64,000 bases of DNA, from the IMG/VR virus record IMGVR_UViG_3300014208_000038. One strand, given 5' to 3'. The position numbers were made by a program, and so were the translations under genes. Shown piece by piece: positions 1-64,000 of the stretch. Source of the DNA: a virus. Its lineage: Duplodnaviria; Heunggongvirae; Uroviricota; Caudoviricetes. Positions within the stretch are counted from its first letter, which is position 1, and each line of letters opens with the position of its first letter. Below the pieces are notes generated by a model. The model did no database searches. It was given only the letters and a program-made list of their open reading frames with translations, and was not told where the DNA came from.

Positions 1-131
1 ACATAATTGAATACCTAAAACCGATGAAGAGGTAATTTAAGATGGTAATTATTTCTGTAAACAACAATGTAACAGAAGAGCACAATATTCAATAATTGGT
101 AAACCCAAGTGGACAAAGGAAGTAGATCAAA

Positions 132-383
132 ATGCTTAGAAAAATTACTGATAAATCAAAAATCAGAGATATATTAGATTACAAAATGCGGAATCGAGCT
201 TTATTGGCCTCAGTATATATTAAATCTAAAAATACAATTTATGAGGGAGTTAAAGTTATAGGTGCAGTTACATATTGCTTAACAGGACAGAAAAAATATA
301 TATTTTCAGATGGTAGCTCTTTTTATAGATCTTCACTCGTATGTTGTGATTTGGAAGATATTATATATATTGAGGTTCTTTAA
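132..383 (+). CDS. hypothetical protein (overlaps next ORF in another frame; one of the two may be spurious)
   Basis: 83-aa open frame; no recognisable motif. Confidence 0.3.
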   Translation: MLRKITDKSKIRDILDYKMRNRALLASVYIKSKNTIYEGVKVIGAVTYCLTGQKKYIFSDGSSFYRSSLVCCDLEDIIYIEVL

Positions 384-582
384 AATGATGATTTCTTTGG
401 GTAAAATTGAATTGGAGCTTCTAGATTCAATTCATTGTAATTTTGTTCATGAGGATATTCTTAAGATAGAATTTAATGGGAATAAATCATGTTGGGTTCA
501 TTTTGAAGGAAAAATTATACACGGTTATTATGAAGCAGATGGAAAAGTTAGTTGGGATAAAGAGAGGAGATTAAAAAAATGA
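310..582 (+). CDS. hypothetical protein
   Basis: 90-aa open frame; stop overlaps next ATG (ATGA). Confidence 0.3.
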   Translation: MVALFIDLHSYVVIWKILYILRFFKMMISLGKIELELLDSIHCNFVHEDILKIEFNGNKSCWVHFEGKIIHGYYEADGKVSWDKERRLKK

Positions 583-752
583 ATTCTATTGTTTTATCTA
601 TATTTTGTGGTATTATAGCTATCTTTTATACCATTTTTGCAATAGGTGCTTTAGGAATGAATTTGTCAGTATTGATTGTTCTTTTTTATGCTGGAATAGC
701 AATCTATAATGGTGGGATGTCCATAGGTTTTATGGATTTGGGAGAAAACTGA
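579..752 (+). CDS. small hydrophobic membrane protein (paralog 1 of tandem pair)
   Basis: 57-aa ORF not in track (<60 aa); aaaaaATG start overlapping upstream stop; two predicted TM segments; paralog of 765..944 (shared ...TIFAIGALG(M/I)N...AGIAI.NG..S..FMDL). Confidence 0.45.
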   Translation: MNSIVLSIFCGIIAIFYTIFAIGALGMNLSVLIVLFYAGIAIYNGGMSIGFMDLGEN

Positions 753-764
753 GGTGATTAAAAA

Positions 765-944
765 ATGACTACTACTTTTCCATCTATATTTAGTGGTTTT
801 GTAGCTGTAATTGGCACCATTTTTGCAATAGGTGCTTTAGGAATAAATTCGCCAATATTAGTTGTTCTTTTTTGTGCTGGAATAGCAATTACAAATGGTT
901 GGATATCTATAAATTTTATGGATTTAAATGAACAACTGAGGTGA
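765..944 (+). CDS. small hydrophobic membrane protein (paralog 2)
   Basis: 59-aa ORF; gaggtgattaaaaaATG SD-like; tandem duplicate of 579..752. Confidence 0.45.
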   Translation: MTTTFPSIFSGFVAVIGTIFAIGALGINSPILVVLFCAGIAITNGWISINFMDLNEQLR

Positions 945-1111
945 TTTAAAGATGGAAACAATCATTCGATGGAATATTAAATTAGATAATGAAGAAATTC
1001 AAATAAAGAATCTTCCTCATTGGGTGTAAGCTAATTTTAGAAGGTTATTCAAGTGGAGCTTTAATTTTAGAAGAAAAAGAATATGTAAATTCCAGGAGGT
1101 AATAGATAAAT

Positions 1112-1474
1112 ATGATAATTGAGAAACACATAATAGAAGAAGCATTGGAGAAAGCAATTGCTTCTCATGAAGATAGAGCAAAAGGTGGATATGGGTTAGA
1201 AGATTGTCCATTATGTCTGCTAAGTGATATGGAATGCCAAGAATATTGTCCAATTGCTAAAATAACCTCACAGCGAGGATGTTCTGGTACTCCATATTCT
1301 AGAACACAAAACCAACAAGACTCGATATCATGGGGTGATTGTACTTGTCCAACAGATTGCCCTCACAGAGAGCGATGTGATAATGGGGAAACAGCGTATT
1401 GTATTCTAGAGGAAGAGAACGAAATTGCTTTCCTCAAATGGGTGAGATATAATCTGAAGATGGGATGGATTTAA
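1112..1474 (+). CDS. Cys-rich hypothetical protein
   Basis: 120 aa; SD ggaggtaatagataaatATG; several CxxC/CPxC pairs. Confidence 0.45.
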   Translation: MIIEKHIIEEALEKAIASHEDRAKGGYGLEDCPLCLLSDMECQEYCPIAKITSQRGCSGTPYSRTQNQQDSISWGDCTCPTDCPHRERCDNGETAYCILEEENEIAFLKWVRYNLKMGWI

Positions 1475-1475
1475 A

Positions 1476-2636
1476 ATGAGGGAAATTAAGACAGAGAGAA
1501 TTCCAATATGGTTATGGGCAGACTATATGGAGGATGGAGCTAAAAAACAGGCTATAAATTTAGCTTTGCATCCATATACTTTTAATCACATAGCAATAAT
1601 GCCAGATAATCATCAAGGATATGGTGTACCAATTGGTGGTGTAGCTGCCACAAAAGGGGTTATAATACCGGAGGCGGTAGGTGTAGACATTGGCTGTGGA
1701 ATGCGAGCAGTTAAAACATCTTTGATTAATATTCCTATTAATAAATTACAAACTATTGTAGATGAAATTAAACTTAAAATCCCGGTTGGGTTTAGTCATA
1801 GACAGGAATCTTTGCAAAAATATATGCCAACTCAATTTGCTCCTAAAATATTAGAAACAATCTATAAAGAATATGATTCTGCTTGTCATCAATTAGGCAC
1901 TTTGGGCGGAGGAAATCATTTTATTGAAATTCAAAAAGGTGATGATGGAAATATATGGATTATGGTTCATTCAGGTAGTAGAAATTTAGGGAAGAAAGTT
2001 GCTGATCATCATATTAGAATAGCTAATGAGCAAACGGAAAAATCAGAAGTTAATATTCCTCATTCTTGGGAATTAGATTATTTATATATTAATTCAATTG
2101 AAGGTAGATATTATATTGATGAAATGAGATACTGTATGCTATTTGCAAAAGCCAATAGACTTTATATGATGGATGAAATTCAAAAAATTATATTAAATGA
2201 ATATCCAGAAACAAGATTTATTTCTGAATACGATGTCCATCATAATTATGCAGAGATAGAAAATCATTATGACCAAAATGTGATGGTTCATAGAAAAGGG
2301 GCTACATCAGCAAGAAGAGGAGAAATTGGTATAATTCCTGGTAGTCAAGGAACTTCATCTTATATAGTTGAGGGTCGAGGAAATCAAAAATCATTTATGT
2401 CATGTTCTCATGGTAGTGGAAGAACTATGGGAAGAGGAGTAGCAAAGCGTACCCTTAATTTTGAGGAGCAAAAATCTCTTTTAGATAACCAAGGGATTAT
2501 TCATGATATGATCTCTGTAGATGCTTTAGATGAGGCCCCAGGAGCCTATAAGCAGATAGAAGAGGTAATAAAACAACAAATGGATTTAGTTAAACCAATT
2601 GTGAGACTAACTCCATTAGCTGTAATAAAAGGATGA
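1476..2636 (+). CDS. rtcB: RNA-splicing ligase RtcB (3'-phosphate/5'-OH RNA ligase)
   Basis: Hallmark RtcB motifs: MPDNHQGYGVPIGGV, HSGSRNLG, HHNYAEIE, SCSHGSGR. Confidence 0.9.
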   Translation: MREIKTERIPIWLWADYMEDGAKKQAINLALHPYTFNHIAIMPDNHQGYGVPIGGVAATKGVIIPEAVGVDIGCGMRAVKTSLINIPINKLQTIVDEIKLKIPVGFSHRQESLQKYMPTQFAPKILETIYKEYDSACHQLGTLGGGNHFIEIQKGDDGNIWIMVHSGSRNLGKKVADHHIRIANEQTEKSEVNIPHSWELDYLYINSIEGRYYIDEMRYCMLFAKANRLYMMDEIQKIILNEYPETRFISEYDVHHNYAEIENHYDQNVMVHRKGATSARRGEIGIIPGSQGTSSYIVEGRGNQKSFMSCSHGSGRTMGRGVAKRTLNFEEQKSLLDNQGIIHDMISVDALDEAPGAYKQIEEVIKQQMDLVKPIVRLTPLAVIKG

Positions 2637-2642
2637 TTTAAA

Positions 2643-3137
2643 ATGGAAAATAGATTAGAAAAAGAGATAGCTTTTTCTAGATTAGAAAAAGCAATTGATT
2701 TTGCTGTTCAAGCACATAGGGGTCAAACAGATAAAGTAGGTTTGCCTTATATTTTACATCCACTAGCAGTAATGTTTTATGGAAAATGTGAATCCGAAAG
2801 AATAGTTGGAGTTCTTCATGATGTAGTTGAAGATACTCCATATGGAATAAACGATCTTAATGAGATGGTGAGTCTGACTTCTGAAGAGGAAATAGCTTTA
2901 ATAGCTCTTACTCATCTTAAAAATGAACCATATATAGATTATATAAAAAGAATTGCTAATTCAAATCGATTAGCTATTGAAGTAAAATTAAATGATTTGT
3001 TTCATAATATGAGCGAAGAAAGAATGATGGGATTAGATGAGCAAACCCAAGTTAGATTGAAAAAGAAATATGATATAGCTTGGAGTATGCTTTACTCCCC
3101 AGGATGGCCATTCATTCTTTCTACAATTCAGCCATAA
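2643..3137 (+). CDS. HD-domain phosphohydrolase, RelA/SpoT-hydrolase-like (small alarmone hydrolase family)
   Basis: YILHPLAV...LHDVVEDT matches the SpoT/Mesh1 HD hydrolase signature; 164 aa single domain. Confidence 0.7.
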   Translation: MENRLEKEIAFSRLEKAIDFAVQAHRGQTDKVGLPYILHPLAVMFYGKCESERIVGVLHDVVEDTPYGINDLNEMVSLTSEEEIALIALTHLKNEPYIDYIKRIANSNRLAIEVKLNDLFHNMSEERMMGLDEQTQVRLKKKYDIAWSMLYSPGWPFILSTIQP

Positions 3138-3171
3138 TCCTTAAATACATTTACCACCACTAGTACATATT

Positions 3172-3489
3172 ATGTTAGACTCCAAAATTAGACCTCTGAA
3201 ATCTGGGGATAAAATTGTTTTAGAATATAATGGTTCAAAAAGAAGAATTAAGAAGATAGATAGGATTACTCCAAAAGGACAGATTGTCGTAGACGCAATA
3301 AGATTTTCTCCCAATGGGAAGGAAATGACCTCAAATTTTCCACACTATTCTTTGGATTATGTTACCTCTCAAGATATAGAGGACTTCAAAAGGAGAACTA
3401 TGGTTAAAAAGTGCCAGGGAACAAAATTAGAGGATTTAAACTTGGATCAATTAAATAGAATATATAAAATTATGCAGGAAGGTGTGTAA
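3172..3489 (+). CDS. hypothetical protein
   Basis: 105-aa ORF. Confidence 0.4.
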   Translation: MLDSKIRPLKSGDKIVLEYNGSKRRIKKIDRITPKGQIVVDAIRFSPNGKEMTSNFPHYSLDYVTSQDIEDFKRRTMVKKCQGTKLEDLNLDQLNRIYKIMQEGV

Positions 3490-3642
3490 AATGACAGGAT
3501 GGTGTCCAATAGCAAAAGTATATAATTCTGGATGTAATAATTGTAATCTGTATAGTTCTTACAACCATGATTGTAAATTCATTGTAGCTTTTAAAGAGGC
3601 ATTAGCAAAAGGGCAAATTAATTTTGTTAAGGAGTAAAAAAT

Positions 3643-3849
3643 ATGGATAGAATATATATTCAAAGTGATTGGGATTCAGAAGAATTTACAAAACTATTAA
3701 ACGCAAACAATATTCCGAGAATAGGGGAGAGAATAACTACAAAAGATTTAGAGGGGCAGAGATTTATTTACAAAGTTATAAATATAGAACATTCCCTAGA
3801 TCTTGAAAATAAAGAAAGAACAATTCATATAAATGTGAGTAGGCTATGA
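3643..3849 (+). CDS. hypothetical protein
   Basis: 68-aa ORF with SD ggagtaaaaaatATG. Confidence 0.4.
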   Translation: MDRIYIQSDWDSEEFTKLLNANNIPRIGERITTKDLEGQRFIYKVINIEHSLDLENKERTIHINVSRL

Positions 3850-4019
3850 AAAAATTGGAGGTATAAAACTATGATTAATTATCCTTATGTTGCGTTTTGT
3901 TTGTGGATGTTAAATCAAGAAATTAACAATTTTGTAAATAATTATTTAGATATAATTACGAATATGTCTTATTTACATTATGTTATTTATATTTAAAAAT
4001 TTTTGAGGAGGAAATTTCT

Positions 4020-4181
4020 ATGATAATTTCTATAATAGAACTATTCCAAATTTTCTTTTTACTTCTTAGTTTTTATTTTTATTTAATAAATCTTATAGAA
4101 ATAAGTTTATTTTGTTTCTTCATAATGATTACATTTATATCTTTAAAGTTTCTACTTTCCGTAGAAAAGGTTAAATACTAA
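4020..4181 (+). CDS. small hydrophobic protein
   Basis: 53-aa ORF with strong SD gaggaggaaatttctATG; hydrophobic; ends in the TTAAATACTAA motif. Confidence 0.3.
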   Translation: MIISIIELFQIFFLLLSFYFYLINLIEISLFCFFIMITFISLKFLLSVEKVKY

Positions 4182-4199
4182 TAGATACTAGTATGATCT

Positions 4200-4892
4200 A
4201 TGACAACGAATGAAGTTCAAGGAAAAATAGTTCTAGAAAGAACACATACGTATTTTGTGCCTTATGACCTTTGGTATAAATCTACCCACGTAGAGGATAT
4301 TACAGAATCTTGGCTTAAGGAACAAAAAACGCTTGCAGAAGATTGTGAAGTTAGAAATAGGGAGATAGAATCTCAGATTTTAAAGAGAGTAGGAGTTATT
4401 AAATCTGAAATTAAAGAAATTTATGGAGAAAATTCCAAGATTTTTAAATATATAAAAAATGCTCTCGGCACGCAATTTAATCATAAACCAATGCTATTAG
4501 AAGTTCTTAAGAGAGAAGAAGAAAGATTTAAGAAAAATCAAAAAAAGATTCTTGATATTCAAAAGAAAGAATTTCAAGAAGAGTATAATCTTAAACTTAC
4601 ACAGGAAGCAATTATTTTCCTAGAAAAGAATGGAAAACATATTGGTATAGATTTTTCAATAGAAAAAGCTATCGGAGAAGCAAATAGTCTAGCTTTTGAC
4701 ATTTTGGTTGCTGAAAAGATTAAAGAAAATAAAGAAAAAGGAACTTTATTTTCTTTTGGAGGAGAGGATAATTGTGAAGGTTGTGGTGGATGGGACGGTA
4801 GTTCAAGAAGATGTGAATGCGGTAATCGTAGAGTGAGTTGGGAACACGGTGGAGATTTTAGAGATATGTATATTTATGGGGAGGCGTATTAA
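4200..4892 (+). CDS. hypothetical protein with Cys-rich C-terminus
   Basis: 230 aa; C-terminal CEGCGGW...CECGN cluster; ATG 23 nt after the TTAAATAC box (leaderless-like). Confidence 0.45.
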   Translation: MTTNEVQGKIVLERTHTYFVPYDLWYKSTHVEDITESWLKEQKTLAEDCEVRNREIESQILKRVGVIKSEIKEIYGENSKIFKYIKNALGTQFNHKPMLLEVLKREEERFKKNQKKILDIQKKEFQEEYNLKLTQEAIIFLEKNGKHIGIDFSIEKAIGEANSLAFDILVAEKIKENKEKGTLFSFGGEDNCEGCGGWDGSSRRCECGNRRVSWEHGGDFRDMYIYGEAY

Positions 4893-4893
4893 G

Positions 4894-5343
4894 ATGTTTA
4901 AAAAGGTTATTCAATCTCCAGAAGAACTTTACAAATTATATAGTGTTGACGAAAGAATCCGAAGAGGATTCTACAAAGCAAAACCTCTTCCAGATAATAT
5001 TTTTGATATTCAAAGAAAAACGGTGGAAAAGCTTAATAAGCAAGCAGAATTCCTCCTACATGGAGCAGAGGAACTTGGCATCAATATTAGCCAGACTAAT
5101 TTTATGGATAGAGTTCATGAAAATCTCGATGTTTATGGTAACATAAGAAATCTTCTTACTAAACATGGAAAAGAACAATTAGATCTTCAAAGGAAATTCA
5201 AAAAAGAGCTGGAGGAGGAATTTGCAACCGTAAATAATCCAAAAAAAGATGTTTTGTTTTCAAAAGCTTACGAACAAGGACATGCAAATGGAATGGAAGA
5301 AGTCTATAATGTGTATGCCAATTTAGTGGGGTTAATTAGATGA
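4894..5343 (+). CDS. hypothetical protein
   Basis: ATG at 4894 is 1 nt after the upstream TAA; the track ORF start at 4849 is probably an N-terminal over-extension. Confidence 0.45.
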   Translation: MFKKVIQSPEELYKLYSVDERIRRGFYKAKPLPDNIFDIQRKTVEKLNKQAEFLLHGAEELGINISQTNFMDRVHENLDVYGNIRNLLTKHGKEQLDLQRKFKKELEEEFATVNNPKKDVLFSKAYEQGHANGMEEVYNVYANLVGLIR

Positions 5344-5612
5344 AGAAATTTTCTCCTAAAACTCTGAGTAAAATTTGTGAGAATTGTATTCATTGTTCTG
5401 TTTATAGCCATAGTAAAAACTTAGGTGTTTGTAATATTAAAAAAGAAAGAGATTATCAAGAAGATAAATTAAGGTTTGATAAAAATGAATATCATCATCA
5501 TCCTGAAAAACTACCAAGTGGAGATCCCTGGCCATTTATTTATATGATGAGTAGAAATTGTTTTGTGGATTTAGATGATTCTTGTGATGAGGAGGAAAAA
5601 GAAATATGCTAA
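5340..5612 (+). CDS. Cys/His-rich hypothetical protein
   Basis: 90 aa; CENCIHCS...C.N; ATGA overlap with upstream. Confidence 0.4.
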   Translation: MKKFSPKTLSKICENCIHCSVYSHSKNLGVCNIKKERDYQEDKLRFDKNEYHHHPEKLPSGDPWPFIYMMSRNCFVDLDDSCDEEEKEIC

Positions 5613-6046
5613 AAGATAAACTAAAAAATTTATATGATATTTTAGAAATAAAATATCAAAATTTTAGATATCTTGACCTACCAGAATTTTATATGGACCA
5701 CATTCTGTTCTATTGGTTACATTATCTTTGCGGGCAAAAATGCGGTAATTGTCGAAATTGGACCTATACGGGTCGGTTACAATCTGATGGAATAGAAAGA
5801 GGAGATTGTTTTTTGTGGAAAGAAACTTTCTTGAGTTATCACGGACATTGTTTTTGTTGGAATCAAGATTTAGATGAAGATGAGAGAGGATATACTCATT
5901 GTGAAGATGGATGTGAAATGCTATGTGAAACTCCTAATGGAAAGCAAATTACTATGATTAGTAAAAATGGTAGATGGATGTATTTACACGATGGAGAGCC
6001 AACTTGGTATTCTAAATATGTAAAAAGGGGTGATTTAAATGAGTAG
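5606..6046 (+). CDS. Cys/His-rich hypothetical protein
   Basis: 146 aa; CGQKCGNC and other Cys/His clusters; overlapping start/stop. Confidence 0.4.
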   Translation: MLKDKLKNLYDILEIKYQNFRYLDLPEFYMDHILFYWLHYLCGQKCGNCRNWTYTGRLQSDGIERGDCFLWKETFLSYHGHCFCWNQDLDEDERGYTHCEDGCEMLCETPNGKQITMISKNGRWMYLHDGEPTWYSKYVKRGDLNE

Positions 6047-6686
6047 TAAGAATATAGCTCTAGAAGATCAATTAGCAGCAACTATTCATGCTTATACTTC
6101 GGGTCAAAGAAGATATATAGATGAATTTATTCAACAATATAAGATTGCCGCTGATCTACTTCAATTAGGTATTTACCCGGATGCAAAAGAGATTACTGAA
6201 AGCTATGGGGCTTTCAATGCTGTTAGAAAGTATTTAAAACAATATGATATGAATGACCCTGGAGTAACTTTGGTATCTGTGGGTGATGGCAGAAGTCCTA
6301 GAACAGCCGCTTTATTTGCCTTCAAAACTAAATGGAATTGTATTAGCATTGATCCTGGATTGGATGTTTCTAAGACAGATATGTGGGAATCCTCAATAAA
6401 GAGATTAACTTGTATTCCAAAAAAAGTAGAAGATATTTTGGATTATGGACCAATGTACTTTAAAAAAGTAGTTATAGTTGCAGTACATAGTCATGCTGAT
6501 ATGGGAGAAACATTAAAAACTATAATTGGTAATCCTTTAAGGAGCCTTGTAGCAATTCCTTGTTGTTTTCCTTGGGGTAGCCCGACTAAAAATCTGGATG
6601 GAAAAAGTTTTGCTCCAAGTACAGAATATAATGATAGTGGAATTTGGAGTCCGAAAAATAGAGTAAAAGTTTGGAAAAATATTTAG
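6039..6686 (+). CDS. hypothetical protein (weak Rossmann/methyltransferase-like G-x-G stretch)
   Basis: 215 aa; LVSVGDGRSPRTAALFA weakly resembles SAM-MTase motif I; not conclusive. Confidence 0.4.
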   Translation: MSSKNIALEDQLAATIHAYTSGQRRYIDEFIQQYKIAADLLQLGIYPDAKEITESYGAFNAVRKYLKQYDMNDPGVTLVSVGDGRSPRTAALFAFKTKWNCISIDPGLDVSKTDMWESSIKRLTCIPKKVEDILDYGPMYFKKVVIVAVHSHADMGETLKTIIGNPLRSLVAIPCCFPWGSPTKNLDGKSFAPSTEYNDSGIWSPKNRVKVWKNI

Positions 6687-6698
6687 GAGGAATTCGTA

Positions 6699-7070
6699 AT
6701 GAAGAAATCTTTAATTGAAATGTGCAAGTTATTAAAAGAGAAAGCCACACACGGAGAATGGGGGCCTGGCGATCTAGAAAAGAACTGTATCGCAGAAGAT
6801 GGTGGGAAAGGAAAAGTCGTGCTTCGCTACACCAACGGGGGTATAATACCATCACGAGAGAACATTAATCTGATATGTGACCTACGAAATACTGTTCCGA
6901 AGTTGCTTGACGTTTTGGATTTTCAACTAGGGGATGCTAAGCGATTGGCGGTGCTACTTAGGTTGCAAGTTATCAATGATGTATGCACGCAAGAGGAAAT
7001 TGATATGCTAGACAGATTACATACGATGTGTTGCAAGATGGAGGCGAAAAGCAATGAGTACACAAAATGA
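6699..7070 (+). CDS. hypothetical protein (inside GC-rich island)
   Basis: 123 aa; SD taggaggaattcgtaATG; local GC about 45-50% vs about 30% background. Confidence 0.4.
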   Translation: MKKSLIEMCKLLKEKATHGEWGPGDLEKNCIAEDGGKGKVVLRYTNGGIIPSRENINLICDLRNTVPKLLDVLDFQLGDAKRLAVLLRLQVINDVCTQEEIDMLDRLHTMCCKMEAKSNEYTK

Positions 7071-7299
7071 TCTGTACGATACGGAACAGGAACTGGAAGC
7101 AGCCATTCTACGAATAGATACCCAGGATAAGCAGATAGCCGCTCTGAAAACAACAATGATCAAAACACAAGCGGAATTGGATTTTTCAACCGGATCACAT
7201 GGATGCCCTTACATTGGTGATGAAGCAAGAAGGCTAAAAGCGGCTCGAAATACGCTCAAGTCCAAGCTGCCTATGATTGATTGGGAGGACATGAAATGA
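7054..7299 (+). CDS. coiled-coil hypothetical protein
   Basis: 81 aa; C-terminus LPMIDWEDMK is encoded by a 45-bp direct repeat. Confidence 0.4.
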   Translation: MSTQNDLYDTEQELEAAILRIDTQDKQIAALKTTMIKTQAELDFSTGSHGCPYIGDEARRLKAARNTLKSKLPMIDWEDMK

Positions 7300-7625
7300 A
7301 TGAATTCTGGATAGGCAACACCCGTGAAAACGCGATCAGAGCGCGAGATAATTATCATGCAGAAATCATGCGATTGGAGAAGGCGCGTGCTGAAAGTGAA
7401 AATTCCTGGATAGAGGAAATCGCAGAGCTGCATAAGCAGATTTCCTCCTTGAAAACTGCCCTTATTCGAGAAACTGCCCGAAGTACATATTACGAAAATG
7501 GATTGGGAAAGGGTGTATGTACTTGGTTCAATCTGGAAGGATTAGCCAGAATATCCAAAGAAGCGGAGGCCAAGGGCAAATTGGCTCGCGATCTACCTAT
7601 GATTAGTTGGGAGGATATGAAATGA
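7296..7625 (+). CDS. coiled-coil hypothetical protein (starts MNEFWIG; ends LPMISWEDMK)
   Basis: ATG at 7296 overlaps upstream TGA (ATGA); the track start at 7281 is TTG; the same repeat forms both its start and its end. Confidence 0.4.
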   Translation: MNEFWIGNTRENAIRARDNYHAEIMRLEKARAESENSWIEEIAELHKQISSLKTALIRETARSTYYENGLGKGVCTWFNLEGLARISKEAEAKGKLARDLPMISWEDMK

Positions 7626-7729
7626 ATGAATTCTGGATAGGATTCATGACGGGGGCAATAATATCAGTGGCTATAATATACATAGCCATTAATTTAAATA
7701 GGAGAGGATGTCATGAGTGATGATCTCAT
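7622..7729 (+). CDS. small TM protein starting MNEFWIG (third use of the repeat-encoded start)
   Basis: 35-aa hydrophobic ORF; ATGA overlap with upstream. Confidence 0.25.
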
Positions 7730-8045
7730 AGAGGATGCCATCAGTTGTCTAAGAGGCGAAGGATGGGACAAGGAAGCAGACGCGGTCGTTGGTTTGGTAG
7801 CCGAGGTTAAACGCCTCCGAAAAGAGAACGATTGCCTGCGAAACGGTACATGTGTAGAAAGTGAGAAAATCAGCCAAGCAGATAGCTATCTGGAAGAGTT
7901 GGAAAATGCTTTCTTGGATGCTAAAAAAGGCGAATTATATTTCAGGGAATATTCCAAACGGGGCGATATAACCCTACCAGATGCTTATGACCGGGCAAAA
8001 AAAGAGGCGCGAGATGCCTTAGACAAGATTCGTGTAAGTAGGTAA
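7713..8045 (+). CDS. hypothetical protein (GC-rich copy; N-terminus MSDDLIEDAISCL)
   Basis: 110 aa; the N-terminus has an AT-rich paralog at 8181. Confidence 0.4.
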   Translation: MSDDLIEDAISCLRGEGWDKEADAVVGLVAEVKRLRKENDCLRNGTCVESEKISQADSYLEELENAFLDAKKGELYFREYSKRGDITLPDAYDRAKKEARDALDKIRVSR

Positions 8046-8180
8046 CAATTGGATGATATGGCGGAATTTTTGGTGGAAGATAAATGATGAGTGAATATTC
8101 TGAGAAAATATGCTATGTATGGGACGCCCATCGATTGGTGCTTCTGCATTTTTCGCGGGGTTTTTATTGGGAGTACTTGT

Positions 8181-8534
8181 ATGTCGATGAGTGATGATCT
8201 TATAAAGAAAATAGAGACATTGTGTGATACTAGCTATAAAGGTGGGCAATCCAAGAATGCACAGAATCAAGTATATGGAATTAGATATTTAGAATTATGT
8301 AATTTACTTCCTAAATTACTGACTAAAATCAAATGCTTTCAAGAACAAAAGGATGCATGGTTAAAAACTCTAGAAAAATTAGGAAGTTTATCTATTCAGC
8401 AGCATGAAAATTTTAATAATTTAGCAGATTTTGCATTAAAAATAATTGACGAAGCTGAAGAACAGATTCTTGCTCAAGATCTAGAAATAAAAAAACTTAA
8501 ATTGGAATTAGCTAAATATAAAGGAAAAGAATAA
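8181..8534 (+). CDS. hypothetical protein (AT-rich paralog; MSMSDDLIKKIETLC)
   Basis: internal ATG at 8181 preferred over the track start at 8091; N-terminus parallels 7713 ORF. Confidence 0.4.
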   Translation: MSMSDDLIKKIETLCDTSYKGGQSKNAQNQVYGIRYLELCNLLPKLLTKIKCFQEQKDAWLKTLEKLGSLSIQQHENFNNLADFALKIIDEAEEQILAQDLEIKKLKLELAKYKGKE

Positions 8535-8631
8535 TTTATACCTAGATAATCATTTTGAGTATTTTGTAGAATGAGCAAAATCTTTATATATCAATATATA
8601 CCTATATTGCAATTGTGAGGTGTAATAAGAA

Positions 8632-8862
8632 ATGAAGCTTAGAACCGTGATACAGGCAATTCATAGTGTTAAGGAAGATATATCGAATATGGATTTGGGT
8701 TCTGCAAAAAAGCAACTAGACCAATTAGTAAAATTATTTGAAACAGAAGGGGTAGAAGTAACCCAAAATGTTAAACCAGAATATCCTCTTTATGGTGATT
8801 GTGGAGGTATTCTTACTGAAAATTGGGAGTATAATGATGAAAAATATCTAGATCAGGAGTGA
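8632..8862 (+). CDS. hypothetical protein
   Basis: 76-aa ORF. Confidence 0.4.
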   Translation: MKLRTVIQAIHSVKEDISNMDLGSAKKQLDQLVKLFETEGVEVTQNVKPEYPLYGDCGGILTENWEYNDEKYLDQE

Positions 8863-8868
8863 TTCTTA

Positions 8869-9123
8869 ATGGAAACTTCTAAAGTTTATGATTTAGCAGG
8901 AGATTTTGCAGATAAAGTAGATTATAGAACAAGACTCCTCCGACCAGAAACTTGGTTTGAATATTTTATTAATAAAGCAGTTAATCCAGAATATATTGAT
9001 TTTCTAGTATTCTGTGAGACAACAGAACGGTATTTATCTATACAAAAATTGATGGATATAGAAAAGGCTTTTATAATTGGTGTGGAAATAGGAATGTTAG
9101 AGTTCGATAAGAAGGAGGTTTAA
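8869..9123 (+). CDS. hypothetical protein
   Basis: 84-aa ORF. Confidence 0.4.
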   Translation: METSKVYDLAGDFADKVDYRTRLLRPETWFEYFINKAVNPEYIDFLVFCETTERYLSIQKLMDIEKAFIIGVEIGMLEFDKKEV

Positions 9124-9126
9124 AAA

Positions 9127-9336
9127 ATGTCGTCCAATAATGCAATTCTAATTAAGAAAGTGGGTCCAAAAATTGAAGTTAGAGATGTTTGTGTAGATAC
9201 TTATCCCGACTATCCAGGATCTCTAATTTGTGTTATAGAATATTCTCCTAATGCTCTTCAGACAGCAATCCGAATTGCTCAAAAATATATGAGGGAGAAT
9301 GTAGTAGAATATGGTATCACATTTGAGGGGATTTAA
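9127..9336 (+). CDS. hypothetical protein
   Basis: 69-aa ORF; SD aaggaggtttaaaaaATG. Confidence 0.4.
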   Translation: MSSNNAILIKKVGPKIEVRDVCVDTYPDYPGSLICVIEYSPNALQTAIRIAQKYMRENVVEYGITFEGI

Positions 9337-9344
9337 GAAAAATC

Positions 9345-9431
9345 CTTAAATAAAATATTTAAGGGAAACCCTTAAATAAAATATTTAAGGGAAACCCTTA
9401 AATAAAATATTTAAGGGAAACCCTTAAATAC
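9345..9431. repeat. perfect tandem repeat: 3 full + 1 partial copies of the 26-bp unit CCTTAAATAAAATATTTAAGGGAAAC; each unit contains a 9/9-bp palindrome (CCTTAAATA...TATTTAAGG)
   Basis: read directly; intergenic, upstream of the Ubl/E1 operon. Confidence 0.9.
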
Positions 9432-9515
9432 TAATATGTGCTTAGTATTTAATACTGCGATACGAAAATGTTTGTGTCGCTTAAGAATAAAAAATAAAGA
9501 GAGGACTGATAAAAA

Positions 9516-9767
9516 ATGGTAAAGGAAATAACAACTGGAATGGTACTGGAAGATGTTAAACTGCCTGAGAACAGAGAAGAAGGTTCTTGGATTGTAATGG
9601 ATGCAAAATTAGAACAATCCGTTACATTTGACGAGAAACCTACTTGGGATGAACTCCAAGATGTAAAAGAAGGTATATTTGGATATTCCAAAGCCAAGAT
9701 GGCTGTTAACGAAGAGTTAAACTTAATTGTCTTAACTCCAGTAGATGTTTCCGGTTTTTCTTTTTAG
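9516..9767 (+). CDS. small protein, candidate ubiquitin-like modifier precursor
   Basis: 83 aa immediately upstream of the E1/E2/JAB genes; ends ...VDVSG-FSF (a Gly followed by a 3-aa tail that could be trimmed); no Ubl fold is demonstrable from sequence. Confidence 0.3.
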   Translation: MVKEITTGMVLEDVKLPENREEGSWIVMDAKLEQSVTFDEKPTWDELQDVKEGIFGYSKAKMAVNEELNLIVLTPVDVSGFSF

Positions 9768-9830
9768 AAAAACCTTAACGGGTTTTTTCTTTTTAGAAAT
9801 TTTTTATAATTTTTTTCTAAAAAGAAAATC
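9753..9830. repeat. two direct copies of GGTTTTTCTTTTTAGAAA plus one inverted copy (TTTCTAAAAAGAAAA) between the Ubl candidate and the E1 gene
   Basis: read directly; the first copy encodes the last codons and stop of the 9516 ORF. Confidence 0.8.
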
Positions 9831-9877
9831 TTTTTAAGAAAACTTAAATATTTTTTAAATATAAAAATAGAGGAGGA

Positions 9878-10441
9878 ATGATTTTCACGAAAAATATTGC
9901 TATTATTGGCTCAGGTGGATTAGGAGCAAACCTTACAATGCTTTTGTTGGATCAAGGATACAATGTATTTTTGATAGATGGAGATACAGCAGATGAGAAG
10001 TTTTTTAAGAGATTTTCCACATTTACCAACTCTTTTGTTCTTAACTCAGGAAGAGCAAAGGTAGAAGTAGTAAAATCTGTAGCTCGTGGAAGAGGTTATG
10101 AAGATAAAATTAGAACTAGATCAGTAATGGTTGGACCGGAATTTGATTACAACTTATTTAAGCCTTATGAGCTGGTAATCATTGCGGTGGATACAATTAC
10201 TGGAAGGCAAACTATTGAGCTTAATCTTAAAAAGAATGGATTGACTAATTTTATCCACGTAGGGCTCAATCTGAATAGCATTAGTATTTTTAAGACGGCT
10301 GATGGATTACTAGGGGCAGATCCGCTACCGGATGCTCAAACTTCATATGATAGAGTCCCGGATGCAAGAACATATCTTACAGCTTGTTTAGAAGTATTAG
10401 ATATAATTGATCCTGTAACCATTCAGGTATATAAGGAGTAA
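9878..10441 (+). CDS. ThiF/MoeB-family E1-like adenylyltransferase (short, 187 aa)
   Basis: Rossmann IAIIGSGGLGANLTMLL...DGDTADEKFFKRF, parallel to E1 G-x-G-x-x-G ... D-x-D-x-x-E-x-x-N/R; SD agaggaggaATG. Confidence 0.65.
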   Translation: MIFTKNIAIIGSGGLGANLTMLLLDQGYNVFLIDGDTADEKFFKRFSTFTNSFVLNSGRAKVEVVKSVARGRGYEDKIRTRSVMVGPEFDYNLFKPYELVIIAVDTITGRQTIELNLKKNGLTNFIHVGLNLNSISIFKTADGLLGADPLPDAQTSYDRVPDARTYLTACLEVLDIIDPVTIQVYKE

Positions 10442-10447
10442 ATAAAT

Positions 10448-11536
10448 ATGTCTCAAACCTCTTATTTTTTTAAAGTTTCTCTCATTAATAATGGAACAAA
10501 GATCTTACTTTCTTATCATATAAAAGAATATATAACGAGAGAATCTCAGGAATCTATTGCTAGAAGTATTAATCAAAAATTTCCAGATGGACTTGCAGAC
10601 CTCAGAAGATTGATCAGTTTTGATATTTTATCTTCGCTTCGATCTTATAAAAGATATACTTATAATTTTTACATTCCTCCAACAAATGTAGCAGAATCTA
10701 ACTCAAAAGTTATTCCTGTATTAAAATATTTAGAACCAATTTTAGCAGGATTAGACCTAATTGATCAAAAAGAGGCCAGCACAAAAAAGATATGGACAGA
10801 AATTGTAAGGGAGAAAAATGTTCATCCTCTTCTTGTGACAGGAGAAAAAGTTTATAAGTTGACTTTAGTGGAAGATGTTAGTGGCCGTCCTATTAGACCA
10901 ACAGAAGCCTTCCAGGAAGCAATTAATGAAGAAGTAGAAAGCATAAAAATTCAATATGAGCAAATGTTATCCCAGGGAATAGAAAGCTTTAAGAAAGAAA
11001 ATTTTACTTCTTATGTTTTGAGAATAGAAGATTTTCAACAAGGTTTTGTAAGTTTTCTTGATTCACAAAATAATCCTTGTCTTGCTAAAAAAGTTATGTT
11101 TTGTCCTCTTCATATTATGTTTAGCTCTCAAGATATTAGAAAAATTAAACAGGAATATAGAGAAAAAATGAAACAAGAAGTTTTTATTGTATATAATTCT
11201 AATAGTAGAATATCTGTATATGAATCAAATGGGGTAACTCCGGCAAAGCTTCCTCATAATTGGAATGGAGGAGCGATGTGTACGGGAAGCTATCACATTG
11301 AATCTAATGTGAGTGATGTTGTTAAGGCAAAAGAAATAGTGAATCATATTGAGGAAATGCTTCAAATGATTAATATGACATCTTTGGCAGATGGCTATAT
11401 TTTATATGATGGAGAGCTAAAATTTATGAGAACTATTTCTACAGACTTACGAGATATTTGTGAATCTAATACGCCGGTACAATCAACTTGGAATGAAAAT
11501 AGGGAAACAGTAATTTATGATGGGCAAATTCTTTAA
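10448..11536 (+). CDS. protein with C-terminal E2-like (UBC-fold-like) catalytic motif
   Basis: LPHNWNGGAMCTG resembles the E2 HPN-x4-G-x-I-C motif (His-Asn then Cys about 8 aa later); sits between the E1 and JAB genes. Confidence 0.45.
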   Translation: MSQTSYFFKVSLINNGTKILLSYHIKEYITRESQESIARSINQKFPDGLADLRRLISFDILSSLRSYKRYTYNFYIPPTNVAESNSKVIPVLKYLEPILAGLDLIDQKEASTKKIWTEIVREKNVHPLLVTGEKVYKLTLVEDVSGRPIRPTEAFQEAINEEVESIKIQYEQMLSQGIESFKKENFTSYVLRIEDFQQGFVSFLDSQNNPCLAKKVMFCPLHIMFSSQDIRKIKQEYREKMKQEVFIVYNSNSRISVYESNGVTPAKLPHNWNGGAMCTGSYHIESNVSDVVKAKEIVNHIEEMLQMINMTSLADGYILYDGELKFMRTISTDLRDICESNTPVQSTWNENRETVIYDGQIL

Positions 11537-11542
11537 AAAGGA

Positions 11543-12241
11543 GTGAGTTTAAAAATGTTAGATGAAGTAAAGCATAGTCAATGTCCCATATGCACCGATT
11601 TAGATACTTCAAAATGTGAGGTTAAAATGGGTGCCGTGGTTTGGGGTTATCTTCAAGCCCTAATGTATAAAATGGGAAGTCAAGAATTTGCTGCGTATCT
11701 TTTGGGGTCCATAAGTGAAGATGGACAAAAATTTATTGTTGATGAGTATTATATTCCAACACAGGGAGTAAATTCAGTAAATGTAGAGATAGGCGAAGAA
11801 ATTTTTACAATACCAAAAGAAATTAGGGAAAGAATAATTGGTCATCTACATTCTCATCATATAATGGGTTTCTCTCCAAGCGGAACAGACAAGGAACATC
11901 TTAATTATCCTTTACATATCATAATTGCACATCAAGGATATAAAACCACAATTAGAAAGAGGGTTGGATGTGGTAAATGGCTTGCTATTTCTGATGTTCC
12001 GATTACGTTCTATTCGGATTATGTAGAGCTGGGTGAGACTGAAAAAATTGAGATCGTACAACCAAAATATGTTGATTTATATCAAAGTAGATTAGATGAG
12101 GGTGGAAATTATTTTGATCCTGTGGAAGAAAAAGATAATTTTGAAGAGTACCAAAAATATTTAGAAAATGAAAATAATTCTTGGTTTCCCCCATCATCGG
12201 AAGTGGTAAGCCGAGAAATTCAAGATGGAATGGAGATTTAA
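11543..12241 (+). CDS. JAB/MPN (JAMM) metalloprotease, deubiquitinase-like
   Basis: JAMM motif HLHSHHIMGFSPSGTD (H-x-H-x7-S-x2-D); upstream Glu present. Confidence 0.75.
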   Translation: MSLKMLDEVKHSQCPICTDLDTSKCEVKMGAVVWGYLQALMYKMGSQEFAAYLLGSISEDGQKFIVDEYYIPTQGVNSVNVEIGEEIFTIPKEIRERIIGHLHSHHIMGFSPSGTDKEHLNYPLHIIIAHQGYKTTIRKRVGCGKWLAISDVPITFYSDYVELGETEKIEIVQPKYVDLYQSRLDEGGNYFDPVEEKDNFEEYQKYLENENNSWFPPSSEVVSREIQDGMEI

Positions 12242-12243
12242 AT

Positions 12244-12441
12244 ATGAGTGGGTTTGACCGTTTATGTATTACAGTAAGAGAAGATCAAAGAGAAGAAATG
12301 AAAAAATATCCTGAAAATTATTCAGGGTGGGTTCAAATATTTTTAGACATGCTATTGAAAAATTTAGCAATAGCAAAAGAAAAAACAGAAAGGGAATTTT
12401 TAGAAAAAATTGATGATAAAAGAGATGATAATGCACAATGA
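12244..12441 (+). CDS. hypothetical protein
   Basis: ATG at 12244 directly after the JAB stop; the track start at 12181 overlaps the JAB gene. Confidence 0.35.
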   Translation: MSGFDRLCITVREDQREEMKKYPENYSGWVQIFLDMLLKNLAIAKEKTEREFLEKIDDKRDDNAQ

Positions 12442-13130
12442 GAACTATTGTTTGTGGGGATGCCCACGGGCAACCCTGGCTTATTCAGAATGTATTAGAT
12501 CGTTCTGAATATGATGTAAGAAAAGATAGGTTGATATTTGTGGGGGATTCAGTGGATATTGGATATTCTGCCTTAGATTGTTTGAATATTTTATTAGACA
12601 ATAAAGCAGAAATACTTTGGGGAAACCACGATTTAGCATATATCTTAGGTAAATCAATCTGGCCACAAAATCAGTTTGATTATGATTTTTATGATAAATT
12701 GATGGAAGTAAAAGATCAAATAAAAGTATTCACTCAATGTGGAAATATTTTTATAACACATGCGGGAATATCTGAACATTATTATAGATGTTTTTTAGGG
12801 ATTATTTTCAATTTAAATCCAAAATTTGAAAATATTTCAGATGTAAGGAAAAATTTAGAAAATTATATAAATTCTTCTTCCTTAGAAGAATTATGGAAGA
12901 AAGATAGCCCTGTTTGGTATCGACCAAATAAATCTGATCCGCCAATTGGTTTCTTACCTCAAATAGTTGGTCATACCCCTCCAGGATGGTTAGCACAAAC
13001 AGGATTGCAATTAGATAACTTTATAAGTGTTGACCCCTATAGTACAATTGGGTTTGATGAAACCAGGTATAGATATGTAATTATAGAAAACAATGAGATG
13101 AAATTAATAGATTCAAATATAAAAAAATAA
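12438..13130 (+). CDS. calcineurin-like metallophosphoesterase (PPP-family phosphatase)
   Basis: GDAHG ... GDSVDIG ... GNHD motifs in canonical order. Confidence 0.75.
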   Translation: MRTIVCGDAHGQPWLIQNVLDRSEYDVRKDRLIFVGDSVDIGYSALDCLNILLDNKAEILWGNHDLAYILGKSIWPQNQFDYDFYDKLMEVKDQIKVFTQCGNIFITHAGISEHYYRCFLGIIFNLNPKFENISDVRKNLENYINSSSLEELWKKDSPVWYRPNKSDPPIGFLPQIVGHTPPGWLAQTGLQLDNFISVDPYSTIGFDETRYRYVIIENNEMKLIDSNIKK

Positions 13131-13146
13131 AGAGGAAGGAAAAATT

Positions 13147-13299
13147 ATGGAAGAGTGTGCTTATTGTTATGATCCGATTAAAACAAATGTTTACTATGTG
13201 GCAGGTATGACATTTCATCAAGAGTGTAAAGAATATCTTAAACAAAATCCTGACTGCTGGCCACAGAGTCAAACCGAAGTTGAAGAATGCCGACCTAAA
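13147..13299 (+). CDS. small Cys-rich (zinc-ribbon-like) protein
   Basis: 50-aa ORF not in track; SD gaggaaggaaaaattATG; CAYCYD...HQEC...DCW. Confidence 0.35.
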
Positions 13300-13347
13300 T
13301 AATAGTAACTAAAGAATAGGAATAACAAATAGAGGAGGAAAAAGAAT

Positions 13348-14172
13348 ATGGTATTATTTTTTGAACAGGTTAGACCAACAGAAAGAGCATTAATTGAACG
13401 ATTTGGAAAATTTGCTAGATATGAGCCAACAGGCCTTGTGCTTTATTATCCAATTATAGAGAGATGCAGAAAAGTAAATATTACAGAAAAAATGGTGGCT
13501 TGTCCGAGACAAGAAGTTATTACTGAGGATAATTTAAATGCGGCTGTTTCTGCTCAAGTGTATTATAAAATAAAAGATGATGAACAAAATGTAAAAAATT
13601 CACAATATAATGTGAATCACGTAGAACGGCAAATTGTTTCCCTTGCACAAACTACTTTAAGAAATACTCTTGGTAGTTTTAGTTTAAATGGAGCTAACAA
13701 AAATAGGGCCGATATAAACAAAAAGTTACAAGAAACAATAACACAAGAGACATTAAATTGGGGTATAGATATTGTTAGATGTGAAATTGCTGAAATTGAG
13801 CCTCCTGAGAATGTTCAAAAAGCAATGAATAATATTGTAATCGCTCAATCTGAGAAGCAAGCTGCTACTGATTTTGCAACCGCTGTAGAAACTAAAGCAG
13901 ATGGTACTAGAAGGGCAGCCATTAAAGAGGCTGAGGGCCGAGCTAAGTCTCTTACTGTAGAGGCTGATGCAAAAGCAGAGGCAATAAGGACCGTTAATAA
14001 GGCGGCAAGTGAAACATTTACTGGCGCTGCCGTAGATCTTAAGAAGTTGGAAGTTGCCGAGACAATATTTAAGAATAATTCTAAAATAATTATTCCACAA
14101 GGATCTGATGTAACTACATTTATTTCAGATCTAGTTGGTACGGGACCAATCCCTATACCAGTTAAGAAATAA
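13348..14172 (+). CDS. SPFH/band-7 (stomatin/prohibitin-like) membrane scaffold protein
   Basis: SPFH core (ERFGKF..., ...EIEPPENVQKAMNN..AQSEKQA) then an Ala/Glu-rich coiled coil; SD agaggaggaaaaagaatATG. Confidence 0.8.
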   Translation: MVLFFEQVRPTERALIERFGKFARYEPTGLVLYYPIIERCRKVNITEKMVACPRQEVITEDNLNAAVSAQVYYKIKDDEQNVKNSQYNVNHVERQIVSLAQTTLRNTLGSFSLNGANKNRADINKKLQETITQETLNWGIDIVRCEIAEIEPPENVQKAMNNIVIAQSEKQAATDFATAVETKADGTRRAAIKEAEGRAKSLTVEADAKAEAIRTVNKAASETFTGAAVDLKKLEVAETIFKNNSKIIIPQGSDVTTFISDLVGTGPIPIPVKK

Positions 14173-14192
14173 ATTATTTTAGGAGACACAAA

Positions 14193-14633
14193 ATGAAATC
14201 ATTATTTTATATATTTTCCATAATAACACTAATTGCAATAATTTGTTTAGGTTGCATAGGAAATAATGAGGCGACTAAAGATAGAGTATATCAGGAGAGG
14301 GAATCTCCATGTATTCAAGGAGAACCTCTTTATATTGCGTATGCTACGACTCACTGCGAAGATACTTTCTATACAATGGATCATGCAGAATTACTCACAG
14401 CGGTTAATTCTGGTTGCTGGTGGTCAAATGGCAAAATAGCTGGGTATCTCTCCAGAATACTAGAAAACGGTACAATTCCGCTATATCGATCTTGGAATGG
14501 CTGCAAGCACTTCTATACTACGGATCAAAATGAATTCAATCTATCCCTATCTCGTGGTTATAGAGCAGAGGGGATAGCTGGATATGTCATATCAGGACAA
14601 GAACCAATGTTGGTGGATCAGGTGTTACAATGA
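14193..14633 (+). CDS. secreted/lipoprotein-like hypothetical protein
   Basis: N-terminal hydrophobic signal with LGC lipobox-like Cys; 146 aa. Confidence 0.45.
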   Translation: MKSLFYIFSIITLIAIICLGCIGNNEATKDRVYQERESPCIQGEPLYIAYATTHCEDTFYTMDHAELLTAVNSGCWWSNGKIAGYLSRILENGTIPLYRSWNGCKHFYTTDQNEFNLSLSRGYRAEGIAGYVISGQEPMLVDQVLQ

Positions 14634-14690
14634 AAAAAATTATTTTTTTATTAGTATGTAGGATATTTGTTTATTTGGGATTGATTTAAA

Positions 14691-15101
14691 ATGAATAAGC
14701 AAGTAGCACTAGATCTTTTGATGCTGGCAATTTTTATGTTTGTAGTTCCATCTGTTGCAGAAAATGGATCTATCACGATCGTGCGAGTAGATGGGGATTA
14801 TATTTCTGTTGCTGATAATCAACTTGAAGATATAATCGTGTTTTTTATAAACGATTATAATTATTCTACAATCTGGATTGGAAAGAACGGCAATAAAAAT
14901 CATGCGGTCCTACATGCTATGCGATTGCTAAACTATTCAATACTTAATAACACCACCGACTTCGATATTGTCAAATTGGTTGAGATAGAATATGCACGGC
15001 GACAGAATGAGTTGACCAAAATCAAGCAATGTGAAGAGCAAACTGCAAGAGATTTAGCTAATAGAACACATGTAAATACTTATGAATGGATAAAGGGGTA
15101 A
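14691..15101 (+). CDS. secreted/membrane-anchored hypothetical protein with multiple N-x-S/T sequons
   Basis: signal-peptide-like N-terminus; NGS, NYS, NTT sequons. Confidence 0.4.
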   Translation: MNKQVALDLLMLAIFMFVVPSVAENGSITIVRVDGDYISVADNQLEDIIVFFINDYNYSTIWIGKNGNKNHAVLHAMRLLNYSILNNTTDFDIVKLVEIEYARRQNELTKIKQCEEQTARDLANRTHVNTYEWIKG

Positions 15102-15355
15102 TTATGGAAAATCCATTAACTAAAATTTTTATCATTATTATTTTGTTTTCTATAGTTGGATTTATTAGTTTAAATTATGTAAATAAAAATAATGAGGATT
15201 CTTATAATTTTGGAGAATTAAAAATAACAAAGTGTCCTAATGAAAGTTATATCCTTAATGTTACATCAGAGGTAAAAATACTTACTATTAACCAAAATTC
15301 TGAATGGGTAGGAACTATTGATTTTGAAAAATTATGGGATATACAAAATCCTTAA
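15086..15355 (+). CDS. membrane-anchored hypothetical protein
   Basis: N-terminal TM helix; stop lies inside a TTAAATACTAATA box. Confidence 0.4.
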   Translation: MDKGVIMENPLTKIFIIIILFSIVGFISLNYVNKNNEDSYNFGELKITKCPNESYILNVTSEVKILTINQNSEWVGTIDFEKLWDIQNP

Positions 15356-15382
15356 ATACTAATACACTCCATAATACGTATT

Positions 15383-15640
15383 ATGACGACAGAGAAAGAG
15401 GAATCTCGAAAATTGAGTGAAGAAGAAATAGAGGTTTTAATTCATAACTATCCAGAGGCTAACAAAGATGCTATTCGATTTACGTTCCAGGAATATCCAT
15501 ATGAAGATTCTTATGATTTTTGTATAGGGTATCTTACGTTAGATGCTCATCTATTCAGGTGGAATGAAGCTACAGTAAATGCCATTCGAAAGGGGTATGA
15601 CTTAGCCTTTGGAAGAATTACTAAACTGAAAGTGAAATAA
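15383..15640 (+). CDS. hypothetical protein
   Basis: ATG 28 nt after the TTAAATAC box, no SD (leaderless-like). Confidence 0.4.
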   Translation: MTTEKEESRKLSEEEIEVLIHNYPEANKDAIRFTFQEYPYEDSYDFCIGYLTLDAHLFRWNEATVNAIRKGYDLAFGRITKLKVK

Positions 15641-15641
15641 A

Positions 15642-15845
15642 ATGAATCTTATAGATTTTTTTGACCCAAAGAGCAAAGATCATCTAAAAGCTTATCTTAA
15701 TTGGTATAAAAGAGGATGCTGGCCGCAAGGATTCTTGCCCGAAGGGATAAAAATTCCCAATGGATGGAATTTTTTGTTAGCAGAAAAAATAGTGCGAACT
15801 TATTTAAAAGATAATATTCCTGATGAATGTGGAGGAGTTTTATGA
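15642..15845 (+). CDS. hypothetical protein
   Basis: 67-aa ORF. Confidence 0.35.
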   Translation: MNLIDFFDPKSKDHLKAYLNWYKRGCWPQGFLPEGIKIPNGWNFLLAEKIVRTYLKDNIPDECGGVL

Positions 15846-16306
15846 TATTCAAACTATGTGATAATGGCACAATTAATGTTGAAAAAAGAAATACTCTTGA
15901 ACATGATACAGTAGAGCTTCAAAATCCGATAAAAATAGAAGATTTTTTGGCTAATATTTCTATTTGGACAGAAGTTTTAAACAAATTTAAATCTCCAGTA
16001 GTAACTCAACCAATGTTAATTTTAGAAGATCTTATAAAAGAAAATTACCAACAATTATCATCAAAAAATCTTAGAGTAACACTTAATATAATCGGAGCAA
16101 AAATTCTTATGCAGGATTTTAGAGGGATTCATTATATAAAAGCAGTAGATATTGAAAGAAATTATATTTTATGCTTTGCAAAAAGTGAATCTCAAGAAGA
16201 TACATATTATATAATTGACTTCCAAAAGAAAAGGTGTGGATGCTCTGGTTTTAAATATAGAAATCACTGCAAGCATATTGATAATCTGCCACCATTTTTG
16301 ATCTAA
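15827..16306 (+). CDS. SWIM-type zinc-finger protein
   Basis: C-terminal CGCSGFKYRNHCKHI fits SWIM CxCxnCxH. Confidence 0.45.
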   Translation: MWRSFMIFKLCDNGTINVEKRNTLEHDTVELQNPIKIEDFLANISIWTEVLNKFKSPVVTQPMLILEDLIKENYQQLSSKNLRVTLNIIGAKILMQDFRGIHYIKAVDIERNYILCFAKSESQEDTYYIIDFQKKRCGCSGFKYRNHCKHIDNLPPFLI

Positions 16307-16442
16307 ATATATCTAAACCTCTAGATTTTGATCAAGATTTAAATGTTTGGAGTATATATTTAAATATGGGTACAAATAATATTGGATATATTTATGCAAA
16401 AGAAGAAGAATATTTAAGTAAGCTTTATAAGGAGGTAAACAA

Positions 16443-16781
16443 ATGACAAATAAATCATTTACATTTTGTGAGGTTAGTTTATTTGGAAAAATAAACTGTG
16501 TTGGAGAACAAATAGCTTTTTATGATCTAAAACCTAGAACATTAGTTAGATTTTTAAAGACAGTTGACCTTAAAAAGATTAAGATATTACCTCTTCTTCA
16601 ACAGGAAGAACCCACATTTAAATTTGATGAGAAAACAATGCTTTTTGTTAATTATATTTTAAGAAGAGCTAATAATATTAGAAAAATTTGTTTTTTAAAA
16701 TTTTATCCAGAAACTAATGAGCTTATTGTTGGTTTTAACAGAGATAGTTCTGATTTATTAAAGATCAAGGAAAAGAGTTAA
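16443..16781 (+). CDS. hypothetical protein
   Basis: SD aaggaggtaaacaaATG. Confidence 0.4.
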   Translation: MTNKSFTFCEVSLFGKINCVGEQIAFYDLKPRTLVRFLKTVDLKKIKILPLLQQEEPTFKFDEKTMLFVNYILRRANNIRKICFLKFYPETNELIVGFNRDSSDLLKIKEKS

Positions 16782-16806
16782 ATACTTTAAGATACTAGTA
16801 TGTATT

Positions 16807-17025
16807 ATGATAGTAAAAGAAGAACAGGAATTTGAAGTCCATCAACAGGCCGGAAGAGTTAACAGAGAGATCCAGAGAATTATTATAGATCTTCAAAAAC
16901 TGAGTGACCTAGTTGGATCTGGGGAGGATCTATATGAGCATTATATGCCACAACAGTCTCTAATTGATATAGCTATTCAATATGGACAGTTGATAGCTAT
17001 GAAGAGAGGGATGAAGGTAGATTAA
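16807..17025 (+). CDS. hypothetical protein
   Basis: ATG 26 nt after a TTAAATACT box; leaderless-like. Confidence 0.4.
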   Translation: MIVKEEQEFEVHQQAGRVNREIQRIIIDLQKLSDLVGSGEDLYEHYMPQQSLIDIAIQYGQLIAMKRGMKVD

Positions 17026-17168
17026 AATGAACTATACTCTATATTATAAAAAAAGAAGCACAGGATATCGACTACAGATGGGAATATCACGTAGTTTTGA
17101 GGATGAAATTATCAAAGACTGTGAGGAATTTAAAAAATTTCATCCAACACTAGAATGTGGATATTTAG

Positions 17169-17360
17169 TTGATTAAGCATAACCTTTTTATATCATTACC
17201 ATCCTTAGTATTAGATATGGAATTATTTGATATTAAAAAGATGGAAAATATTCTTTCTGAGAGAGCTAAGTATGGTTTTTCAGGACGGAATTTTAGTGTT
17301 ACCGAATCTGAGATGAAAGCAATTATAGCTGAGATTAAAGAATATAGGAGGCTGATTTAA
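17169..17360 (+). CDS. hypothetical protein
   Basis: 63-aa ORF. Confidence 0.35.
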   Translation: MIKHNLFISLPSLVLDMELFDIKKMENILSERAKYGFSGRNFSVTESEMKAIIAEIKEYRRLI

Positions 17361-17362
17361 AG

Positions 17363-17731
17363 ATGGAAAGAGCTGTTGGTGCATCCGAGTATAGAAAATT
17401 TCAAGCCGGAGAGGAACTTTCTAGTACCGAAATGATTAAGGCTATGTGTTTTTTATGTACTGGATTTTATGCAGATGGTAGAATAGATTGTGAAGGAAAA
17501 ACTTGTCCTCTCTATGGAAAAATGCCATATAAAAATATAGCCGAGGGGGAAATAGTTAAACCCAAGAAGATTATGCCTAAGAGCTGTGCTAGGTGCGAGT
17601 TTCCTGACAGAGAAAATGCTTATGCTTGTTCCAAGAGATTATCCCAAATAGAAAAAGAGGGGAGAATGTATCCCCAGGATGAGTCTTGTTGGAAGGGAAG
17701 AATTGTTAGGGGTGGTAGGAACGGAATGTAA
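17363..17731 (+). CDS. Cys-rich hypothetical protein
   Basis: CFLCTG...CEGKTCP...CARCEF. Confidence 0.4.
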   Translation: MERAVGASEYRKFQAGEELSSTEMIKAMCFLCTGFYADGRIDCEGKTCPLYGKMPYKNIAEGEIVKPKKIMPKSCARCEFPDRENAYACSKRLSQIEKEGRMYPQDESCWKGRIVRGGRNGM

Positions 17732-17987
17732 TTCCGTTCTGAAAGGAAAGAAATGTAGAATATTTTTTATTTCCTTGTTTCTTATTTTTAATACATGTTC
17801 TGCTACTGAGGAATTAGATTCTGTTAATGAAATATTAAAATCAGTTAAACCAGATAATCCAATAGAAGATTTATCTTTTCTACTATCGACTCATGGATAC
17901 ACTACGGATGGAAGAGGAAATCTCACTTTGTCAGATGGTTCAATTTGGAAAATAAGAGAAAATGGAACTTTAATTGAGGTTAATTAA
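17679..17987 (+). CDS. secreted hypothetical protein
   Basis: signal-peptide-like segment FFISLFLIFNTCSA. Confidence 0.35.
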   Translation: MSLVGREELLGVVGTECNSVLKGKKCRIFFISLFLIFNTCSATEELDSVNEILKSVKPDNPIEDLSFLLSTHGYTTDGRGNLTLSDGSIWKIRENGTLIEVN

Positions 17988-18262
17988 TGAATAATCCCCA
18001 AAAATTTGATCTTGATTATTTTAAAAAAGATATTCGAGAAGAACCGCTTAAATATATAATGATGATTATTTCCTTATCTGGCGCATTTTTAACAGCAGGT
18101 TCCTTTTCTTTTTTAAGAGGTTTGGGGTTTTTTGTTTGGCTATTTAGCAATATGTATGTAATACTTATATTTTATAAACAAAATAATCTACCTATGAGTT
18201 TTGCATATATAGGTTATGAAATTGCTAATTTAATAGGAGTATATAATAATTGGTTGGTGTAG
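17987..18262 (+). CDS. small membrane protein
   Basis: two TM helices. Confidence 0.4.
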   Translation: MNNPQKFDLDYFKKDIREEPLKYIMMIISLSGAFLTAGSFSFLRGLGFFVWLFSNMYVILIFYKQNNLPMSFAYIGYEIANLIGVYNNWLV

Positions 18263-18265
18263 TTT

Positions 18266-18760
18266 ATGTTTTATTGGGATATTGATGGAGTTTTAAGAGA
18301 ATTAGATCAATTAACTTTAGGCAAGACGTTACCTTATTGGGATTATAAACAAAATGGTAAAAGTTTTGTTCAATTAGTGGATGAAAATATAGAAATTTGT
18401 GAATTAGCTTCTCCTTATCAAGATTATTTAGATATTTTAAATAGTTGCTTTACAAAAGTTAATATTTTAACTCATCAACCCAATAATTGGAAACCTTATA
18501 CAGAAAAATGGTTAAATCATTATATTAAAATTCCATATAATTTATATTATGTAAATAATATAAAAGAGAAAGAAAAATTTTTAAGGTGGCCAAATGATTA
18601 TTTAATAGATGATTATCCTTTGTTTTCTAATTATGAAAATATTCTATTAATTAATAGAGAATGGAATAAAAATGTGGAAGCTCCTATGAGAATTCATAAT
18701 GGAGAGATGTTGAAGGACAATATTGATTATTTGAAAAAAATATATAAAATGGAGGTCTAA
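18266..18760 (+). CDS. HAD-superfamily 5'(3')-deoxyribonucleotidase-like protein
   Basis: N-terminal HAD motif I WDIDGVL. Confidence 0.5.
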   Translation: MFYWDIDGVLRELDQLTLGKTLPYWDYKQNGKSFVQLVDENIEICELASPYQDYLDILNSCFTKVNILTHQPNNWKPYTEKWLNHYIKIPYNLYYVNNIKEKEKFLRWPNDYLIDDYPLFSNYENILLINREWNKNVEAPMRIHNGEMLKDNIDYLKKIYKMEV

Positions 18761-18764
18761 ATTT

Positions 18765-19214
18765 ATGGAAGAACAACAAATGGTTATGGTGTGCTCTGAT
18801 TGTGGATCACGCAAAAGAATAATTTTTGAACAGGTTATTTTACCCATAAGTTTTAATAAGGTTTGTATGACGGTGGATTCAGAATGTGAAGACTGTGGTT
18901 CTATCGGAAGAACAGGAAGTTTTTTTGTTAATCTTCAATTTAAACAAAATTTTGTAAATAAAGTACAGGGTTTTTGTTGTAATCATTGTGGAAATTATGG
19001 TTTTATTGATATAAAAAACATACAAGACCATCCTACAACAGATATTAATAGTCAGTATTTTTATGCCACATGTTCAAAATGTAATCAAAAAATTCTATTA
19101 ATAAATTATTCCAGCAAGGATGTTTCAAAATTGAATCAGATAATGAATGATAAGGAAGAACAACAAAAAATAAAAAGTATTTTAAACAATTTTGAGGACC
19201 AAGAGTATGAGTGA
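18765..19214 (+). CDS. multi zinc-ribbon protein
   Basis: four CxxC pairs (CSDCG, CEDCG, CNHCG, CSKCN). Confidence 0.45.
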   Translation: MEEQQMVMVCSDCGSRKRIIFEQVILPISFNKVCMTVDSECEDCGSIGRTGSFFVNLQFKQNFVNKVQGFCCNHCGNYGFIDIKNIQDHPTTDINSQYFYATCSKCNQKILLINYSSKDVSKLNQIMNDKEEQQKIKSILNNFEDQEYE

Positions 19215-19246
19215 ACAATTAGCTTATAAAATTAGACGCAAAACCG

Positions 19247-19582
19247 ATGGACTATATTCTAGTGGGGGTCAACATCCTATTTTTACTACAAAAGGAAAAA
19301 TTTGGAGTGATTTTTATGGATGAAAATAAAATTATAGTTTATAAAATTCGTAGAAAATCTGATGGTTTATATTCTAATGGTGGCAATGAACCAGTTTTTA
19401 TGAAGAGGGGAAAAATTTGGACCAATGTAGGTCATATTAAAAATCATTTTAATTTAATTAGAGAATATCATACAAGTACAAAATATTTAGAAAATTTATA
19501 TAAAAATTGTGAGATAGTAACTTTTGAACTTAGTCCTACTGAAACAGTTAATATTGAAGAGTTTTTATCCCGAAAGATTTAA
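19247..19582 (+). CDS. hypothetical protein
   Basis: 111 aa; a degenerate duplicate of its N-terminus lies at 19216..19320 in another frame. Confidence 0.4.
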   Translation: MDYILVGVNILFLLQKEKFGVIFMDENKIIVYKIRRKSDGLYSNGGNEPVFMKRGKIWTNVGHIKNHFNLIREYHTSTKYLENLYKNCEIVTFELSPTETVNIEEFLSRKI

Positions 19583-19627
19583 ATACTTTAACTAGAAACT
19601 AGTGTAATAGTGGAGATGTGATAAAAC

Positions 19628-19885
19628 ATGGATACAGGAAATCTAATTAATGAAGCAACTGCAAAAGCTATGACATATGCGCTTAAACAAGCTAGAACTG
19701 TTGATCCAGAGAAGATGGACAGATTTATGGGTGCCATAGATCTAGTAGATGAGATTGCTGACGCAATTGCTGACGAGGAAGTTACAGCAGAAGAGGCACA
19801 ACAGATTATTGCCCTAATGAGAAAGGGCGGGTCTATTGAGACTTTTATGAAGATGCTGCTGGCCGAGGTAGGCATCAAAATTTAA
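19628..19885 (+). CDS. hypothetical acidic protein
   Basis: ATG 46 nt after a TTAAATACT box. Confidence 0.4.
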   Translation: MDTGNLINEATAKAMTYALKQARTVDPEKMDRFMGAIDLVDEIADAIADEEVTAEEAQQIIALMRKGGSIETFMKMLLAEVGIKI

Positions 19886-19943
19886 ACCTTTTTTAAATAT
19901 TTTTAAAAAATATGGTTTATATCAAAATTGGAGGATTATAATT

Positions 19944-20273
19944 ATGGTTAAGAAAAATGGAAAGAAGAGTTTTTTGCTTCTAGGTGAGGCAGATGCTATT
20001 GTAGCAAAGTTTGAGAATAAGTATCCACGAGGAGCAGCTCTTAAAGCCGCTAACAAGGGTTTTACAACTATTAGGCTCCTTGAGAGAGGGTCTAAAAATA
20101 AAGATAAGGGCGGTTGGAAATTGCATATCTTTACTGGTGAGAGAACCAAAGTTCCAAAGCCAGTAGGTGCTCCTGAGTGGATGGCTGCCGAGGTTTATAA
20201 GCCCACTGTAATTAAGGTAGGCATTGAAAGGAAGGTAGTTAATCTATCTTCCGAAGGTGACGATACAGAATAG
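19944..20273 (+). CDS. MC1-family archaeal chromatin (nucleoid) protein
   Basis: PRGAALKAANKG...IRLLERGSK...KLHIFTG...VPKPVGAPEWM...KP.VIKVGIERK parallels Methanosarcina MC1 (PRQAALKAANRG...IRLRERGTKKVHVF...); SD ttggaggattataattATG. Confidence 0.75.
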   Translation: MVKKNGKKSFLLLGEADAIVAKFENKYPRGAALKAANKGFTTIRLLERGSKNKDKGGWKLHIFTGERTKVPKPVGAPEWMAAEVYKPTVIKVGIERKVVNLSSEGDDTE

Positions 20274-20408
20274 ATATTTTTAACTTGTAGGATTGCGAAG
20301 GACGGAGCGGGAAGCCCCCATCGTTCACGGTGGGGATGAAAGCGGAGTCCTTTGCTCCTGTTTCGGGCTACCAATAACTATTTAACGTAATAATGCGATG
20401 CACATTTT

Positions 20409-20831
20409 TTGGTAAATCCAATGAAATACAAGCTCGATAGGTCTGCACATTCAGTGTACTCACTTCACTATCACTTGGTGGTAGTCATCAAGTACCGTAG
20501 GAAAGCACTCTATGATGAAGCGATTCGCGAGAGGCTAAAGCAGATCATTTGGAGTTTGATGGATGAACTTGGAATAGAAATACTAGCACAGGAACCCGCC
20601 GAAGATCATCTCCATATACTGTTCACAGCGACACCTACAACCAACTTATCCAACGTCGTGAATGTAATCAAGGGCGTCACTGCCAGAAGACTCCGACAAG
20701 AGTTTCCGCAAACCAAGGAGTTCCTTTGGGGGGACTCATTTTGGTCAAATTCCTACTTCATTTCCAGTACAGGGCAGGTATCTCTCGATGTTCTGATGCA
20801 GTATGTAGAGTCTCAGATGGAGAAAGTATGA
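20409..20831 (+). CDS. tnpA: IS200-type Y1 (HuH) transposase TnpA
   Basis: HuH motif HYHLVVV and downstream catalytic Tyr region; about 140 aa. Confidence 0.9.
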   Translation: MVNPMKYKLDRSAHSVYSLHYHLVVVIKYRRKALYDEAIRERLKQIIWSLMDELGIEILAQEPAEDHLHILFTATPTTNLSNVVNVIKGVTARRLRQEFPQTKEFLWGDSFWSNSYFISSTGQVSLDVLMQYVESQMEKV

Positions 20832-22015
20832 TTATAAGCTACAAGTATCCTATCTTCCCGAATAAGATCGCCCAATGGAAGTTAGCGGAGAATTTGGATG
20901 CTTGTAGATGGCTCTATAATCGGCTTCTCCAAGACCTGAATGAAGCAAAAGAAAAAGGTATCAAGCTCAAGACCTATGATTCTCAGAACATGATTCCTTC
21001 TCTGAAGCTCGTAAATCCAAAGCTGGATCTTGTCTACTCTAAAGTTCTTCAGATGGTGAATTACACTCTTTGGTCTAACATCAAAGGACTCTCGGCATCA
21101 AAGAAGAACGGTCGGAAGATCGGTCATATCCGCTTCAAAGGGTATGGTTGGTATAATACCCTGAATTACAACCAATCCGGGTTCAAGATCGATCGAGATC
21201 ATGGCCTATTGCATCTCTCCAAGATCGGAGAAATGCGGATCAAGATCTATCGAAAGATCGAAGGTTGCATCAAAGCCGTCATAATCAAGAGAGAAGGCGA
21301 GAGATGGTTCGCCATAGTCCAGGCCAATCAGGAACCACAGCCGTTACCAAGAACCGAGGAAGCGGTAGGTCTGGATGTCGGTTTGACTTCCTTCGTGGTT
21401 GACTCCGAAGGCAATAATATAGAAAATCCAAGATGTGCCGAGCAATCTGCTGATAAACTGGCAAAGCTACAAAGAAAGCTAGCCAGAGCCAAGATGGGAT
21501 CAAATAATCGCAAAGCAATCAAGGATAAGATCGCCAAGCTGCATAAAAGAATCAATTGCCAACGAGATGATTTCCTGCATAAGTTATCTCGGACCTATAT
21601 TAATAACTTTGATATCATTTGTGTTGAAGATCTTGATGTCAAAGGCCTGAAAGAGAAAGGCCATAACACTGGCATGCATCGCAGCATTCATGATGCATCC
21701 TGGTCTAAGTTCATATTCATGCTTTCGTACAAGGCTCAAAGTGCTGGTCGAAAGTTGATAAAAGTAGATCCCAGGAACACCACTCAAAGGTGTTCTGCTT
21801 GTGGAAGCATCGTAAAGAAAGATCTGTCGGTACGAGTACATGAGTGCCCTTATTGCGGATTCTCGTGTGATCGAGACTATAATGCTTCCAGGAATATACT
21901 CATCACAGGGATGGAACAGCCCGTAGCGCCCAAAGAACCAAAACCACTACATCACATATCAGTGATGCAAGTTTTGGCAATGACGTGGGAAGCCGTGCCC
22001 TTCAGGACGCGGTAG
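20828..22015 (+). CDS. tnpB: TnpB (OrfB) RNA-guided-nuclease-family protein
   Basis: RuvC-like motifs (GLDVGL, ICVEDLDVKGL), C-terminal zinc finger CSACG...CPYCG...RDYNAS.NI; ATG 20828 overlaps tnpA stop; the track start 20726 is an over-extension. Confidence 0.9.
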   Translation: MIISYKYPIFPNKIAQWKLAENLDACRWLYNRLLQDLNEAKEKGIKLKTYDSQNMIPSLKLVNPKLDLVYSKVLQMVNYTLWSNIKGLSASKKNGRKIGHIRFKGYGWYNTLNYNQSGFKIDRDHGLLHLSKIGEMRIKIYRKIEGCIKAVIIKREGERWFAIVQANQEPQPLPRTEEAVGLDVGLTSFVVDSEGNNIENPRCAEQSADKLAKLQRKLARAKMGSNNRKAIKDKIAKLHKRINCQRDDFLHKLSRTYINNFDIICVEDLDVKGLKEKGHNTGMHRSIHDASWSKFIFMLSYKAQSAGRKLIKVDPRNTTQRCSACGSIVKKDLSVRVHECPYCGFSCDRDYNASRNILITGMEQPVAPKEPKPLHHISVMQVLAMTWEAVPFRTR

Positions 22016-22045
22016 TTCACTTAAAGCATATAAGGATTAAAAAAA

Positions 22046-22395
22046 TGCCAAGAGGAAGGAAGAGAAAACCTATTAAAAAACAAGAAGAACAGAATGAAGA
22101 ATTTAAAGAATTTCAGAAAATAGAACAGGGGGAAAAACAGCAAAGTTTGAAAAAATCAAAAGAAGTATTTAAATCGTTAAGAGAAGAGATTCTTAGAAGA
22201 GCTTCTTGGAAAAATGGAGTTACTGTAACCGGATTAACAATGTTTCTTTTTGAGCATCCAGAAAGAAATAATTTAACAAAGGTTATATATGAATTAAAAA
22301 GTGAAAATAAAATTACTATTACTCCAATTCAGATAAAAAAAGAAGCTGCTCTTTTCGGGGCTAGTTATCAAACATTAATAAAAACAGTGGAATAA
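22046..22395 (+). CDS. Lys/Arg-rich hypothetical protein
   Basis: ATG at 22046 just outside the IS right end; the track start 21985 lies inside the IS. Confidence 0.4.
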
Positions 22396-22403
22396 GAGGA
22401 TTT

Positions 22404-22772
22404 ATGCCAACTAAAAAAATTAGTTATATAAATATTCCATTTGACAAAGATGGTAATTTACTTCATTATTTTGGAGGGGATACCGATAACGAATTGGGCA
22501 AAAATAAAGCTCGTAGATTAGGAATTAGTTTATTGCCCAACTATATCTTTGGAGCAACTCTAAAATTTTTAGGATTTCAAAGAGGGCGTTCCGCTGCATA
22601 TGCCTTATTTGAAAATTGTACTAATTTTAAAAAATATGGTATGTTTTTAATAGATTTAGAATATATTTTTCATTATTGTTATTTCGATGAAGGGTTCGTA
22701 TGGGGATTTTGGACCTTTCAAAAAAGAGGATCAAATTTTGGGGTAAGATTATTAAAACCGGATGAATTTTAA
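22404..22772 (+). CDS. hypothetical protein
   Basis: 122-aa ORF. Confidence 0.4.
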   Translation: MPTKKISYINIPFDKDGNLLHYFGGDTDNELGKNKARRLGISLLPNYIFGATLKFLGFQRGRSAAYALFENCTNFKKYGMFLIDLEYIFHYCYFDEGFVWGFWTFQKRGSNFGVRLLKPDEF

Positions 22773-22822
22773 AATTATTTTTAATAATGATTTGTAAAGA
22801 GTTAACATAGGAGGGAAATAAA

Positions 22823-23293
22823 ATGAAAAAGTTTCTTATTAAAGATTCAAAACTTTTGTCTCAAATTAAAAATATTATTAATATAAAATGGAAAGCAAAT
22901 AAGAAATATGTTCTTGCGGATTTAGTAATCTCTGCTCCAAATATTTATACTCCAGATTTAAGAACAGAATATGCATTTACGCCAGATGGAGATTTAATTG
23001 GAGATCCTAAAGCAGCTCAAATCTTGATTACTCAAAAAGGAATTAAACCTGAATTAAGAAGGCCCATAGATCAGATTTGTAGTATTGGATGGAGTTCTAA
23101 GACTCAAATGTACTATGGTTGGACATCTGGTAAAATAAGAGGTTTTAAAGTCAATGGAAAACCATTGGAATCTGGAGACATATTAACTGATATTTTAGAG
23201 GCAGGTTACGTCCCTCAATCAAAAGAAGATTGCAAACAGATGGCTATTTTGTTTGTGGAATTAGCTTCAAAAGAAGGTAAAATGCATGGTTAA
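22823..23293 (+). CDS. hypothetical protein
   Basis: SD aggagggaaataaaATG. Confidence 0.4.
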   Translation: MKKFLIKDSKLLSQIKNIINIKWKANKKYVLADLVISAPNIYTPDLRTEYAFTPDGDLIGDPKAAQILITQKGIKPELRRPIDQICSIGWSSKTQMYYGWTSGKIRGFKVNGKPLESGDILTDILEAGYVPQSKEDCKQMAILFVELASKEGKMHG

Positions 23294-23410
23294 ACATTGG
23301 CAAACTATAGAGGTTAAAGGTTTTTGTCCTGTTTGTGAAGCTCCTATTTATCTTCAAAAAAATGTAGACTTTCCAAATGTAACTGTAAACAAATGGTCCT
23401 GTGAACATCA

Positions 23411-24139
23411 ATGGGCTACCCGAATAGAAGAAACAAAGGAGGGATAGAATTTAATTATCTCACTCCTACTGAATATAGATTTTTACAAGATGGTTTAGCT
23501 TCAATTTACCGTTTTCCTGGTCATATAGAGCCTATGTTTGGACAAATATTTGAAGATTTATTTGCAGAAATGAAACAAGGAGAAGTTATAAAAACAGGAA
23601 GCCGAAGTTCTGTAGATGTTGTAGGAAATACAGGAATAAAATTTTCATTAAAAACAAAGATGTTGAGGACAAATTTACCTGTAGAAAATTATTTTTGTAA
23701 AAAGATAGATATTCAATTTTCTAAAATATCTCGTGAAAAATTATTTATAAAAAATAATTATGATTTAAATATTTTTCAGGAGAATATAAATAATATATAT
23801 AATAAATTTCAAGAACAGATAGATAGGCAAGTTTTTTTAATTAGGGTTTTAGATTCTAAAATGGGTTCGAGGGGTATATTTTTATATTGGGAACAACCTT
23901 TTGAAGTTATAGATTTCAAAGGATATAAGATATTTGAAAACCAAGGAGGGAAAGGGGTAGATAAAAATAGATTTGAATCTCAAATTAGATTAAAAAGTTC
24001 TCCTACAAAATTTTTTTGGACATCGGCTTCTCAAAGTCTTGTAGTATATTATAAGATACCAGAAGATGCCGACATCATTATTATCAATAAAGATAGTCCA
24101 AAAATGAGTTGGCCTGAATTTATTGAAAAAGTTAAATGA
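23411..24139 (+). CDS. hypothetical protein
   Basis: 242-aa ORF. Confidence 0.4.
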   Translation: MGYPNRRNKGGIEFNYLTPTEYRFLQDGLASIYRFPGHIEPMFGQIFEDLFAEMKQGEVIKTGSRSSVDVVGNTGIKFSLKTKMLRTNLPVENYFCKKIDIQFSKISREKLFIKNNYDLNIFQENINNIYNKFQEQIDRQVFLIRVLDSKMGSRGIFLYWEQPFEVIDFKGYKIFENQGGKGVDKNRFESQIRLKSSPTKFFWTSASQSLVVYYKIPEDADIIIINKDSPKMSWPEFIEKVK

Positions 24140-24175
24140 GGAAAAAGTATAAATAGAATAATTACCTAATAAATT

Positions 24176-24481
24176 ATGAGGAGTTTAAAAATGTTTTATA
24201 TAACCCAAATATATGGTGTTGTTTTACAGCAAGCTATTCCAGTTACGATTCATATCCAATCAGATGCTGGAGGAAAAATAACTTATGTAGCTGATTTGGG
24301 AGTATCTAGAGGTTTTGTTATAACCGCTAGTAAATTTGATCTATTAGTTAAAAATATATTAAATAAAGTTCATATGTGGAGAAATACAATATTTGATGAT
24401 AATTCACCAATAACAAATCTGGATGATATTGCAGTAATTAAAGAGAAGATAAAAAATTGGTATGGTATTTCTTATGACTAG
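24176..24481 (+). CDS. hypothetical protein
   Basis: SD tgaggagtttaaaaATG. Confidence 0.4.
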   Translation: MRSLKMFYITQIYGVVLQQAIPVTIHIQSDAGGKITYVADLGVSRGFVITASKFDLLVKNILNKVHMWRNTIFDDNSPITNLDDIAVIKEKIKNWYGISYD

Positions 24482-24803
24482 AACTAGACGTATTTATAAT
24501 AAATATCAAATTAGAAGAGGAAAATGGGGAGAGCTTACTTTTCATCCTTATAAACAGCTTACAATGAAGTGCCATTGCAGAAATTGTATAAGTTGGAGAA
24601 AACATTTAAATACAAAAAAGATAAGATGTGCCAATAAAATAGATCTTAGACAAAATATAAAATTTGGTTCAAACATAGGGGGGCGAGATAGATTATATGA
24701 TGAAGATGTTTATCTTCATTCTGAAGATCCTCTTGCTGAGTTGGTTCCACTATACGATAATTATTTAGATTTTTTGAATCCTCATCGTGAGTGGGATGAT
24801 TAA
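24462..24803 (+). CDS. hypothetical protein
   Basis: 113-aa ORF overlapping neighbours by a few codons. Confidence 0.35.
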   Translation: MVFLMTRTRRIYNKYQIRRGKWGELTFHPYKQLTMKCHCRNCISWRKHLNTKKIRCANKIDLRQNIKFGSNIGGRDRLYDEDVYLHSEDPLAELVPLYDNYLDFLNPHREWDD

Positions 24804-25649
24804 ATGAAGATTTTACATATAGGAGATATATGTGGAGTACCACAATTAATTTCTGAAGAACAAAGACGAAGGGGATTAGACTCTCAATCTATTTCCTATC
24901 CTCCAGATTATAGTTTAGTAGGGAGACTAAAAAAATTTAATGATTTATTTAAAATTATAAAGAATTTTAATATAATTCATTTTCATTATTCTACAGGGCT
25001 TCCATATGGGTTAGATTTGCCTATTTGGAAATTATTAAATAAAAAAATTATAATGCATTATCATGGCAGGATAAGAAGGTTAGGACTTCCTATACTGCAT
25101 AGATTTTTTGTAGATAAATTTTATGTATCCACTCCTGACCTTTTAAAATATGCACCAAAGGATGCGATTTATATCCCAAATCCTATAAAATTAGAAAAAG
25201 TTCATAAAAAATCAAGAAGCAATCCATTAAAATTTATTCATTTACCCACTAATAGAAAAGTAAAGGGTACAAAATATATAATAAAAGCTTTTGAAGAATT
25301 AAAAATGATGGGATATGAATTTGAATTTAAAATTATTGAAGGAAAAAGTCATTCGGAAGCTATTTCTGCTATAAAAGAGGCAGATGTTGTTATTGATCAA
25401 TTACATTGTGGATGGTATGGACTCGTTTCAATAGAAGCCTGGATGCTCAATAAGCCTGTGATTTGTTATATTAGACCAGATCTTTATTTTAAATATGATG
25501 TTCCAGTTAATCCGGCTGGTACAACTACAATTAAGGATGCTATAAAAGAATTTATTACTTGGCCAGAGATATGCGAATTATGGGGAAACAGGGGAAGGAA
25601 ATATGTAGAACGAAATCATGACATAGAAAAAATGCAGTTAGAGGACTAA
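24804..25649 (+). CDS. GT-B-fold glycosyltransferase (group 1/GT4-like)
   Basis: C-terminal ...EAISAIKEADVVIDQ...GLVSIEAWMLNKPVI resembles the GT4 E-x7-E region. Confidence 0.5.
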   Translation: MKILHIGDICGVPQLISEEQRRRGLDSQSISYPPDYSLVGRLKKFNDLFKIIKNFNIIHFHYSTGLPYGLDLPIWKLLNKKIIMHYHGRIRRLGLPILHRFFVDKFYVSTPDLLKYAPKDAIYIPNPIKLEKVHKKSRSNPLKFIHLPTNRKVKGTKYIIKAFEELKMMGYEFEFKIIEGKSHSEAISAIKEADVVIDQLHCGWYGLVSIEAWMLNKPVICYIRPDLYFKYDVPVNPAGTTTIKDAIKEFITWPEICELWGNRGRKYVERNHDIEKMQLED

Positions 25650-26858
25650 ATGAGATCAATTTTAATGAAAACTGGAATGACTTTTAAAAATAAAGATTTT
25701 CTTTCTATTTTGAATAAAATTAACAATGATTATGATAATAAAAATGAAATGTATCAAGAAAATAAATTAAGAAATATATTAAATTTTTGTTATAAGTATA
25801 TTCCTTATTACAAGAAAATAGAAAATTATCATGGTTTTAATCTAAAAAATTTTCCAATTCTTACAAAGGATATGATTAAAAAAGATTATAACAATTTTTT
25901 ACCCAATATTAAAGTTCCCCATGTTGTAGGTCGTACAGGCGGTTCTACCGGAGAACCTTTCCAATATAGGATGTCTAGAGAAGATGAAATTACAAGTTTA
26001 GCATTAATGTATCATGGTTGGGGCTATGCTGGATATAATTTAGGGGATAGTATGTTTTTGATTGGGGGCCGTTCTATTGTTTCTCCACAAAAAACAATGA
26101 TGGGAAATATTAAATCTTATATTTTAAATGAGAAAAGATATTCCTCTTTTGAATTATCAGATATTCAAATTAATAAAATTATTGATGATATTAACAAATA
26201 TAAACCAAAATTTATAAAAGGATACGCAGCCTCTCTTGATTTAATTGCAAGATATATTTTACAATATAATAAAAAAATAGATTACATTCCCAATGGTATA
26301 TTTTCAACAGCAGAAATGTTATATCCTCAAGCTAGAAAAAATATTGAAGAAGCTTTTAATGGATCTAAAGTGTTTAATCAATATGGGATAAATGATGGAG
26401 GAGTTTCTGCTTTTGAATGTATGGAAGGGAAGATGCATATTGATACTTTTCGGTCTATTTTAGAAGTAAAAAATAATAAAATTTTGGCTACAAACCTTAT
26501 AAATAAAGCGTTCCCTTTTATTAGATATGATACTGGGGATCTTGGGGAATTACAAGAAGATTATTCATGTAAATGTGGAAGGACTTCATCAATTTTAACT
26601 AATATAATAGGAAGGCAGGGAGATTTTATAACATTACCTGATGGTTCAAAAGTTCATCCAGTTTTTTTTGATAATTTATTTTGGAATATAAAGTGTCGTA
26701 AATTTCAGGTAATAAAAGAAAGAAATGATATTACAATTTTGATAATTCCTTGGGAAGAAAAAACAATAGATATTAATTTTATTAAAAATATTGTAGAAGA
26801 AAAATGGGATGAAATAAAATCTGATAATAAATATAGGTCTGTGATAGTAAATGATTGA
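25650..26858 (+). CDS. CapK/PaaK-like adenylate-forming enzyme (coenzyme F390 synthetase family)
   Basis: AMP-binding P-loop-like GRTGGSTGEPF; overall CapK-like length and layout. Confidence 0.6.
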   Translation: MRSILMKTGMTFKNKDFLSILNKINNDYDNKNEMYQENKLRNILNFCYKYIPYYKKIENYHGFNLKNFPILTKDMIKKDYNNFLPNIKVPHVVGRTGGSTGEPFQYRMSREDEITSLALMYHGWGYAGYNLGDSMFLIGGRSIVSPQKTMMGNIKSYILNEKRYSSFELSDIQINKIIDDINKYKPKFIKGYAASLDLIARYILQYNKKIDYIPNGIFSTAEMLYPQARKNIEEAFNGSKVFNQYGINDGGVSAFECMEGKMHIDTFRSILEVKNNKILATNLINKAFPFIRYDTGDLGELQEDYSCKCGRTSSILTNIIGRQGDFITLPDGSKVHPVFFDNLFWNIKCRKFQVIKERNDITILIIPWEEKTIDINFIKNIVEEKWDEIKSDNKYRSVIVND

Positions 26859-26923
26859 AGAAATCGGGATTTTAGTTTTTTGTATTTTTCTAGTATTAGT
26901 ATTAGGACTATCTTTTTGTTACT

Positions 26924-27256
26924 GTGATTATAAATATTTTTGGAGATAAAATGGAGAAGATAGATATAATTACAAAATTATTAGTTTTAAAGGACTGTAC
27001 CGTGGAATGGGCAGGAATTCCTTCTTTTTTTATGATGTATTATTTATTTTCTACAAAAATGTTAGAAACAGGCGCTTTGGCAATAATAAGTGTTTATATA
27101 AATTTACCAATTTGGTTTTATATTATTAGTCCATTTTTATTTTTAATTATACTGGGATTAATTAATATGTTTTATTTAATGCCTCATAAACAAGCTTATT
27201 ATATGAGTCATAATAATGAATGGAAAAAATTTAAAAAAGGATTAAACAAGGAATAA
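26924..27256 (+). CDS. polytopic small membrane protein
   Basis: three hydrophobic helices. Confidence 0.4.
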   Translation: MIINIFGDKMEKIDIITKLLVLKDCTVEWAGIPSFFMMYYLFSTKMLETGALAIISVYINLPIWFYIISPFLFLIILGLINMFYLMPHKQAYYMSHNNEWKKFKKGLNKE

Positions 27257-27264
27257 AAAGGGAG

Positions 27265-27468
27265 TTGAAAATATTGGGAATAGCCTGTCAGGAATCAATA
27301 GAAAAACATATTTGTGTTACCTGTGGAAAACAGTGTAAAGAAAAAGAAGGTTTTGTTCATTCTAGTTATGGCTGGTGTTGTGGAATAGAATGTTATAAGA
27401 TACAATTAGCAGAGAGAACTGAATTAATTAGACAGTCAATATGGGGTCCAAAAGATTTAAATACGTAA
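27265..27468 (+). CDS. zinc-ribbon protein
   Basis: CVTCG...CC..EC. Confidence 0.35.
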   Translation: MKILGIACQESIEKHICVTCGKQCKEKEGFVHSSYGWCCGIECYKIQLAERTELIRQSIWGPKDLNT

Positions 27469-27495
27469 AAGAGAATTGAGATAGAGGAGAAAAAT

Positions 27496-28044
27496 ATGAG
27501 AATTATTACTATTCTATTAATATTAGGATTTATTCTAAGTCCGGTGATGGCTGTTGATCTTTCTAGTTCATTTAGAGGAACAGGGGATTGGAGTAGTTCG
27601 ATTACAGCAGGAACTACAAAATCTGAGATGAGCGGCCAGGATGGGCAAATAAGTATTGCTACCCAGGGATCTTTTACAAGTAATGGAGACATTTTTAAGC
27701 AGGGTATAGAATTTAATGGCACTCAAGGTAGAATGAAAATTCAAAATATTTTGAGCGATGTAGTCCAAAATTTACAGGTTAAAAATGCTAATAGTATTTC
27801 TATGAGGTTGGTTTTGGATACCAGGTCGAAGGAAGAAACCCAAGACTCTTCCATAGGACAATTAAATCTCTATAATACAGATCTGAATGTCTTTGTAAAT
27901 GGTTCTGTGGCCGAAGTAATTAATAGAGGATCTATAATGGGTCGTCCGATTGAGCTTAGTACTCAAAAAGGAACTAATGGAATTTGGGAAATTAATTCCA
28001 GTATAAAATTGAATGAATATGATAATGGATGGAATAACCAGTAA
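27496..28044 (+). CDS. secreted hypothetical protein
   Basis: cleavable signal-peptide-like N-terminus (LILGFILSPVMA); SD agaggagaaaaatATG. Confidence 0.45.
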   Translation: MRIITILLILGFILSPVMAVDLSSSFRGTGDWSSSITAGTTKSEMSGQDGQISIATQGSFTSNGDIFKQGIEFNGTQGRMKIQNILSDVVQNLQVKNANSISMRLVLDTRSKEETQDSSIGQLNLYNTDLNVFVNGSVAEVINRGSIMGRPIELSTQKGTNGIWEINSSIKLNEYDNGWNNQ

Positions 28045-28083
28045 AATTTACTGGTTTAAATTTTTAGGATGATGTGATACAAA

Positions 28084-28524
28084 ATGTCTAACGGAAAATT
28101 ACCTGATAAAATTGATTTAGATGAATGCGGTCCAGGAACTTGTGGACAAAACGCATATATAGATGAAACTAATTATGCAGAATGTGTTCCTTGGGCAGAT
28201 CCCCAAAAACTTCTAGTTTTGGGAGGCACAATTACTGGTGCTCCCTATGAATGGGAAGATTTTCTTGTTGAAAATAGTATAAAATATACAAAACATTCTA
28301 AATTAGTAATAGATTTAGAAGTAGATGAAGAAGAATACCAAGTTTTTGTAAAGAATTTTGGCACAGGATCTATGCTATTTAGTAGAGCCGGTGGTCAAGG
28401 TAGAATAACAAGAGCAGGATGGAAAGAGATGTATGGTGGCCAAGATGCTCTGAAAGGTATGATTATGAAAACCTTAAATAAAGAATTGTTCAATAAAGGA
28501 AAAGGTGGAATTAAATATGGATGA
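28084..28524 (+). CDS. hypothetical protein
   Basis: 146-aa ORF; last + strand gene before the strand switch. Confidence 0.4.
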   Translation: MSNGKLPDKIDLDECGPGTCGQNAYIDETNYAECVPWADPQKLLVLGGTITGAPYEWEDFLVENSIKYTKHSKLVIDLEVDEEEYQVFVKNFGTGSMLFSRAGGQGRITRAGWKEMYGGQDALKGMIMKTLNKELFNKGKGGIKYG

Positions 28525-28555
28525 TCCTACCCAATAAAAAAAATATATTTTTTTG

Positions 28556-28666
28556 CGGATAAAAATTAAATAATTTTTCTATAATTAGAAAAATTAAATA
28601 ATTTTTTCAGTTATAAAAAATCAAATAATTTTTCCAATTGTGGAAAAATTAAATAAAAAATTACTT
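28556..28666. repeat. four iteron-like direct repeats of AAAAATTAAATAATTTTT(C) at about 27-bp spacing, in the convergent intergenic region
   Basis: read directly at about 28561, 28589, 28616, 28643. Confidence 0.8.
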
Positions 28667-28675
28667 AGAATTTTT

Positions 28676-29113
28676 TTAAATAAAAAATTCTGCCATTATT
28701 TCTTTATTATCAAATAAATTTTCTATTTTATCTTTTATTACTAATCTTATTGAGTCATCTTCATAAATGTAAATTTCTGAAAAATATTCTTCAGGAAATA
28801 ATAATAGAAAATTAACAAAGGATCGGGGGAACCACACATCTTTTATATCATTTTTAACTATACAACAAGAACCCCAAGAATCTTCAGGTTCGGATGCAAT
28901 TAAATTATTATTATTATCATATATATTTAAAGAAGATGTAATAATTTTTGCAGTATATGTTTTTTCTATTCTACCTGTTGATCTAAATATGATTCCATTT
29001 TTATATGTGTCTTGTTCTTGATCTATTTTGCTATTAATACTGGTTAATTCTATTTTTGTAGCACTATTTTCGGTAAGAATACTAAATATGGTTACTAGTG
29101 CTTTAAGAGGCAT
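28676..29113 (-). CDS. hypothetical protein
   Basis: 145-aa minus-strand ORF in the only minus-strand block. Confidence 0.4.
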   Translation of the reverse strand: MPLKALVTIFSILTENSATKIELTSINSKIDQEQDTYKNGIIFRSTGRIEKTYTAKIITSSLNIYDNNNNLIASEPEDSWGSCCIVKNDIKDVWFPRSFVNFLLLFPEEYFSEIYIYEDDSIRLVIKDKIENLFDNKEIMAEFFI

Positions 29114-29242
29114 ATATAATTTACAAAAAATTTCTTTAGAAATAAAATCAACTCCTTAAATAATATAATATTTATTTAAGTATTTAAAGGTTTCTTTTAT
29201 AATTAGAAATCCTTTTATACTTATAAAAGATTATTTATATAG

Positions 29243-29725
29243 GTGATTAAAATAACTCAAATGGAATCTGCATTAGTTTCTGCGTTTAATTTTTTTTACT
29301 TTACATCAAAAATACAAGCTTTTGCTTTTAGATTAGACCAGGGTTTATATTATGGAGTTCAATTATCAGATTTTTTATCAGATTCATTAAATAGAGATTA
29401 TTATTTTGCTGTTGAAGCAAAATCTATAAATAGTTTTAAATATAAAACATTTAATTTTAAATCTAGGTTTTCTGAAGGGCAATTAGAAAGAGAAAAGAAA
29501 TATTGTGATTTAGTTGGAAGGCAACATTTTACGGCTATAGAATTAAGGGCTGGCCGTGGTGAAAAAAGATCTTGTCATTTTATAAAAAGTGAAAAGTTAT
29601 TAACTAAAATAAATAATGGAATTAAATCTATAAAAGTAGAAGATATAAAAAATTATCCGGGTCTACCTAGAGAAAAAGGAAAATACATAATCAACAAAAA
29701 AATATGGGCGAAGATTGTAGCATAA
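29243..29725 (+). CDS. hypothetical protein with possible PD-(D/E)xK nuclease motif
   Basis: ...RDYYFAVEAKS... fits D...E-x-K spacing of restriction-endonuclease-fold (Hjc-like) proteins; weak. Confidence 0.3.
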   Translation: MIKITQMESALVSAFNFFYFTSKIQAFAFRLDQGLYYGVQLSDFLSDSLNRDYYFAVEAKSINSFKYKTFNFKSRFSEGQLEREKKYCDLVGRQHFTAIELRAGRGEKRSCHFIKSEKLLTKINNGIKSIKVEDIKNYPGLPREKGKYIINKKIWAKIVA

Positions 29726-29758
29726 GATTTATAAACCCGTAAAGCTGTAGTAATTATT

Positions 29759-30079
29759 ATGATATCCTTTAGAAAACTTGGTAAAAACCCAATTGTCTAT
29801 GATTTTCCTATAGAGTTTAATTGTAAAAACCTTTATATGGGTTCTAAAGAGGGAGCAACTTTTAGTACAAGTATTCCTATATCCTCAAAAGAATGGAGAG
29901 TTAAATTTGGTAGAATACCTGAAGTAAGAGTTAAGGTAGAAAAAGCTAAAACTATATTCAATATTATTGATGATTATAGTCAAAAATATATTGTAGAAAT
30001 TAGTAATGAACACCAGAGTATTATTGAAGGAGCCATCCTTTCCGCAATAGACGATGATCTATTGAGGGGGAATTTTTAA
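29759..30079 (+). CDS. hypothetical protein
   Basis: 106-aa ORF. Confidence 0.35.
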   Translation: MISFRKLGKNPIVYDFPIEFNCKNLYMGSKEGATFSTSIPISSKEWRVKFGRIPEVRVKVEKAKTIFNIIDDYSQKYIVEISNEHQSIIEGAILSAIDDDLLRGNF

Positions 30080-30130
30080 ATGATTGCACTAGAATTAGTC
30101 CTTTAATGGGATGAGGAGGAATAAATAATA

Positions 30131-30913
30131 TTATTCTCCTATAAAAGAATCCATATTTTTTATTATTTCTTTTGGATTGTTATATAAGTTCTTCCATCTT
30201 ATTCTTATAAGTTCCCATCCCAAACTAATTAATAATTTATCTTTCTTTTTATCACTTTCTATTTGTTTTTTAGTAAGATGTTGATCTCCATCAATTTCTA
30301 TTGCTTTCATTTTTTCTTTCCAAGCAAAATCTATAGAATAACGACCAACAGAATATTCTCTAATATAGTTTTTATCTTTAAAATTATTTTTTATTGCCTT
30401 TATTACAAATTGTTCTGGATAAGAAGGTTCATTATTCCAACGACAAGATCCTATATTATGAGCCCTGCCTTCTGCATGAGCTTTTTTCATAGATTTTGAA
30501 ATTTTTATTTTTTGTTTACCACTTATAATAGGATGTGGATTTTTTAAATAATATTCTTTTTTTATTTTACTAAGGCTTAGGCATAAATTTTTTGTTTTTT
30601 CTTCTCCATAAAGTTCGTTATATGTTTTATCTTTATTGAAATTTGGTTTTCCTAATTTTATATATTTTATTTTTTTAGAATGTTCTTGACCAGAATAAAT
30701 ATGTACGCGCCATATATGAGTAGAAATTCCTTTTAAAGTAAATTCTTTTGAACAAATAGGGCAAAGATAAAATCCATTTTCTTGTATGCAATTTTTATTT
30801 ATTTCAAAATTTTTTATTTTTTTAATATTAGAATGAGATAAAATATGTTTTTTAATATTAGAATTACTTATTAATCTTTTACACTCTGGGCATTCTGTTT
30901 TATTTCTAATCAT
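30131..30913 (-). CDS. 2x C2H2 zinc finger + DUF559 (Vsr-like endonuclease fold) protein; putative site-specific/homing-type endonuclease
   Basis: CPECK...H...H and CPICS...H...H fingers; C-terminal YSVGRYSIDFAW...IEIDGDQH...LGWELIRIRW is the DUF559 signature. Confidence 0.6.
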   Translation of the reverse strand: MIRNKTECPECKRLISNSNIKKHILSHSNIKKIKNFEINKNCIQENGFYLCPICSKEFTLKGISTHIWRVHIYSGQEHSKKIKYIKLGKPNFNKDKTYNELYGEEKTKNLCLSLSKIKKEYYLKNPHPIISGKQKIKISKSMKKAHAEGRAHNIGSCRWNNEPSYPEQFVIKAIKNNFKDKNYIREYSVGRYSIDFAWKEKMKAIEIDGDQHLTKKQIESDKKKDKLLISLGWELIRIRWKNLYNNPKEIIKNMDSFIGE

Positions 30914-30932
30914 AAAAACTCTCTGAATTTAA

Positions 30933-31004
30933 TCTGTACTCCCGAAGTTGAATCGGGTTAATCTCGGTCTACAGCCGAGTGCATAACCGTTCTGCCAAGT
31001 ACAG
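30933..31004 (-). tRNA. tRNA-Tyr (anticodon GUA), 72 nt, C1:G72 pair
   Basis: manual fold: acceptor CTGTACT/AGTACAG, anticodon arm CTCGG-CTGTAGA-CCGAG, T-arm CCCGA-TTCAACT-TCGGG; C1:G72 is the archaeal/eukaryal Tyr identity pair; no encoded CCA. Confidence 0.7.
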
Positions 31005-31151
31005 TTTTTTGCCACCACAGATATTTCGATATACTAACAGCGTACTCGTCTTTTCTAGACTTATGGGTGTTGACTCCTTTTCCTGAAGCCGCAAGGGTAC
31101 TGATTTATATCGAGGTACTACTACCCTTTATTCCCTTCTATGGTGACAAAA

Positions 31152-31257
31152 TGGACAGTGAGGAACTCGAATCCCCGGCCTCCTGCTATTTTGTTTGACC
31201 TTTCCCCATTATGTCAAAAATGCAAAGCAGGCTATCTTCCAACTGATATAACTGCCC
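31152..31257 (-). tRNA. tRNA-Ala (anticodon UGC) with a 33-nt intron at position 37/38
   Basis: acceptor GGGCAGT/ACTGTCC with G3:U70; D-arm TATC-AGTTGGAA-GATA; anticodon stem CCTGC/GCAGG, loop TT-TGC-A | intron TTTTTGAC...GTCAAACAAAAT | A; T-arm GGGGA-TTCGAGT-TCCTC; followed by TTTT. Confidence 0.75.
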
Positions 31258-31295
31258 AAGAGCAGTGATTATGTGCCCAATATCCCTATCACCAA

Positions 31296-31369
31296 TGGGC
31301 TTGTTCGGATTTGAACCGAAGGCCAAGTGGTTCCAGACCACCTATGCTACCAGGCTACACTACAAACCC
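31296..31369 (-). tRNA. tRNA-Pro-like (anticodon UGG), unusual C33
   Basis: acceptor GGGTTTG/CAAGCCC, D-loop TAGCCTGGTAGC (archaeal/eukaryal style), anticodon arm GGTGG-TCTGGAA-CCACT, T-arm TTCGG-TTCAAAT-CCGAA; TTTATAG TATA-like box about 28 nt upstream. Confidence 0.6.
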
Positions 31370-31458
31370 ATATCTTAGTATATGGTTCTTCTATAAATAG
31401 TTTTCTCTTATGATTTCGGAGCGTTAACTATTTATCTTAGGCAACATAAGAATATATT
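31370..31458. promoter_or_regulatory. divergent promoter region: TATA-like boxes for the minus-strand tRNA cluster and the + strand ligase gene
   Basis: minus-strand AAAACTATTTATAGAAG about 28 nt upstream of tRNA-Pro 5' end; + strand ACTATTTATCTTAGG about 30 nt before ATG 31459 (no SD, leaderless-like). Confidence 0.45.
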
Positions 31459-32109
31459 ATGAAATACCCTCATACTCCATATTTTAGTTTTAGTCCAGCA
31501 GTAAGCGAGAAAGATAGAAACAGAAAGGATGTATATATTAATTTACAACATCTTCTTAATAAGCCTTTAGTATTTACTATTAAGATGGATGGTAGTAATT
31601 TAGGAATGACTAGAGAAAAAATATTTGCTAGGAATGGAATTGATGCCAGGCACAAATCGTTTGACTTAGCAAAGAGCCTTCATAACAGAATTAAGAAAGA
31701 AATTCCAGAAAATGAAATTTGGTATGGAGAGTGGTTGTATGCTAAACATTCTATTCATTATTCTGATCTAGAATCGTACTACCAATTATTTGCTATATAT
31801 TTTGTTGAAGAAGATTATTGGACTGGAGTTAATTGGATAAAGAATAGGGCAGAACTTCATGGACTGAAAACCGTGCCTTTGCTTACTAGAGGACCACAAT
31901 ACGGGGATGTTAAAACTTTGAAGCAGGTAATTCAACAGGAGGGAGACAGAGTAATTAAAATGGGTCAAGAAGGTATTGTGGTTAGAACCAAAGATGGGTT
32001 TTACGCAAAAGACTTAAATAAGTGTATAGCGAAATATGTTCGTGCAAATCATATTCAAACCGATGAGCATTGGAAAACACAGAAAATTGTGAAAAATTTA
32101 TTGAGGTGA
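31459..32109 (+). CDS. compact ATP-dependent polynucleotide ligase (KxDG nucleotidyltransferase), RNA/DNA ligase-like
   Basis: motif I TIKMDGSNLG (Lys-x-Asp-Gly), motif IV-like EWLYAKHS, motif V-like GIVVRTKDG...AKYVR; 216 aa. Confidence 0.6.
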   Translation: MKYPHTPYFSFSPAVSEKDRNRKDVYINLQHLLNKPLVFTIKMDGSNLGMTREKIFARNGIDARHKSFDLAKSLHNRIKKEIPENEIWYGEWLYAKHSIHYSDLESYYQLFAIYFVEEDYWTGVNWIKNRAELHGLKTVPLLTRGPQYGDVKTLKQVIQQEGDRVIKMGQEGIVVRTKDGFYAKDLNKCIAKYVRANHIQTDEHWKTQKIVKNLLR

Positions 32110-32264
32110 ACTAAAATGGTAGATTAAAAGAGGATAAATGAATTAGTTATAATGAAGATTATTTAACTTGGAATTCTTATTATAAAGAGTTCAGAGTAGC
32201 TATGGTTAACAAAGCAAGAGAGGCAAGAGAGATTTTAAAAAAAGAAAGAGGAGAGTGTTAGATT

Positions 32265-32750
32265 ATGGAACATTCGATTATAGATTATAGGGATCATACT
32301 AAAGAATATTTTAGAACTTTTATTGAACCTAAGGAAAATGGGGAAGGGTATATTTTCAATCCAAATAGCGGAGAAAATTATAAAGTCTTACAAAATTCCA
32401 TTCATCCTTACATAAAAAATTTAACAGAATATTTTGTTCAAAAAAGAACGGATATAGAATTAGAAAAATCTTATAGAAATGCAATGTTGAATCAAAAATT
32501 TTATGATTTTGATTTAGATTCTCATATTAGAGGATGTATGTCTATAGCAATGGATCAAGTGGATCATGATACAATGAGATATTATAGAAAAATTAGACAG
32601 ATTTATTCTACATTATATGCTAGTGAAAAAGTGCTTTTGTATGCAATCCTTTTAAACAAGAAGAATAGCTCAGAAAATATATGGCGATGGGCTGCCATAG
32701 GTGAATTGAAACATATTAAAAGAGTACTGGATGGGGAGGTTAAAAGATAA
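32265..32750 (+). CDS. hypothetical protein
   Basis: 161-aa ORF. Confidence 0.4.
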   Translation: MEHSIIDYRDHTKEYFRTFIEPKENGEGYIFNPNSGENYKVLQNSIHPYIKNLTEYFVQKRTDIELEKSYRNAMLNQKFYDFDLDSHIRGCMSIAMDQVDHDTMRYYRKIRQIYSTLYASEKVLLYAILLNKKNSSENIWRWAAIGELKHIKRVLDGEVKR

Positions 32751-33226
32751 TGAAAGAGAAATTTTTAGAATTATTGAGGTCAGAAAATGCAATTGCTCAT
32801 AGGAATTATCACGCTACTAAATCAATGGCAGAAGGAAAATCACATGCAGTAAATTATTGGTACACTAGAAATGTCTTTAGCAAAAAATTAATAGAACTTA
32901 TTAATAGTTATCTTCCAGATGAGGCAATTAATGATTTGTTTGCAGAATTAGTTTTTAATTTAATAAAAAAAGAATCTTATTCTATAAAAGGGAATTCTAC
33001 TGAACAGCAATCTAATTCTATTTATAGTTGTATAAAAGATGAGGATTATGAAGAATTTTATCCAGAGATATATCAAGGAGTTGCCGTTAGACATATTTGT
33101 ACGACAGAAGATTTATTTAATGCTATGGAAGGTAATTTGACTCTTTCTGCTAAAGAGTTGAATTATTATGCACAATTCTTTGATAGAGGATATCAATGGT
33201 GGCAAATAAAAAGATTACTCCACTAA
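32750..33226 (+). CDS. hypothetical protein
   Basis: 158-aa ORF, ATGA overlap. Confidence 0.4.
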   Translation: MKEKFLELLRSENAIAHRNYHATKSMAEGKSHAVNYWYTRNVFSKKLIELINSYLPDEAINDLFAELVFNLIKKESYSIKGNSTEQQSNSIYSCIKDEDYEEFYPEIYQGVAVRHICTTEDLFNAMEGNLTLSAKELNYYAQFFDRGYQWWQIKRLLH

Positions 33227-33262
33227 AAAGAGTTTTTTGGGAGTAATCTACTAAGAGAGGAG

Positions 33263-33450
33263 AGAACTTTATCTAGTAAGGGAAAGAGGAGGAAACCTTA
33301 CTAGATATTTATTACTATTGTATCGAACTTATATTTAAATCTTTCTATATTATAAAAATAAAGTTTAAAAATAGTGGTATCCTCTATAAATTTGTTGATG
33401 GGAGAGAGTTTAGAAACCTTTATCTAGGAGAACCTTCTAATATAAGGTTC
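33263..33450. promoter_or_regulatory. hairpin-rich intergenic region upstream of the primase-helicase gene (candidate origin/operator)
   Basis: perfect 11-bp inverted repeat ATCTAGTAAGG-(14 nt)-CCTTACTAGAT at about 33271-33306; 7-bp hairpin GAACCTT-(7)-AAGGTTC at about 33430-33450; direct repeat CTTTATCTAG x2. Confidence 0.5.
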
Positions 33451-33473
33451 CAGACATTTTTAGGTGATAAAAA

Positions 33474-35786
33474 TTGACTCAAAAAGAACTATCGATTGAA
33501 GAATTAAAATTTTTAAAAGAGAACAAAATAGACTTTGAAGGAGATTTAATTACAGAATACGTAGAAAGAGGTTATAATCTTTGCCCTGTAAGTAAAGGAA
33601 CTAAAGATCAATACCTATACAAATGGTCGTTGCTTCAAGAAAAAAAAGCAACTCTTCAACAAATTAATGGGTGGAGAGGAAAATATAACTCAGATTGGGT
33701 TCTTGTATGTGGAAAACAGAATGAGAACATTATTGTAATTGATTTTGATGATCCAGAAATTTATGAAAGGTATTTTTCTGAGTATAAGAAAATGTTATCT
33801 AGATCTCCTTCTGGAGGTTATCATCTCTATATTAAGGCCAAAAAACTTCCGGGTGCTATAAATGGATTTGGAGGATTTTTAATTGATATCAAAGGGGAAG
33901 GTTCCGTTTGCCACATTCCTCCATCAGAAGGTAATGATTGGATTTTCTTGGAGTCAGAACCTGATGAAATTGATATAAATATAGAAGATTGGATTCTATC
34001 TTTGCTCCCTTCTGGCAAAATAGAATCAAAATATAAGACAGGGGAAATTCCAGCAGATATTTTTAGTTATGCTAGAGAGAAACTTAAGGTAACTTTTGAG
34101 GATAAAAAAGGTAGATATCTTAAATGTACCTGTCCTTTTCATAGAGGCGGAAAAGAAACAGATGGTTCTTTAACTATATTTGCTCATGACCAAAAGTTTT
34201 GGTGTTTTTCCTGTCATAAAAAGGGAGGAATGTTTGAGCTAATAAAAGAATTTGAGTCAGGAATTACTGAAAATGAAATTTTAGAGCGATATGGTCTAAT
34301 CAAAGAACCTGGAACTATTGTTCAAAAAGTAATTAAGTTAGCTAGAGATAGTTGTAAATTTGTTAAAGATCAGAATAATACTACATATGCAGTTATTATA
34401 AAAAATCAATGTGATATGGATCAGAACATCTATGTTATTGATAGCCTTGGCTTCAGATGGTGGTTAGCTCATAATTATGAAGCTGTATATGAAGGGGCCT
34501 TACCTTCGGATAATCAAGCAAGTCAGGCAATGAAACATTTAGCTGGATTTGCTATTACAAAAGGAGAGAGAATTAGAAGTTTTAATAGAATTGGTGTCGG
34601 AAATAATTCTAAAGAAATATTTTATGATATCGGAGATGGTTCCTATCTTAAAATAGAACCTGATGATATAAATATTGTTAAATCAACAGATCTATTCTTT
34701 AGAAGAGAGAGTCATCAAGGGATACAGGTTTTGCCTCATAAATTTAACCCAATGGATACAATTAAATTATTTGATATTATAAATGTAAAAGAACAGAAGA
34801 GTAAACTGCTTTTAATTGCCTGGCTAGTGACTTCTCTGCTTCCCGATGAAGAACATCCTGTTTTATTACTTCATGGTTCGCAGGGTGCCGGTAAGTCTGT
34901 TGCTGCTAGGATCACAAAAAGGTTAATTGACCCAACCAGTTCAGAAAAGAATGAATTATCTAGGTTAAATGCTAAAGATTATGGGCAAATTACATTTACA
35001 TTAGCTCATAATTTTGTTACTATATTCGATAATATATCTTTTACTGATAAATCAATAGATGATATTCTTTGTTTGGGTGTAACTGGTGGATCAGAAATTA
35101 AAAGAGCCTTATTTACGAACTCAGAAACTGTGTCTACAGATATTAGCAGTACTATTATTCTAACAACTATCAACCCGGATTTGATCACAGCAGGAGATCT
35201 TGGAGATAGATCTATACAGATCGAATTAGATAGACCTGTAGGAAAGTTTTTAAACAGGAAATTTATTGATGCTCACTTTAATTCTGTCAAATCTGAGATT
35301 TTTGGTGGGCTGATTGCCTTGGTACAGCTTTATCTAGAGAAAAAAGAAGAGTTAGAAAAAGAACCATCTAGCTTTAGGATGACTACATATGCCGCTGTTG
35401 GAAAACTTGTAGCCGAAACACTTGGATTAGGAAGTTTTGAAGAGGCTTATCTAGCAGATCAGCTATATATTACTAGATCTGTGCTCGAAAATGAGCCTTT
35501 GTCTCAATTTGTTTATTATATGGCAGATCAACATCCTGATACTCCGTATTCTTTTACGGATCTTTTAGCTGAAATGCAAGATTGGGGCACTAAAACTGGA
35601 ATTAATACTACAATTGGCAAGGAATTTCCAACTGGTGCAAAAGGTATGTCTCAAAAACTAAAAAGATTAGAAGAAGATCTAAGGAGAAGTTGGAAGATTA
35701 AAACTACCAGATGTGATGTAAATAAGAGTAGAGGAATTATGTTTAGTAAACCGGGATCATCCGATATAAGAAGAGAGGAGGAATAA
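33474..35786 (+). CDS. primase-polymerase (prim-pol) / CHC2 zinc-finger / P-loop NTPase (D5-like helicase) fusion protein
   Basis: N-terminal prim-pol (IVIDFDD...SPSGGYHLYI), CHC2 finger CTCPFHRGGKETDGS...CFSCHKKG, Walker A HGSQGAGKSV; apparent TTG start. Confidence 0.75.
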   Translation: MTQKELSIEELKFLKENKIDFEGDLITEYVERGYNLCPVSKGTKDQYLYKWSLLQEKKATLQQINGWRGKYNSDWVLVCGKQNENIIVIDFDDPEIYERYFSEYKKMLSRSPSGGYHLYIKAKKLPGAINGFGGFLIDIKGEGSVCHIPPSEGNDWIFLESEPDEIDINIEDWILSLLPSGKIESKYKTGEIPADIFSYAREKLKVTFEDKKGRYLKCTCPFHRGGKETDGSLTIFAHDQKFWCFSCHKKGGMFELIKEFESGITENEILERYGLIKEPGTIVQKVIKLARDSCKFVKDQNNTTYAVIIKNQCDMDQNIYVIDSLGFRWWLAHNYEAVYEGALPSDNQASQAMKHLAGFAITKGERIRSFNRIGVGNNSKEIFYDIGDGSYLKIEPDDINIVKSTDLFFRRESHQGIQVLPHKFNPMDTIKLFDIINVKEQKSKLLLIAWLVTSLLPDEEHPVLLLHGSQGAGKSVAARITKRLIDPTSSEKNELSRLNAKDYGQITFTLAHNFVTIFDNISFTDKSIDDILCLGVTGGSEIKRALFTNSETVSTDISSTIILTTINPDLITAGDLGDRSIQIELDRPVGKFLNRKFIDAHFNSVKSEIFGGLIALVQLYLEKKEELEKEPSSFRMTTYAAVGKLVAETLGLGSFEEAYLADQLYITRSVLENEPLSQFVYYMADQHPDTPYSFTDLLAEMQDWGTKTGINTTIGKEFPTGAKGMSQKLKRLEEDLRRSWKIKTTRCDVNKSRGIMFSKPGSSDIRREEE

Positions 35787-35788
35787 AT

Positions 35789-36526
35789 ATTTTTAAATTA
35801 TCACCCATTAATTTAATTGAAGAAGAGAATTTCCATAATGCGTGGGTCAAGGCGATTAAGTTTTGTGATCGTTATGGAACTCCAATAGTTTTTGGAGATA
35901 AAAAAGATCCCAAAAAAGCAAAAGATAGTTGTCAAACTATATCTTTAACCGGAAATGCAATTACTCAAATAGAGAACAAAGAAATTCACCCCAAGTTTCC
36001 ATTTAAACAGATTAACCAATATTGTAGTGAATTTACTAGAGAATATTTAGAAGAATATTTAAAAAAGCCTGATAATCAAAAATTTGCTTATTTATATTTT
36101 GATAGATTAGTTAATTATGATTGTGGAACAGAAAATGGAATTATAGATCAATTATCTGTATTAAAATATCAATTACAAAAACAGATAGAAGATAATATAA
36201 TTAATAATAGATGTCAGGCTATTACTTGGTATCCTGATGTAGATTTGAGATCTAATAGCCCGCCGTGTTTATTGTCTATTCAAGTAAGATATGTAGGAGA
36301 ACAAAAAGTAGATGTTCATTGGCATTTTCGCAGTCGAGATTTGATTTCTGCATGGCAAGCTAATGTAATTGCCTTAACAGAATGCATAAACAGAGAAGTC
36401 GTTTGGCCAAATAATTGTAGACTTGCTAGAATTATAGATTATAGCGATAGCTTGCATCTCTATAATAATATGCAAAATGTGGTAAATGAAGTTGAGTTAG
36501 TTCCTGATATTTCATTCTACCATTAA
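35789..36526 (+). CDS. divergent thymidylate-synthase (ThyA)-family pyrimidine C5-modifying enzyme; lacks an ATG start
   Basis: frame open from 35789 with no in-frame ATG before 36245; ThyA-like motifs RCQAITWYP (RxxxxSAWNP), SPPCLLSIQ (LPPCH with His to Leu), FRSRD (QRSxD), ANVIAL (FNIASY), SLHLYNN (DAHxYxNH). Confidence 0.6.
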   Translation: MFKLSPINLIEEENFHNAWVKAIKFCDRYGTPIVFGDKKDPKKAKDSCQTISLTGNAITQIENKEIHPKFPFKQINQYCSEFTREYLEEYLKKPDNQKFAYLYFDRLVNYDCGTENGIIDQLSVLKYQLQKQIEDNIINNRCQAITWYPDVDLRSNSPPCLLSIQVRYVGEQKVDVHWHFRSRDLISAWQANVIALTECINREVVWPNNCRLARIIDYSDSLHLYNNMQNVVNEVELVPDISFYH

Positions 36527-36573
36527 CTATTTATACTGAAATAAACCTAATAATTAGAGAGGAGAAGCAAAAC

Positions 36574-36774
36574 ATGGATGAGGAAAAAATTTATACAATT
36601 TCCGAACAAGGAATAGATATTGTGAATAGAAATATTCAACAGCTTACTGATTTGGTAAATATTCTTAATACAGCAATGAGTGCTGAAGGAAAGATGATAA
36701 AAGGCTTTCTAATACAAATTGTAACTAATCTTAACGCTGTAAAACCTATGATTAAAAAAGAGGAGAAAAGATAA
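36574..36774 (+). CDS. hypothetical protein
   Basis: SD agaggagaagcaaaacATG. Confidence 0.4.
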   Translation: MDEEKIYTISEQGIDIVNRNIQQLTDLVNILNTAMSAEGKMIKGFLIQIVTNLNAVKPMIKKEEKR

Positions 36775-36775
36775 A

Positions 36776-37300
36776 ATGAACTCTAACGTTTTATCCAGTG
36801 AGGAAATTAAAGAGAGAAACCTTGTAATAGGAGCAAAGGAGGAACAGTATCAAACTAATGGGGTGGATCTTACTGTTGGTGGAATTTATAAAGTTTTAGA
36901 CCTACCCTTTGGCACAAAACCAAAAGATTCTGACTATGAAAAAATTCCCATGATTCTAGAGGATGAAGATGTAGATCCTTATTGGATTGTTCCAGTAGGT
37001 ATGCCAGTTCTTATTGAAATTGGGGAAACGGTTAATTTAAATAAAGATAATGACTATTCTTTGTTTGGTTATGCAGTAGGAAGATCCTCTATGCACCGCA
37101 TTGGTGTTATGGTGTATGGAAGTTACTGGGATAATGGTTATGTGGGAAAAGGGAAGCTATTAGTGGTTCCAATGGCACAGGATCTTCTTATTAAAAAAGG
37201 GGATAGGTTTGCACAAATAGCATTTTGGCCTGCTAATCAATCAAATAAGAATTATAATGGAACTTATCAAAAAGAAGGTTTAAAAAATGAATACAAATGA
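36776..37300 (+). CDS. dCTP deaminase/dUTPase-family protein
   Basis: GYAVGRSSMHRIGV (R-S-S...G motif of the dUTPase fold) and flanking beta-rich pattern. Confidence 0.65.
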   Translation: MNSNVLSSEEIKERNLVIGAKEEQYQTNGVDLTVGGIYKVLDLPFGTKPKDSDYEKIPMILEDEDVDPYWIVPVGMPVLIEIGETVNLNKDNDYSLFGYAVGRSSMHRIGVMVYGSYWDNGYVGKGKLLVVPMAQDLLIKKGDRFAQIAFWPANQSNKNYNGTYQKEGLKNEYK

Positions 37301-37538
37301 TGGCTTTTTTAAAAAGTATCAAGTTTTTAAGGACGGAGTAGAAGTAAAAGATCATATTTTTGTTCTTAATTTAGATACGGATGAAGCGGCTAGAAGGGTA
37401 GTACTCTCTTATGCTAATTTCATAGGAAACAAAAGGTTATATAATGATTTGAAGAATTTTTATAAAATAAATAATTATAAATATTCTTATATAAATGTTA
37501 TTAAAAATGCATTCAGGAGATTGAAAGAAAATGCCTAA
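37287..37538 (+). CDS. hypothetical protein
   Basis: 83-aa ORF. Confidence 0.35.
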   Translation: MNTNDGFFKKYQVFKDGVEVKDHIFVLNLDTDEAARRVVLSYANFIGNKRLYNDLKNFYKINNYKYSYINVIKNAFRRLKENA

Positions 37539-37797
37539 GATTAATGGAAATAACAAGATTGTAGTTCCACCAGAAATTGTGGAAAGAATGAATGGTCATC
37601 CCGGAGATGAGGTAATTTTTATTGAGGAAATTGATCCTTTTTATCCTGGGGACAATACACTAAAAACTAGTAGAACATATAGATTAAACATTATGTTAAA
37701 ATCTGTTTGGGATGAAGAGTGTAAAAAGATTGCCCAAGGGAAAGATTCTTTTATAGCAGCAAAAATTTTAGATGAGGAGGAGCTTCTTAATGACTGA
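37531..37797 (+). CDS. hypothetical protein
   Basis: 88-aa ORF. Confidence 0.35.
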   Translation: MPKINGNNKIVVPPEIVERMNGHPGDEVIFIEEIDPFYPGDNTLKTSRTYRLNIMLKSVWDEECKKIAQGKDSFIAAKILDEEELLND

Positions 37798-38119
37798 ACT
37801 AAAATTTAATAATTTTATTTTTAATGATGAAATGAATTATACAGTAAGACTTGGAAGACACTATTATGATGATTTGAGTCCAGGTAAGAATATTTTATTA
37901 GTTGGCCTACAAGAAAATCAACGAATTAAAGCTCATATTAAAGAACTTATTAGGTGCAATTTTGAAGGTATTGCTCCATATGTTTATAAAGATGAGCATG
38001 ATCCATTATGTCAAGATAGAGAGGGATTAATTAAAGCTATGCAAACTTCTTATGGAAAAGAGTTTGATGTAGATAAAAATCCTGAAGTAACTTGTATTGG
38101 TTTTGTTCTAGTTAATTAA
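37772..38119 (+). CDS. hypothetical protein
   Basis: 115-aa ORF. Confidence 0.35.
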   Translation: MRRSFLMTELKFNNFIFNDEMNYTVRLGRHYYDDLSPGKNILLVGLQENQRIKAHIKELIRCNFEGIAPYVYKDEHDPLCQDREGLIKAMQTSYGKEFDVDKNPEVTCIGFVLVN

Positions 38120-38133
38120 AGGAGTGAGATAAG

Positions 38134-38370
38134 ATGTCTCACTCCAAAAGTCCAAAAAAAAAGAAGAGATCTCCTAATTTAAAAGTTGCTCCACCAAAAG
38201 AAAAAAGATATTGTCTAATTTGTGATAATGATACTATATGGAAATATGATAGAAATGTGGGGCATGGAAGATGTACCGAATGTGGGAGTCTCAGTTTATA
38301 TAGTGGAATAAATAAAGAGGATGTACTATCAAAATTAGAATTACATAAAAAAGGATTTAATTTTTTATAA
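38134..38370 (+). CDS. basic zinc-ribbon protein
   Basis: CLICDN...CTECG; Lys-rich N-terminus; SD aaggagtgagataagATG. Confidence 0.4.
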   Translation: MSHSKSPKKKKRSPNLKVAPPKEKRYCLICDNDTIWKYDRNVGHGRCTECGSLSLYSGINKEDVLSKLELHKKGFNFL

Positions 38371-38575
38371 TTATGTTCTCAATGTGGCATGATAGTTCTT
38401 AAAGATCTTTCAGTTAAGGTTCATAAATGCCCTTACTGTAAGCTAGAACTAGATCGAGATCATAATGCCGCGCTTAATATACTAAGATTGGGATTACAAT
38501 CTTTGGGTAGTATAATCTATTCTTTGAATGGGTAAATCCCTAGAAGCTCCGCCCTTCAGGACGGGGAGTAGTCAC
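38371..38575 (+). pseudogene. relic of an IS200/IS605 element: TnpB C-terminal fragment plus right-end sequence
   Basis: translation MCSQCGMIVLKDLSVKVHKCPYCKLELDRDHNAALNIL parallels the intact TnpB C-terminus ([37 protein letters not shown]); followed by ...CCGCCCTTCAGGACGGGGAGTAGTCAC matching the IS right end ...GTGCCCTTCAGGACGCGGTAGTTCAC; AT-ameliorated. Confidence 0.8.
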
Positions 38576-38591
38576 AGGAGGAATTTAAGAT

Positions 38592-38957
38592 ATGGAATTT
38601 AAATATAAAATGGCAATAGTTATAAGAAAAGATTTAGAAATGTCTCCTGGAAAACTTGCAGGACAATGTGCTCATGCTGCCTGTGGATGTTTGAGGGCAC
38701 CCATAGGACCAGAAAAATCAAAATATATAGAGGAATGGTTTGAAGAAGGTCAAGTGAAAGTAATTTTGCAAGTAGAAAAACAAGCAGATTTACATATGTT
38801 AGCTTCTAAATGTTTATTAGAAGAAGTACCTTATTATTGTGTTAGAGACTTTGGACTTACAGAATTGGAACCTAATACGCTTACTTGTGTAGGAATTGGT
38901 CCAGATCTCAAAAAGAATGTAGATAAAATTACGGGAAATCTTAAACTATATAGGTGA
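38592..38957 (+). CDS. pth2: peptidyl-tRNA hydrolase, PTH2 (archaeal/eukaryotic type)
   Basis: MAIVIRKDLEMSPGKLAGQCAHAA matches the PTH2 signature (V.R.DL.M..GK.AAQ.AHA); about 120 aa; SD ggaggaatttaagatATG. Confidence 0.8.
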   Translation: MEFKYKMAIVIRKDLEMSPGKLAGQCAHAACGCLRAPIGPEKSKYIEEWFEEGQVKVILQVEKQADLHMLASKCLLEEVPYYCVRDFGLTELEPNTLTCVGIGPDLKKNVDKITGNLKLYR

Positions 38958-38964
38958 TTCTTTT

Positions 38965-39156
38965 ATGAAGGTAAGCACAGAACTTCAAAATTGTAGCCTA
39001 GAAATTAAATATATAGGAACTCCACTTAATATAGCTTTTCAAGAACTGTTTGATACTATAATGAGATTAAGCAATTCTTTTAAAAAAGAGCTTGCGGAGG
39101 GTCTTAAAGAGGCTTCTAAAGTTTTAAAATCTTTTTCGGAGCAATTAGAAAAATGA
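38965..39156 (+). CDS. hypothetical protein
   Basis: 63-aa ORF. Confidence 0.35.
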   Translation: MKVSTELQNCSLEIKYIGTPLNIAFQELFDTIMRLSNSFKKELAEGLKEASKVLKSFSEQLEK

Positions 39157-39282
39157 GATATCTTTTCTTAAGTTTATTTTTTTTGGGTTTTGCTTTTAAT
39201 ATTTTTAAGTTGGTTTTTGAGCATCAGTTTTATATTCTAGTAATTACTAGTATGGTATTGTTAATAAAGAGGTGGATTAAAG

Positions 39283-39519
39283 ATGGCAATATGGTTTAGT
39301 AGAATAGAACAGTCAATAGTAGATTTTGCTTTTACGAGAATAATAACTGGTAGACCAGTGTTTTATGCCAGAGATCTTGAGAATTTTGTGCGATCTCGAC
39401 ATCCAGATATTGCTCCAACTACTCCATGTAGAATAATGAGGCAACTCCGGCTTAAGAATCACCTGGGATATAAAGTTTTAAACAGGAACGAATCTTTGTA
39501 TCAAATGAAGTGGGTATGA
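39283..39519 (+). CDS. hypothetical protein (possible small DNA-binding protein)
   Basis: 78-aa basic ORF. Confidence 0.35.
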   Translation: MAIWFSRIEQSIVDFAFTRIITGRPVFYARDLENFVRSRHPDIAPTTPCRIMRQLRLKNHLGYKVLNRNESLYQMKWV

Positions 39520-39667
39520 GGTATGATTGAAGAAAGGAGAGAATATTATAGAAACAGATATTTTTTAAAAAAGAAAGCAATTCGAGAAGTTCAAGAAAAA
39601 TTAATAAATGAAGAAAATGAAGATTTAGAAAGAATGGCTGAAATTTTATTTAAGGAGGATAAGTAAA

Positions 39668-39862
39668 ATGGATGAGAAACAAAAAGTTTTTGTCTACGGT
39701 CTTAGGACTGTAATAAGACAAAAAATCAAGAAAACTGGGGATACAGTTAATAAAGGACAGTTAAGAACAATAGATACAGTTATTGATGGACTTAATATTA
39801 TAGAAGATATGAGTTTAGAAGAGGTTCAAAAATTAATGAAGAAAATGGAAGGTGAGATTTGA
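39668..39862 (+). CDS. hypothetical protein
   Basis: SD aaggaggataagtaaaATG. Confidence 0.4.
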   Translation: MDEKQKVFVYGLRTVIRQKIKKTGDTVNKGQLRTIDTVIDGLNIIEDMSLEEVQKLMKKMEGEI

Positions 39863-40896
39863 TGGAGCAAAATCAAAAATCTAGGCATCTAGCCTCTGTT
39901 CAACAAATTGTAGATATTCAACCTATTGAAAATGCTGATTCTATTGAACTAGCTCGTGTATTAGGTTGGAATGTAGTAATTAAAAAAGGACAATTTAAAG
40001 TGGGAGATCCTATAGTATATTTTGAAATTGATAGTGTCCTCCCCAAAATTCCTGATTTTGAGTTTCTTAAAGATAAGCATTACAAAGTAAAAACTTGTCG
40101 TCTACGTGGAGCTATTTCCCAGGGGCTATGTACTCCATTAAGTATTCTGCCCGAAGGACATTATGATCTTGGAGATGATGTAACAGAGATTCTTGGAGTA
40201 ACTAAATACGAGAAGCCTATTCCTGTTCAGTTGAGAGGGAGAGTTCGAGGTAATTTTCCAAGAGGGATACCTAAAACAGAAGAGCTGCGGGTTCAATCTA
40301 TTCCACATATAGTAAGTAAATATCAAGGATATACGTTTACTCTAACTGAAAAATTAAATGGTACTTCTGCTACGTATTTTTTGGATGAAGAGACTGGATT
40401 ACATTGTTGCAGCAGAAATTTAGATTTACATCCAGAGACGGTACACAAATTCAATGGAACTGCGTATTGGTTTTTGGCTGAGAAACTAAATATTGAAGAA
40501 ATTATTAAAACATTAGGTAAAAATATCGTGATCCAAGGAGAAATCATTGGCAATGGAATTAATGGAAATCAATATAAATTGAATGATCTTCAACTAAAGA
40601 TATTTAATTTATATGATAAAGAAAACCATGTATATCTGGATCAACAAGTAATGAATGATATCATAGAAGGTCTTGGATTTTCTAAAGATTTTTTTGTCCC
40701 GTATCTTGGACAGATTACGTTGGATCAGAATGTAGATCAAATTGTGGAAATGGCTTATGGAAGATCTGTAATTAATCCAGATGTAATTCGGGAAGGCTTA
40801 GTTTTCCGAGCCAGTCCAGAGATTATAGATCCATTTGTGGGCAGAGTAAGCTGGAAATGTATCTCTCCGAGCTTTAACCTAGAGTTCAAAGAATAA
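39859..40896 (+). CDS. RNA ligase-like nucleotidyltransferase (Rnl2-like family) with N-terminal extension
   Basis: motif I-like TEKLNGTSATYF (K-x-N-G in place of K-x-D/H-G), downstream EGxV and K-rich motif V-like regions; 345 aa. Confidence 0.5.
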   Translation: MMEQNQKSRHLASVQQIVDIQPIENADSIELARVLGWNVVIKKGQFKVGDPIVYFEIDSVLPKIPDFEFLKDKHYKVKTCRLRGAISQGLCTPLSILPEGHYDLGDDVTEILGVTKYEKPIPVQLRGRVRGNFPRGIPKTEELRVQSIPHIVSKYQGYTFTLTEKLNGTSATYFLDEETGLHCCSRNLDLHPETVHKFNGTAYWFLAEKLNIEEIIKTLGKNIVIQGEIIGNGINGNQYKLNDLQLKIFNLYDKENHVYLDQQVMNDIIEGLGFSKDFFVPYLGQITLDQNVDQIVEMAYGRSVINPDVIREGLVFRASPEIIDPFVGRVSWKCISPSFNLEFKE

Positions 40897-40908
40897 GGAG
40901 TTTTCATA

Positions 40909-41253
40909 ATGAGATTCAAAGATGCAAAAGCTAAAATTAGCCGACTTGAAAGGCAAAATTTTTTGTTGCAAAAACGAATAAATGATTCTGTTAAGAATAT
41001 TTCTAAAGAGAAAACATATGATTTTAATTTATTAGAAATTATAGTTCGACCAAGAAGAGAACTTTTATTTCCGTATGATATTTGTACTGTAGACCTTCAA
41101 GTTATAGGTGCTCCAGAGATTCAAGTTCCTACTATACGATCTACAAAGAAGATTACGCAAGCCTCTATTCATTTTGTAAAAGAACATAGAGAAGAATTTA
41201 TAAGAAAAATAGGAGAAATTCTAGCAAGAGAAATTTTAGAAATTTCATATTAA
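40909..41253 (+). CDS. hypothetical protein
   Basis: 114-aa ORF. Confidence 0.4.
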   Translation: MRFKDAKAKISRLERQNFLLQKRINDSVKNISKEKTYDFNLLEIIVRPRRELLFPYDICTVDLQVIGAPEIQVPTIRSTKKITQASIHFVKEHREEFIRKIGEILAREILEISY

Positions 41254-41354
41254 AAATTACATAATTATGCTTAAAGAAGAAAAACTTTATACAATAACTT
41301 ATAATAGATTAGATAAATATATAGAATGGGCTCAAAATAAAGAGAGGTGAAAAT

Positions 41355-41555
41355 ATGCCGGAACCTTGGACTATTATTTTTTGTATATTGGTTTGGATGT
41401 ATATTGGTCATAGATGGAGCAGATTAATTTTAAGAAGAAATATCCTTATTAAAAAGCATAAAAAATTTCAATCAAAAAGAAAATGTTCTGGTTTTTTTTA
41501 TAAAAATCAGAAATGTTTAGCTCAAAAAGGTGGGAAAATTAATAAGAGGATTTAA
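41355..41555 (+). CDS. small basic membrane-anchored protein
   Basis: N-terminal TM + Lys/Arg-rich tail. Confidence 0.35.
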   Translation: MPEPWTIIFCILVWMYIGHRWSRLILRRNILIKKHKKFQSKRKCSGFFYKNQKCLAQKGGKINKRI

Positions 41556-41560
41556 TAAAA

Positions 41561-41743
41561 ATGTCACAAATGTATGAGAGACTTGGACTGTCAGCAGAAA
41601 CGGCAGATGAAATATTTGGAAAGTTAACTGAGATAAGAGATCAGGGCGATCGTTTTAAGTTTGCATTATTAACATATAAAGAAGGTGGAAAAAGAGATTA
41701 TGCAATGTATTTATTGGCCATATTAGACTACGGAGGAATCTAA
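41561..41743 (+). CDS. hypothetical protein
   Basis: 60-aa ORF. Confidence 0.3.
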   Translation: MSQMYERLGLSAETADEIFGKLTEIRDQGDRFKFALLTYKEGGKRDYAMYLLAILDYGGI

Positions 41744-42166
41744 GTGGAAAAATTATATACAATAACCTGTAATCGTAGACAATTGGATCTCATTAGTAGA
41801 GCCTGCGATTTGATGTCGAGATTGCAATGTTGTCAATTTGATCATGTGGCAAATGTAGTTCAACCAAGAGATTTTGGAGTAGAGAATAAAGATTTTAGTA
41901 GATTGCATTATTTTCAAAATGACCTTCTAGAACTTAAAGGTTATTTTAATTTGGGAGAAAATGCTAGTCATGGAATTTATTCAAGAGAAGTTAATAATTC
42001 TGCAAGAACTTTGTGGGATATGCACCAGGTAATAAGAAACAAAATAGCATATGAAGAAAATCCCGAAGTAACTCCTGAGAATCGATGGGAGAAGAGGAAG
42101 ATTACAATTAATTTCGATGAGCCTCGCCAAAGTGATAAAGAAAATAAATTGATTAAAGTGGAGTAA
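41744..42166 (+). CDS. hypothetical protein
   Basis: 140-aa ORF. Confidence 0.4.
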   Translation: MEKLYTITCNRRQLDLISRACDLMSRLQCCQFDHVANVVQPRDFGVENKDFSRLHYFQNDLLELKGYFNLGENASHGIYSREVNNSARTLWDMHQVIRNKIAYEENPEVTPENRWEKRKITINFDEPRQSDKENKLIKVE

Positions 42167-42264
42167 TATCTATGCCTATGTATTTTTGAGATTCTTTATG
42201 GAGATGGAAAGAAATCAAGAAAAATAAATATAATAAAAAAAGAAATTTATACAGGTATGATCCT

Positions 42265-42609
42265 ATGAAATTTGAGAAATTTAATGACGACCTTTGGATT
42301 GCAAAAGGTAAAATATTTGTTGCTATTTTACAAAAAGATTATACCTCTTATACTATTTTTAACAATATGGATGAAGTTTTGACTTTTAAATTAACTATAA
42401 GAAAAATTAACGGAGAATATAAAGAGGAATTTGGATTTTTCCTCGATGAAGAAACGGTTTTAAATAGCAATAGAGATGGAAAATATATTTTAGAACATAT
42501 ACAAAAAATATATATTCCAATAAGTGTAATAGATCGAAAAATTTATAATGCTTTTTCTGAAGTTATAGTTAGAGCAGAAAAACTTATTGATGCATTAGGA
42601 TATGATTGA
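42265..42609 (+). CDS. hypothetical protein
   Basis: 114-aa ORF. Confidence 0.4.
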   Translation: MKFEKFNDDLWIAKGKIFVAILQKDYTSYTIFNNMDEVLTFKLTIRKINGEYKEEFGFFLDEETVLNSNRDGKYILEHIQKIYIPISVIDRKIYNAFSEVIVRAEKLIDALGYD

Positions 42610-42865
42610 TATGGCTTGTTTTGGAACTTGTTTGGATTATGTGAGGGAACTTAAAGATGGTAGAAAGCTTGGAATGACTGATGAACAAATTGAAGCTAAA
42701 TATAATAGAGAATGGGGGCATTTAATAAAAAAGTCAAAAGAAGAAAGAATAAAAACTGGGATGATTATTTAAATTTTTTAATTATTTTTCAATTCTATTT
42801 TCTATTTAGATTTAATACCGAAAGCTTTAATAAGTTAGGTTCCTTTTAGAATATAGAGGAATTTT

Positions 42866-43360
42866 ATGATTTTTAAGTGTGGTGGTATTTCTGATTCTAC
42901 TATAGATGGGATTGGTATGTCTTTAGATATATTCTTTCAAGGATGTTCTAAAGGATGTAAGGGATGCCAAAATCCAGAATTGCAAGATAAGTTTAAAGGA
43001 GATTTTATAGATATTGACTTTATCATGGAACAACTAGAAAAATATTCTGGATTTTATCAATCCCTAGTTTTTGTAGGAGGGGAACCACTTGAACAAATAG
43101 ATCCATTATTGTATTTAATTTGTCTTGCCAAAGAATTTAAATTATATACAGTTTTATATACAGGTAATATATATAAAAATATTCATCCTGATATAAGAAG
43201 AACTTGTGATATTATTGTTGATGGGGATTATAGAGAAGATTTAAAAACTGGTGGGTTTCCGGCTTCGAGTAATCAAAATATTTATATTTATGGTAAAAAA
43301 ATTGAATTAAATAATAACTATAACAAAAGTTTAATGGAGATATTTAATAATGAGAATTGA
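42866..43360 (+). CDS. nrdG: anaerobic ribonucleotide reductase activating protein (radical SAM, NrdG-like)
   Basis: FFQGCSKGCKGCQNP Cys cluster of NrdG-type activases; small size; immediately upstream of and overlapping nrdD. Confidence 0.75.
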   Translation: MIFKCGGISDSTIDGIGMSLDIFFQGCSKGCKGCQNPELQDKFKGDFIDIDFIMEQLEKYSGFYQSLVFVGGEPLEQIDPLLYLICLAKEFKLYTVLYTGNIYKNIHPDIRRTCDIIVDGDYREDLKTGGFPASSNQNIYIYGKKIELNNNYNKSLMEIFNNEN

Positions 43361-45230
43361 AACAACTTTTTCAAACGAGTTTGATGAATGGTATAATAAG
43401 ATTATGAAAGCAAATTTGGGACCAGAATTTTTAGATATAGAAGGAATTTCTAGGCGTTGTATTGATGTAGGATTAATGTCTCATTCCTATTTTACTAAAA
43501 ATTTTACGGACGAAACAATAGATAGTAATGCTAATACGGGAGAATCAATCTCACCAAATAATTATGGTAGTGAAATTGTAAAAGGAGTTCAAAAACTTGA
43601 GGGTTTTTATTTACTTCATAGATATGCTTCAAGAAGATATGGATTGGAAAAGGCAAATAGATTATTAAATGCAATTGTGCGCGGCGACCTCTATTTTCAC
43701 GATTCTAGCGGTCCTGGGATTCAAGAGGTATATTGTACTTCAGTTAGTACTTATCCTATAATGACAGAGGGCAGAAAATATGGCCCCCTCCATAGTCTTC
43801 CTCCCAAGAGAGCTGATTCTTTTATTGCTCAATGTATTGAGTTCACAATGGATCTATCGCAGCAATTCGCAGGTGCAGTAGCTCTTGGAGATTTATTTAT
43901 TAACTACGCTTATTACAGTAGAAAGGAAAATTTATCTGATAAAATTATATTAAATGATTTCCAAAAGTTCGTACATGTAGTCAATAATACATTCAGGGTG
44001 TCCGAACAGAGCCCATTTTCCAACCTTAGTATCTTTGATATACCTAATTTAGAAAAAGTTTTTGGAGACTATAAATATCCAGATGGTTCTTCTCCAGATT
44101 TTGAATATATTATGAATATTCAAAAGTTATTCTGTGAATGGTTTTCTCACGGAGATCCAAAAAGCGGCTTCCCATATCGTTTTCCCATCATCACAATGAA
44201 TCTTCTTTGTGACAAAGATAAGAATATTTTAGATACTGATTTTCTAGACTTTATCTCAAAAGTTAATTTGGAAAAAGCTTGCTTTAATATTTATATAAAT
44301 TCTGGGGAAAAGATTGCATCCTGTTGTAGAATGATAAATGACAAAAAAAGAATGCAATTTAAAGTGGATACTTTTGGAAATGGTGGAATGAATGTAGGTA
44401 GTGTAAGAGTTGTTACAATAAACCCTGTAAGAATTGCTATTAAATCGAATGGCGACCAAACAATTTTCTTCCAAAAATTACAACAACAATTAGAAAATGC
44501 AAGAGATCTTCTTATAGTACATAGAGAGGACATTATAAAAAGGCGTATTGATGCCGGATTTTTAAAATTCTTTAAGCCTTTAAATTGGTTGAATTTGAAA
44601 AGATATTTTAGCACGTTTGGAATAGTTGGAATTTATGAGATGAATAAAACAATGGGTTATGATATAACTTCAGAAGATGGAATCAAATTTACCGCAGAAG
44701 TCTTAAAATATATTGAAGATTTTGCCATAAAGTCAAGTAATGAACTTGGATTTTCCTTCAATGTTGAGGAAATACCAGCAGAATCTGCGGCTAGTAAACT
44801 TGCTCAAAAAGATAGGCTTCTGTTTGGTAAAAACAAAATTCCTTTTGAATCATACTCAAATCAGTATGTTCCTCTTATTGAACAGGCGTCAATTCCCGAA
44901 CGTATAATTACTACTGGTAAATTTATGGAGATACTTTCTGGTGGGGGTATTTTACACCTAAATATTGCAGAACAAATTAAAGATCCAGAAGTTATGAAGC
45001 ACTTAATTGAATATAGTGTAAAACACGGAGTTAGTCACCTAGCAGTAAACTACGGATTTGGGCAGTGTAAAAATAGGCATACAACTATTTGTGGAAATAA
45101 TCCAAAGTGTTCTATATGTGGGTCTAAAATTGATACTTATGTGACAAGAATCGTAGGCTACCAGGCCCGCGTGTCAAATTTTTCTAAAGTAAGAAGAGAA
45201 TATGAGTTTCCTCGGAGGGTATTCAATTAA
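43350..45230 (+). CDS. nrdD: class III anaerobic ribonucleoside-triphosphate reductase (NrdD)
   Basis: N-terminal ATP-cone-like region, C-terminal Zn ribbon CKNRHTTICG...CSICGS and glycyl-radical motif TRIVGYQARV. Confidence 0.85.
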   Translation: MRIETTFSNEFDEWYNKIMKANLGPEFLDIEGISRRCIDVGLMSHSYFTKNFTDETIDSNANTGESISPNNYGSEIVKGVQKLEGFYLLHRYASRRYGLEKANRLLNAIVRGDLYFHDSSGPGIQEVYCTSVSTYPIMTEGRKYGPLHSLPPKRADSFIAQCIEFTMDLSQQFAGAVALGDLFINYAYYSRKENLSDKIILNDFQKFVHVVNNTFRVSEQSPFSNLSIFDIPNLEKVFGDYKYPDGSSPDFEYIMNIQKLFCEWFSHGDPKSGFPYRFPIITMNLLCDKDKNILDTDFLDFISKVNLEKACFNIYINSGEKIASCCRMINDKKRMQFKVDTFGNGGMNVGSVRVVTINPVRIAIKSNGDQTIFFQKLQQQLENARDLLIVHREDIIKRRIDAGFLKFFKPLNWLNLKRYFSTFGIVGIYEMNKTMGYDITSEDGIKFTAEVLKYIEDFAIKSSNELGFSFNVEEIPAESAASKLAQKDRLLFGKNKIPFESYSNQYVPLIEQASIPERIITTGKFMEILSGGGILHLNIAEQIKDPEVMKHLIEYSVKHGVSHLAVNYGFGQCKNRHTTICGNNPKCSICGSKIDTYVTRIVGYQARVSNFSKVRREYEFPRRVFN

Positions 45231-45231
45231 T

Positions 45232-45495
45232 ATGTTAAACCTATTAAAATTTCTTTTTGATAATATAAAAAGAAGTTATACTATTTATTTATCCAAATCC
45301 GATTCAGATTTACTCAAAAAGAAATGCAGAACAATGATGGTTACTGAAGAAGAATATATAGCAAATGTGGTAGCAATTAACGTTAGACCAAATGATGGAG
45401 GGTTCAGAATACTTACGCGAGGAGGATTACTAATTGATTCTAAGGGAAAGTCTATAAATGAATATATGGATGAACAATTAAGTAAATTACCCTAA
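45232..45495 (+). CDS. hypothetical protein
   Basis: ATG at 45232 directly after the nrdD stop; the track start 45202 overlaps nrdD. Confidence 0.35.
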   Translation: MLNLLKFLFDNIKRSYTIYLSKSDSDLLKKKCRTMMVTEEEYIANVVAINVRPNDGGFRILTRGGLLIDSKGKSINEYMDEQLSKLP

Positions 45496-45534
45496 CCAAC
45501 ATCTTTTTATAGATTGAAGATATAATAAGGATTT

Positions 45535-45939
45535 ATGTCAATAGGAAAGCCATTCGGAGGAATATTTGGAGACTCTAATTTAATTAGAGTAGTTCAGCAG
45601 ATCGTAGCTGACCCATTTACAGAATATTTGGCTATAGATTTAGAGATGTTAACTTCTAATTATGAAGATACTAGGAATTCTATAGCATATCTAGTTTCTA
45701 TAGGATTTTTAATAGAAAGAGAAGATAAAATTTGTTCTGTATATAAAGCAAATACGAATTCTAAAAAATACATTGCATTACAATTTTTAGCATATGCAGT
45801 CTTTGACGATAAAAATGAAACAGACACAATGAATGATATTGTTGAAGATTATTTTTTAGAATTACTGGCTAAAATGCCTTTAATGGGCGATTATAAAGAT
45901 GGGGTTATTAATAGATTCTGGAGGAAAGTCTATAGATGA
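45535..45939 (+). CDS. hypothetical protein
   Basis: 134-aa ORF. Confidence 0.4.
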   Translation: MSIGKPFGGIFGDSNLIRVVQQIVADPFTEYLAIDLEMLTSNYEDTRNSIAYLVSIGFLIEREDKICSVYKANTNSKKYIALQFLAYAVFDDKNETDTMNDIVEDYFLELLAKMPLMGDYKDGVINRFWRKVYR

Positions 45940-46066
45940 ATATATGGATGAACAATTATCTAATTGAGGAACCGCCATCTTTTTATACTTTTAGTCTCTA
46001 CTGTTTGTAATTAGGAGAGAATAAATTATTTTTTGATTAGAAAATTGTTACGTTAGGAAATCTTAA

Positions 46067-46282
46067 ATGTCTTGGAATGATCCAGAATTATGTAATCCAG
46101 TTGAGGATATGAAAGCTGCAATAGAAAAATTATCAAAACCAGATCCTCATTACTGGGAAAGACGGGCAAAAATAGAAGAACAAGTTGAAGAGGCCATCAA
46201 AAGATTAACTGAATTAAATTATAATCCAAAAGAAATTGAATTAATACTTATAAAACATGGAATCTGGCCGCAGGTGTTTTAA
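46067..46282 (+). CDS. hypothetical protein
   Basis: 71-aa ORF. Confidence 0.35.
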   Translation: MSWNDPELCNPVEDMKAAIEKLSKPDPHYWERRAKIEEQVEEAIKRLTELNYNPKEIELILIKHGIWPQVF

Positions 46283-46620
46283 TGTATTTTGAATTTAAAT
46301 GTAAAAAATGTGGAAAAGATACCAGATCAGAAGATATAGATTTATACCCGGAAGATGATAATCCAGATCAATATATTTGCTATGTAGCTGCCACAGAAAA
46401 ATTATGTGGATCTTGTGCTTATAATTTAGTAGATATGTCGATAATTAAATACATCTCTAATATATTAGAACATTTTTCTAAAGAAGAAGATAGAGAGATA
46501 ATTATTAATTTAATTGAAAAATTAAATGATAAAAATTCTTACGAAACAATTAGGCTAAGAGAACTCATAGATGAACATTTTAAAGGATCTGATGGTTTAA
46601 GAGCGTGGGGGTTGTGGTAG
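46282..46620 (+). CDS. zinc-ribbon hypothetical protein
   Basis: CKKCG...CGSC. Confidence 0.35.
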   Translation: MYFEFKCKKCGKDTRSEDIDLYPEDDNPDQYICYVAATEKLCGSCAYNLVDMSIIKYISNILEHFSKEEDREIIINLIEKLNDKNSYETIRLRELIDEHFKGSDGLRAWGLW

Positions 46621-46624
46621 TAAT

Positions 46625-46960
46625 ATGAGTTTAATATGTTTAACTTGTGGTTATACAATACCACATGCAGAAGATCTTTTTCAAATTGAAGAATGCTGGT
46701 GTGGAGGATATTTAATTACTAATTATTTGTGGGGGAAAATTATTTCTAAAGAAAAATCATTAAGAAATACTTTACATCTATTTAATTTAGATAATAAACT
46801 ATCTCAAGTGCCAGAACAACAAATGGTGAATTATGCTATTGTCGAACAACTGTTGAGAGAAGAAGCTTTCTTAAAAGGATATTTAGTTTGTGAAAAACAT
46901 ATTAGAGAAAATCCACAAACCTTTTTGATGAAAATAGTTGACTATGTTTTAACAGATTAA
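46625..46960 (+). CDS. hypothetical protein
   Basis: 111-aa ORF. Confidence 0.35.
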   Translation: MSLICLTCGYTIPHAEDLFQIEECWCGGYLITNYLWGKIISKEKSLRNTLHLFNLDNKLSQVPEQQMVNYAIVEQLLREEAFLKGYLVCEKHIRENPQTFLMKIVDYVLTD

Positions 46961-46973
46961 AGGTGATTAAATA

Positions 46974-47429
46974 TTGTACCTATATAAATTTGGATATGGT
47001 TCATATGAAGATAGTGATTTTACGGAAATTTTTCATATTAAACAATTTTCTGAACAAGAATTTTTTAATATAATTAAAAATGCTATCATAAGAGTATTAC
47101 AAGGAGTTATTGATAAAAAATATAATCCTTATATTCATGAGAATGGACTTTCTTATGAAAGTATTCATGAATTTATGTTAGAAGAACTCAAATCAGACGG
47201 TTTTAAAAAGATTCAATATCAAACAGAATGGTCTTGTTTTGGATGGCCTTCTATGGTAGACAAATCATCCTGGTCTGGTCAACGTGGACCTGAATTAGAT
47301 AGATTATTTTGGAAAATTCCAGAAGATATACGGAGAGAAATTGTTAAGTTAGGAAAAGAAGATTATAGAGAGGACATGAAAAGGTTTGATGTTAGATATA
47401 GAGAGGTATTGACCAAAACCTTTTTATAA
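46974..47429 (+). CDS. hypothetical protein
   Basis: 151-aa ORF. Confidence 0.4.
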   Translation: MYLYKFGYGSYEDSDFTEIFHIKQFSEQEFFNIIKNAIIRVLQGVIDKKYNPYIHENGLSYESIHEFMLEELKSDGFKKIQYQTEWSCFGWPSMVDKSSWSGQRGPELDRLFWKIPEDIRREIVKLGKEDYREDMKRFDVRYREVLTKTFL

Positions 47430-47551
47430 CTTGTAGATATTAGTATGCTAATGGAGTTGGTTTAATTTCGCACCATAATGAAGTTCCCCAGGAGATTGCT
47501 GATCTCGCAGAACGACTTTGTAATAAGAAGTCTGGATTTAAAAGATATCCA

Positions 47552-47824
47552 ATGGCTGCAATAATTTATAAAGGTAGAAAACCAATTATTATTTCTACAG
47601 GGGTAAATTATCATCTTCATTGTGGAACGAATATTAAAAGAAAAAATTATAGTATTCATGCAGAAAGGGATGCTATAATGGGTTGCAGTAAACAAGATTT
47701 ATATGGTGCTCACATTTACGTACATCGTAAGGGTTATAAGCTGGCTCGTCCATGTATTAAGTGTATGAACTTGATTATGAGTACAGGAATAAATCACATA
47801 CATTGGTCTAATGGAGGGATTTAA
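47552..47824 (+). CDS. dCMP/cytidine-deaminase-family zinc enzyme (possibly N-terminally longer, frame open from 47444)
   Basis: HAERDAI (H-A-E) ... PCIKC (P-C-x-x-C) zinc-binding signature; upstream in-frame region has no ATG. Confidence 0.55.
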   Translation: MAAIIYKGRKPIIISTGVNYHLHCGTNIKRKNYSIHAERDAIMGCSKQDLYGAHIYVHRKGYKLARPCIKCMNLIMSTGINHIHWSNGGI

Positions 47825-47827
47825 AAG

Positions 47828-48031
47828 ATGACAATGAATTTTAATGATTTTTATTTAAATGAGGGATTTTATTTTACAAAGAACTATCTAGTAACAAAGA
47901 AATTAGTTGTCTATAACAAGAATAAACCAAAAATTATAGAAGTAACTGTTGGAGAAGAAATTTTAAATAAAGTAAAAGTAACTACTAGGCGTGGAAAAGA
48001 AATGTGGGTGAATAAAAAGGAGTTGTTTTAA
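47828..48031 (+). CDS. hypothetical protein
   Basis: 67-aa ORF. Confidence 0.35.
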   Translation: MTMNFNDFYLNEGFYFTKNYLVTKKLVVYNKNKPKIIEVTVGEEILNKVKVTTRRGKEMWVNKKELF

Positions 48032-48033
48032 CT

Positions 48034-48252
48034 ATGGAACTTAAAAAAGAATACTACATTTTAGAAGTTTTAAAATCATTAGCAGAAATGCCAGTAGATG
48101 TTTGTCCAGATTATGATAAAAATAAGAGATTAATAGATATATCTAGATATGTTTTAAAAGAAAGTAATATAGAGTTTATAATGCCAGAAGGGGAAAATTT
48201 TGTAAAGCCAGAAGAATTTTTAAAAAAAATTCAAGATATTGAGGAAATTTAA
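48034..48252 (+). CDS. hypothetical protein
   Basis: 72-aa ORF. Confidence 0.35.
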   Translation: MELKKEYYILEVLKSLAEMPVDVCPDYDKNKRLIDISRYVLKESNIEFIMPEGENFVKPEEFLKKIQDIEEI

Positions 48253-48276
48253 AAATATAGGAGTTGTTTTAAAAAT

Positions 48277-48576
48277 ATGGACCCTAGATTTCAAATTTTA
48301 GGAGAAATTGGTAATAAAAATGAAAGGATTTATAACGAAAAACAAATAGAAGAAAAGCTTAGGAAAATGCAACACGATAAGAACTTCTATATAATGGATT
48401 GTAGTAAAGCAAATATAGAAGCCACAAAAGGACATTTAAAAGTATATGATTCTATAAGAGAAGAAATAACTTATAATCTAATCTATAAAAATATAAAAGG
48501 ATTTTTTATAAAAAAACATAGTAAAAAAATATATTTAGAAGATATGCAAAAAATAAAATTGATTCCAATGGATTGA
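48277..48576 (+). CDS. hypothetical protein
   Basis: 99-aa ORF. Confidence 0.35.
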   Translation: MDPRFQILGEIGNKNERIYNEKQIEEKLRKMQHDKNFYIMDCSKANIEATKGHLKVYDSIREEITYNLIYKNIKGFFIKKHSKKIYLEDMQKIKLIPMD

Positions 48577-48579
48577 ATT

Positions 48580-50241
48580 ATGTTTAAACTTAAATTTGGA
48601 AAACCAAAGGGAACAAAAGAGGCTATCTTAGCTCTACTTGGAGGAGACACTTCTCTTATAAAAGATAGTCTTTATACCCTTGGTTTTAAATTTAATCCAC
48701 TTAATAATTATTGGGTCACTTCTAAATTTAATTCTCATACAATTGACTATCTAAAAGAAATTGATCCAGATATAGAAATATCTGATTTTGTAAGAGAAAA
48801 GTATCAACATTGTTTACTAAAACCAGAACCTATTTTTAAGAATACACTTAGGCAAGAGATGATGCTTCCTCATCAATGGGAAGCCCTTAATTTTTTACAA
48901 AAAGCTGGATCAGGAATATTAGCCTATCAAATAGGTACAGGAAAAACTTTAGGATCTTTATCTTATGCGGAATATATGGGAATAAATACACTTATAGTTT
49001 GCCCTGCAAAGCTCAGAAAACAATGGGAAGAAGAAATTAAAAAATTTACTAATTCAGTTGGGTTCAAAATAGCAGGAACTCAATCTGAAAGAAAAGAATT
49101 ATGGCAATATTCAAAAGATTATCATTATGCAATTATTTCTTATGAATCTTTCCTTAATGAAAAAGATATAGAATACATTAAAAATTATTCAAATAATGGA
49201 ATGATTATTTTTGATGAAATAACAAAATTAAAAAACTCCAAATCAAAAACATTTAAGGCGGCATTTGAAGTCAGACAACAAGCAAGATTTGCTGTTGGTC
49301 TAACAGGAACTCCTTATGAAAATAATTTAGGAGATATTTATGCATTACTTAGATTAATAACTCCTTATTATATTCCTAAATATGAAATATTTGCTCAAAA
49401 TTTTCTTAAGCAAAGTGAACATGAAGTTTTTAATCCAAACACTGGTCATAAAATTAGATATAATAGGATTGATGGGGAAAAGAATATAGAACAATTTAAG
49501 AAAATACTAAAACCAGTTATGATTCGTAAAACTAGGGAAGAAGTATTAGACTTACCCTCTGAATCTACTATTACTTATGATATTGAACTTACTAAAGAGC
49601 AAAGAGAAATAGAGGATATTCTTAAATCTCTAGCAAAGATGTATTCAGAATACATTTTAAAATGGTTTATCTTTGCTATGGAGAATCTGATTAGTCCTTC
49701 CTTAGTAAATGTAAGTTCTATTGGTGAAGTGGCTCCATTCGAAGCTTATGAGGTTCAGAGTCGATCTGAAGGCTCTCCCATGACACCAAGATTAGAAACT
49801 ATATCTGAAATATTAGAAGAAATTGATGGACAAAAAGTTATAATATTTTCTAAATACGTCCGAGCATTAGATTTAATTCAGAAGGAGATCCTTTATAAAC
49901 ATGGGTACGATTATAAAGAAGTAAGTGGAAGAGTTAAACATCCAGAGGAAGAATTACTTTCATTTAAAACTAATGCTAACACAAATGTTTTGTGTATGAC
50001 CCAGGCAGGTCAATATGGACTCAATATAACAGAGGCTCCTCTACTGATAATAGTAGATAAACCCCTTAATCCGGCGAAATTAGATCAACTTAAGGGTCGA
50101 ATTTATAGAAAGGGTCAAAAAGTACCAGTAACCTATTTTGAGCTAATAAGCAACAGCCCAACAGAACAACGAATCGAAAGTATTATAAGTAAGAAGCAAG
50201 TTATATCTCAGAAGGTGTTAGCCAGAGAGGTTTTATTATGA
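48580..50241 (+). CDS. SNF2/Rad54-family (superfamily 2) helicase
   Basis: motif I LAYQIGTGKTL, motif II IFDEITKLK, motif III GLTGTP, C-terminal helicase motifs QAGQYGLNIT...LKGRIYRKGQ. Confidence 0.75.
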   Translation: MFKLKFGKPKGTKEAILALLGGDTSLIKDSLYTLGFKFNPLNNYWVTSKFNSHTIDYLKEIDPDIEISDFVREKYQHCLLKPEPIFKNTLRQEMMLPHQWEALNFLQKAGSGILAYQIGTGKTLGSLSYAEYMGINTLIVCPAKLRKQWEEEIKKFTNSVGFKIAGTQSERKELWQYSKDYHYAIISYESFLNEKDIEYIKNYSNNGMIIFDEITKLKNSKSKTFKAAFEVRQQARFAVGLTGTPYENNLGDIYALLRLITPYYIPKYEIFAQNFLKQSEHEVFNPNTGHKIRYNRIDGEKNIEQFKKILKPVMIRKTREEVLDLPSESTITYDIELTKEQREIEDILKSLAKMYSEYILKWFIFAMENLISPSLVNVSSIGEVAPFEAYEVQSRSEGSPMTPRLETISEILEEIDGQKVIIFSKYVRALDLIQKEILYKHGYDYKEVSGRVKHPEEELLSFKTNANTNVLCMTQAGQYGLNITEAPLLIIVDKPLNPAKLDQLKGRIYRKGQKVPVTYFELISNSPTEQRIESIISKKQVISQKVLAREVLL

Positions 50242-50465
50242 GCGGTGGTGGGCAAGTTTGTGTGTTGGAGCAAAATAAGAGAAATAGAGAACAAATTAAT
50301 AAAAGAAATAAAATATATTATGAAAAGCACAGAGAGGAAATTACAAGAAAAGAAAATGATCGTCAAAAACGTAGAACATTAATTGTTAAACAAGTTCGAG
50401 AAAAATTAGATACCTTAGAGCATTGTGATATGGCAGAAATATTGTTTGCAGGGATAAAAAGATGA
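50238..50465 (+). CDS. Lys/Arg-rich hypothetical protein
   Basis: ATGA overlap with the helicase stop. Confidence 0.35.
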   Translation: MSGGGQVCVLEQNKRNREQINKRNKIYYEKHREEITRKENDRQKRRTLIVKQVREKLDTLEHCDMAEILFAGIKR

Positions 50466-50486
50466 AGGAAATTTTAGAACAAAAAG

Positions 50487-51026
50487 ATGTGTGAGGTGTT
50501 TAAAAGAATGAGTTCTGACCTACATATTCATATTATAGAAAACCAAAATGAAGAAATGAATGTAAAAAATTATCTTAAATCTACTTATTGGTCTAGCAGA
50601 AATCCAATTAAAGAAATTAATTCTTCTGAATTAGATTTAGAAAATTGGAGTCGGGGTTATACTGAAATCTTTTATAAAGAGAAATGGTATGAAATATTAA
50701 ATTTAATATGTTTTTTATCAGAAGAGGAATTTCAAAAGGCAGATATTAGTATAAAAAGAGATATTTATGTTTGGTGTGATACTAATAAAGTTTTAAAAAC
50801 ACCTAATATATTTATTTGTGAGTCTAATCACGTAGAAGATTCAGAAGAAACAGATACTGTTAAAAATTTAGAAAATTTAATTTACAATGATAGATTGGAA
50901 GTTATAACTGAAGATTTAATAGCTAAGATTTTAAAATTATGTAGCAATAACAGAAGGCATAAAAAGCAAGTACGGGCTTTCTTAGAAAAATATTTTGATA
51001 AAAAATGTTTTACAGTGATGTGGTAA
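50487..51026 (+). CDS. hypothetical protein
   Basis: 179-aa ORF. Confidence 0.4.
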   Translation: MCEVFKRMSSDLHIHIIENQNEEMNVKNYLKSTYWSSRNPIKEINSSELDLENWSRGYTEIFYKEKWYEILNLICFLSEEEFQKADISIKRDIYVWCDTNKVLKTPNIFICESNHVEDSEETDTVKNLENLIYNDRLEVITEDLIAKILKLCSNNRRHKKQVRAFLEKYFDKKCFTVMW

Positions 51027-51175
51027 TATGTCTGAAGAAATTGAGCGCCGATTAGATTTAACAAGAAAAGACAAAACGCAGGTTACAGAAATCTTAAATA
51101 CTAGTGGGGATAGTATTGTAGAGGTTAAAATAACTTTTAAATCTGGAAATATATTTTATTTGAGGTGATCTTGGA

Positions 51176-51442
51176 ATGTTTGATTTAGAAGCGGCAGAAA
51201 AAAATTGGAGATTTTTTGAAATAAATAGTCAAATTTTGCCAAGTAATAGTGCAGCTTATTCCCATACTTATGATTTATTTTATGATATCGGAGTTAGGGC
51301 CGGACTTAATGAAATAAGAAAACTTCGAGAATTATTGAAAGAAGAATTTTTTAATAGGGAATGGGAATCTGGAAAATACAGGGATAAAGAAACGGCTATG
51401 GAAGTTGCAGAATTAAAACTAAAATCAAGAGGAATAATATGA
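51176..51442 (+). CDS. hypothetical protein
   Basis: 88-aa ORF. Confidence 0.35.
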   Translation: MFDLEAAEKNWRFFEINSQILPSNSAAYSHTYDLFYDIGVRAGLNEIRKLRELLKEEFFNREWESGKYRDKETAMEVAELKLKSRGII

Positions 51443-51825
51443 AAACATCTTATTTTGCACGTTTTGATAAACTAGTTAGAAGAGGAGAAAATGGAATAGT
51501 AGCAGGGCAAGGAATTTCTATTGCCAGATCTATGCCAAGGAATACAACTTGCACTAAAGAATATATTGCATTAGCTCCATCTCAAAAATTGCTTAATGAT
51601 TATAAACAAGGAAAAGTTAGTTGGGGAGAATATATAAAAGAATATGAAATAATATTTGCTATAAGTAATCCGAAAGAATGGTATAATTATCTCTGTAATT
51701 TAACAGAGGATTATGGTGAACCAATTCTTCTTTGTTGGGAGAATACAAAGTTTAACCTTTGTCATAGAATTTTAGTAGCAAATTGGTTTGAAAAAGCATT
51801 AGGAATTATCATTAACGAGGTGTAA
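51439..51825 (+). CDS. DUF488-family protein
   Basis: ILLCWENTKFNLCHRILVANWF parallels the DUF488 signature (LLC.E.dP..CHR.LlAeWL). Confidence 0.5.
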   Translation: MKTSYFARFDKLVRRGENGIVAGQGISIARSMPRNTTCTKEYIALAPSQKLLNDYKQGKVSWGEYIKEYEIIFAISNPKEWYNYLCNLTEDYGEPILLCWENTKFNLCHRILVANWFEKALGIIINEV

Positions 51826-51827
51826 TT

Positions 51828-52013
51828 ATGATGAGCGATGCAGATGCTACAATTAGACATTCTATTTTATATGGTATAACTAAAAATTGTCACTTAACTG
51901 GTTTAATTGTTTCTGATCCAAATAAATTAGTAGAGGATATTAAAAATTCTATATTTTCTAATACAATAAGATGGGCTGTTGAAGAATATCTTAAAGAAAT
52001 TAATGAGGTATAA
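51828..52013 (+). CDS. hypothetical protein
   Basis: 61-aa ORF. Confidence 0.3.
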   Translation: MMSDADATIRHSILYGITKNCHLTGLIVSDPNKLVEDIKNSIFSNTIRWAVEEYLKEINEV

Positions 52014-52016
52014 AAT

Positions 52017-52427
52017 ATGGATGCGGTACAATTTAAAATAGAGAATATTAAAGAACAAATTGAACAAAAAGAACAAGAAAAAAAAACAACTATTAACCGA
52101 TATGATAATGAAATTGAGTGTTTATTAGCCGAAATGAAAGAATTAGAAATAGAAAATTTAAAATCCAATAGTTTAGAATTTATGTATGCTAAATGTGGTC
52201 ATTTTTTTTCCCCAAATAAAGCTCTTAGACTTGCTGAAATTGATGGCAAAGAAGTTATAGGGGCCTTTGGAAAGAGAGAACATCATTCTATTATTAAAAA
52301 CATAAGTGGAATTAATTTAGCTGTATTTAAGTTAGATCAAGAAAAATTAGATAAAATTGGACATATTATTTCTAAGTCAAATGCTCAACTCAAAATTTGG
52401 AAGGATGGGAGAATTGAGGTAGTTTGA
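52017..52427 (+). CDS. hypothetical coiled-coil protein
   Basis: 136-aa ORF. Confidence 0.35.
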   Translation: MDAVQFKIENIKEQIEQKEQEKKTTINRYDNEIECLLAEMKELEIENLKSNSLEFMYAKCGHFFSPNKALRLAEIDGKEVIGAFGKREHHSIIKNISGINLAVFKLDQEKLDKIGHIISKSNAQLKIWKDGRIEVV

Positions 52428-53009
52428 ATGAATTCTAAAAATGATAGAGCTAAAAAGTTAATGGGTTTAAGACCAATAGGAGAAGTATTAAACCCAAATT
52501 TTAGCTTTATTTGTCCTGTTTGTCAAAATGCTTTGCAATTATCCGAATATAATAATTTTTTATGGTGTAAATATTGTAATATAGATATGCCTATCTATTT
52601 AGGATGGAAAGTTCTTTTAATAGATGATGTAAAAGCAATTACAAAAGATTTTTTAAATTTAATAGAAAACATAAAAAAAAATCCTTCTATTGCTAATTAT
52701 ATGGAAAATATAAGGTCAAAAACTTCTCTTGCTTATTGTATAATAAGTATTTTAGAAAAAGAAGGAGAAATAGAATTTAGAAAATTTAGATTTCTTTTAT
52801 TTGAATTATATTCAAATTTAAAAACAAAAAATATAGATATTAAGCTGCCTCATTATTGGTATGTAGACGGACCTCATATATATCTTAGAGGATTACCAGC
52901 AGTATTTAAACTAAGAATTAAAAAGAGTTTGGAAGATCCGAAGATATATAAAGTTACAATTTTATTAGATAAAAATATAAGCCCAAAATGTATAGAGGAA
53001 AACTTTTAA
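52428..53009 (+). CDS. zinc-finger hypothetical protein
   Basis: CPVCQN...CKYCN. Confidence 0.4.
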   Translation: MNSKNDRAKKLMGLRPIGEVLNPNFSFICPVCQNALQLSEYNNFLWCKYCNIDMPIYLGWKVLLIDDVKAITKDFLNLIENIKKNPSIANYMENIRSKTSLAYCIISILEKEGEIEFRKFRFLLFELYSNLKTKNIDIKLPHYWYVDGPHIYLRGLPAVFKLRIKKSLEDPKIYKVTILLDKNISPKCIEENF

Positions 53010-53035
53010 ATACAATTAAGGAGAATAGTAAGATT

Positions 53036-53782
53036 ATGTCGCAAAATAGATATCCATCCTTGGGAGACAGGATGAAAGAATATGAGGCAATTTCTCAAAA
53101 TAAATTGACTAGAAGGATGCCGGTTATTATTAGATTAGATGGCAAAGGATTTCATAATTATACAAGAAAAATGAAAAAACCTTATGATTCAGATCTTCAG
53201 TTAAATATGTGGAGATCTACAATAAGATTGTGTCAAGAGGTCCAAAATACAGTACTTGCATATTGTCAAAGTGATGAGGTTAGTCTTCTTATTGTAGACT
53301 ATAACACATTGAACACTCAACCTTGGTTTGCTAATGAAGTACAAAAATTATGTTCTCTAGCGGCATCTAGTATGACTCAATATTTTAATGATCCCCAAAC
53401 TAGAGGTGAATTACCTTATGGAGCGCGGTTTGATGCTAGATGTTTTAATCTTCCAAGGGAAGAGGTTACAAACTATTTTATTTGGAGAGAATTAGATTGG
53501 ATAAGAAATAGTATTCAAATGTTAGCACAATATTATTTTAACCCAAAAGAGTTATATAAGAAAAATACTAACCAAATGAAAGAAATGATTTTAAAAGAAA
53601 CTGGAATAAATTGGGATACTAATTTACAACCCTTCCAACGTAGAGGAACTACTTGTATAAAGAAAAATGAGAAATGGATTGTTGATTGTAATCTTCCAAT
53701 GTTTAACGAGAATAGAAATTATATAGAAAATTTATTATATAATGATAAAAATATTTTAGATAGTCCCAAAACCTTTTTATAG
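53036..53782 (+). CDS. Thg1-like protein (tRNA-His guanylyltransferase / 3'-5' nucleotidyltransferase family)
   Basis: N-terminal ...PVIIRLDGKGFHNYT... and ...AYCQSDEVSLLI... match the Thg1/TLP palm motifs; SD aaggagaatagtaagattATG; the track start 52988 is an over-extension. Confidence 0.6.
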   Translation: MSQNRYPSLGDRMKEYEAISQNKLTRRMPVIIRLDGKGFHNYTRKMKKPYDSDLQLNMWRSTIRLCQEVQNTVLAYCQSDEVSLLIVDYNTLNTQPWFANEVQKLCSLAASSMTQYFNDPQTRGELPYGARFDARCFNLPREEVTNYFIWRELDWIRNSIQMLAQYYFNPKELYKKNTNQMKEMILKETGINWDTNLQPFQRRGTTCIKKNEKWIVDCNLPMFNENRNYIENLLYNDKNILDSPKTFL

Positions 53783-53825
53783 GTGAACCAACCACAGTAG
53801 AGATACAATAAAAAGAGGAGAAATT

Positions 53826-55067
53826 ATGTCACAACAAGTTGAGATACCAAAAGAAATTACGCCATCGGTTTTAAATGAACAGGCAAAGGTTCAAAATATT
53901 GAACTAGAAGTTTTTGAGGAAATGTATAAGGCTCAATTAATTAAGCTTACAGATCAAGGAGTAACAGAATATGACCTACAAGGGCAAATGATTAATAAAG
54001 AGCAGCTTGCTTTCTTTAGCACAATAAGTGCTCTTAAGACAAAAGCTCGATCTAGGCAGAATGTAGAGGGGGCCACTGTGATTATTGTTGGCCTTGGAAA
54101 CAGCGGAAAAACAAAGGAGAAGGAACAGCCTTATAGAGCAGTTTATGTAATTGCTGATATGACTATTAAGCCAGAACTATTTTTGGGGCTTAAGAATGAT
54201 GGTCACTATGTAGGATTTAACGCTACCATCTGGAGCAGCAAAAAAGTAACTCCTGGTGAAGTTTGGACTGCAAAAATCAGTAGATCTGGTGCTAGATTTT
54301 CCCTAGATCTAAAAGAAAAAGCAACAATGCCTGATGAATTTGAATTAGTAACAGTAATGGATCAAGTGCTTCCACTTAAGGCATTCCGAGTTCTAACCTG
54401 GGGAAGCAATAAGATTGAAAGAAAAGATAATAGTGGATCTTTTGATTCCGCGTTTATGAATGTTCTTGTTCAGTCACAGGATGGGAAAAAGGAAGTTGTT
54501 TTCATATCAACAACTCTGGATGGTTGGACAAAGACTGCACCAGATACTGGTAAAGTTTATTACGGGGATATTGTCTCCAAAGGAGAATATCATAATTTAT
54601 ATAGTAATCCAATCGAAGCTGTAGGAAAAATAATTACACTAGATAATATTGATAGTGTGGAGAACTACCAAGATTTCTCCAACTTAGATACTCTAGTAGA
54701 GGAACCAAGACCAGAAGAGAAATATCCTGGAACTACGAAGATTGTAGTCCTACAAGGGTTTGGCAGTAGCGAAGTTACTACAGTTGATACAGAGAATGGG
54801 GGAATTGCTGCCTTTGCAGAGATTTCTGATATAATGAATAATGCAATTCCTATTGCAGCATTTACAGATATCTTTGATTCTGTAGTAGATTCTGAAGGTC
54901 AACTGCCACCACTTATTAAGGTTCTAGCTAAGTTGGGTTGGAGGCTTAATAAGAATACTCAGGAATATGAATTAGGAGCTAATGTACTCTCAATTGAACC
55001 AGTTGGTTCTTTTGGAAAAACTGGGGAAAATAAGCCAGTAGTAGACGACATTGAAGAAGGTTGGTAA
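53826..55067 (+). CDS. hypothetical protein with P-loop-like GLGNSGKT motif; less AT-biased than neighbours
   Basis: 413 aa; SD agaggagaaattATG; function unknown. Confidence 0.45.
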   Translation: MSQQVEIPKEITPSVLNEQAKVQNIELEVFEEMYKAQLIKLTDQGVTEYDLQGQMINKEQLAFFSTISALKTKARSRQNVEGATVIIVGLGNSGKTKEKEQPYRAVYVIADMTIKPELFLGLKNDGHYVGFNATIWSSKKVTPGEVWTAKISRSGARFSLDLKEKATMPDEFELVTVMDQVLPLKAFRVLTWGSNKIERKDNSGSFDSAFMNVLVQSQDGKKEVVFISTTLDGWTKTAPDTGKVYYGDIVSKGEYHNLYSNPIEAVGKIITLDNIDSVENYQDFSNLDTLVEEPRPEEKYPGTTKIVVLQGFGSSEVTTVDTENGGIAAFAEISDIMNNAIPIAAFTDIFDSVVDSEGQLPPLIKVLAKLGWRLNKNTQEYELGANVLSIEPVGSFGKTGENKPVVDDIEEGW

Positions 55068-55157
55068 AACCTTCTTTTAATAAAATTTTTAGGAGGGACT
55101 TATGAAATTGGAGTTAAAGACGGAAAAGAATCTTGTAGTAAAAAGAGTGATTTTTAA

Positions 55158-55496
55158 ATGAAAAAACTAGATATATTCGTTCTTTCTATATTTTTTTTAT
55201 TTGCATTTATCTTAGGATATTCTTTAAATCACATAAATCTTAATATTCAAGAAGAAGATATAATATTTATTTATAATGATTTGAACAAAAGTTTTACTTT
55301 GTATCCTTTAGATAGCAATAATGAGAGTTATCAGCTTCCAATTAATACAACAATTAATATATCGATAATTAGAGATAAAAGATATGATAATGAATCTTTT
55401 GTAAAATTAATTATACCAGAAGGATTGCCTTATAAATACTTACGGGGGTTTGTTTCTTCAAGGCTGAATAAAACTCTTGTATTAAGCTGGAGGTAA
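55158..55496 (+). CDS. secreted/membrane-anchored hypothetical protein
   Basis: N-terminal TM/signal; several N-x-S/T sequons. Confidence 0.4.
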   Translation: MKKLDIFVLSIFFLFAFILGYSLNHINLNIQEEDIIFIYNDLNKSFTLYPLDSNNESYQLPINTTINISIIRDKRYDNESFVKLIIPEGLPYKYLRGFVSSRLNKTLVLSWR

Positions 55497-55502
55497 AAAA
55501 AT

Positions 55503-55697
55503 ATGCAGTGTGATAATGCTCAGATAGTTGATGTTCGAGATAACGGAATGGTAATTGGACAAGATATAATTTGTTCTAAAAAGAAAGGTAAAATTTTGGG
55601 AGGATTTAGAGCTGCTCAAGGAGGGTTTTATATGCCTGACTGCTATCGATTATGTTGGGACCGAGTAGTTAACAAAAAATTTGTAAATAGGGAGTAA
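55503..55697 (+). CDS. hypothetical protein
   Basis: 64-aa ORF. Confidence 0.3.
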   Translation: MQCDNAQIVDVRDNGMVIGQDIICSKKKGKILGGFRAAQGGFYMPDCYRLCWDRVVNKKFVNRE

Positions 55698-55699
55698 AA

Positions 55700-56176
55700 A
55701 TGTCAGAAAAATTAAAACCTCCTACTGAAATTTTACCACATTCTATTGATTATAAAGATAATTCTTGGATACAATATGAGATTTGGGAATACGGAATGTG
55801 GGCACATCTTTTAGTTAAGAGATCACAGCATAGAAAAACTGAGGAAAAAGCTGAAAAAGATCTAAGGGATGCTTTTAATTATCTAATTATGGCACAAAAA
55901 AGAGTAGAATTTGAATTAAAAAAACTAGAACACGATTCTCGGCATCCTAAAATATCCTTTGGATTATATGGAGAACCAAAAGAAATAGGATTTTTTGAAA
56001 CAGAAAAAGTTAAAGAAATAATCTCAAAAAATTTAATGAGTACAGATATAATAACATTAAGATATGGAAGAGATGAGGAAGAAGAATGTTATGCTATTGT
56101 TGAAAAAGTAATTCCTATAATAAAAATGGACAAAGTTCTATGTTATAAAATATATTATAGAAAAATTGAAGAATAA
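55700..56176 (+). CDS. hypothetical protein
   Basis: 158-aa ORF. Confidence 0.4.
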   Translation: MSEKLKPPTEILPHSIDYKDNSWIQYEIWEYGMWAHLLVKRSQHRKTEEKAEKDLRDAFNYLIMAQKRVEFELKKLEHDSRHPKISFGLYGEPKEIGFFETEKVKEIISKNLMSTDIITLRYGRDEEEECYAIVEKVIPIIKMDKVLCYKIYYRKIEE

Positions 56177-56344
56177 AAAATATTAAATTTTTAAAAGAGA
56201 CGGTCAAATAATGGTAATCAAAATTACTCCAATAGGCAATAATAGAAAAATTATACAATTTATTCCAACAATTGATTTAAGGCAAAGACATCCTAGACGT
56301 TGGCGGGCAGATGCAAAAATTGTAAAAGAAAAATATTTTAAGGA

Positions 56345-57430
56345 TTGATTAATATGAAATTATTTAATAAAGAAAATACTGAAAAAGATAATCCTGTTAA
56401 ACTTCGGCTTCAAGAAGTTTTGTGGGAGATTACAAGAAAATGTAATATGGATTGTAAATATTGTGGTAGTAAAGGGGTCAAAACGACTGAAAATTCCACA
56501 GATTCTCAAATAATGACTATTGCAGGGGAACTTAAAAAATATCCTCCAGAAATTGTTACAATTACAGGTGGAGAACCAGGATGTCTTGATACAGAGATAT
56601 TAGATAAAGTAATTGGCGATTTATCTGATGCAGGAATTAAGGTTAGAATAGTTACTAATGGAACATTTTTATCATATCGAAATTGGTATAAAAACTTTAA
56701 TAAAGTTGAAATTATTGGGTTAAGTGTTAATGAACCTTGGCCATATTGGTTCGATTATGTAGATGGTATTGAAAAAGATTTGACTATTATTACTAATTTT
56801 GGTACTCATAATATTTTCTACTTTGATGAGTTAACAAAATTCGTAAAAGATAATCATTTTAATACATGGCAAATTCAATTAACAATGGGCGAATTTTGTC
56901 TGCAACCAGAAGGAATTGAATATTTAAGAAATAAAATTAAGAAGCTAAATGGAATAAATTACATTTTATCTGATAATTTACAAGATGAGCATATTTGCAG
57001 CGCGGGGATAAACTCTTGTAGTATTACCGCTGAAGGATTTGTATGTTATTGTCTCTCTGAAAGATCAAGGAACGAGGATTGTTCGGTTGGGATAGTTGGT
57101 AATCTCAATGAAGAGAGTCTTAAATCAATTTGGGAAACCCGATTTCAAGAAGCTAGATTTGGTACTGGATGGGGAAATAAGTGCAGAGATTGCATAAAAT
57201 ATCCCAAAATAAAAGAGTTAACTCCCACGATTTCTAAGAATTCTCATAAAACAAAGATTAAAGATATTCTCCCAGAGGATATATATATTCCAAAAGATGA
57301 AGAACCTTGGTGTCAACCTAGAGTAACTATGTATGGAGTAAATAGGGGAAATGTATTTAGCTATGGAGTTACTAACTGGGAGATTGTAAATGGATCTGTG
57401 ACTAGATACGAGGAACATAGAAAAAAATAG
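56345..57430 (+). CDS. radical SAM protein with Cys-rich C-terminal (SPASM-like) region
   Basis: CNMDCKYCG (CxxxCxxC) near the N-terminus; C-terminal CSAGINSCSITAEGFVCYC cluster. Confidence 0.65.
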   Translation: MINMKLFNKENTEKDNPVKLRLQEVLWEITRKCNMDCKYCGSKGVKTTENSTDSQIMTIAGELKKYPPEIVTITGGEPGCLDTEILDKVIGDLSDAGIKVRIVTNGTFLSYRNWYKNFNKVEIIGLSVNEPWPYWFDYVDGIEKDLTIITNFGTHNIFYFDELTKFVKDNHFNTWQIQLTMGEFCLQPEGIEYLRNKIKKLNGINYILSDNLQDEHICSAGINSCSITAEGFVCYCLSERSRNEDCSVGIVGNLNEESLKSIWETRFQEARFGTGWGNKCRDCIKYPKIKELTPTISKNSHKTKIKDILPEDIYIPKDEEPWCQPRVTMYGVNRGNVFSYGVTNWEIVNGSVTRYEEHRKK

Positions 57431-57443
57431 GAGCTATGTAAAA

Positions 57444-60400
57444 ATGTTTAAAGATATCCAAGAGTTAAATTCTCAAATTAAGGTTTGCCAAAAGTGTAAA
57501 TTAGCTCAAGTTAGAGAAAAAGAAAATGGAAAAATAGTTATTGGAAGAGGGTCCAAAAATCCAGATATTTTGTTCGTGGGCGAAGGCCCTGGGCAAACCG
57601 AAATGCAAGAGGGTCGTCCCTTTTGCGGTCGAAGTGGAAAACTCTTGGATATTGCATTAGAAAAAAATAATATTAAAGATTATGCGATAGTAAACATAGT
57701 TAAATGTCATCCTCCGGGTAATCGTCCTCCAGAGAAAGATGAAATTGATGCCTGCAAATCTTGGTTAGAGGAGCAAATAAAACTCCTTAATCCTAAGACA
57801 ATTGTTCCTCTTGGAAATACAGCTCTTAAATTCTTTTTTCCAAAAAATGGTATAACTTCCTCTCACAAACAATGTTTTGAATTAAACGGTAGACAATTTA
57901 TTCCATTATATCATCCTGCCTATATTTTAAGAAATCCGAGTATGAGAGATTCTTATATAAAGGATTTCACTATTTTAAATAATAATTCAAACCATGTAAA
58001 AGGAGAATCTATCAAAGAAGAAATAAAAAAAAACCATATACATCAGGAGATCTCTATAAAAAATTTTCAAGAGGATGTCTTGCCTTTCCACTTAAAAATT
58101 GATGGTCAATCTCAACCTTTTGTTCATTTACATAATCATACAGAACGAGGTTCTCCTGGAGATGTCTACAGAAATTTAGATGAATGGGCTATTGATCTTA
58201 AAGAAAAGGGCTTTGGCGCAGGCGCTTGTACAGATCATGGATCTTGTTCTGGATTATATTATTTCCAAAGGGCTATGCAAAAACAAAATATTAAGCCAAT
58301 TCTTGGAGTAGAATTATATATTAAAGAAGGAGCAAAAACATCGCACATGGTTTTACTTGTAAAAAATGAAATAGGATGGCAGAATCTTTTAAAAATTAGA
58401 AGAGAATCTTGGCTTAATAGAGATGCGGGGAAAAAGGTAAGCAATAATAGTAGAAGCACTATTGAGAGTGTTTTAGAAAATCATGAAGGTCTAATTTGTT
58501 CCACCGCCTGCATAAACGGATTTTTAGGTTATAAAGTTAAAAATCAGCTTGAATATGAACCAATGATTCTTAAATTTAAAGAAGTATTTGGTGAGGATTT
58601 TTACCTAGAAGTGCAACCACATATAATTCCTGAACAAGTAATGGTTAACAAAGTGGTTATCCAACTTCACGAAAAATATAATATTCCAATTATAATAACA
58701 GCAGATACTCATTATACACATAAAGAAGATAAAGAAATTCATAACATAGTGGAAGCCCTCAGATATAGAAGAGTATTTCACAAAGATGTTACTATAAATG
58801 ATAACCCAGGATTTACAGGAAATACATATTATAATTTAACCTCAGAAGATATTGACCAACTGGTAGAAGAAAATCATAGTTATCTAAAACCTTATCTAAC
58901 AGAGGCTATGGCAAATACAATAAGAATTGCAGAAAAATGCAATTTTATTCTTCCTAGTTCATATCAAAATACTTTACCTGAGATACCGGATGCAGAAGAA
59001 TATGTTGCTCAAAAAATTGCCAGCAATATGCACTTAGTAGCACATCATGATCCAAAATTGATTCAAGAAAGATTGGATCTTGAATTAACTAGAATTCGAA
59101 ATAAGAATTTTTTACCTTACTTTGTTATTGTAGCTCGTCTTTTTGAGTATGCAAAACTGCAAGGGATACCTTGCGGTCCTGGTAGAGGTAGCTCTGGAGG
59201 TTCACTTGTAAGTTATTTGCTAGGGATTACGAAAGTTGACCCCATTAGATTCAATCTTTTGTTTGAGAGATTTTATTCTGAAGCAAGAATTGATCCTCCA
59301 GATATTGATAGTGATTTTAGTCAAGAGAGGAGAGAAGAACTTATTGGCTATTTGAAGTCGCAATATGGTAATGATAATGTTTCTAATATTATTACCTTTT
59401 CAAAATGGAAGGGAAAAGGCGTATTTCGAGATGTTTGTAGAATTTATAATATTCCTTTGTCCCAAGTCAATTTAGTAGCAAAATTTATTGAATCCACAAA
59501 AGAAGGACATGATATCCAAGAAGCAATTGACAAAAACGATATTGTAAGAGAATTTTATGTAACTAATCCTAAAGTAATGGATATAGCAAAAGCTTTAGAA
59601 GGACATACAAATTTTTATGGAAAACATGCCGCTGGTATAGTTATTTGTCCTAATTTAGCTCAAAAAATTCCATTGGAAGCAATTAAAGATGCTGAATTAA
59701 CTTCATGGGAGAAGGATGCTCTTGGAGAACTAGGAATTATTAAGCTAGACTTGCTTGGATTATCAATTCTAGATGAAATAGATAGAACTATTACTAATGC
59801 TAACCTAACTTGGGAAGATTTACCTTATGAGTTTGAAGATCCAAAGGTTTATGATTTATTGAATAAAGGATTAACAATGGGGGTTCATCAATTTGAAACA
59901 CTTTCTGCAACTCAATATGTTCAAAAAGTTCATCCAGACGCATTTCAAGAGCTTATTGATATTACGTGTCTCAATAGACCTGGCCCGACAAAAGCTGGAG
60001 CAGCATTAGAATATGTATTAAGAAAGAATAGTAAATCTTGGGAATATTATCATTCTATTATATCTGATATTACAAAAGAAACAAAAGGTCTTATTATAAC
60101 CCAAGAGCAAGTTATGAGAATAGTTAATAAAGTTGGTGGATTTAGTTTAGAAGAAGCTGAAAAAGTTAGAAAGATTATAGGAAAATCAAAAGGATCAGAT
60201 GCACTAAATAAAAAGAGAGAACAATTTATAAATGGAGCAATAGAACAAAATGGTTTAACAAAAGAAGAAGCAGAAGGTTTATTTGATAAATTAGTTAATT
60301 TTGGTGGATACGGTTTTAATAAATGTTTAAGCGGAGATACACAAATATTTGATGCCAATACAGGATGCCATTATACAATAGAATTTTTATTTAAAAACCA

Positions 60401-62750
60401 AAATAAGATTTTTATTTGGTCTATGAATAACCAATATAAATTAGAAAAACAACCCATATTAAATATTTATGATAACGGAATTCAAGATGTTTTTGAAATA
60501 AAAACCAGAACAGGAAGAAAAATAAAAACTACGATAAATCATAAATTTTATACAATTGATGGTTGGAAGGAATTATCTAATTTAAAGATATATAGTCATA
60601 TAGCTTTACCTAGATTAATTCCTAATAATATTAGTAATCCTGTTTTTTGTGAGGAATTTAAATTAATTGTGTTAGCTTATGCACTTACGGAAGGTAATTT
60701 GTGTCACCCACATGGATTTTATATATATTCAACAGATAAACTTCAGATAAGAGAATATGTCCAAGCTTTAAGAAAATTTAATAACGTTAGACCCTCAGTC
60801 GGAAAAGATGATAACAAATTATATGTATATAGTGCATATAAAAATCAAAAGAACCCAAATGAAGCTGATCTATGGATGAGATCTCTTAATTTATATGGTA
60901 AAAAAGCAACACAAAAAGAAATTCCAGAATTTATATTCTCTTTAGCTGAGGATCAATTATCTCTTTTTATTGCAAAAATGTGGGAAGGAGATGGATGTAT
61001 ATTTACAGGAAAGAATGATAGCATAAGTATATATTATGCTACATCTTCAGAAGTAATGGCTTATCAAGTTGTAGAACTACTCCTTAAATTAGGAGTATAT
61101 TCTTCTGTTTTTAAAAAGTATTTTAAATATAGAGGTGGAGTAAAAATTGGATATACTGTACAAATTAGTGGGAAAGAAAATTTTGCAAATTTTATTCACA
61201 AGACATATCCATTTTTAACAACTAAACGATATCAAGCAGATAAAGTTCTATATATTATATCAAATTTCGTTAAGAATGTAAAAATTGGGACCAGGGATAT
61301 TATTCCAAAATCAATAGTTACTGAAATAAAAGAAGAGATACTAAAAACTGGAACAACAATTAGACAATTTTGTATAAATAAAAATATTTCTGAAAGAAAT
61401 TTATATATGGACCCAAAGAAAAAAGGTTTTGGAAGAAAAACAATTTCCAATTTTGGGGTTTTTTTGAATTCTTCAAGATTACAAAATTTAGCAAATTCTG
61501 ATTTATATTGGGATGAAATTAAAAGTATAGAATATATAGGTCAAGAGCAAACTTATGATGTGGAAGTAAAAGATAATCATAACTTGATAGCAAATAATAT
61601 AATTGTACATAATTCGCACGCAGTAGCGTATTCATTTTTAACTTATTGGTCAGCATGGCTTAAAGCAAACTATCCACTTGAAACCTTTGCAGCATTCATA
61701 GATAATGCAAATAGTGAACAACTTGCTATTTATATAAGAGAAGCTCAGGAAATGGGGATTATTATAAAACCTCCTTCGATGGAATCTCCATATATAAATA
61801 ACTCATTTAACAAAGAAAAAAATACTGTCTATATAGGTCTTCACTTATTACAACAAATTGGTGAATCTGAGGCGCAAGTAATTATTAGTAGTGGAAAATC
61901 TTTTGCTAGATTGAAAAAGAATGTATCAGAAAGAACTCTGAAAATATTAATTGAAGTGGGGTATTTTGATTCTATTGAATCTAACAGAAAACAACTTTAT
62001 AGAAATTTAGAGTTATCAAAGAATACATTATCTAGATTTTTAGAGGAACCAACTGTCTATCAAGATTGGTCTATAAATGAAAAGTTAACAAGAATGAGAA
62101 AACATCTATCTTGGCCTCATAGTAGTTCTGAACTACCAGAAACTATATATGACAAAAACATAATTACATTAGATCAGTATAATAAGGAAAGGGATGCAAT
62201 AGAGACACCTATTTTGTTGAAGGGTTGGATTTACAACATCCGAGAATTTGATTCTAAAGATGGGAATAGTAAAACAGCTTATTTAGAATTTGGAGATGGA
62301 TCTTCTGGTGCCAGAATTGCTCTTGTTCTGCCCTACGGATTATTTAATACATATAAAAATGTAGTAGAACAAGTTAAGACTGGGGAACTAGTTGACTCTA
62401 TAATGGTATTAGTTAATCCTTATTTTAATTCATTTAAGGCCGGATTACATAAAAAAGAGGGAAAATTGAATATTTTAAAGATATTTAAATCAGGAGAACA
62501 AATTTCAGATAAAATACTGAGAGTATTAAATTTAGAAGAACTACAATTAAAGAAAAATCAGATGGTAATAACTAGTACTCAATTTGGTACAAGTAAAAAA
62601 GGAAACCAATATTGTGTAGCCACCACAATTGATCATCTAGGATTTTCTGGTAAGGGATTAATTATGATGAACAAAAGTCCCATTACACCAGATATTGGTG
62701 GAATAATTAATGGTAGATGGAGTGAAGAAGGATTTTTAACGGGGAATTAA
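57444..62750 (+). CDS. dnaE: DNA polymerase III alpha (DnaE-type) with N-terminal family-4 uracil-DNA glycosylase domain; contains an intein
   Basis: UDG-4 motifs CxxC, GEGPG...RPFCGRSG, HPAYILR plus 4 Cys; PHP motif HLHNHTERG; DnaE signature GPGRGSSGGSLVSYLLGIT; extein junction GYGFNK|...|SHAVAYS matches E. coli GYGFNKSHSAAYA. Confidence 0.85.
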   Translation: MFKDIQELNSQIKVCQKCKLAQVREKENGKIVIGRGSKNPDILFVGEGPGQTEMQEGRPFCGRSGKLLDIALEKNNIKDYAIVNIVKCHPPGNRPPEKDEIDACKSWLEEQIKLLNPKTIVPLGNTALKFFFPKNGITSSHKQCFELNGRQFIPLYHPAYILRNPSMRDSYIKDFTILNNNSNHVKGESIKEEIKKNHIHQEISIKNFQEDVLPFHLKIDGQSQPFVHLHNHTERGSPGDVYRNLDEWAIDLKEKGFGAGACTDHGSCSGLYYFQRAMQKQNIKPILGVELYIKEGAKTSHMVLLVKNEIGWQNLLKIRRESWLNRDAGKKVSNNSRSTIESVLENHEGLICSTACINGFLGYKVKNQLEYEPMILKFKEVFGEDFYLEVQPHIIPEQVMVNKVVIQLHEKYNIPIIITADTHYTHKEDKEIHNIVEALRYRRVFHKDVTINDNPGFTGNTYYNLTSEDIDQLVEENHSYLKPYLTEAMANTIRIAEKCNFILPSSYQNTLPEIPDAEEYVAQKIASNMHLVAHHDPKLIQERLDLELTRIRNKNFLPYFVIVARLFEYAKLQGIPCGPGRGSSGGSLVSYLLGITKVDPIRFNLLFERFYSEARIDPPDIDSDFSQERREELIGYLKSQYGNDNVSNIITFSKWKGKGVFRDVCRIYNIPLSQVNLVAKFIESTKEGHDIQEAIDKNDIVREFYVTNPKVMDIAKALEGHTNFYGKHAAGIVICPNLAQKIPLEAIKDAELTSWEKDALGELGIIKLDLLGLSILDEIDRTITNANLTWEDLPYEFEDPKVYDLLNKGLTMGVHQFETLSATQYVQKVHPDAFQELIDITCLNRPGPTKAGAALEYVLRKNSKSWEYYHSIISDITKETKGLIITQEQVMRIVNKVGGFSLEEAEKVRKIIGKSKGSDALNKKREQFINGAIEQNGLTKEEAEGLFDKLVNFGGYGFNKCLSGDTQIFDANTGCHYTIEFLFKNQNKIFIWSMNNQYKLEKQPILNIYDNGIQDVFEIKTRTGRKIKTTINHKFYTIDGWKELSNLKIYSHIALPRLIPNNISNPVFCEEFKLIVLAYALTEGNLCHPHGFYIYSTDKLQIREYVQALRKFNNVRPSVGKDDNKLYVYSAYKNQKNPNEADLWMRSLNLYGKKATQKEIPEFIFSLAEDQLSLFIAKMWEGDGCIFTGKNDSISIYYATSSEVMAYQVVELLLKLGVYSSVFKKYFKYRGGVKIGYTVQISGKENFANFIHKTYPFLTTKRYQADKVLYIISNFVKNVKIGTRDIIPKSIVTEIKEEILKTGTTIRQFCINKNISERNLYMDPKKKGFGRKTISNFGVFLNSSRLQNLANSDLYWDEIKSIEYIGQEQTYDVEVKDNHNLIANNIIVHNSHAVAYSFLTYWSAWLKANYPLETFAAFIDNANSEQLAIYIREAQEMGIIIKPPSMESPYINNSFNKEKNTVYIGLHLLQQIGESEAQVIISSGKSFARLKKNVSERTLKILIEVGYFDSIESNRKQLYRNLELSKNTLSRFLEEPTVYQDWSINEKLTRMRKHLSWPHSSSELPETIYDKNIITLDQYNKERDAIETPILLKGWIYNIREFDSKDGNSKTAYLEFGDGSSGARIALVLPYGLFNTYKNVVEQVKTGELVDSIMVLVNPYFNSFKAGLHKKEGKLNILKIFKSGEQISDKILRVLNLEELQLKKNQMVITSTQFGTSKKGNQYCVATTIDHLGFSGKGLIMMNKSPITPDIGGIINGRWSEEGFLTGN
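60324..61613 (+). other. 430-aa intein with LAGLIDADG homing-endonuclease core inside dnaE
   Basis: starts CLSGDTQIF (Cys1), ends IVHN followed by Ser+1; LAGLIDADG-like LAYALTEGN and LFIAKMWEGDGCI blocks; removal restores the contiguous DnaE GYGFNKSH motif. Confidence 0.8.
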
Positions 62751-62800
62751 AATGAAAAAAAACTGTAAAAATTAAAGTAAAGGATCATACAGAAGAAATT

Positions 62801-63193
62801 ATGATACCTTATAAAAGAACGATTTATAAATATATAGATCAAGAAATGAACGCCTGTGATAAATGTGGTAAAACTTATATAGATACTCTCCCTACATGTA
62901 TAGGATGTGGGAGAACATTGTGTTATCTATGTAATCATAATGATGATTTAAAACATGTTCAATTATGGGTAGGAACCCAAGAAGAATATGGAGATAATTA
63001 TCATATTGAAGGATCAGAAGATTTTGATACGGAATATTTTTACCTATGTCCTATCTGTAAGGAAAATCCACCCGAAAAAATTAGTTTTATGAATAAACAG
63101 AAAATAATTGATGATTTTGAAGATAAAATTAAAAAAGTGACCCAGGAAATGATAATTGATGTTAGAAAAGTAAAAAGAAAGCAAAACCTTTAA
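62801..63193 (+). CDS. zinc-ribbon hypothetical protein
   Basis: CDKCG...CIGCG...CPICK. Confidence 0.4.
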   Translation: MIPYKRTIYKYIDQEMNACDKCGKTYIDTLPTCIGCGRTLCYLCNHNDDLKHVQLWVGTQEEYGDNYHIEGSEDFDTEYFYLCPICKENPPEKISFMNKQKIIDDFEDKIKKVTQEMIIDVRKVKRKQNL

Positions 63194-63235
63194 ATATCAA
63201 TCCAACAAACATATAAGATAGAGGTGCATTAAAAG

Positions 63236-63634
63236 ATGGATACGGAAAAAACGGCAACCGATTTGATGATGGATTTTTTTAGAGATCCTATAAACTTAAA
63301 AGTATTGTTTCTCTTGAATGATACTCAACCTATGGATTTTAGCTCACTAGAAATAAGAGATCTCTTCAAAAAGAGAGGAGATATCGTTGGGGAAAAACAT
63401 ATTAGAAATTGCGTATCTCAGCTTAAGACTTATGATGTTATTAGAACATCTCGTAAAGTTGGCGGTATGAAAATGTACGCTATCAATTTAGAATCTGAAT
63501 TAGTACAAAAAATACTTGAATTGGGGCAAAGTTTTGATAACGTATATTCTATTGTATTTAATCTACCTCCTAAGCCATCTTTTGTGAACCCAAAATTTTA
63601 TGGAGAAAAATCACCCAAACATTGGAGGAAATAA
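63236..63634 (+). CDS. hypothetical protein
   Basis: 132-aa ORF; SD agaggtgcattaaaagATG. Confidence 0.4.
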   Translation: MDTEKTATDLMMDFFRDPINLKVLFLLNDTQPMDFSSLEIRDLFKKRGDIVGEKHIRNCVSQLKTYDVIRTSRKVGGMKMYAINLESELVQKILELGQSFDNVYSIVFNLPPKPSFVNPKFYGEKSPKHWRK

Positions 63635-63637
63635 AAG

Positions 63638-64000
63638 ATGAATAATGATATTTTAAAGGAAACAAAAAATAAAAATTTTAATATGCTAAAAAGAAAAACT
63701 ATGGATCTTCTTATTAAAACTAATATAGGAAATAAATGTGGAATGTTTGATAAAGAAATGGGTCCAATTTTAGCGGCTATTAATGCGGAACCCCATGTTT
63801 TTACCTTTCAAAGTTGTTATGGACACGAAGAATCAGAACCCAAATATTGGGACAATAGATGGAATGAAAGTAAGGGAGAAATTTGGTTATGCTTTAATGG
63901 AGAACTTCCTACAGATTGCCCATTCCCAAATGAAATGCTTAAGGATAGAGAAATAGTTCCCGTTCTGGAAATATTTTTAAAAAAGAGATGCCTGGAAGAT
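63638..64000 (+). CDS. hypothetical protein (3' partial at window end)
   Basis: SD ggaggaaataaaagATG; frame open to the end of the window. Confidence 0.35.
   Translation, partial: MNNDILKETKNKNFNMLKRKTMDLLIKTNIGNKCGMFDKEMGPILAAINAEPHVFTFQSCYGHEESEPKYWDNRWNESKGEIWLCFNGELPTDCPFPNEMLKDREIVPVLEIFLKKRCLED

Follow-up and report, generated by a model that had tools for sequence, protein, structure and literature searches.

The window, a 64,000-nucleotide stretch of viral DNA, carries on its plus strand a gene (35789–36526; 245 amino acids and a TAA stop codon) that likely encodes an intact archaeal-type, that is, methanogen/ANME-type, thymidylate synthase (TS) of an AT-rich virus probably infecting a methanogen-related archaeon; the activity, the cofactor and the host we infer from the sequence. 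The genome is 69% A+T, and the frame lies in DNA of 31% GC. The virus occurs in landfill/digester samples, for example in that of Ga0172381_10019096 (99% identical). The viral TS is a new representative of an already known enzyme type, and with its homologues from other virus-like contigs it forms a distinct virus-borne clade of ANME/methanogen-type TS. The first-pass annotation had suggested that the protein may participate in the synthesis of a non-canonical pyrimidine and kept a plain thymidylate synthase as a fallback; it is the fallback that is favoured by the family placement and by the retained equivalents of E. coli N177 and D169.

The AF2 model of the protein (pLDDT 95) has the thymidylate synthase fold, and structure comparison places it in the ThyA superfamily. 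The protein matches TIGR03283, the NCBIfam model of methanogen-type TS, over its full length with 80.2 bits (E 1.4e-22), below the curated cut-off of 174.55 bits. As cellular ANME-type ThyA proteins are equally sub-threshold on this model (65–88 bits), the window protein belongs to a sister clade and not to the equivalog itself. A family profile run against PDB retrieves ThyA with E 7e-8, and hhalign links the protein to E. coli ThyA with 83% probability. Thus, the superfamily membership proposed in the first-pass annotation is upheld by profiles and structure, but not by the simplest tests: the window protein has no match to Pfam PF00303 even at E<=10 (gathering threshold 24.3 bits), and a phmmer search of PDB with the single window sequence yields no match. 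Close homologues do exceed the PF00303 threshold (P0019 with 35.8 bits, P0036 with 30.4, P0010 with 27.5). The lone Pfam match of the window protein is a sub-threshold one to DUF7659 (22.3 bits versus 27), and BFVD contains nothing close to it.

The nearest relatives of the viral protein are cellular housekeeping genes. In a genome scan with a narrower family alignment, homologues from ANME-2c, ANME-1 and Methanosarcinales MAGs showed 50–54% identity over residues 2–239; their chromosomal neighbours include genes for CODH/ACS, FrhB and POR, and also PurT, HemC, HemL and YcaO. These ThyA proteins share with the window protein the length, the SPPCL, RSRD, N and SLH-Y motifs, and the sub-threshold TIGR03283 score. 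In the tree, with bootstrap support calculated by a distance method, the clade of virus-like contigs is supported by 97/100 and is nested with its sister, the ANME clade, with 89/100, in a grouping that leaves out PhiF1 and P0111–P0114. The differences from ANME ThyA are the separate clade on virus-like contigs, LLS instead of LQR after the cysteine in the Cys-Leu region, and the ATT start. A homologue search seeded with P0112 and aimed at methanogen TS yielded a clade dominated by Planctomycetes.

Chadwick et al. (2022) reported ThyA and no ThyX in ANME-2c, and assigned this "Methanocellales-like" ThyA cluster to H4MPT (PMC9012536). Some ANME-1 genomes, described as ThyX users, carry the same ThyA type as well, and it could be redundant or otherwise employed there. 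Purified enzymes of the archaeal type have yet to be characterised (PMC9931769), which makes the name "thymidylate synthase" a prediction for every member of the lineage (PMC9931769, PMC9012536).

A counterpart in a known archaeal virus is ORF59 of the Methanobacterium virus PhiF1 (MK994522), whose product scores 187.1 bits on TIGR03283, above the cut-off. Like the window protein, it has a compact fold (neither the Trp80/Trp83 loop nor the C-terminal lid of bacterial enzymes is present), a Cys-Leu dyad, and the R-S-x-D, N and H-x-Y motifs; moreover, it adjoins a UDG-DnaE polymerase fusion, a type also present in the window. The two proteins are only 22% identical. Where the PhiF1 enzyme has RR, RSHD and, at the position of E. 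coli L143, Glu, the window protein has N-R, RSRD and Ser, respectively, and it contains ca. 35 residues more. Bacterial and eukaryotic ThyA are more distant (12–16% identity). The window protein retains the equivalents of E. coli C146, R127, R166, S167, D169, N177, H207, Y209 and Y94, but carries the changes H147L, R126N, Q165F, C168R and L143S, has the W80/W83 folate segment replaced, and lacks about 30 C-terminal residues.

The translated frame contains, in order, the ThyA motifs SPPC (residues 157–160), RSRD (181–184), N192 within QANVIAL, and HLYNN (223–227), so that the ordered motifs and the leucine after the cysteine listed in the first-pass annotation are indeed present. The first motif of that list is present too, but in another form: it reads N140-R141-CQAI-T-W147-Y-P, that is RxxxxTWxP, with Asn in place of the first of the two canonical arginines. 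The codons of Cys160 and Leu161 (36266–36271, plus strand) correspond to the nucleophile C146 and to the H147 position of the E. coli enzyme, hmmsearch and hhalign mappings being in agreement; the cysteine is found in 116/116 family members and is followed by leucine in 111 of the 116. Residues R181-S182-R183-D184 (36329–36340, plus strand) are equivalent to E. coli R166, S167, C168 and D169, with R, S and D present in all 116 sequences. Asn192 (36362–36364, plus strand) corresponds to N177, which decides between uracil and cytosine, and is Asn in 115/116. H207 and Y209 of ThyA contact the deoxyribose; their equivalents lie in the H223-L-Y225 codons (36455–36463, plus strand), His being present in 116/116 and Tyr in 113/116.

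The leucine at the H147 position had been described as an altered active-site motif. This description does not survive the comparison with the family: in addition to the 111 of 116 members, all 29/29 cellular homologues have Cys-Leu, reading SPPCLQR, and the PhiF1 TS, a sequence that passes TIGR03283, reads IPCLIL. Judged from these sequences, the lineage of archaeal-type TS had the Cys-Leu dyad ancestrally and retains it almost universally. The tree thus puts the gene into a TS clade in which Leu is common, the phylogenetic outcome that the first-pass annotation had named as speaking against its proposal. Similarly, the N-terminal folate-side region is divergent, as had been stated, but this is not peculiar to the viral protein and is common to the whole lineage. 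The canonical ThyA traits H147 and W80/W83 are absent lineage-wide; in the window protein, Leu161 occupies the former position, and the hhalign mapping gives L87=W80, Y90=W83 and Y103=Y94. MAFFT placement of the N-terminal equivalents of E58 and R21 is unreliable, and the invariant Glu81 is a candidate equivalent of Glu58. At the position of L143, the window protein has Ser157, other members of the clade have S, A, T or N, PhiF1 has Glu, and P0112–P0114 have Asp.

As suggested by the conserved residues, Cys160 would attack C6 of dUMP, with Asn192 reading the uracil face of the base. The phosphate would be held by Arg181, Ser182, Arg141 and probably Lys45, and the deoxyribose by His223 and Tyr225. 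A reduced pterin would then donate a methylene group, whose reduction yields dTMP. Since the protein has neither the folate-contacting Trp80/Trp83 loop nor the lid at the C-terminus that bacterial ThyA has, the pterin is probably not a folate but the methylene-tetrahydromethanopterin or -sarcinapterin of the host. The compact enzymes of the virus-borne clade could be convenient objects for establishing the C1 carrier of archaeal TS (PMC9931769).

The genomic neighbourhood is consistent with a role in the thymidylate supply, and all neighbours named in the first-pass annotation were recovered. Upstream on the same strand is a gene for a primase with PrimPol and CHC2 zinc-finger domains (33474–35786; PF09250, PF01807), syntenic in L001 and L003, whose 3′ end holds the Shine-Dalgarno element of the TS gene. 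Downstream is a gene for a DCD/dUTPase-fold protein (36776–37300, plus strand; PF22769, 64.5 bits), a probable dUMP supplier, syntenic in L001–L004; it scores 73.9 bits with the NCBIfam archaeal dUTPase model NF002598, which is below the cut-off. Further along the plus strand (42866–45230), also with synteny in L001 and L003, are the genes for the NrdG activase (42866–43360; PF13353/PF04055) and the anaerobic ribonucleotide reductase NrdD (43350–45230; PF13597). A small protein that resembles dCMP deaminases and has the HAE and PCxxC motifs (47465–47824, plus strand; PF00383, 32 bits; PHROG dCMP deaminase families) is a possible further source of dUMP. Its annotated start is ATG 47552 and a possible ATT start is at 47465; the residues added by the latter show a weak alignment with helix 1 of the dCMP deaminase 2hvv (E 0.042). 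The window also encodes a UDG-PHP-PolIII-alpha polymerase. In a related virus-like contig, the TS homologue is located between NrdD and a thymidylate-kinase-like gene. Together, TS, the adjacent dUTPase/DCD-fold enzyme, the dCMP deaminase and NrdDG would boost dTTP for the 69% A+T genome.

In many phages, TS homologues act as hydroxymethylases (PMC8989533, PMC13326640), and it is conceivable, if unlikely, that the window protein is a dUMP hydroxymethylase or another C5-modifying enzyme, whose 5-hydroxymethyl-dUMP would replace thymidine, possibly as step one of hypermodification. Position 147, here Leu, is among the two best separators of TS homologues from modified and unmodified viral contigs (PMC8670742), and the equivalent of L143, a marker of methyl versus hydroxymethyl transfer in phages, is Ser and not a bulky hydrophobic residue. 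In pyrimidine hydroxymethylases, this position is acidic or non-bulky and lets water in. However, Leu147 and a non-hydrophobic residue 143 are found also in the chromosomal ANME-2c/ANME-1 enzymes and in a bona fide methanogen-type TS, and hence are lineage traits and not inventions of the virus; as the trait at position 143 is lineage-wide, housekeeping enzymes included, this marker is uninformative here. Positions 143 and 147, by which phage TS homologues are sorted by product, are thus no guide to the product in the archaeal lineage. Moreover, the catalytic positions are identical between the viral and cellular clades: we found no fixed difference at any of them, the substitutions specific for the viral clade being conservative ones, such as W180F and M199C.

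The dCMP deaminase and the dUTPase-fold enzyme would feed a hydroxymethylase as well, and the window encodes a radical SAM/SPASM protein and a weakly glycosyltransferase-like ORF (24804–25649). The latter is the only candidate for a companion modification gene, and its GT4/GT1-like match is sub-threshold and lies 10 kb off. Pfam or PHROG scans of ∼70 window ORFs revealed no companion modification enzyme, namely no dNMP kinase, 5-hmU DNA kinase, aGPT-Pplase, TET/JBP or recognised dTTP/dTMP-depleting enzyme; about half of the ORFs of the window have no family match, and the window is a part of the genome. The phage modifiers T4 gp42, the SPO1-type dUMP hydroxymethylase, MilA and RB69 gp48/9iqc resemble the window protein in being virus-encoded, with a non-His residue at position 147 and a non-hydrophobic one at 143. 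The window protein differs from them in having neither N177D nor D169N (PMC13326640), in the lack of companion kinase, transferase and pool-depleting genes among those found, and in its cellular relatives.

With the N177 and D169 equivalents retained, no catalytic change specific to the virus and no companion modification genes among the ∼70 ORFs scanned, the idea of a non-canonical pyrimidine finds no positive support, and the hypermodification reading is unsupported and improbable. As Cys-Leu is normal for the lineage, it is no pointer to exotic DNA bases; with the dyad and the divergent folate side being lineage traits, a tempting hypermodified-DNA lead is removed. A narrower version, in which the viral enzyme releases 5-hydroxymethyl-dUMP instead of dTMP and the AUU start tunes the enzyme level, seems improbable to us. 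It is conceivable because, in every archaeal-type TS examined, a polar or acidic residue takes the place of the Leu143 that excludes water in bacterial TS, and because no member of the type has been assayed in pure form. If true, the virus would be the first one of archaea whose DNA is hypermodified or based on hydroxymethyluracil.

It is very unlikely that the enzyme acts on another nucleotide, either dCMP (as a methylase, hydroxymethylase or hydroxylase) or, like MilA, a ribonucleotide (CMP/UMP). Asn at position 177 selects dUMP, whereas Asp selects dCMP (PMC13326640, PMC8670742), and the equivalent residue here is Asn192; the cytosine signature of dCMP hydroxymethylases and methylases (N177D) is therefore absent from the window protein. 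The signature of 5-hydroxy-dCMP synthase, D169N with N177D, is absent as well, the D169 equivalent, which marks folate-type chemistry, being Asp184 and not Asn (PMC13326640). Conservation extends to the deoxyribose contacts, the equivalents of H207 and Y209.

The TS frame is open across the whole of 35789–36526; its true extent is from 35750, following TAA at 35747–35749, and comprises 258 codons. Given the stop-triplet frequency of 0.072 in the window, the chance probability of such a run is ca. 4e-9. The frame is poor in canonical starts: codons 1–152 contain no ATG, GTG or TTG, and the only ones further on are TTG at codons 153, 162, 185 and 222, ATG at 228, and GTG at 231. The first-pass annotation was correct about the absence of an early ATG but misplaced the first one at codon 153, which is TTG. 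Hence, canonical starts are even scarcer than had been thought. This scarcity, together with mechanical ORF callers listing just a 93-amino-acid piece, might be taken to mean that the gene is decaying after a recent mutation that destroyed its ATG, or that only the 93-residue product from TTG 36245 is made.

Several observations make this option, mentioned also in the first-pass annotation, highly improbable. The dN/dS ratio is 0.09–0.24 in both halves of the TS gene, including the 152 codons upstream of the first canonical start; the gene evolves under purifying selection, and the frame is real. Every fold element and every invariant residue is intact, whereas less than half of the fold would be left in the 93-residue fragment. 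The ATT codon at the beginning of the gene is common to a relative with just 62% protein identity, assembled from three independent samples, and the 45 nucleotides after ATT are 91% identical in this relative, compared with roughly 40–90% in other 45-nucleotide bins of the gene. We therefore rejected both a start at TTG 36245 and a pseudogene, given the selection on codons 1–152 and the intact fold, as well as an assembly error behind ATT, given the presence of this variant in three independent samples.

Translation of the TS gene probably starts at a rare ATT (AUU) codon at 35789–35791; the conservation of this codon is observed, while initiation at it we infer. The need for a non-ATG start had been noted before, and ATT 35789 fits it best. 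In the alignment, this near-cognate codon falls precisely on the Met1 codon of the homologues (MNNLSPINLIEE versus IFKLSPINLIEE); it is present in the diverged relative (L001, L002 and L047, from three samples), and is the sole start candidate in the frame preceded by a Shine-Dalgarno element. In the structural model, the first strand begins at residue 7. The element, AGAGGAGGA (35774–35782, plus strand), was read from the sequence; it lies inside the last primase codons and has its GGAGG core at 35777–35781. The GGAGGAATAA element is found also upstream of the homologous gene in L001, L002 and L047. The spacing to ATT is 6–9 nucleotides depending on the 5-mer counted (7 for the GGAGG core), and falls within the 3–17 nucleotides observed in those window ORFs with ATG starts that have a Shine-Dalgarno-like motif (42/69).

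The strong GGAGG core, 7 nucleotides upstream, would thus position the ribosome at AUU 35789–35791. The TAA stop of the primase gene (35784–35786, plus strand) is 2 nucleotides upstream of the proposed start. Because of this stop-start geometry, translation of the primase and initiation at AUU are probably coupled, and the initiation may be weak by design. The counterpoint is that AUU is a poor initiator. In E. coli, infC and pcnB are AUU-initiated genes. The likeness to them, a conserved AUU at a normal Shine-Dalgarno distance, implies deliberately weak or regulated initiation; the differences are that in the archaeal-virus setting aIF1, which discriminates against non-canonical starts, would act instead of IF3 (PMC6237735), and that no autoregulatory logic is evident for the TS gene.

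That TS has no start codon of its own and is made as a primase fusion by programmed frameshifting is hardly credible: although an open stretch of 13 codons precedes 35789 in the TS frame, overlapping the 3′ end of the primase gene, and a Shine-Dalgarno-like element beside a stop codon recalls the prfB site, relative to the primase, TS is read in the −1 (+2) frame, with no slippery heptamer within 35750–35788, a prfB-like +1 shift leads to the other frame and an immediate stop, and in L001 a different small ORF lies upstream of the same junction, terminating at the same TAA of the same element. In addition, L003 and all other relatives have their own ATG at the aligned position and stand-alone products of ∼245 amino acids; on these grounds both the −1 and the +1 fusions were rejected.

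A conserved AUU initiation codon in a gene of an archaeal virus is a minor translational curiosity, and one that is handled wrongly by automatic gene callers: for the window gene, the ORF lister reported 93 amino acids only, and one gene caller stretched a homologue to an upstream TTG.

The gene at 35789-36526 (+) is best read, on comparative evidence, as a functional archaeal-type thymidylate synthase (TS) translated from a conserved AUU codon. The open frame spans 258 codons, starting at 35750 and closed by the TAA at 36524-36526; in DNA with 31% G+C and stops comprising 7.2% of all triplets, an open stretch this long would arise by chance with a probability of ~4e-9. Translation from 35789 yields 245 residues with the motifs N140-R141-x4-T-W147-x-P, S157-P-P-C160-L161, R181-S-R-D184, N192, and H223-L-Y225-N-N, so the frame and the ordered ThyA-like motifs reported in the first-pass annotation are indeed present. 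The genes it listed were all found in the window as well: the neighboring PrimPol/CHC2 primase, DCD/dUTPase-fold protein, NrdG, and NrdD, a dCMP-deaminase-like ORF of 90 aa, and a UDG-PHP-PolIII-alpha polymerase with an intein. The reported lack of a canonical start is real and more extreme than claimed, but the ATG placed at codon 153 is a TTG, and the first ATG is codon 228. No other long + strand frame in the window lacks a canonical start to this degree.

The simplest searches were negative, as neither Pfam PF00303 nor phmmer against PDB sequences gave a match for the protein. Still, its assignment to the ThyA family holds. NCBIfam TIGR03283 (methanogen-type TS) aligns along the entire protein (80.2 bits, E 1.4e-22), thymidylate synthase families of PHROG also match, solved ThyA chains are found with a 49-homologue profile (E 7e-8), and hhalign against E. 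coli ThyA gives 83% probability. The AlphaFold model built from the 49-homologue alignment is very confident (pLDDT 95, pTM 0.92).

We found 114 database homologues. The closest eleven (59–76% identity) all come from metagenomic contigs; those of sufficient length for a judgment are virus-like and keep the gene order of the window (L001-L004): PrimPol, TS, small ORF, DCD/dUTPase, PTH2, RNA ligase, NrdG, NrdD. The second tier, with 50–54% full-length identity, comprises genes from metagenome-assembled genomes of ANME-2c (Candidatus Methanogaster), ANME-1, and other Methanosarcinales. All three contexts checked there were ordinary chromosomal surroundings: CODH/ACS, FrhB, pyruvate:ferredoxin oxidoreductase, and acetyl-CoA synthetase in L005; PurT, a UbiE-type methyltransferase, and asparagine synthase in L010; HemL, HemC, and YcaO in L013. 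According to Chadwick et al. (PMC9012536), ANME-2c genomes encode ThyA but lack ThyX, and the ThyA cluster of ANME-1/2c/2d groups with Methanocellales, with methylene-H4MPT as the probable cofactor. In a neighbor-joining tree, the window TS joined the virus-context sequences (support 97/100), and this viral clade joined the cellular ANME clade, leaving the TS of Methanobacterium virus PhiF1 and more distant members outside (89/100). Cellular ANME-type enzymes score 65–88 bits against TIGR03283, a range that includes the window TS, while the PhiF1 TS scores 187 bits, above the cut-off. By the tree and these scores, the window TS belongs to a clade that is sister to the curated methanogen-type family, and it is no outlier inside its own clade.

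Several further homologues were recorded. ANME-1 contigs L005, L012, L019, and L032 carry the same ThyA type, one of them clearly chromosomal and adjoining CODH/ACS genes; ANME-1 has been described as having ThyX in place of ThyA, a small subgroup excepted (PMC9894754, PMC9012536). A search with 4,856 matches at E<=1e-5 gave a large clade of archaeal-like, PPCLQ-type TS of ~296 aa (P0112, P0115-P0233), whose named members are Planctomycetes (Sedimentisphaerales and others). L088 (Ga0172381_10019096), a 6.3-kb JGI metagenome contig, begins within a TS gene (1-324) 99% identical to window residues 138-245; the virus of the window, or a strain very close to it, was therefore assembled independently.

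To examine the active site, we mapped E. coli positions onto a 116-member alignment; the E. coli ThyA sequence used was validated at 21 landmark residues, whose numbering agreed, and for the C-terminal half the HMMER and hhalign alignments agree. C146 corresponds to window C160 (Cys in 116/116), Y94 to Y103 (Tyr in 116/116), H207 to H223 (His in 116/116), Y209 to Y225 (Tyr in 113/116), and N177 to N192 (Asn in 115/116); R166, S167, and D169 correspond to R181, S182, and D184, invariant in all 116. H147 is replaced by L161, which had been taken for an altered active site. The Cys-Leu pair, however, is the norm of the archaeal lineage and no viral alteration, because Leu is found in 111/116 members, all 29 cellular homologues have SPPCLQR, and PhiF1 has IPCLIL. 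Similarly, the divergence noted in the N-terminal folate-side region is real, but is common to the whole archaeal lineage rather than peculiar to the window. The folate-contacting W80/W83 segment is replaced, with L87 and Y90 aligned there by hhalign, and the C-terminal lid is absent across the lineage; both fit the use of another pterin cofactor. The viral and cellular clades differ by 17 fixed, mostly conservative substitutions (I/F, L/I, W/F, M/C), none at a catalytic position.

The first-pass annotation also suggested possible synthesis of a non-canonical pyrimidine, citing hydroxymethylases of viruses with hypermodified DNA. Archaeal-type TS have never been characterized as pure enzymes (PMC9931769), which leaves room for a hydroxymethylase or hypermodification reading, but we found no positive support for it. 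In phage TS homologues, N177D marks a cytosine substrate, D169N marks 5-hydroxy-dCMP synthases, and at the L143 position an acidic residue indicates a hydroxymethyl product and a bulky hydrophobic one a methyl product (PMC13326640; PMC8670742). Neither N177D nor D169N is present in the window TS. The L143 position holds Ser (S157, 36257-36259); this marker seems uninformative in the archaeal lineage because the residue varies throughout, being S/A/T/N across the ANME and viral clade and acidic (D/E) in PhiF1 as well as in the P0112 clade. Either the marker fails to transfer to archaeal-type TS, or archaeal TS chemistry merits a direct test. Moreover, ~70 window ORFs searched against Pfam or PHROGs yielded no companion dNMP kinase, 5-hmU DNA kinase, aGPT-Pplase, TET/JBP, or dTTP/dTMP-depleting enzyme. 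The only modification-gene candidate among them was a sub-threshold GT4/GT1-like glycosyltransferase match at 24804-25649, 10 kb away.

Decay of the gene, another earlier suggestion, is contradicted by pairwise dN/dS against the L001 and L003 homologues of 0.10–0.24, and of 0.09–0.24 for the 152 codons before the first canonical start alone; although rough, as synonymous sites are saturated, these values rule out a pseudogene and an untranslated N-terminal half.

Of the remaining options, a non-ATG start or coupling to the primase, the evidence favors an AUU start near the primase stop. Homologue N-termini read MNNLSPINLIEE and the window IFKLSPINLIEE, the homologue Met aligning with the ATT at 35789. 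A Shine-Dalgarno element, AGAGGAGGA, lies at 35774-35782, with 7 nt between its GGAGG core and the ATT (spacing 6–9 nt, according to the 5-mer chosen); the primase stop TAA (35784-35786) falls in between. Among ATG-start ORFs in the window, 42 of 69 have a Shine-Dalgarno-like motif within 22 nt, with the spacing of 3–17 nt, most commonly 9–11. The same ATT follows the same GGAGGAATAA element in L001 (a 120-kb contig, TS protein 62% identical) and in two more samples (L002, L047), which rules out an assembly artefact. Other relatives examined have ATG at the aligned position or within two codons, except one 47%-identical locus with TTG. Window and L001 share 91% identity over the initial 45 nt of the gene, against roughly 40–90% in other 45-nt bins, suggesting that the initiation region is constrained or has been exchanged. 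A -1 frameshift from the primase is rejected, as there is no slippery sequence, and in L001 the upstream ORF at this junction is a different, inserted one. TS translation thus most probably initiates at AUU, and this initiation is probably coupled to translation termination in the upstream gene. As archaeal aIF1 discriminates against non-canonical starts (PMC6237735), low TS output is expected.

The L001 insertion (9840-10042, ~190 nt between primase and TS) is flanked on both sides by direct repeats of GGAGGAATAA. Its CxxC...CxxC zinc-ribbon ORF, in the primase frame right after the primase TAA, lacks a canonical start and has an ATT 7 nt past the Shine-Dalgarno element; it could be either an extension made by stop-codon readthrough or a further ATT-started gene. 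In the window, the dCMP-deaminase-like ORF (47444-47824, +) was called as 90 aa from ATG 47552. The open frame extends back to 47444, and the stretch ahead of 47552 contains neither ATG, GTG, nor TTG; the 12 residues preceding the Met align weakly with conserved helix 1 of dCMP deaminase 2hvv (E 0.042), and an ATT at 47465 lies 8 nt past GGAG (47453-47456). The ORF may thus be another gene of nucleotide metabolism that starts at ATT.

In tblastn against 50,697 deposited phage genomes, the only match of the TS was PhiF1 ORF59, annotated as a putative methanogen-type thymidylate synthase and directly adjoining a DnaE-type polymerase with N-terminal family-4 UDG. The replicative polymerase of the window (57444-62750, +) fuses family-4 UDG, PHP, and PolIII-alpha (DnaE-type), and an intein carrying a LAGLIDADG endonuclease interrupts it; its UDG-PHP-PolIII-alpha part is covered by PhiF1 alone among these records, which is also the only one with the same UDG-DnaE arrangement. 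This likeness, the archaeal/eukaryotic-type PTH2, the best NCBIfam match of the dUTPase-fold protein (an archaeal dUTPase model, below cut-off), and the heavy Shine-Dalgarno use together suggest that the virus infects a methanogen-related archaeon.

ThyA has been noted in Methanoperedens viruses and Borgs (10.1101/2023.08.02.551345) and in some ANME-1 itzamnaviruses (PMC9894754), and another virus-like contig has a TS homologue between NrdD and a thymidylate-kinase-like gene. The gene is a new viral representative of an enzyme kind already known. With the adjoining dUTPase/DCD-fold enzyme, a dCMP deaminase, and NrdDG, it would provide more dTTP for the 69% A+T viral genome. The AUU start is of some interest, as are the phage-derived residue markers, which seem not to transfer to the archaeal TS lineage.

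The window also carries an RNA repair and maturation set of RtcB, two RNA ligases, a Thg1-like tRNA-His guanylyltransferase, and the PTH2 peptidyl-tRNA hydrolase (1476-2636, 31459-32109, 38592-38957, 39859-40896, 52988-53782). On the opposite strand are tRNA-Tyr and tRNA-Pro genes (30933-31370, -), adjoined by a C2H2 zinc-finger/DUF559 endonuclease-like gene (30131-30913). A full TnpB (IS605 OrfB/Cas12f-like) gene, its frame open for 53 codons upstream of the first canonical start, and a separate 48-aa TnpB C-terminus remnant lie at 20567-22015 and 38389-38535 (+); L001 has TnpB at another position. Other genes encode a ThiF-like E1, a JAB deubiquitinase-like protein, a Tad6-like Thoeris inhibitor, and an "active" DUF488-N3a protein (9878-10441, 11543-12241, 22823-23293, 51439-51825), and a radical SAM/SPASM protein is encoded directly upstream of the polymerase gene (56345-57430).

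Follow-up and report, generated by a model that had tools for sequence, protein, structure and literature searches.

Within a stretch of 64,000 nucleotides from the virus record IMGVR_UViG_3300014208_000038 (hereafter the window), a gene for a PTH2-type peptidyl-tRNA hydrolase is followed, after four small open reading frames (ORFs), by a gene for an Rnl5-type ATP-dependent RNA ligase. Further genes predicted to act on RNA, together with a small tRNA island, are found elsewhere in the window (Table 1).

Table 1. Coordinates of the features discussed in the text.
Feature	Position	Strand	Basis and remarks
RtcB 3'-phosphate RNA ligase	1476..2636	+	386 aa; PF01139, E 1e-107
HD-type metal-dependent phosphohydrolase-like ORF beside RtcB	2643..3137	+	phrog_990, E 2.4e-36
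Calcineurin-type phosphoesterase	12438-13130		candidate end-healing enzyme
tRNA island, 3 genes	30933..31369	-	ARAGORN, Rfam
tRNA-Tyr(GUA)	30933-31004	-	Rfam tRNA, 52.3 bits
tRNA-Ala(UGC), 33-nt intron	31152-31257	-	Rfam tRNA, 47.1 bits; ARAGORN intron search
tRNA-Pro(UGG)	31296-31369	-	Rfam tRNA, 56.5 bits
Compact RNA ligase	31459..32109	+	216 aa; nucleotidyltransferase domain only; motif I IKMDGSN; PF09414, E 1.3e-21
Zinc-ribbon ORF	38134..38370	+	78 aa; immediately upstream of PTH2, in relatives too
PTH2 peptidyl-tRNA hydrolase	38592..38957	+	121 aa; predicted catalytic Lys21 and Asp86 intact
Four small ORFs between PTH2 and ligase	38965..39862	+	63, 78, 47, and 64 aa; JGI calls
Rnl5-type ATP-dependent RNA ligase	39859..40896	+	345 aa; PF21189 and PF09414; NgrRnl match
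Ligase N-terminal OB domain	39889..40140	+	residues 11-94; PF21189, E 9.5e-29
Ligase motif I, EKLNGTS	40348..40368	+	residues 164-170; predicted nucleophile Lys165; Asn167 for the usual Asp
Thg1-like protein (TLP type), predicted tRNA 5'-end repair polymerase	52988..53782	+	PF04446, E 1.8e-28

None of the four intervening ORFs has a match in Pfam or PHROG. Two of them (78 and 64 aa) are kept directly upstream of the ligase gene in three related genomes (L003, L005, and L006; tblastn), and in the same genomes the zinc-ribbon ORF, at 55-87% identity, adjoins PTH2 every time. The gene order Prim-Pol, thymidylate-synthase-like, DCD, PTH2, Rnl5, NrdG/NrdD, dCMP deaminase, and SNF2 is also conserved in all three. 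The thymidylate-synthase-like gene is not truncated: its frame is open over the full length and merely has no canonical start codon. Just upstream of PTH2 sits a TnpB fragment, which was rejected as a copy of the intact TnpB gene at 20726-22015 (61% protein identity, no significant DNA match).

Scans for promoters and terminators gave no enrichment over shuffled sequences, and operon boundaries were not clear. With Rfam at the gathering threshold, a single tRNA was reported in the entire window and nothing at the PTH2-ligase locus. When the locus was compared by blastn with GenBank phages, the only matches were of about 75-150 bp and lay inside the RNA-ligase genes of other phages, and the virus therefore has no close relative among them. 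No match was obtained in IMG/VR with the ligase protein, in GTDB genomes with the Prim-Pol protein, or in a metagenome collection with a cassette-specific pattern; the source contig is apparently absent from this collection as well.

The peptidyl-tRNA hydrolase

On alignment, the product of the first gene is a full-length PTH2 that keeps the predicted catalytic lysine and aspartate. It matches Pfam PF01981 from end to end (positions 1-115 of 115; E 7.7e-37; 126.5 bits for a cut-off of 23) and clears the NCBIfam equivalog cut-offs of NF003314 (131.8 vs 126) and TIGR00283 (116.2 vs 82), in agreement with the identification made in the preliminary description of this DNA. The stretch GKLAGQCAHAA occupies residues 20-30. 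At about 120 aa, the protein has the length of the archaeal Pth2 of P. horikoshii (PDB 1wn2; E 4e-26) and S. solfataricus (1xty) and of human PTRH2/Bit1 (1q7s), with which it aligns over its full length (E 4e-26 to 1e-18). It differs from these cellular enzymes in being virus-encoded, and its identity to any named cellular Pth2 does not exceed about 45%.

Residues K21, H28, K56, D86, G88, T90, and T98 are invariant in an alignment of 54 homologs that includes the S. solfataricus sequence. K21 and D86 align with Lys18 and Asp86 of S. solfataricus, the catalytic residues of that enzyme as reportedly assigned by Fromant and colleagues in 2005. Both residues are thus present on alignment with solved Pth2 proteins as well as with the homologs. 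From the catalytic Asp on, the viral protein reads DFG, whereas most homologs read DAG. The dN/dS values of the gene (0.12-0.25) indicate purifying selection. By analogy with its family, the enzyme would cleave the ester bond in peptidyl-tRNA that has fallen off ribosomes, and probably in N-blocked aminoacyl-tRNA as well, so that the tRNA would become available again while infection proceeds.

The Rnl5 ligase

The ligase ORF opens with TTG at 39859 (345 aa), and the JGI annotation starts at ATG 39862 (344 aa); the latter, which shares 1 nt with the preceding stop codon, is probably the true start. Downstream of the OB domain, the nucleotidyltransferase core (PF09414 RNA_ligase) spans residues 160-322. 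The protein passes the equivalog TIGR02306 RNA_lig_DRB0094 (169.6 vs 151.15), matches phrog_968 (RNA ligase; 2e-66), and aligns over residues 9-318 with the structure of NgrRnl from Naegleria gruberi (PDB 5cot; E 2.9e-55). The preliminary description was right to see an RNA ligase here. However, its label of Rnl2-like does not hold: a family profile matches NgrRnl with an E value of 9.4e-104 (chain positions 5-339 of 340), vs 1.5e-6 for T4 Rnl2, where the match is limited to the core (profile positions 151-281). Similarly, the N-terminal extension that it had pointed out does exist, but is more than an extension, being the OB domain that defines the Rnl5 family.

T4 Rnl2 (PDB 1s68, 2hvq) has the PF09414 core and the nick-sealing chemistry in common with the viral ligase. 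However, it carries a C-terminal helical domain and is devoid of the N-terminal OB domain, whereas the viral protein shows the opposite arrangement and stops 12 residues past the motif V lysine. Given the lack of a further C-terminal domain and the weak, core-only profile match, the protein is not an Rnl2. The layout is instead that of NgrRnl and of DraRnl (Deinococcus radiodurans DR_B0094, TIGR02306), in which an OB domain precedes a C-terminal adenylyltransferase domain with nothing beyond it. The nucleophilic lysine, the residues of motifs III, IV, and V, and the ATP-contacting residues of the OB domain are all kept. In NgrRnl, K170, E227, E312, and K326 of motifs I, III, IV, and V, as well as R149, which contacts the ATP gamma-phosphate, are essential (PMC7261155); their counterparts in the viral ligase are K165, E228, E312, K333, and R144, respectively. 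In addition, R9 and D58 of the OB domain correspond to R4 and D53. Unlike NgrRnl and DraRnl, the ligase is virus-encoded, its gene lies among replication genes, and its motif I contains Asn where NgrRnl has Asp (D172).

In the alignment, EKLNGTS faces VKLDGSS of NgrRnl, so that K165 coincides with K170, the adenylylated lysine of the solved structure, and N167 with D172. Among 120 homologs, E164, K165, and G168 are invariant, and position 167 is Asp in 114 and Asn in the other 6. Outside the Asn-bearing clade of the virus, two far more distant homologs (P0050 and P0057) have Asn as well. In NgrRnl, D172 contacts the catalytic metal through water, and the D172A mutant is still able to seal nicks and forms crystals as Lys-AMP (PMC7261155). 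Since alanine at this position leaves the enzyme active, the Asn of the viral ligase is no mechanistic oddity and does not call its Rnl5 membership into question. Across the Asn-bearing clade, a dN/dS of about 0.09 indicates purifying selection. Judged from these comparisons of sequence, the variant, to which the preliminary description had drawn attention, is a genuine minority form that is tolerated.

The three-step mechanism of this family is known from NgrRnl and DraRnl, and we infer it for the viral enzyme. Lys165 would be adenylylated by ATP with the aid of the OB domain, the AMP would then be handed to the 5'-phosphate at a nick, and attack by an RNA 3'-OH would seal the nick in the duplex.

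RNA-repair genes and tRNAs in the window and in other viruses

RtcB, the compact ligase, and the Thg1-like gene, all three named in the preliminary description, do exist. As for PTH2 and the Rnl5 ligase, their family matches exceed chance by many orders of magnitude. RtcB, which is not beside PTH2 or the Rnl5 ligase, matches the P. horikoshii enzyme (9e-48) and keeps the metal-binding and His-GMP motifs. The phosphohydrolase-like ORF next to it has no Pfam match and is possibly an RNA end-healing enzyme. The compact ligase matches phrog_24030 (RNA ligase; 1e-45) and has no PDB match by sequence, and the Thg1-like protein matches the B. thuringiensis TLP (PDB 4kgk; E 8e-54). ATP-dependent ligases are accompanied by end-healing enzymes, namely a 5'-kinase and a 2',3'-phosphoesterase. 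Candidates for such a role are the calcineurin-type phosphoesterase and the HD-type phosphohydrolase. No polynucleotide kinase or other 5'-kinase was found among the roughly 75 ORFs scanned in the window, which is a part of the genome; this limits an RNA-repair route based on ATP-dependent ligases. The genome also contains a homolog of the anti-Thoeris protein Tad6.

A survey of jumbo phages in 2021 described a viral tRNA toolkit that includes PTH2 (Iyer et al., section 3.4.9; PMC7824862), and of the published repertoire, tRNAs, RtcB, ATP-dependent RNA ligases, Thg1, and PTH2 are all present in the window. The components of the multi-enzyme tRNA maintenance set proposed earlier are thus present, but do not make up a single module. 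They lie in four places scattered across 52 kb: RtcB, the small ligase beside the tRNAs, PTH2 near Rnl5, and Thg1. Together with PTH2 and Rnl5, the other three enzymes and the three tRNAs amount to the loose "tRNA/translation maintenance" repertoire known from large viruses, and the suggestion that such genes serve counter-defence or the maintenance of translation matches the published view of jumbo phages (PMC7824862).

PTH2 had been regarded as unusual cargo for a mobile element, a view contradicted by its presence in 44 GenBank phage records (Rnl5 is found in 343), by the jumbo-phage survey (PMC7824862), and by the nanohaloarchaeal tailed virus DNTV-1, in which Pth2 (ORF50) adjoins an RNA ligase (ORF51; 10.1101/2025.02.15.638363). 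Sinorhizobium phages phiM7, phiM12, phiM19, and phiN3 and Salicola phage SCTP-2 carry both PTH2 and Rnl5. Jumbo phages such as phiM12 and SCTP-2 share the combination of genes with the present virus (PMC7824862); however, they have bacterial hosts and bacterial-type tRNAs, whereas the tRNAs here are archaeal-type, and their two genes lie 21-89 kb apart. DNTV-1 resembles the present virus in its large size, its many tRNAs, its archaeal-type Pth2, and its RNA ligases, but these ligases, compared by description, are given as T4 Rnl2-like and not Rnl5 (10.1101/2025.02.15.638363), and DNTV-1 comes from a lineage of halophilic, high-salt settings whose replication apparatus is PolB-type or other. 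Neither gene of the locus stands out within its family, and both families had been recorded in big viruses before.

The tRNA island deserves mention in its own right, since all three of its tRNAs look archaeal-type: tRNA-Tyr is of class I with C1:G72, tRNA-Pro has G1:C72, and tRNA-Ala contains an intron resembling the bulge-helix-bulge (BHB) type. In the archaeal BHB type, the intron is inserted at position 37/38, within a 4-bp helix that has a 3-nt bulge on either side, and anticodon nucleotides 34-35 form base pairs with intron nucleotides (PMC4090602). ARAGORN places the tRNA-Ala intron after A37, and a fold drawn by hand has a 4-bp helix between U32-G35 and intron nucleotides C28-A31, a 3-nt bulge on the 3' side (AUA), and a 4-nt bulge on the 5' side (CAUU). 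In the minimum-free-energy fold, the cloverleaf and the hairpin of the intron persist, but the weak central helix does not. The 3' ending CAAA+AUA of the intron is common to archaeal-looking metagenomic tRNA-Ala introns. The island had no blastn match in phages, and a scan of IMG/VR with the intron-tRNA pattern gave none.

These archaeal-type tRNAs, one with a BHB-like intron, occur alongside RtcB in a genome whose proteins look largely bacterial or phage-like. The host may be archaeal, in which case PTH2 and RtcB would be host-type enzymes. The names of NrdD homologs are mixed (a Methanothrix MAG, Bacillota, and Bacteroidota) and point to no single host, and cluster look-ups gave a single MAG label, "Bacilli bacterium". 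It is conceivable, but quite doubtful, that we are dealing with an archaeal virus, large and of low GC, whose replication relies on a bacterial-type DnaE polymerase, or with a bacteriophage importing an "orthogonal" set of archaeal-type tRNAs. In either version, the virus would use RtcB as the ligase in splicing its own intron-bearing tRNA, and would have a self-contained kit for tRNA processing in archaeal style, of which PTH2 and the Thg1-like enzyme would be parts. A bacteriophage of this kind would call for a splicing endonuclease and matching aminoacyl-tRNA synthetases, which were not found in the window.

Proximity of the two genes and substrate of the ligase

The proximity of PTH2 and the ligase gene is confined to the virus's own lineage, in which whole genomes are colinear; the two are neighbours through conserved genome order and probably not as a dedicated two-gene system. 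In distant, PolB-type relatives (L045-L047), the genes around Rnl5 are NrdD, a D5 primase-helicase, an XPD-like helicase, and PolB, and the 10 kb on either side contain no PTH2. The reading that we favour, with moderate confidence and from gene content and order, is that PTH2 and Rnl5 are two separate, predicted-competent auxiliary genes in a replication and nucleotide-metabolism region, and that the ligase most likely acts on RNA-ended nicks in viral DNA that is being replicated or repaired. This substrate is suggested by the conserved placement of the gene among replication genes, here and in the distant relatives, which makes DNA-nick sealing a rival to tRNA repair. In addition, DNA ribo-patch repair by DraRnl is the sole function that is known in vivo for any Rnl5 enzyme (PMC5397189). 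However, viral gene order often mirrors the timing of expression and not the pathway, so that the context speaks only weakly for DNA as the substrate, and nicked structured RNA might be a secondary substrate.

An alternative is that PTH2, Rnl5, RtcB, the small ligase, and the Thg1-like protein form one tRNA-repair pathway against a host defence that cleaves tRNA, in which PTH2 would free the peptide from broken peptidyl-tRNA, the ligases would reseal the breaks, and the Thg1-like enzyme would rebuild 5' ends. All of these components are present and apparently intact, the corresponding jumbo-phage repertoire has been proposed as counter-defence (PMC7824862), the Tad6 homolog indicates that the genome does carry counter-defence genes, and an HD-type phosphohydrolase adjoins RtcB. 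Moreover, in an unrelated huge phage of 484 kb (L008), PTH2, Thg1, and two RNA-ligase domains are clustered in 25 kb; with the adjacent genes of DNTV-1 (10.1101/2025.02.15.638363), this suggests that PTH2 and RNA ligases may be functionally linked after all. Against a single pathway stand the 52-kb spread of the genes, which form no operon, the lack of a 5'-kinase in the window, and the replication-gene surroundings of Rnl5, seen in two different viral groups. Furthermore, the nicks sealed by Rnl5 enzymes are in duplexes, the joining of anticodon-loop breaks is not known for them, and DNA repair is the one function they have been shown to have in vivo so far (PMC5397189). On balance, a single pathway seems rather unlikely.

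Two other explanations concern the genes individually. N-blocked aminoacyl-tRNA is a substrate of PTH2 enzymes in standard assays, and PTH2 could chiefly detoxify the N-acetylated aminoacyl-tRNA made by GNAT-type toxins of the host (TacT/AtaT-like, acting in abortive infection), and not carry out ordinary drop-off rescue. The other counter-defence genes of the genome (Tad6) fit such a role. However, the surroundings of the gene offer no toxin-related context, the detoxifying activity was demonstrated for Pth1 and not for viral PTH2, and the proposal is compatible with a housekeeping role and does not exclude it; we regard it as very unlikely to be the chief function. That one or both genes are decaying passengers, the ligase for example being dead from the Asp-to-Asn change, could be argued from the rarity of this Asn and from the TnpB remnant, a sign of local insertion and decay. 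This is scarcely credible and already largely refuted: both genes are under purifying selection, both proteins keep all their essential residues, the D172A form of NgrRnl is active (PMC7261155), and Asn recurs in divergent homologs.

By itself, the presence of PTH2 and Rnl5 matters little, since it adds one more uncultivated lineage to the large viruses that have both. The observation on the tRNAs may be of greater interest than this main finding, and it alters how "unusual" PTH2 is in this virus. At the level of the ligase family, the Asn that nature has fixed in motif I, in place of the metal ligand, provides a ready variant for probing the two-metal model of adenylylation. More generally, two viral groups that differ in their polymerases both have Rnl5 among replication genes, which supports the sealing of RNA-ended DNA nicks over tRNA repair, an under-tested idea for a family whose physiological role has been called "uncharted" in the literature.

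PTH2 and the neighbouring RNA ligase

The window is AT-rich (GC about 30%), with nearly all genes on the plus strand. Pfam matches, open reading frames and the JGI gene calls on the 79-kb source contig (Ga0376277_0001889) confirm that PTH2 and the EKLNGTS-bearing ligase lie where the preliminary description had placed them; four small genes separate the two, and JGI sets the ligase start at an ATG at 39862. The PTH2 frame is matched end to end by Pfam (E 7.7e-37), clears both NCBIfam Pth2 equivalog cut-offs, and aligns with seven solved Pth2 structures, best with that of P. horikoshii (1wn2, E 4e-26). Across 54 aligned homologs, the S. solfataricus enzyme among them, no variation is seen at K21, H28, K56, D86, G88, T90 and T98. 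K21 and D86 align with Lys18 and Asp86 of S. solfataricus Pth2, which Fromant et al. reportedly found in 2005 to be catalytic, and the identification as PTH2 with its catalytic residues holds. Its dN/dS is 0.12-0.25, and the gene is intact.

The ligase carries an OB domain (PF21189, residues 11-94) and an RNA_ligase nucleotidyltransferase domain (PF09414, residues 160-322), and it aligns over both with NgrRnl of Naegleria gruberi (5cot, E 2.9e-55). A profile of 120 homologs matches NgrRnl at 9.4e-104 and T4 Rnl2 at only 1.5e-6, over the catalytic core alone; the protein also clears the NCBIfam equivalog of the Deinococcus DRB0094 family. Together, these results place it, by sequence, in the Rnl5 (NgrRnl/DraRnl-type) family, and the original Rnl2-like label was not borne out. 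The N-terminal extension noted earlier is present, not as an add-on but as the OB domain, the defining feature of Rnl5 enzymes (PMC5397189). NgrRnl R4, D53, K121 and R149 correspond to R9, D58, K116 and R144; in the motifs, K170, D172, E227, E312 and K326 correspond to K165, N167, E228, E312 and K333, so that the motif I lysine matches the adenylation lysine. Essential residues of NgrRnl include K170, E227, E312 and K326 (PMC7261155).

The reported replacement of Asp by Asn in motif I is likewise real (N167). Among the 120 homologs, 114 have Asp at this position and six have Asn; four of these six belong to the query's own clade (82-88% identity), and the remaining two, at 47-49% identity, stand much further from the query. 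Because NgrRnl D172A keeps ligase activity, crystallising as the lysyl-AMP intermediate (PMC7261155), because divergent homologs also carry Asn, and because dN/dS is low within the Asn clade (about 0.09), the Asn is best read as a tolerated, selected variant, not a defect.

Features of the window
Feature	Coordinates	Strand	Remarks
RtcB	1476-2636		E 1e-107
HD-type/metal-dependent phosphohydrolase	2643-3137	+	directly after RtcB; phrog_990, E 2.4e-36
Second GC-rich island	6001-8000		40% GC vs about 30%; ORFs without Pfam match
Short tandem array	about 9356-9432		palindromic unit TATTTAAGGGTTTCCCTTAAATA; detected as repeated terminator-like hairpins
ThiF/E1-like, unannotated 362-aa and JAB-domain genes	9878-12241	+	consecutive; possible ubiquitin-like conjugation/deconjugation
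Calcineurin-type phosphoesterase	12438-13130
Intact TnpB	20726-22015	+	HTH, OrfB_IS605, TNB domains; probably a recent insertion, from its 44% GC island in a roughly 30% GC genome
Tad6 (Thoeris inhibitor) homolog	22823-23293	+	PF25188, E 1.4e-20; counter-defence gene
Minus-strand island	30131-31370	-	C2H2-zinc-finger/DUF559/MTES_1575 endonuclease and three tRNAs
tRNA-Tyr(GUA)	30933-31004	-	72 nt, short variable arm, C1:G72, A73
tRNA-Ala(UGC)	31152-31257	-	G3:U70; 33-nt intron directly after A37
tRNA-Pro(UGG)	31296-31369	-	G1:C72, A73
NTase-only ligase	31459-32109		216 aa; motif I IKMDGSN
Thymidylate-synthase-like frame	35773-36526	+	start overlaps Prim-Pol gene end
TnpB C-terminus remnant	38389-38535	+	48 aa; TNB domain, CxxC...DRDxNA motif
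PTH2	38592-38957	+	121 aa; GKLAGQCAHAA
Rnl5 RNA ligase	39859-40896	+	345 aa; EKLNGTS
Thg1-like protein (TLP)	52988-53782		closest to B. thuringiensis TLP (4kgk, 8e-54)
DnaE-type Pol III alpha	57444-62750	+	1768 aa; N-terminal uracil-DNA-glycosylase domain; intein with LAGLIDADG endonuclease

Gene linkage and the role of the ligase

In three relatives (L003, L005 and L006, with ligases 88%, 82% and 66% identical to the query), the same order is found: Prim-Pol, thymidylate-synthase-like, DCD, small ORFs, PTH2, small ORFs and Rnl5, followed by NrdG/NrdD, dCMP deaminase and SNF2. The closeness of PTH2 and Rnl5 therefore reflects the colinearity of these genomes as a whole. Two local details accompany this order. 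The TnpB remnant is inserted between a conserved zinc-ribbon ORF and PTH2 and is missing there in the relatives; it shares 61% protein identity with the intact TnpB of the window, with no significant DNA match. No stop interrupts the thymidylate-synthase-like frame, which is 62% identical to a relative's 259-aa protein; it lacks an in-frame ATG, GTG or TTG before 36245, and its start overlaps the end of the Prim-Pol gene, so that translation may begin at a non-canonical codon or be coupled.

Three more distant virus-like metagenomic contigs (L045-L047; 44-138 kb) share the window's NrdD and Rnl5 (ligase 51-56% identical) and encode PolB, a D5-type primase-helicase and an XPD-like helicase. Here Rnl5 again lies between NrdD and replication genes, and no PTH2 was found within 10 kb of it. 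A STIV_B116-like domain, whose family takes its name from an archaeal virus, occurs in one of these contigs, and several NrdD and PolB genes of the group contain inteins.

The only in vivo role described for an Rnl5 enzyme comes from D. radiodurans, where it seals nicks with RNA ends in the course of DNA repair, the functions of the family being otherwise "uncharted" (PMC5397189). Because of this precedent and the position of Rnl5 among replication genes, we rank a role in replication or repair above one in tRNA repair, and the substrate may be DNA-linked. A tRNA-repair role, the less probable of the two, gains some weight from two other genomes. In the unrelated 484-kb huge phage LR756508.1 (63430-103774), PTH2, Thg1, a homolog of the compact ligase and a second RNA-ligase NTase domain lie within 25 kb, with several tRNAs. 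In the nanohaloarchaeal virus DNTV-1, which has 29 tRNAs, Pth2 (ORF50) directly adjoins a ligase described as Rnl2-like (ORF51; 10.1101/2025.02.15.638363).

PTH2 had been regarded as unusual cargo for a mobile element, a view at odds with its presence in 44 GenBank phage records (tblastn), most of them from large or jumbo phages and many with the gene already annotated as PTH2, and with published cases. Rnl5-type ligases occur in 343 such records (tblastn); Sinorhizobium phages phiM7, M12, M19 and N3 and Salicola SCTP-2 carry both genes, 21-89 kb apart, and both fall in existing PHROG families. Thus, these genes are ordinary members of known families, and it is the viral lineage that is new.

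The enzymes of the proposed multi-enzyme tRNA set are all present, but they are scattered over 52 kb and therefore form a repertoire, not a single module. Such a repertoire is already described: jumbo-phage tRNAs, RtcB, ATP-dependent ligases, Thg1 and PTH2, the last remarked to be of archaeo-eukaryotic origin, have been interpreted as acting against tRNA-targeting effectors (Iyer et al., 2021; PMC7824862, section 3.4.9). RtcB keeps its metal-binding and His-GMP motifs in alignment with the P. horikoshii enzyme. The ORF that follows it has no Pfam match and might work with the ligases in healing RNA ends; a scan of about 75 window ORFs turned up no polynucleotide kinase.

Archaeal-type tRNAs and the host

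Three tRNAs, not two, lie on the minus strand at 30933-31369 (permissive Rfam scan; ARAGORN with intron search), tRNA-Ala(UGC) being missed by default ARAGORN and by Rfam at the gathering threshold. In bacteria, tRNA-Tyr is marked by a long variable arm and G1:C72, and tRNA-Pro by C1:G72; judged by these elements, the tRNA-Tyr and tRNA-Pro of the window are of the archaeal/eukaryal form. In the comparison set, the huge bacteriophage LR756501 has an 82-nt tRNA-Tyr with a long arm. Bacterial tRNA-Trp carries A1:U72 and G73; that of L006 (233-304, minus strand) has G1:C72 and A73, the archaeal form. These identity sets suggest that the host is archaeal or that a tRNA cassette was imported from archaea. 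At the equivalent position, L006 has its own minus-strand island with a different tRNA pair (Phe, Trp); island content therefore varies between relatives.

A near-canonical archaeal bulge-helix-bulge (BHB; definition in PMC4090602) can be drawn for the tRNA-Ala intron, with a central 4-bp helix (U32-G35 with intron C28-A31), a 3' bulge AUA and an inner helix of 6 bp; its one departure is a 5' bulge of 4 nt where the definition has 3. In the MFE fold, the cloverleaf and the intron hairpin persist and the weak central helix is lost. About 16 tRNA-Ala(UGC) genes recovered by a metagenome scan contain an intron whose 3' end is the same (CAAA+AUA/ACA) and have a similar D-arm; one of them adjoins an archaeal LSU rRNA. 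An intron-bearing tRNA is also on record in the haloarchaeal virus HGTV-1 (PMC13532342).

On balance, we lean towards an archaeal host. This reading is favored by the four archaeal-type tRNAs, by the nearest named homologs (Aenigmarchaeota/Nanoarchaeota for PTH2, Pacearchaeota for Rnl5, a Methanothrix MAG for NrdD), by a thymidylate-synthase match of methanogen type, and by the lack of enrichment in the window of sigma-70-type promoters and sense-strand intrinsic terminators. Pointing to a bacterial host are the DnaE-type Pol III alpha, the Bacillus-like TLP, the Tad6 anti-Thoeris homolog, the "Bacilli bacterium" MAG label on a relative's PTH2, and best GenBank matches to "uncultured phage" huge-phage genomes. 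Strong Shine-Dalgarno usage is compatible with either. If the host is archaeal, the bacterial-type replicase would be unexpected, PTH2 and RtcB would be of the types native to the host, and the job of RtcB would be to rejoin the viral tRNA-Ala after cutting by the host endonuclease. The archaeal-type tRNA set is a more interesting lead in this window than the PTH2/ligase pair.

Follow-up and report, generated by a model that had tools for sequence, protein, structure and literature searches.

In herpesviruses, poxviruses and several phages, the replicative DNA polymerase recruits a uracil-DNA glycosylase (UDG) or is fused to one, and the reason is debated, with repair, editing, maintenance of modified bases and processivity as the candidate explanations. 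The locus described here raises the same question for a family-C polymerase. In a 64-kb stretch of viral DNA, which we call the window, a single reading frame joins a UDG to a DnaE-type replicase, adding a clean and, judging from its residues, apparently fully active UDG to this polymerase family. What might such a glycosylase do on a replicase?

A glycosylase and a DnaE-type polymerase share one reading frame

The sequence-only reading of this DNA had placed a UDG, a PHP domain and a DnaE core in one frame at 57444-62750, and this arrangement was confirmed, as all the motifs that it quoted are in the translation and Pfam and NCBIfam agree on the domains (Table 1). The glycosylase part holds CQKC (C15, C18), GEGPG (46-50), RPFCGRSGKLLD (58-69) and HPAYILR (157-163), and the polymerase part holds HLHNH (228-232), GPGRGSS... 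(from 578) and GYGFNK (955-960). The domain search suggested with that reading matched UDG, PHP and DnaE-type models on the single ORF, far beyond chance: Pfam gave UDG at 34-169 (E 3.4e-31), PHP at 228-393, DNA_pol3_alpha at 529-772, DNA_pol3_finger at 775-936 and HHH_6 at 1442-1518, and NCBIfam gave TIGR00758 UDG_fam4 (140.7 bits, cutoff 125.3) and TIGR00594 (658.5, cutoff 434.35).

Table 1. Features of the UDG-DnaE locus, in window coordinates (aa, residues of the precursor)
Feature	Coordinates	Strand	Extent and basis
Precursor ORF	57444..62750	+	1768 aa; UDG, linker, PHP, Pol III alpha core, intein, HhH/OB
UDG domain of family 4 (4Fe-4S)	57444..57986	+	aa 1-181; TIGR00758, phmmer, AF2, Foldseek
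Polar/charged linker	57987..58106	+	aa 182-221; predicted disordered, pLDDT <50
PHP domain region	58107..59003	+	aa 222-520; Pfam PHP 228-393; aligned with 2HPI (Taq Pol III alpha)
Pol III alpha palm/thumb/fingers	59004..60323	+	aa 521-960; Pfam, 2HPI alignment; ends GYGFNK (N-extein junction)
Upstream recombination (co-conversion) tract	59842..60323	+	abuts intein site; ~25-29% nucleotide divergence from intein-free allele
Class-1 intein with LAGLIDADG homing endonuclease	60324..61613	+	430 aa, aa 961-1390; between K960 and S1391 (GYGFNK/SH)
Divergent tract, shorter part downstream of the intein	61614..61750	+	comparison with intein-free allele
C-extein	61614..62750	+	aa 1391-1768 + stop codon; fingers end, HhH 1442-1518, C-terminal OB-fold units

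By sequence, key residues and predicted fold, the N-terminus is a bona fide family-4 UDG, as had been claimed. Besides TIGR00758, PF03167 matched well above its cutoff (108.7 bits vs 24.3), and the archaeal equivalog NF040953 scored below its own (153.9 vs 250). Phmmer aligned the domain and its motifs to the Thermus thermophilus UDG 1UI0 (E 3.7e-36), in which Cys15, Cys18, Cys88 and Cys104 line up with the 4Fe-4S cluster cysteines. GEGPG 46-50, Phe60 (the stacking Phe after RP), Asn84 (the uracil-reading Asn) and His157, followed by PAYILR, were aligned as well, so that all the catalytic residues, a check proposed with the earlier claim, are present. The cluster cysteines are conserved in 171-173 of 173 stand-alone homologues. 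Structure prediction, named beforehand as a possible refutation, recovered the UDG-4 fold, with an AF2 model at pLDDT ~90-97 over residues 11-180 that Foldseek superposed on 1UI1, 1L9G and 4ZBX (target-normalised TM 0.81-0.84, rmsd 1.6-2.4 Å). The domain seems to be catalytically intact, activity being predicted from these residues. A covalent UDG of the UdgX type was ruled out (TIGR03914, 96.4 vs cutoff 189.95).

The polymerase carries a predicted proofreader

The nine metal ligands of the PHP domain are present (H230, H232, D240, H265, E290, H301, C356, D421 and H423) and are invariant or at least 90% conserved across 41 fusion proteins, and we predict that this domain is an active 3'-5' proofreading exonuclease. 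In the core, the catalytic aspartates D620 and D622 (PDIDSDF) and D769 (KLDLLGL) align to PDIDTDF and KMDFLGL of the Taq enzyme, and Foldseek matched the polymerase core to 2HPI with an E value of 2.5e-55. The polymerase scored below every DnaE, DnaE2 and PolC equivalog or subfamily cutoff (PRK05673, for example, 666 vs 1002), and by these profile comparisons it is a family-C enzyme but seems to be no orthologue of a cellular DnaE class.

At the C-terminus, the HhH domain, of the beta-binding type, was recognised by HHH_6 just above cutoff (26.3 bits vs 25.6). The AF2 model of the C-extein (pLDDT 87.6) matched the C-terminal parts of the Mtb, Taq and E. coli Pol III alpha subunits (7PU7, 4IQJ and 5FKU) and also RPA-type OB folds, and the Pfam OB model PF01336 had no match on the ORF. 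A regular-expression search of the ORF for beta-clamp/PIP motifs, a crude search that divergent motifs would escape, gave matches inside the intein and none in the exteins. No tau-binding tail was recognised in the polymerase, and no clamp gene was identified within the window.

An intein interrupts the fingers

The sequence-only reading, in which GYGFNK-SH is at most a hint of an interruption, did not recognise the intein, a quarter of the ORF. Pfam places Intein_splicing at 972-1390 and LAGLIDADG_3 at 1171-1252, and the intein models scored above their cutoffs (TIGR01445, 42.2 vs 24.5; TIGR01443, 26.7 vs 15.6; PF14890, 83.1 vs 35.8). The splicing residues are Cys961, T1030-I-N-H1033 in block B, the terminal H1389-N1390 and Ser1391 at +1. 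The LAGLIDADG motifs, assigned by eye, are LAYALTEGN (1077-1085) and AKMWEGDG (1177-1184), with PF14528 at 51.3 vs 22.5. The GC content is 0.26 in the intein vs 0.31-0.32 in the exteins. The intein is predicted to splice itself out, leaving a product of 1338 aa (the 1768-aa precursor minus 430 aa), and to encode a homing endonuclease.

An allele from another metagenome (L006) encodes the same fusion as an uninterrupted 1338-aa protein; it lacks exactly the 1290 nt of the intein and is elsewhere 95-98% identical in DNA. Its target site reads …GGATATAGTTTTAATCGT / AGCCACGTAGTAGCT…, the slash marking the insertion point. Homologues at 80%, 71% and 69% identity also appear to be intein-free, going by their lengths (~1330 aa) and by precomputed Pfam lists without an intein domain, and one protein whose exteins are 41% identical to those of the window (P0123) has an intein at the same site. 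The intein-free allele diverges by ~1-2% in the rest of the gene, far less than next to the intein (Table 1), and the flanks of the insertion site are, from this sequence comparison, a mosaic recombination tract. The tract of the intein-free allele is 81.6-85% identical to P0420/P0421, above the gene background of about 70%, and for the window's own tract no close match was found among the alleles and homologues compared.

The split DnaE intein of cyanobacteria likewise lies in the conserved ...FNKSH... region of DnaE, and the models in NCBIfam for the two halves of the cyanobacterial protein (PRK09532 and PRK07373) align across the junctions of the window's intein. In contrast to the cyanobacterial element, the intein found here is contiguous and contains a LAGLIDADG endonuclease. 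We take the cyanobacterial site to be a few residues upstream, before CFNKSH, the site in the window being between FNK and SH.

The fusion recurs in two arrangements

The architecture itself is already known, since the same fusion is annotated in Methanobacterium virus PhiF1, and the window protein is not unique but is a further member of a known, uncharacterised UDG-DnaE architecture. Related elements, where the sequence-only reading had proposed to look for the fusion, do contain it. An exhaustive HMMER search found 88 UDG+DnaE fusions among the best 150 cluster representatives (50% identity). The UDG is found at either end of DnaE, depending on the lineage, being N-terminal in 47 of these 88 and C-terminal in 41, and we regard UDG-DnaE as a widespread viral architecture. 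A word-indexed homology search recovered only one other fusion (P0001), and the family became visible by exhaustive HMMER and profile searches. The contigs that bear fusions are at most about 120 kb long and have phage-like replication modules; one of them (L009) shows the surroundings expected of a bacteriophage, where a DnaB-like helicase, a clamp-loader-like AAA protein and a 5'-3' exonuclease are encoded. The literature searched, which was of limited coverage, included papers on UDG-PolA and none on UDG-DnaE or on DnaE in methanogen viruses, nor did it yield biochemical data on any UDG-DnaE fusion.

Could a frameshift, a mis-assembly or a chimeric contig have joined separate UDG and dnaE genes? 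Split forms do exist, as PhiF1-like viruses encode UDG-PHP and the Pol III core in two ORFs. Even there, however, the UDG stays joined to PHP and is never free-standing. The identical 1768-aa protein (P0416) is encoded on three contigs, the fusion is intact in the allele from another metagenome, and 47 clusters carry it N-terminally, so that an artefact has virtually no chance of being the explanation.

The UDG appears to be a tethered rather than a rigid module, since the linker is modelled at low pLDDT, the UDG-to-PHP spacing differs by about 300 residues between homologues, and the attachment is at either DnaE end. Its catalytic residues are retained in most fusions, suggesting selection on catalysis in most lineages: the N-terminal fusions keep E47 in 31/47, N84 in 46/47 and H157 in 42/47, and the C-terminal fusions keep the equivalents in 38/41, 37/41 and 39/41. 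In about a third of the N-terminal fusions the catalytic Glu and/or the Fe-S cysteines are gone while the domain is kept, so catalysis is dispensable in some lineages, and there, at least, the domain must have a structural role.

This loss bears on whether the UDG fold could be mainly a DNA-binding, processivity or docking module of the replicase. Vaccinia D4 is a case in which glycosylase activity is dispensable for replication. An inactive UDG has also been kept in N4-like PolAs (PMC10201439), and the negative searches for a beta-clamp or PIP motif in the exteins and for a clamp gene in the window would fit as well. Nevertheless, we consider such a non-catalytic role unlikely for this protein, as it and its close relatives keep every catalytic and cluster residue, most C-terminal fusions keep them too, and a long disordered tether with a variable attachment point argues against a fixed structural role. 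An accessory role could matter for a DnaE that works in a cell without a beta clamp.

The virus probably infects a methanogen

The genome of the virus is at least 104 kb long and AT-rich (30% GC). Megablast of window positions 40000-64000 against 50,697 phage records gave no match. A TnpB insertion is 85-90% identical to Methanothrix/Methanosaeta proteins that form multi-copy clusters on contigs of 3.0-3.6 Mb, and from this one insertion element the host is probably the methanogenic archaeon Methanothrix, which makes the archaeal flavour noted in the sequence-only reading plausible. Against this host assignment, a 'Bacilli bacterium' MAG includes a 3.7-kb fragment of an 80%-identical homologue. 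Scanning genome contigs with the N-extein yielded one unrelated DnaE (uncultured bacterium, 32% identity, UDG uncovered), with no prophage and no clue to the host.

The co-encoded genes on which the earlier proposal of modified-pyrimidine policing drew are in the window: a gene of the dCTP-deaminase/dUTPase fold (DCD), a small one resembling dCMP/cytidine deaminases and an ORF for a divergent ThyA-like protein. In an SPO1-like version of this proposal, thymine would be replaced by a modified pyrimidine such as 5-hydroxymethyluracil, and the tethered UDG would remove plain uracil, or tell it apart from the modified base, and so keep the modification in place. UDG-PolA occurs in SPO1, SP-10 and SP-15, whose DNA has modified uracil, and such a role has been speculated upon (PMC10201439). 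The ThyA-like ORF was missed by the Pfam thymidylate synthase model and detected only by tblastn with the ThyA of a metagenomic PhiF1 relative (L012), the gene next to the polymerase on its upstream side encodes a radical-SAM/SPASM protein in every close relative, and in PhiF1-like loci DCD/dUTPase, ThyA and Tmk are immediately upstream of UDG-DnaE. However, these genes are indistinguishable from those of ordinary dTMP synthesis, and in PhiF1 the ThyA homologue carries the annotation of a methanogen-type thymidylate synthase. Divergence is a known property of methanogen ThyA. The ThyA-like ORF keeps, as judged by eye, the Asn at the uracil-reading position and the context of the catalytic Cys, no glucosyl- or other base-modifying transferase is linked to it, and the motifs of the UDG are of the ordinary uracil-specific family-4 type. 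The ThyA-like and DCD genes are also ~21 kb from the polymerase and do not distinguish thymidylate synthesis from base hypermodification. The proposal found no direct support in this analysis, and we regard it as quite unlikely. BLASTP with the ThyA and DCD of PhiF1 gave no match in the window, and PHROGs gave no family for ten neighbouring hypothetical proteins, ORFs of candidate clamp or SSB size included.

Replication-coupled uracil exclusion as the preferred explanation

We consider it most likely, with moderate confidence, that the fusion serves to exclude uracil during replication, through an active UDG on a flexible tether in the DnaE-type replicase of a Methanothrix virus, as suggested by residues, models and analogy. 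The gene would encode the self-contained replicase of a large AT-rich virus, most probably of Methanothrix. After removal of the intein, the mature polypeptide would be a family-C polymerase with an intact PHP proofreader, and the ~40-residue tether would hold the UDG at the viral replication fork, where it may excise uracil while DNA is made. The uracil could come from dUTP misincorporation or from cytosine deamination, the former being a particular risk because the genome is 70% A+T and a dCTP-deaminase route leads to dUMP. An association with dUMP/dTMP metabolism speaks for this role too, through the DCD/dUTPase, ThyA and Tmk genes beside UDG-DnaE in PhiF1-like loci and the DCD/dUTPase-like, ThyA-like and deaminase genes of the window. 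Functional analogues are the UDG-polymerase associations of herpes- and poxviruses and the PCNA-bound archaeal UDG. The phage UDG-PolA fusions, for which functions have been proposed, are a further analogue (PMC10201439). Excision of uracil from a single-stranded template at the fork would leave blocking abasic sites, so the timing of UDG action and the strand on which it acts matter.

A possible, though doubtful, refinement is that UDG and PHP act together as a second editing pathway of a family-C replicase, one that is base-specific. The UDG would flip out and remove uracil at or near the primer terminus, PHP would trim the abasic 3' end, and synthesis would resume. The UDG still fused to PHP in the split PhiF1-like genes and the invariant or nearly invariant PHP ligands would fit this editing pathway, but the C-terminal UDG fusions argue that PHP adjacency is not required. 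If it did operate, uracil exclusion would be built in by a route used neither by cellular DnaE nor by archaeal PolB/PolD.

Archaeal PolB and PolD stall at template uracil, and a pocket that senses uracil is present in archaeal family-B enzymes but not known from bacterial DnaE. In an archaeal host, the tethered UDG might give a family-C polymerase a comparable ability to sense deaminated cytosine, or to stall there, before the base reaches the active site. PhiF1 and the window are two archaeal-virus cases, and PhiF1 alone among the 50,697 phage records gave a match to UDG and PHP together at a single location. Such read-ahead sensing is nonetheless highly improbable, as the fusion also occurs in bacteriophage-type contexts and is hence not archaea-specific, and a flexible tether gives no set geometry toward the template channel.

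The natural variants of this family are ready-made experiments, comparing active with degenerate UDG, single-chain with split at the boundary of PHP and core, and intein-plus with intein-minus, the last two alleles sharing about 98% identity once the tract that flanks the intein is set aside. Possible tools are a compact polymerase, predicted to be self-proofreading and uracil-excising, and a new LAGLIDADG intein/endonuclease pair with a known target site. In the literature searched, only family-B viral polymerases have been described for methanogen viruses (PMC11348598).

Comparison with known systems

The closest known system is PhiF1 (GenBank MK994522; host Methanothermobacter thermautotrophicus), in which ORF58/ORF57 encode UDG, then PHP, then Pol III alpha, in the same order as in the window, and in tblastn a single piece of PhiF1, at 33% identity, spans 99% of a query made of UDG and PHP. 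Like the window, PhiF1 represents a methanogen virus with ThyA and dCTP deaminase nearby. In PhiF1 and its metagenomic relatives (L010 and L012), however, the protein is split into UDG-PHP (~450-510 aa) and the Pol III core (~800-1180 aa), whereas in the window it is one polypeptide, and PhiF1 has no intein at the window's site. At E<=1e-5 the polymerase is the only protein of the PhiF1 locus with a match in the window. PhiF1 has a genome of 74 kb, with 45% GC in this locus, compared with the larger and more AT-rich genome described here.

The UDG-PolA fusions (SPO1, SP-10, SP-15, N4-like cluster 17 and PaBG; PDB 9QHS) also carry a family-4 UDG N-terminally on a viral replicative polymerase, and the window UDG is matched by phrog_17 and by PDB 9qhs_A. 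As in UDG-DnaE, catalytic residues are kept in some UDG-PolA lineages and lost in others, and the functions proposed are uracil editing, modified-base maintenance and processivity (PMC10201439; PMC7412058). The polymerase there is of family A, in contrast to family C in the window. In models of UDG-PolA the UDG is wedged rigidly between exo and pol domains (PMC10201439), whereas the window UDG sits on a low-confidence 40-residue linker and other DnaE lineages carry it at the opposite end.

Stand-alone family-4 UDGs (UDGA of T. thermophilus, 1UI0; TM0511 of Thermotoga maritima, 1L9G; Sulfolobus tokodaii, 4ZBX) are 36-41% identical to the window UDG and share its fold, Fe-S cysteines and catalytic motifs. 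They are free proteins of ~190-205 aa that act in cellular base-excision repair, while the window UDG is covalently attached to a replicase. Lastly, bacterial DnaE1 enzymes with an active PHP (Thermus aquaticus, 2HPI; M. tuberculosis, 5LEW/7PU7) have PHP, palm, thumb, fingers, HhH and OB in the same order as the window polymerase, which is ~30% identical to them and has the nine PHP ligands and the catalytic Asp residues in common with them. Unlike these enzymes, the window protein has an added UDG and belongs to a virus, with an archaeal cell as the probable setting of its work.

RESULTS

The UDG-DnaE gene is one ORF of 1768 codons that opens with an ATG, 14 nt past the stop of the radical-SAM/SPASM gene upstream. 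[quoted passage not shown] Pfam and NCBIfam bore out the domains so assigned, but the reading had overlooked an intein that makes up a quarter of the ORF. By NCBIfam, the N-terminus is a family-4 UDG (TIGR00758, 140.7 bits, cutoff 125.3) and the body belongs to the Pol III alpha superfamily (TIGR00594, 658.5, cutoff 434.35), while the ORF fell below all equivalog-level cutoffs for DnaE, DnaE2, and PolC. In PHROGs, the polymerase body matched phrog_405 'DNA polymerase' (E 1.7e-243). A frameshift or assembly artefact was rejected as the source of the fusion, since the identical 1768-aa protein is present on three contigs of 79-104 kb and an independent, uninterrupted fusion is found on L006, a contig from another JGI metagenome.

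Features of the window and domains of the UDG-DnaE protein (nt, window positions; aa, protein positions)
Feature	Position	Strand	Remark
RtcB, two RNA ligases and Thg1-like 3'-5' nucleotidyltransferase	nt 1476-2636, 31459-32109, 39859-40896, 52988-53782		RNA repair
ThiF/E1-like and JAB-like pair	nt 9878-10441 and 11543-12241		Candidate counter-defence
IS200/605-type island	nt ~20000-22050		~2 kb, ~44% GC
TnpB ORF	nt 20726-22015		In island
Tad6 (type I Thoeris inhibitor) homologue	nt 22823-23293		Candidate counter-defence, E 1.4e-20
Minus-strand block	nt 30131-31370	-	Two tRNA genes (Tyr-GTA, Pro-TGG)
Divergent ThyA-like ORF	nt 35789-36526	+	245-codon open frame
'Active DUF488-N3a' protein	nt 51439-51825		Candidate counter-defence
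Conserved 413-aa protein	nt 53826-55067	+	Upstream of polymerase
158-aa ORF	nt 55700-56176		Indel 55611-56164
Radical-SAM/SPASM gene	nt 56345-57430	+	Adjoins UDG-DnaE upstream
UDG-DnaE	nt 57444-62750	+	
Divergent tract	nt ~59842-60323 and 61614-~61750		
Segment precisely absent from L006	nt 60324-61613		
PrimPol with Zn ribbon, NrdD/NrdG, SNF2 helicase			Replication/nucleotide supply
DCD/dUTPase-like protein, small dCMP/cytidine-deaminase-like protein			Pyrimidine metabolism
UDG	aa 34-169		Pfam, E 3.4e-31
PHP	aa 228-393		Pfam
DNA_pol3_alpha	aa 529-772		Pfam
DNA_pol3_finger	aa 775-936		Pfam
Intein	aa 961-1390		Exact insertion
Intein_splicing	aa 972-1390		Pfam
LAGLIDADG_3	aa 1171-1252		Pfam
HHH_6	aa 1442-1518		Pfam

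When PDB sequences were searched with phmmer, the best match of the UDG was the Thermus thermophilus family-4 enzyme 1UI0 (E 3.7e-36), with the Thermotoga and Sulfolobus enzymes just below. The alignment to 1UI0 matched all four cluster cysteines (C15, C18, C88, and C104), GEGPG (46-50), the stacking Phe (F60), the uracil-reading Asn (N84), and the HPAYILR motif (H157). The N-extein, meaning the protein up to the intein, was modelled with AlphaFold2 from an alignment of 41 sequences; the model had a mean pLDDT of 89.1, with most of the UDG above 90 and the linker (aa 182-221) below 50. The family-4 fold is present in this model, as Foldseek superposed the modelled UDG on 1UI1, 1L9G, and 4ZBX with a target-normalised TM of 0.81-0.84 and an rmsd of 1.6-2.4 A. 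UdgX membership was ruled out by score in NCBIfam.

The PHP region could be aligned to Taq Pol III alpha and has all nine metal ligands of the proofreading type (H230, H232, D240, H265, E290, H301, C356, D421, and H423), each invariant or at least 90% conserved across 41 fusion homologues. The palm retains its aspartates D620 and D622 (PDIDSDF) and D769. In Foldseek searches, the N-extein model resembled the Taq, Mycobacterium tuberculosis, and Escherichia coli Pol III alpha subunits (E down to 2.5e-55), and the model of the C-extein, which follows the intein (pLDDT 87.6), matched the C-terminal parts of the same three enzymes, its final ~180 residues being OB-fold-like. A motif search of the exteins found no beta-clamp/PIP motif. 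Judged by alignments and models, the enzyme seems to be a full family-C replicase with proofreading of its own.

Alignment with the closest homologue, the 1338-aa protein P0121 of L006, placed the intein exactly between GYGFNK and SHAVAYS. It begins with Cys961, has a block B (TINH, 1030-1033) and two LAGLIDADG motifs (1077-1085 and 1177-1184), and ends in His-Asn before Ser1391; it would splice out to leave a 1338-aa enzyme. L006 and the window are 95-98% identical in DNA across 11.4 kb. In the gene they differ at 213 nucleotides, unevenly distributed, with 0-9 per 150 nt in most of it and 44, 42, 34, and 30 in the four bins at the insertion site. The two alleles share 98.5% and 98.2% protein identity on either side of this tract and 74.3% inside it, where the intein-free allele reaches 85% identity to the more distant relative P0420 and 81.6% to P0421, above the ~70% of the gene background. 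Uneven divergence together with this kinship is what gene conversion around a homing site would be expected to leave behind. Either direction would produce it: the window lineage may have been invaded, with co-conversion, or the intein-free lineage may have lost the intein by conversion. The flanking tract is mosaic in all close relatives, suggesting repeated recombination at the homing site. A more distant homologue, P0123, has a 46%-identical intein at the same site with exteins 41% identical to those of the window, and homologues at 80%, 71%, and 69% identity appear intein-free, as they are ~1330 aa long and their precomputed Pfam lists hold no intein domain.

An exhaustive HMMER search with aa 1-460 against 1.84 billion cluster representatives showed how widespread the fusion is. 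Among the 150 best matches, 88 combined the UDG with PHP and/or the Pol III core, with the UDG N-terminal in 47 and after the C-terminal domain in 41. A rough neighbor-joining ordering of PHP domains clustered most C-terminal fusions apart from the N-terminal ones, which suggests distinct lineages and perhaps independent fusions. UDG-to-polymerase spacing differs by ~300 residues across fusions. Where the contig size was recorded or looked up, it does not exceed ~120 kb, and the neighbours are phage-like. Catalytic UDG residues are conserved in most fusions, not all: E47 is kept in 31/47 N-terminal and 38/41 C-terminal fusions, N84 in 46/47 and 37/41, and H157 in 42/47 and 39/41. In four Hainich groundwater contigs, another UDG-DnaE is broken into three neighbouring ORFs (L002, 10001-15911): one of 769 aa with UDG and PHP, one of 510 aa that carries an intein-splicing domain, and one of 693 aa. 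The first two are just 2 nt apart, in different frames, and a split intein, frameshifting, or recoding may underlie the break. Their neighbours are a dCMP deaminase, a dUTPase_2/NT5C protein, and ThyX.

The window has 30% G+C, a strong positive GC skew, and almost all genes on the plus strand. No DNA-level relative was found among the sequenced phages searched, and ten of its hypothetical proteins had no PHROG family. The RNA-repair set, in which one ligase carries a PHA02142 OB domain, could counter host tRNA-cleaving defences. The best host clue is TnpB in the GC-richer island, which is 93% identical to metagenomic proteins and whose named relatives (85-90% identity) all come from Methanothrix sp., Methanothrix soehngenii, or Methanosaeta sp., in multi-copy clusters on 3.0-3.6 Mb contigs. 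Replication of the virus in Methanothrix has good, if indirect, support from this; a 3.7-kb fragment of an 80%-identical homologue, binned in a 'Bacilli bacterium' MAG, is a weak signal against it. The sole sizeable minus-strand block, where GC skew falls to ~0 (30-32 kb), also encodes a C2H2 zinc-finger plus DUF559/REase_MTES_1575 nuclease and may be a mobile insertion; in contig L007, a related nuclease lies directly upstream of UDG-DnaE.

Only a tblastn search with the L012 ThyA (E 2e-10) detected the ThyA-like ORF, which had no match to Pfam PF00303. Its frame has no ATG, GTG, or TTG before 36245, and GGAGG (35776-35781) precedes ATA (35783) and ATT (35789) right after the PrimPol stop, suggesting a non-canonical start codon. 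Near the polymerase, the radical-SAM/SPASM gene holds the same position in L006 and in L014, the source contig. The 413-aa protein, also in both and distantly like an L007 gene, ends in an acidic tail (...VVDDIEEGW) and matched nothing in Pfam or PHROG; it may bind single-stranded DNA or serve the replisome in some other way. The 158-aa ORF is shared with L014, but L006, elsewhere 98% identical, has ~45 bp in its place. Downstream of the window's end (L014 17399-18343 and 19581-25307), the polymerase gene gives way to small ORFs along with genes for a DHH/DHHA1 (RecJ-like) phosphoesterase and a NADAR protein, and then to a block of minus-strand genes of 454, 537, and 609 aa that had no Pfam match and possibly start a divergently transcribed structural module.

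DISCUSSION

The UDG-DnaE finding is real, and its architecture had been read correctly. The analysis shows the domain composition, intact UDG, PHP, and polymerase catalytic residues, a flexible linker, the recurrence of the fusion, and the intein polymorphism. We infer that the UDG is active on uracil. Its tether would concentrate it at the viral fork, where misincorporated dUMP in a 70% A+T genome, or deaminated cytosine, would be removed during replication, and the abasic sites would be processed by host or viral enzymes. Variation in the tether and the use of either end of the polymerase for attachment speak for co-localisation rather than a fixed geometry. Among the alternatives, a role in processivity or structure has to be invoked at least where a lineage carries a degenerate UDG. 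A template uracil sensor suited to archaeal life is weakened by fusions in bacteriophage-like contexts. Policing of a modified base, raised in the sequence-only reading and proposed for SPO1, seems improbable here. The function of UDG-DnaE is now easy to test.

Searching 50,697 phage records for UDG and PHP together returned only Methanobacterium virus PhiF1, whose host is Methanothermobacter (99% coverage, 33% identity). In PhiF1 the remainder of DnaE is in ORF57, with a methanogen-type ThyA just upstream and a dCTP deaminase nearby. PhiF1-like loci split the polymerase into UDG-PHP (~450-510 aa) and a Pol III core (~800-1180 aa), which overlap in PhiF1 and L010 and are separated by a free-standing HNH endonuclease gene in L012 and L013. 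As the split is common to PhiF1, L010, and L012, it is natural, and the UDG remains with PHP. These three share a module of ORF61/60 homologues, Tmk, ThyA, DCD/dUTPase, UDG-PHP, Pol III core, PD-(D/E)XK, an ORF55 homologue, and ERCC4, and the neighbourhood Tmk-ThyA-DCD ... PD-(D/E)XK-x-ERCC4 is conserved across the PhiF1-like loci (L001, L010-L013), so that dUMP/dTMP genes are associated with UDG-DnaE there.

The literature searched gave no description of UDG-DnaE or of a DnaE-type polymerase in a methanogen virus, and a review-type statement has archaeal viruses encoding family-B polymerases (PMC11348598). UDG is fused to a family-A polymerase in SPO1, SP-10, SP-15, N4-like phages, and PaBG, with the same proposed roles as considered here (PMC10201439; PMC7412058). 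Annotated in PhiF1 and abundant in metagenomes, UDG-DnaE is not a new kind of protein; new here are its occurrence as one fully intact chain in a large virus that probably infects Methanothrix, the survey of two fusion arrangements and natural split forms, and a LAGLIDADG intein in presence/absence polymorphism with a conversion tract.
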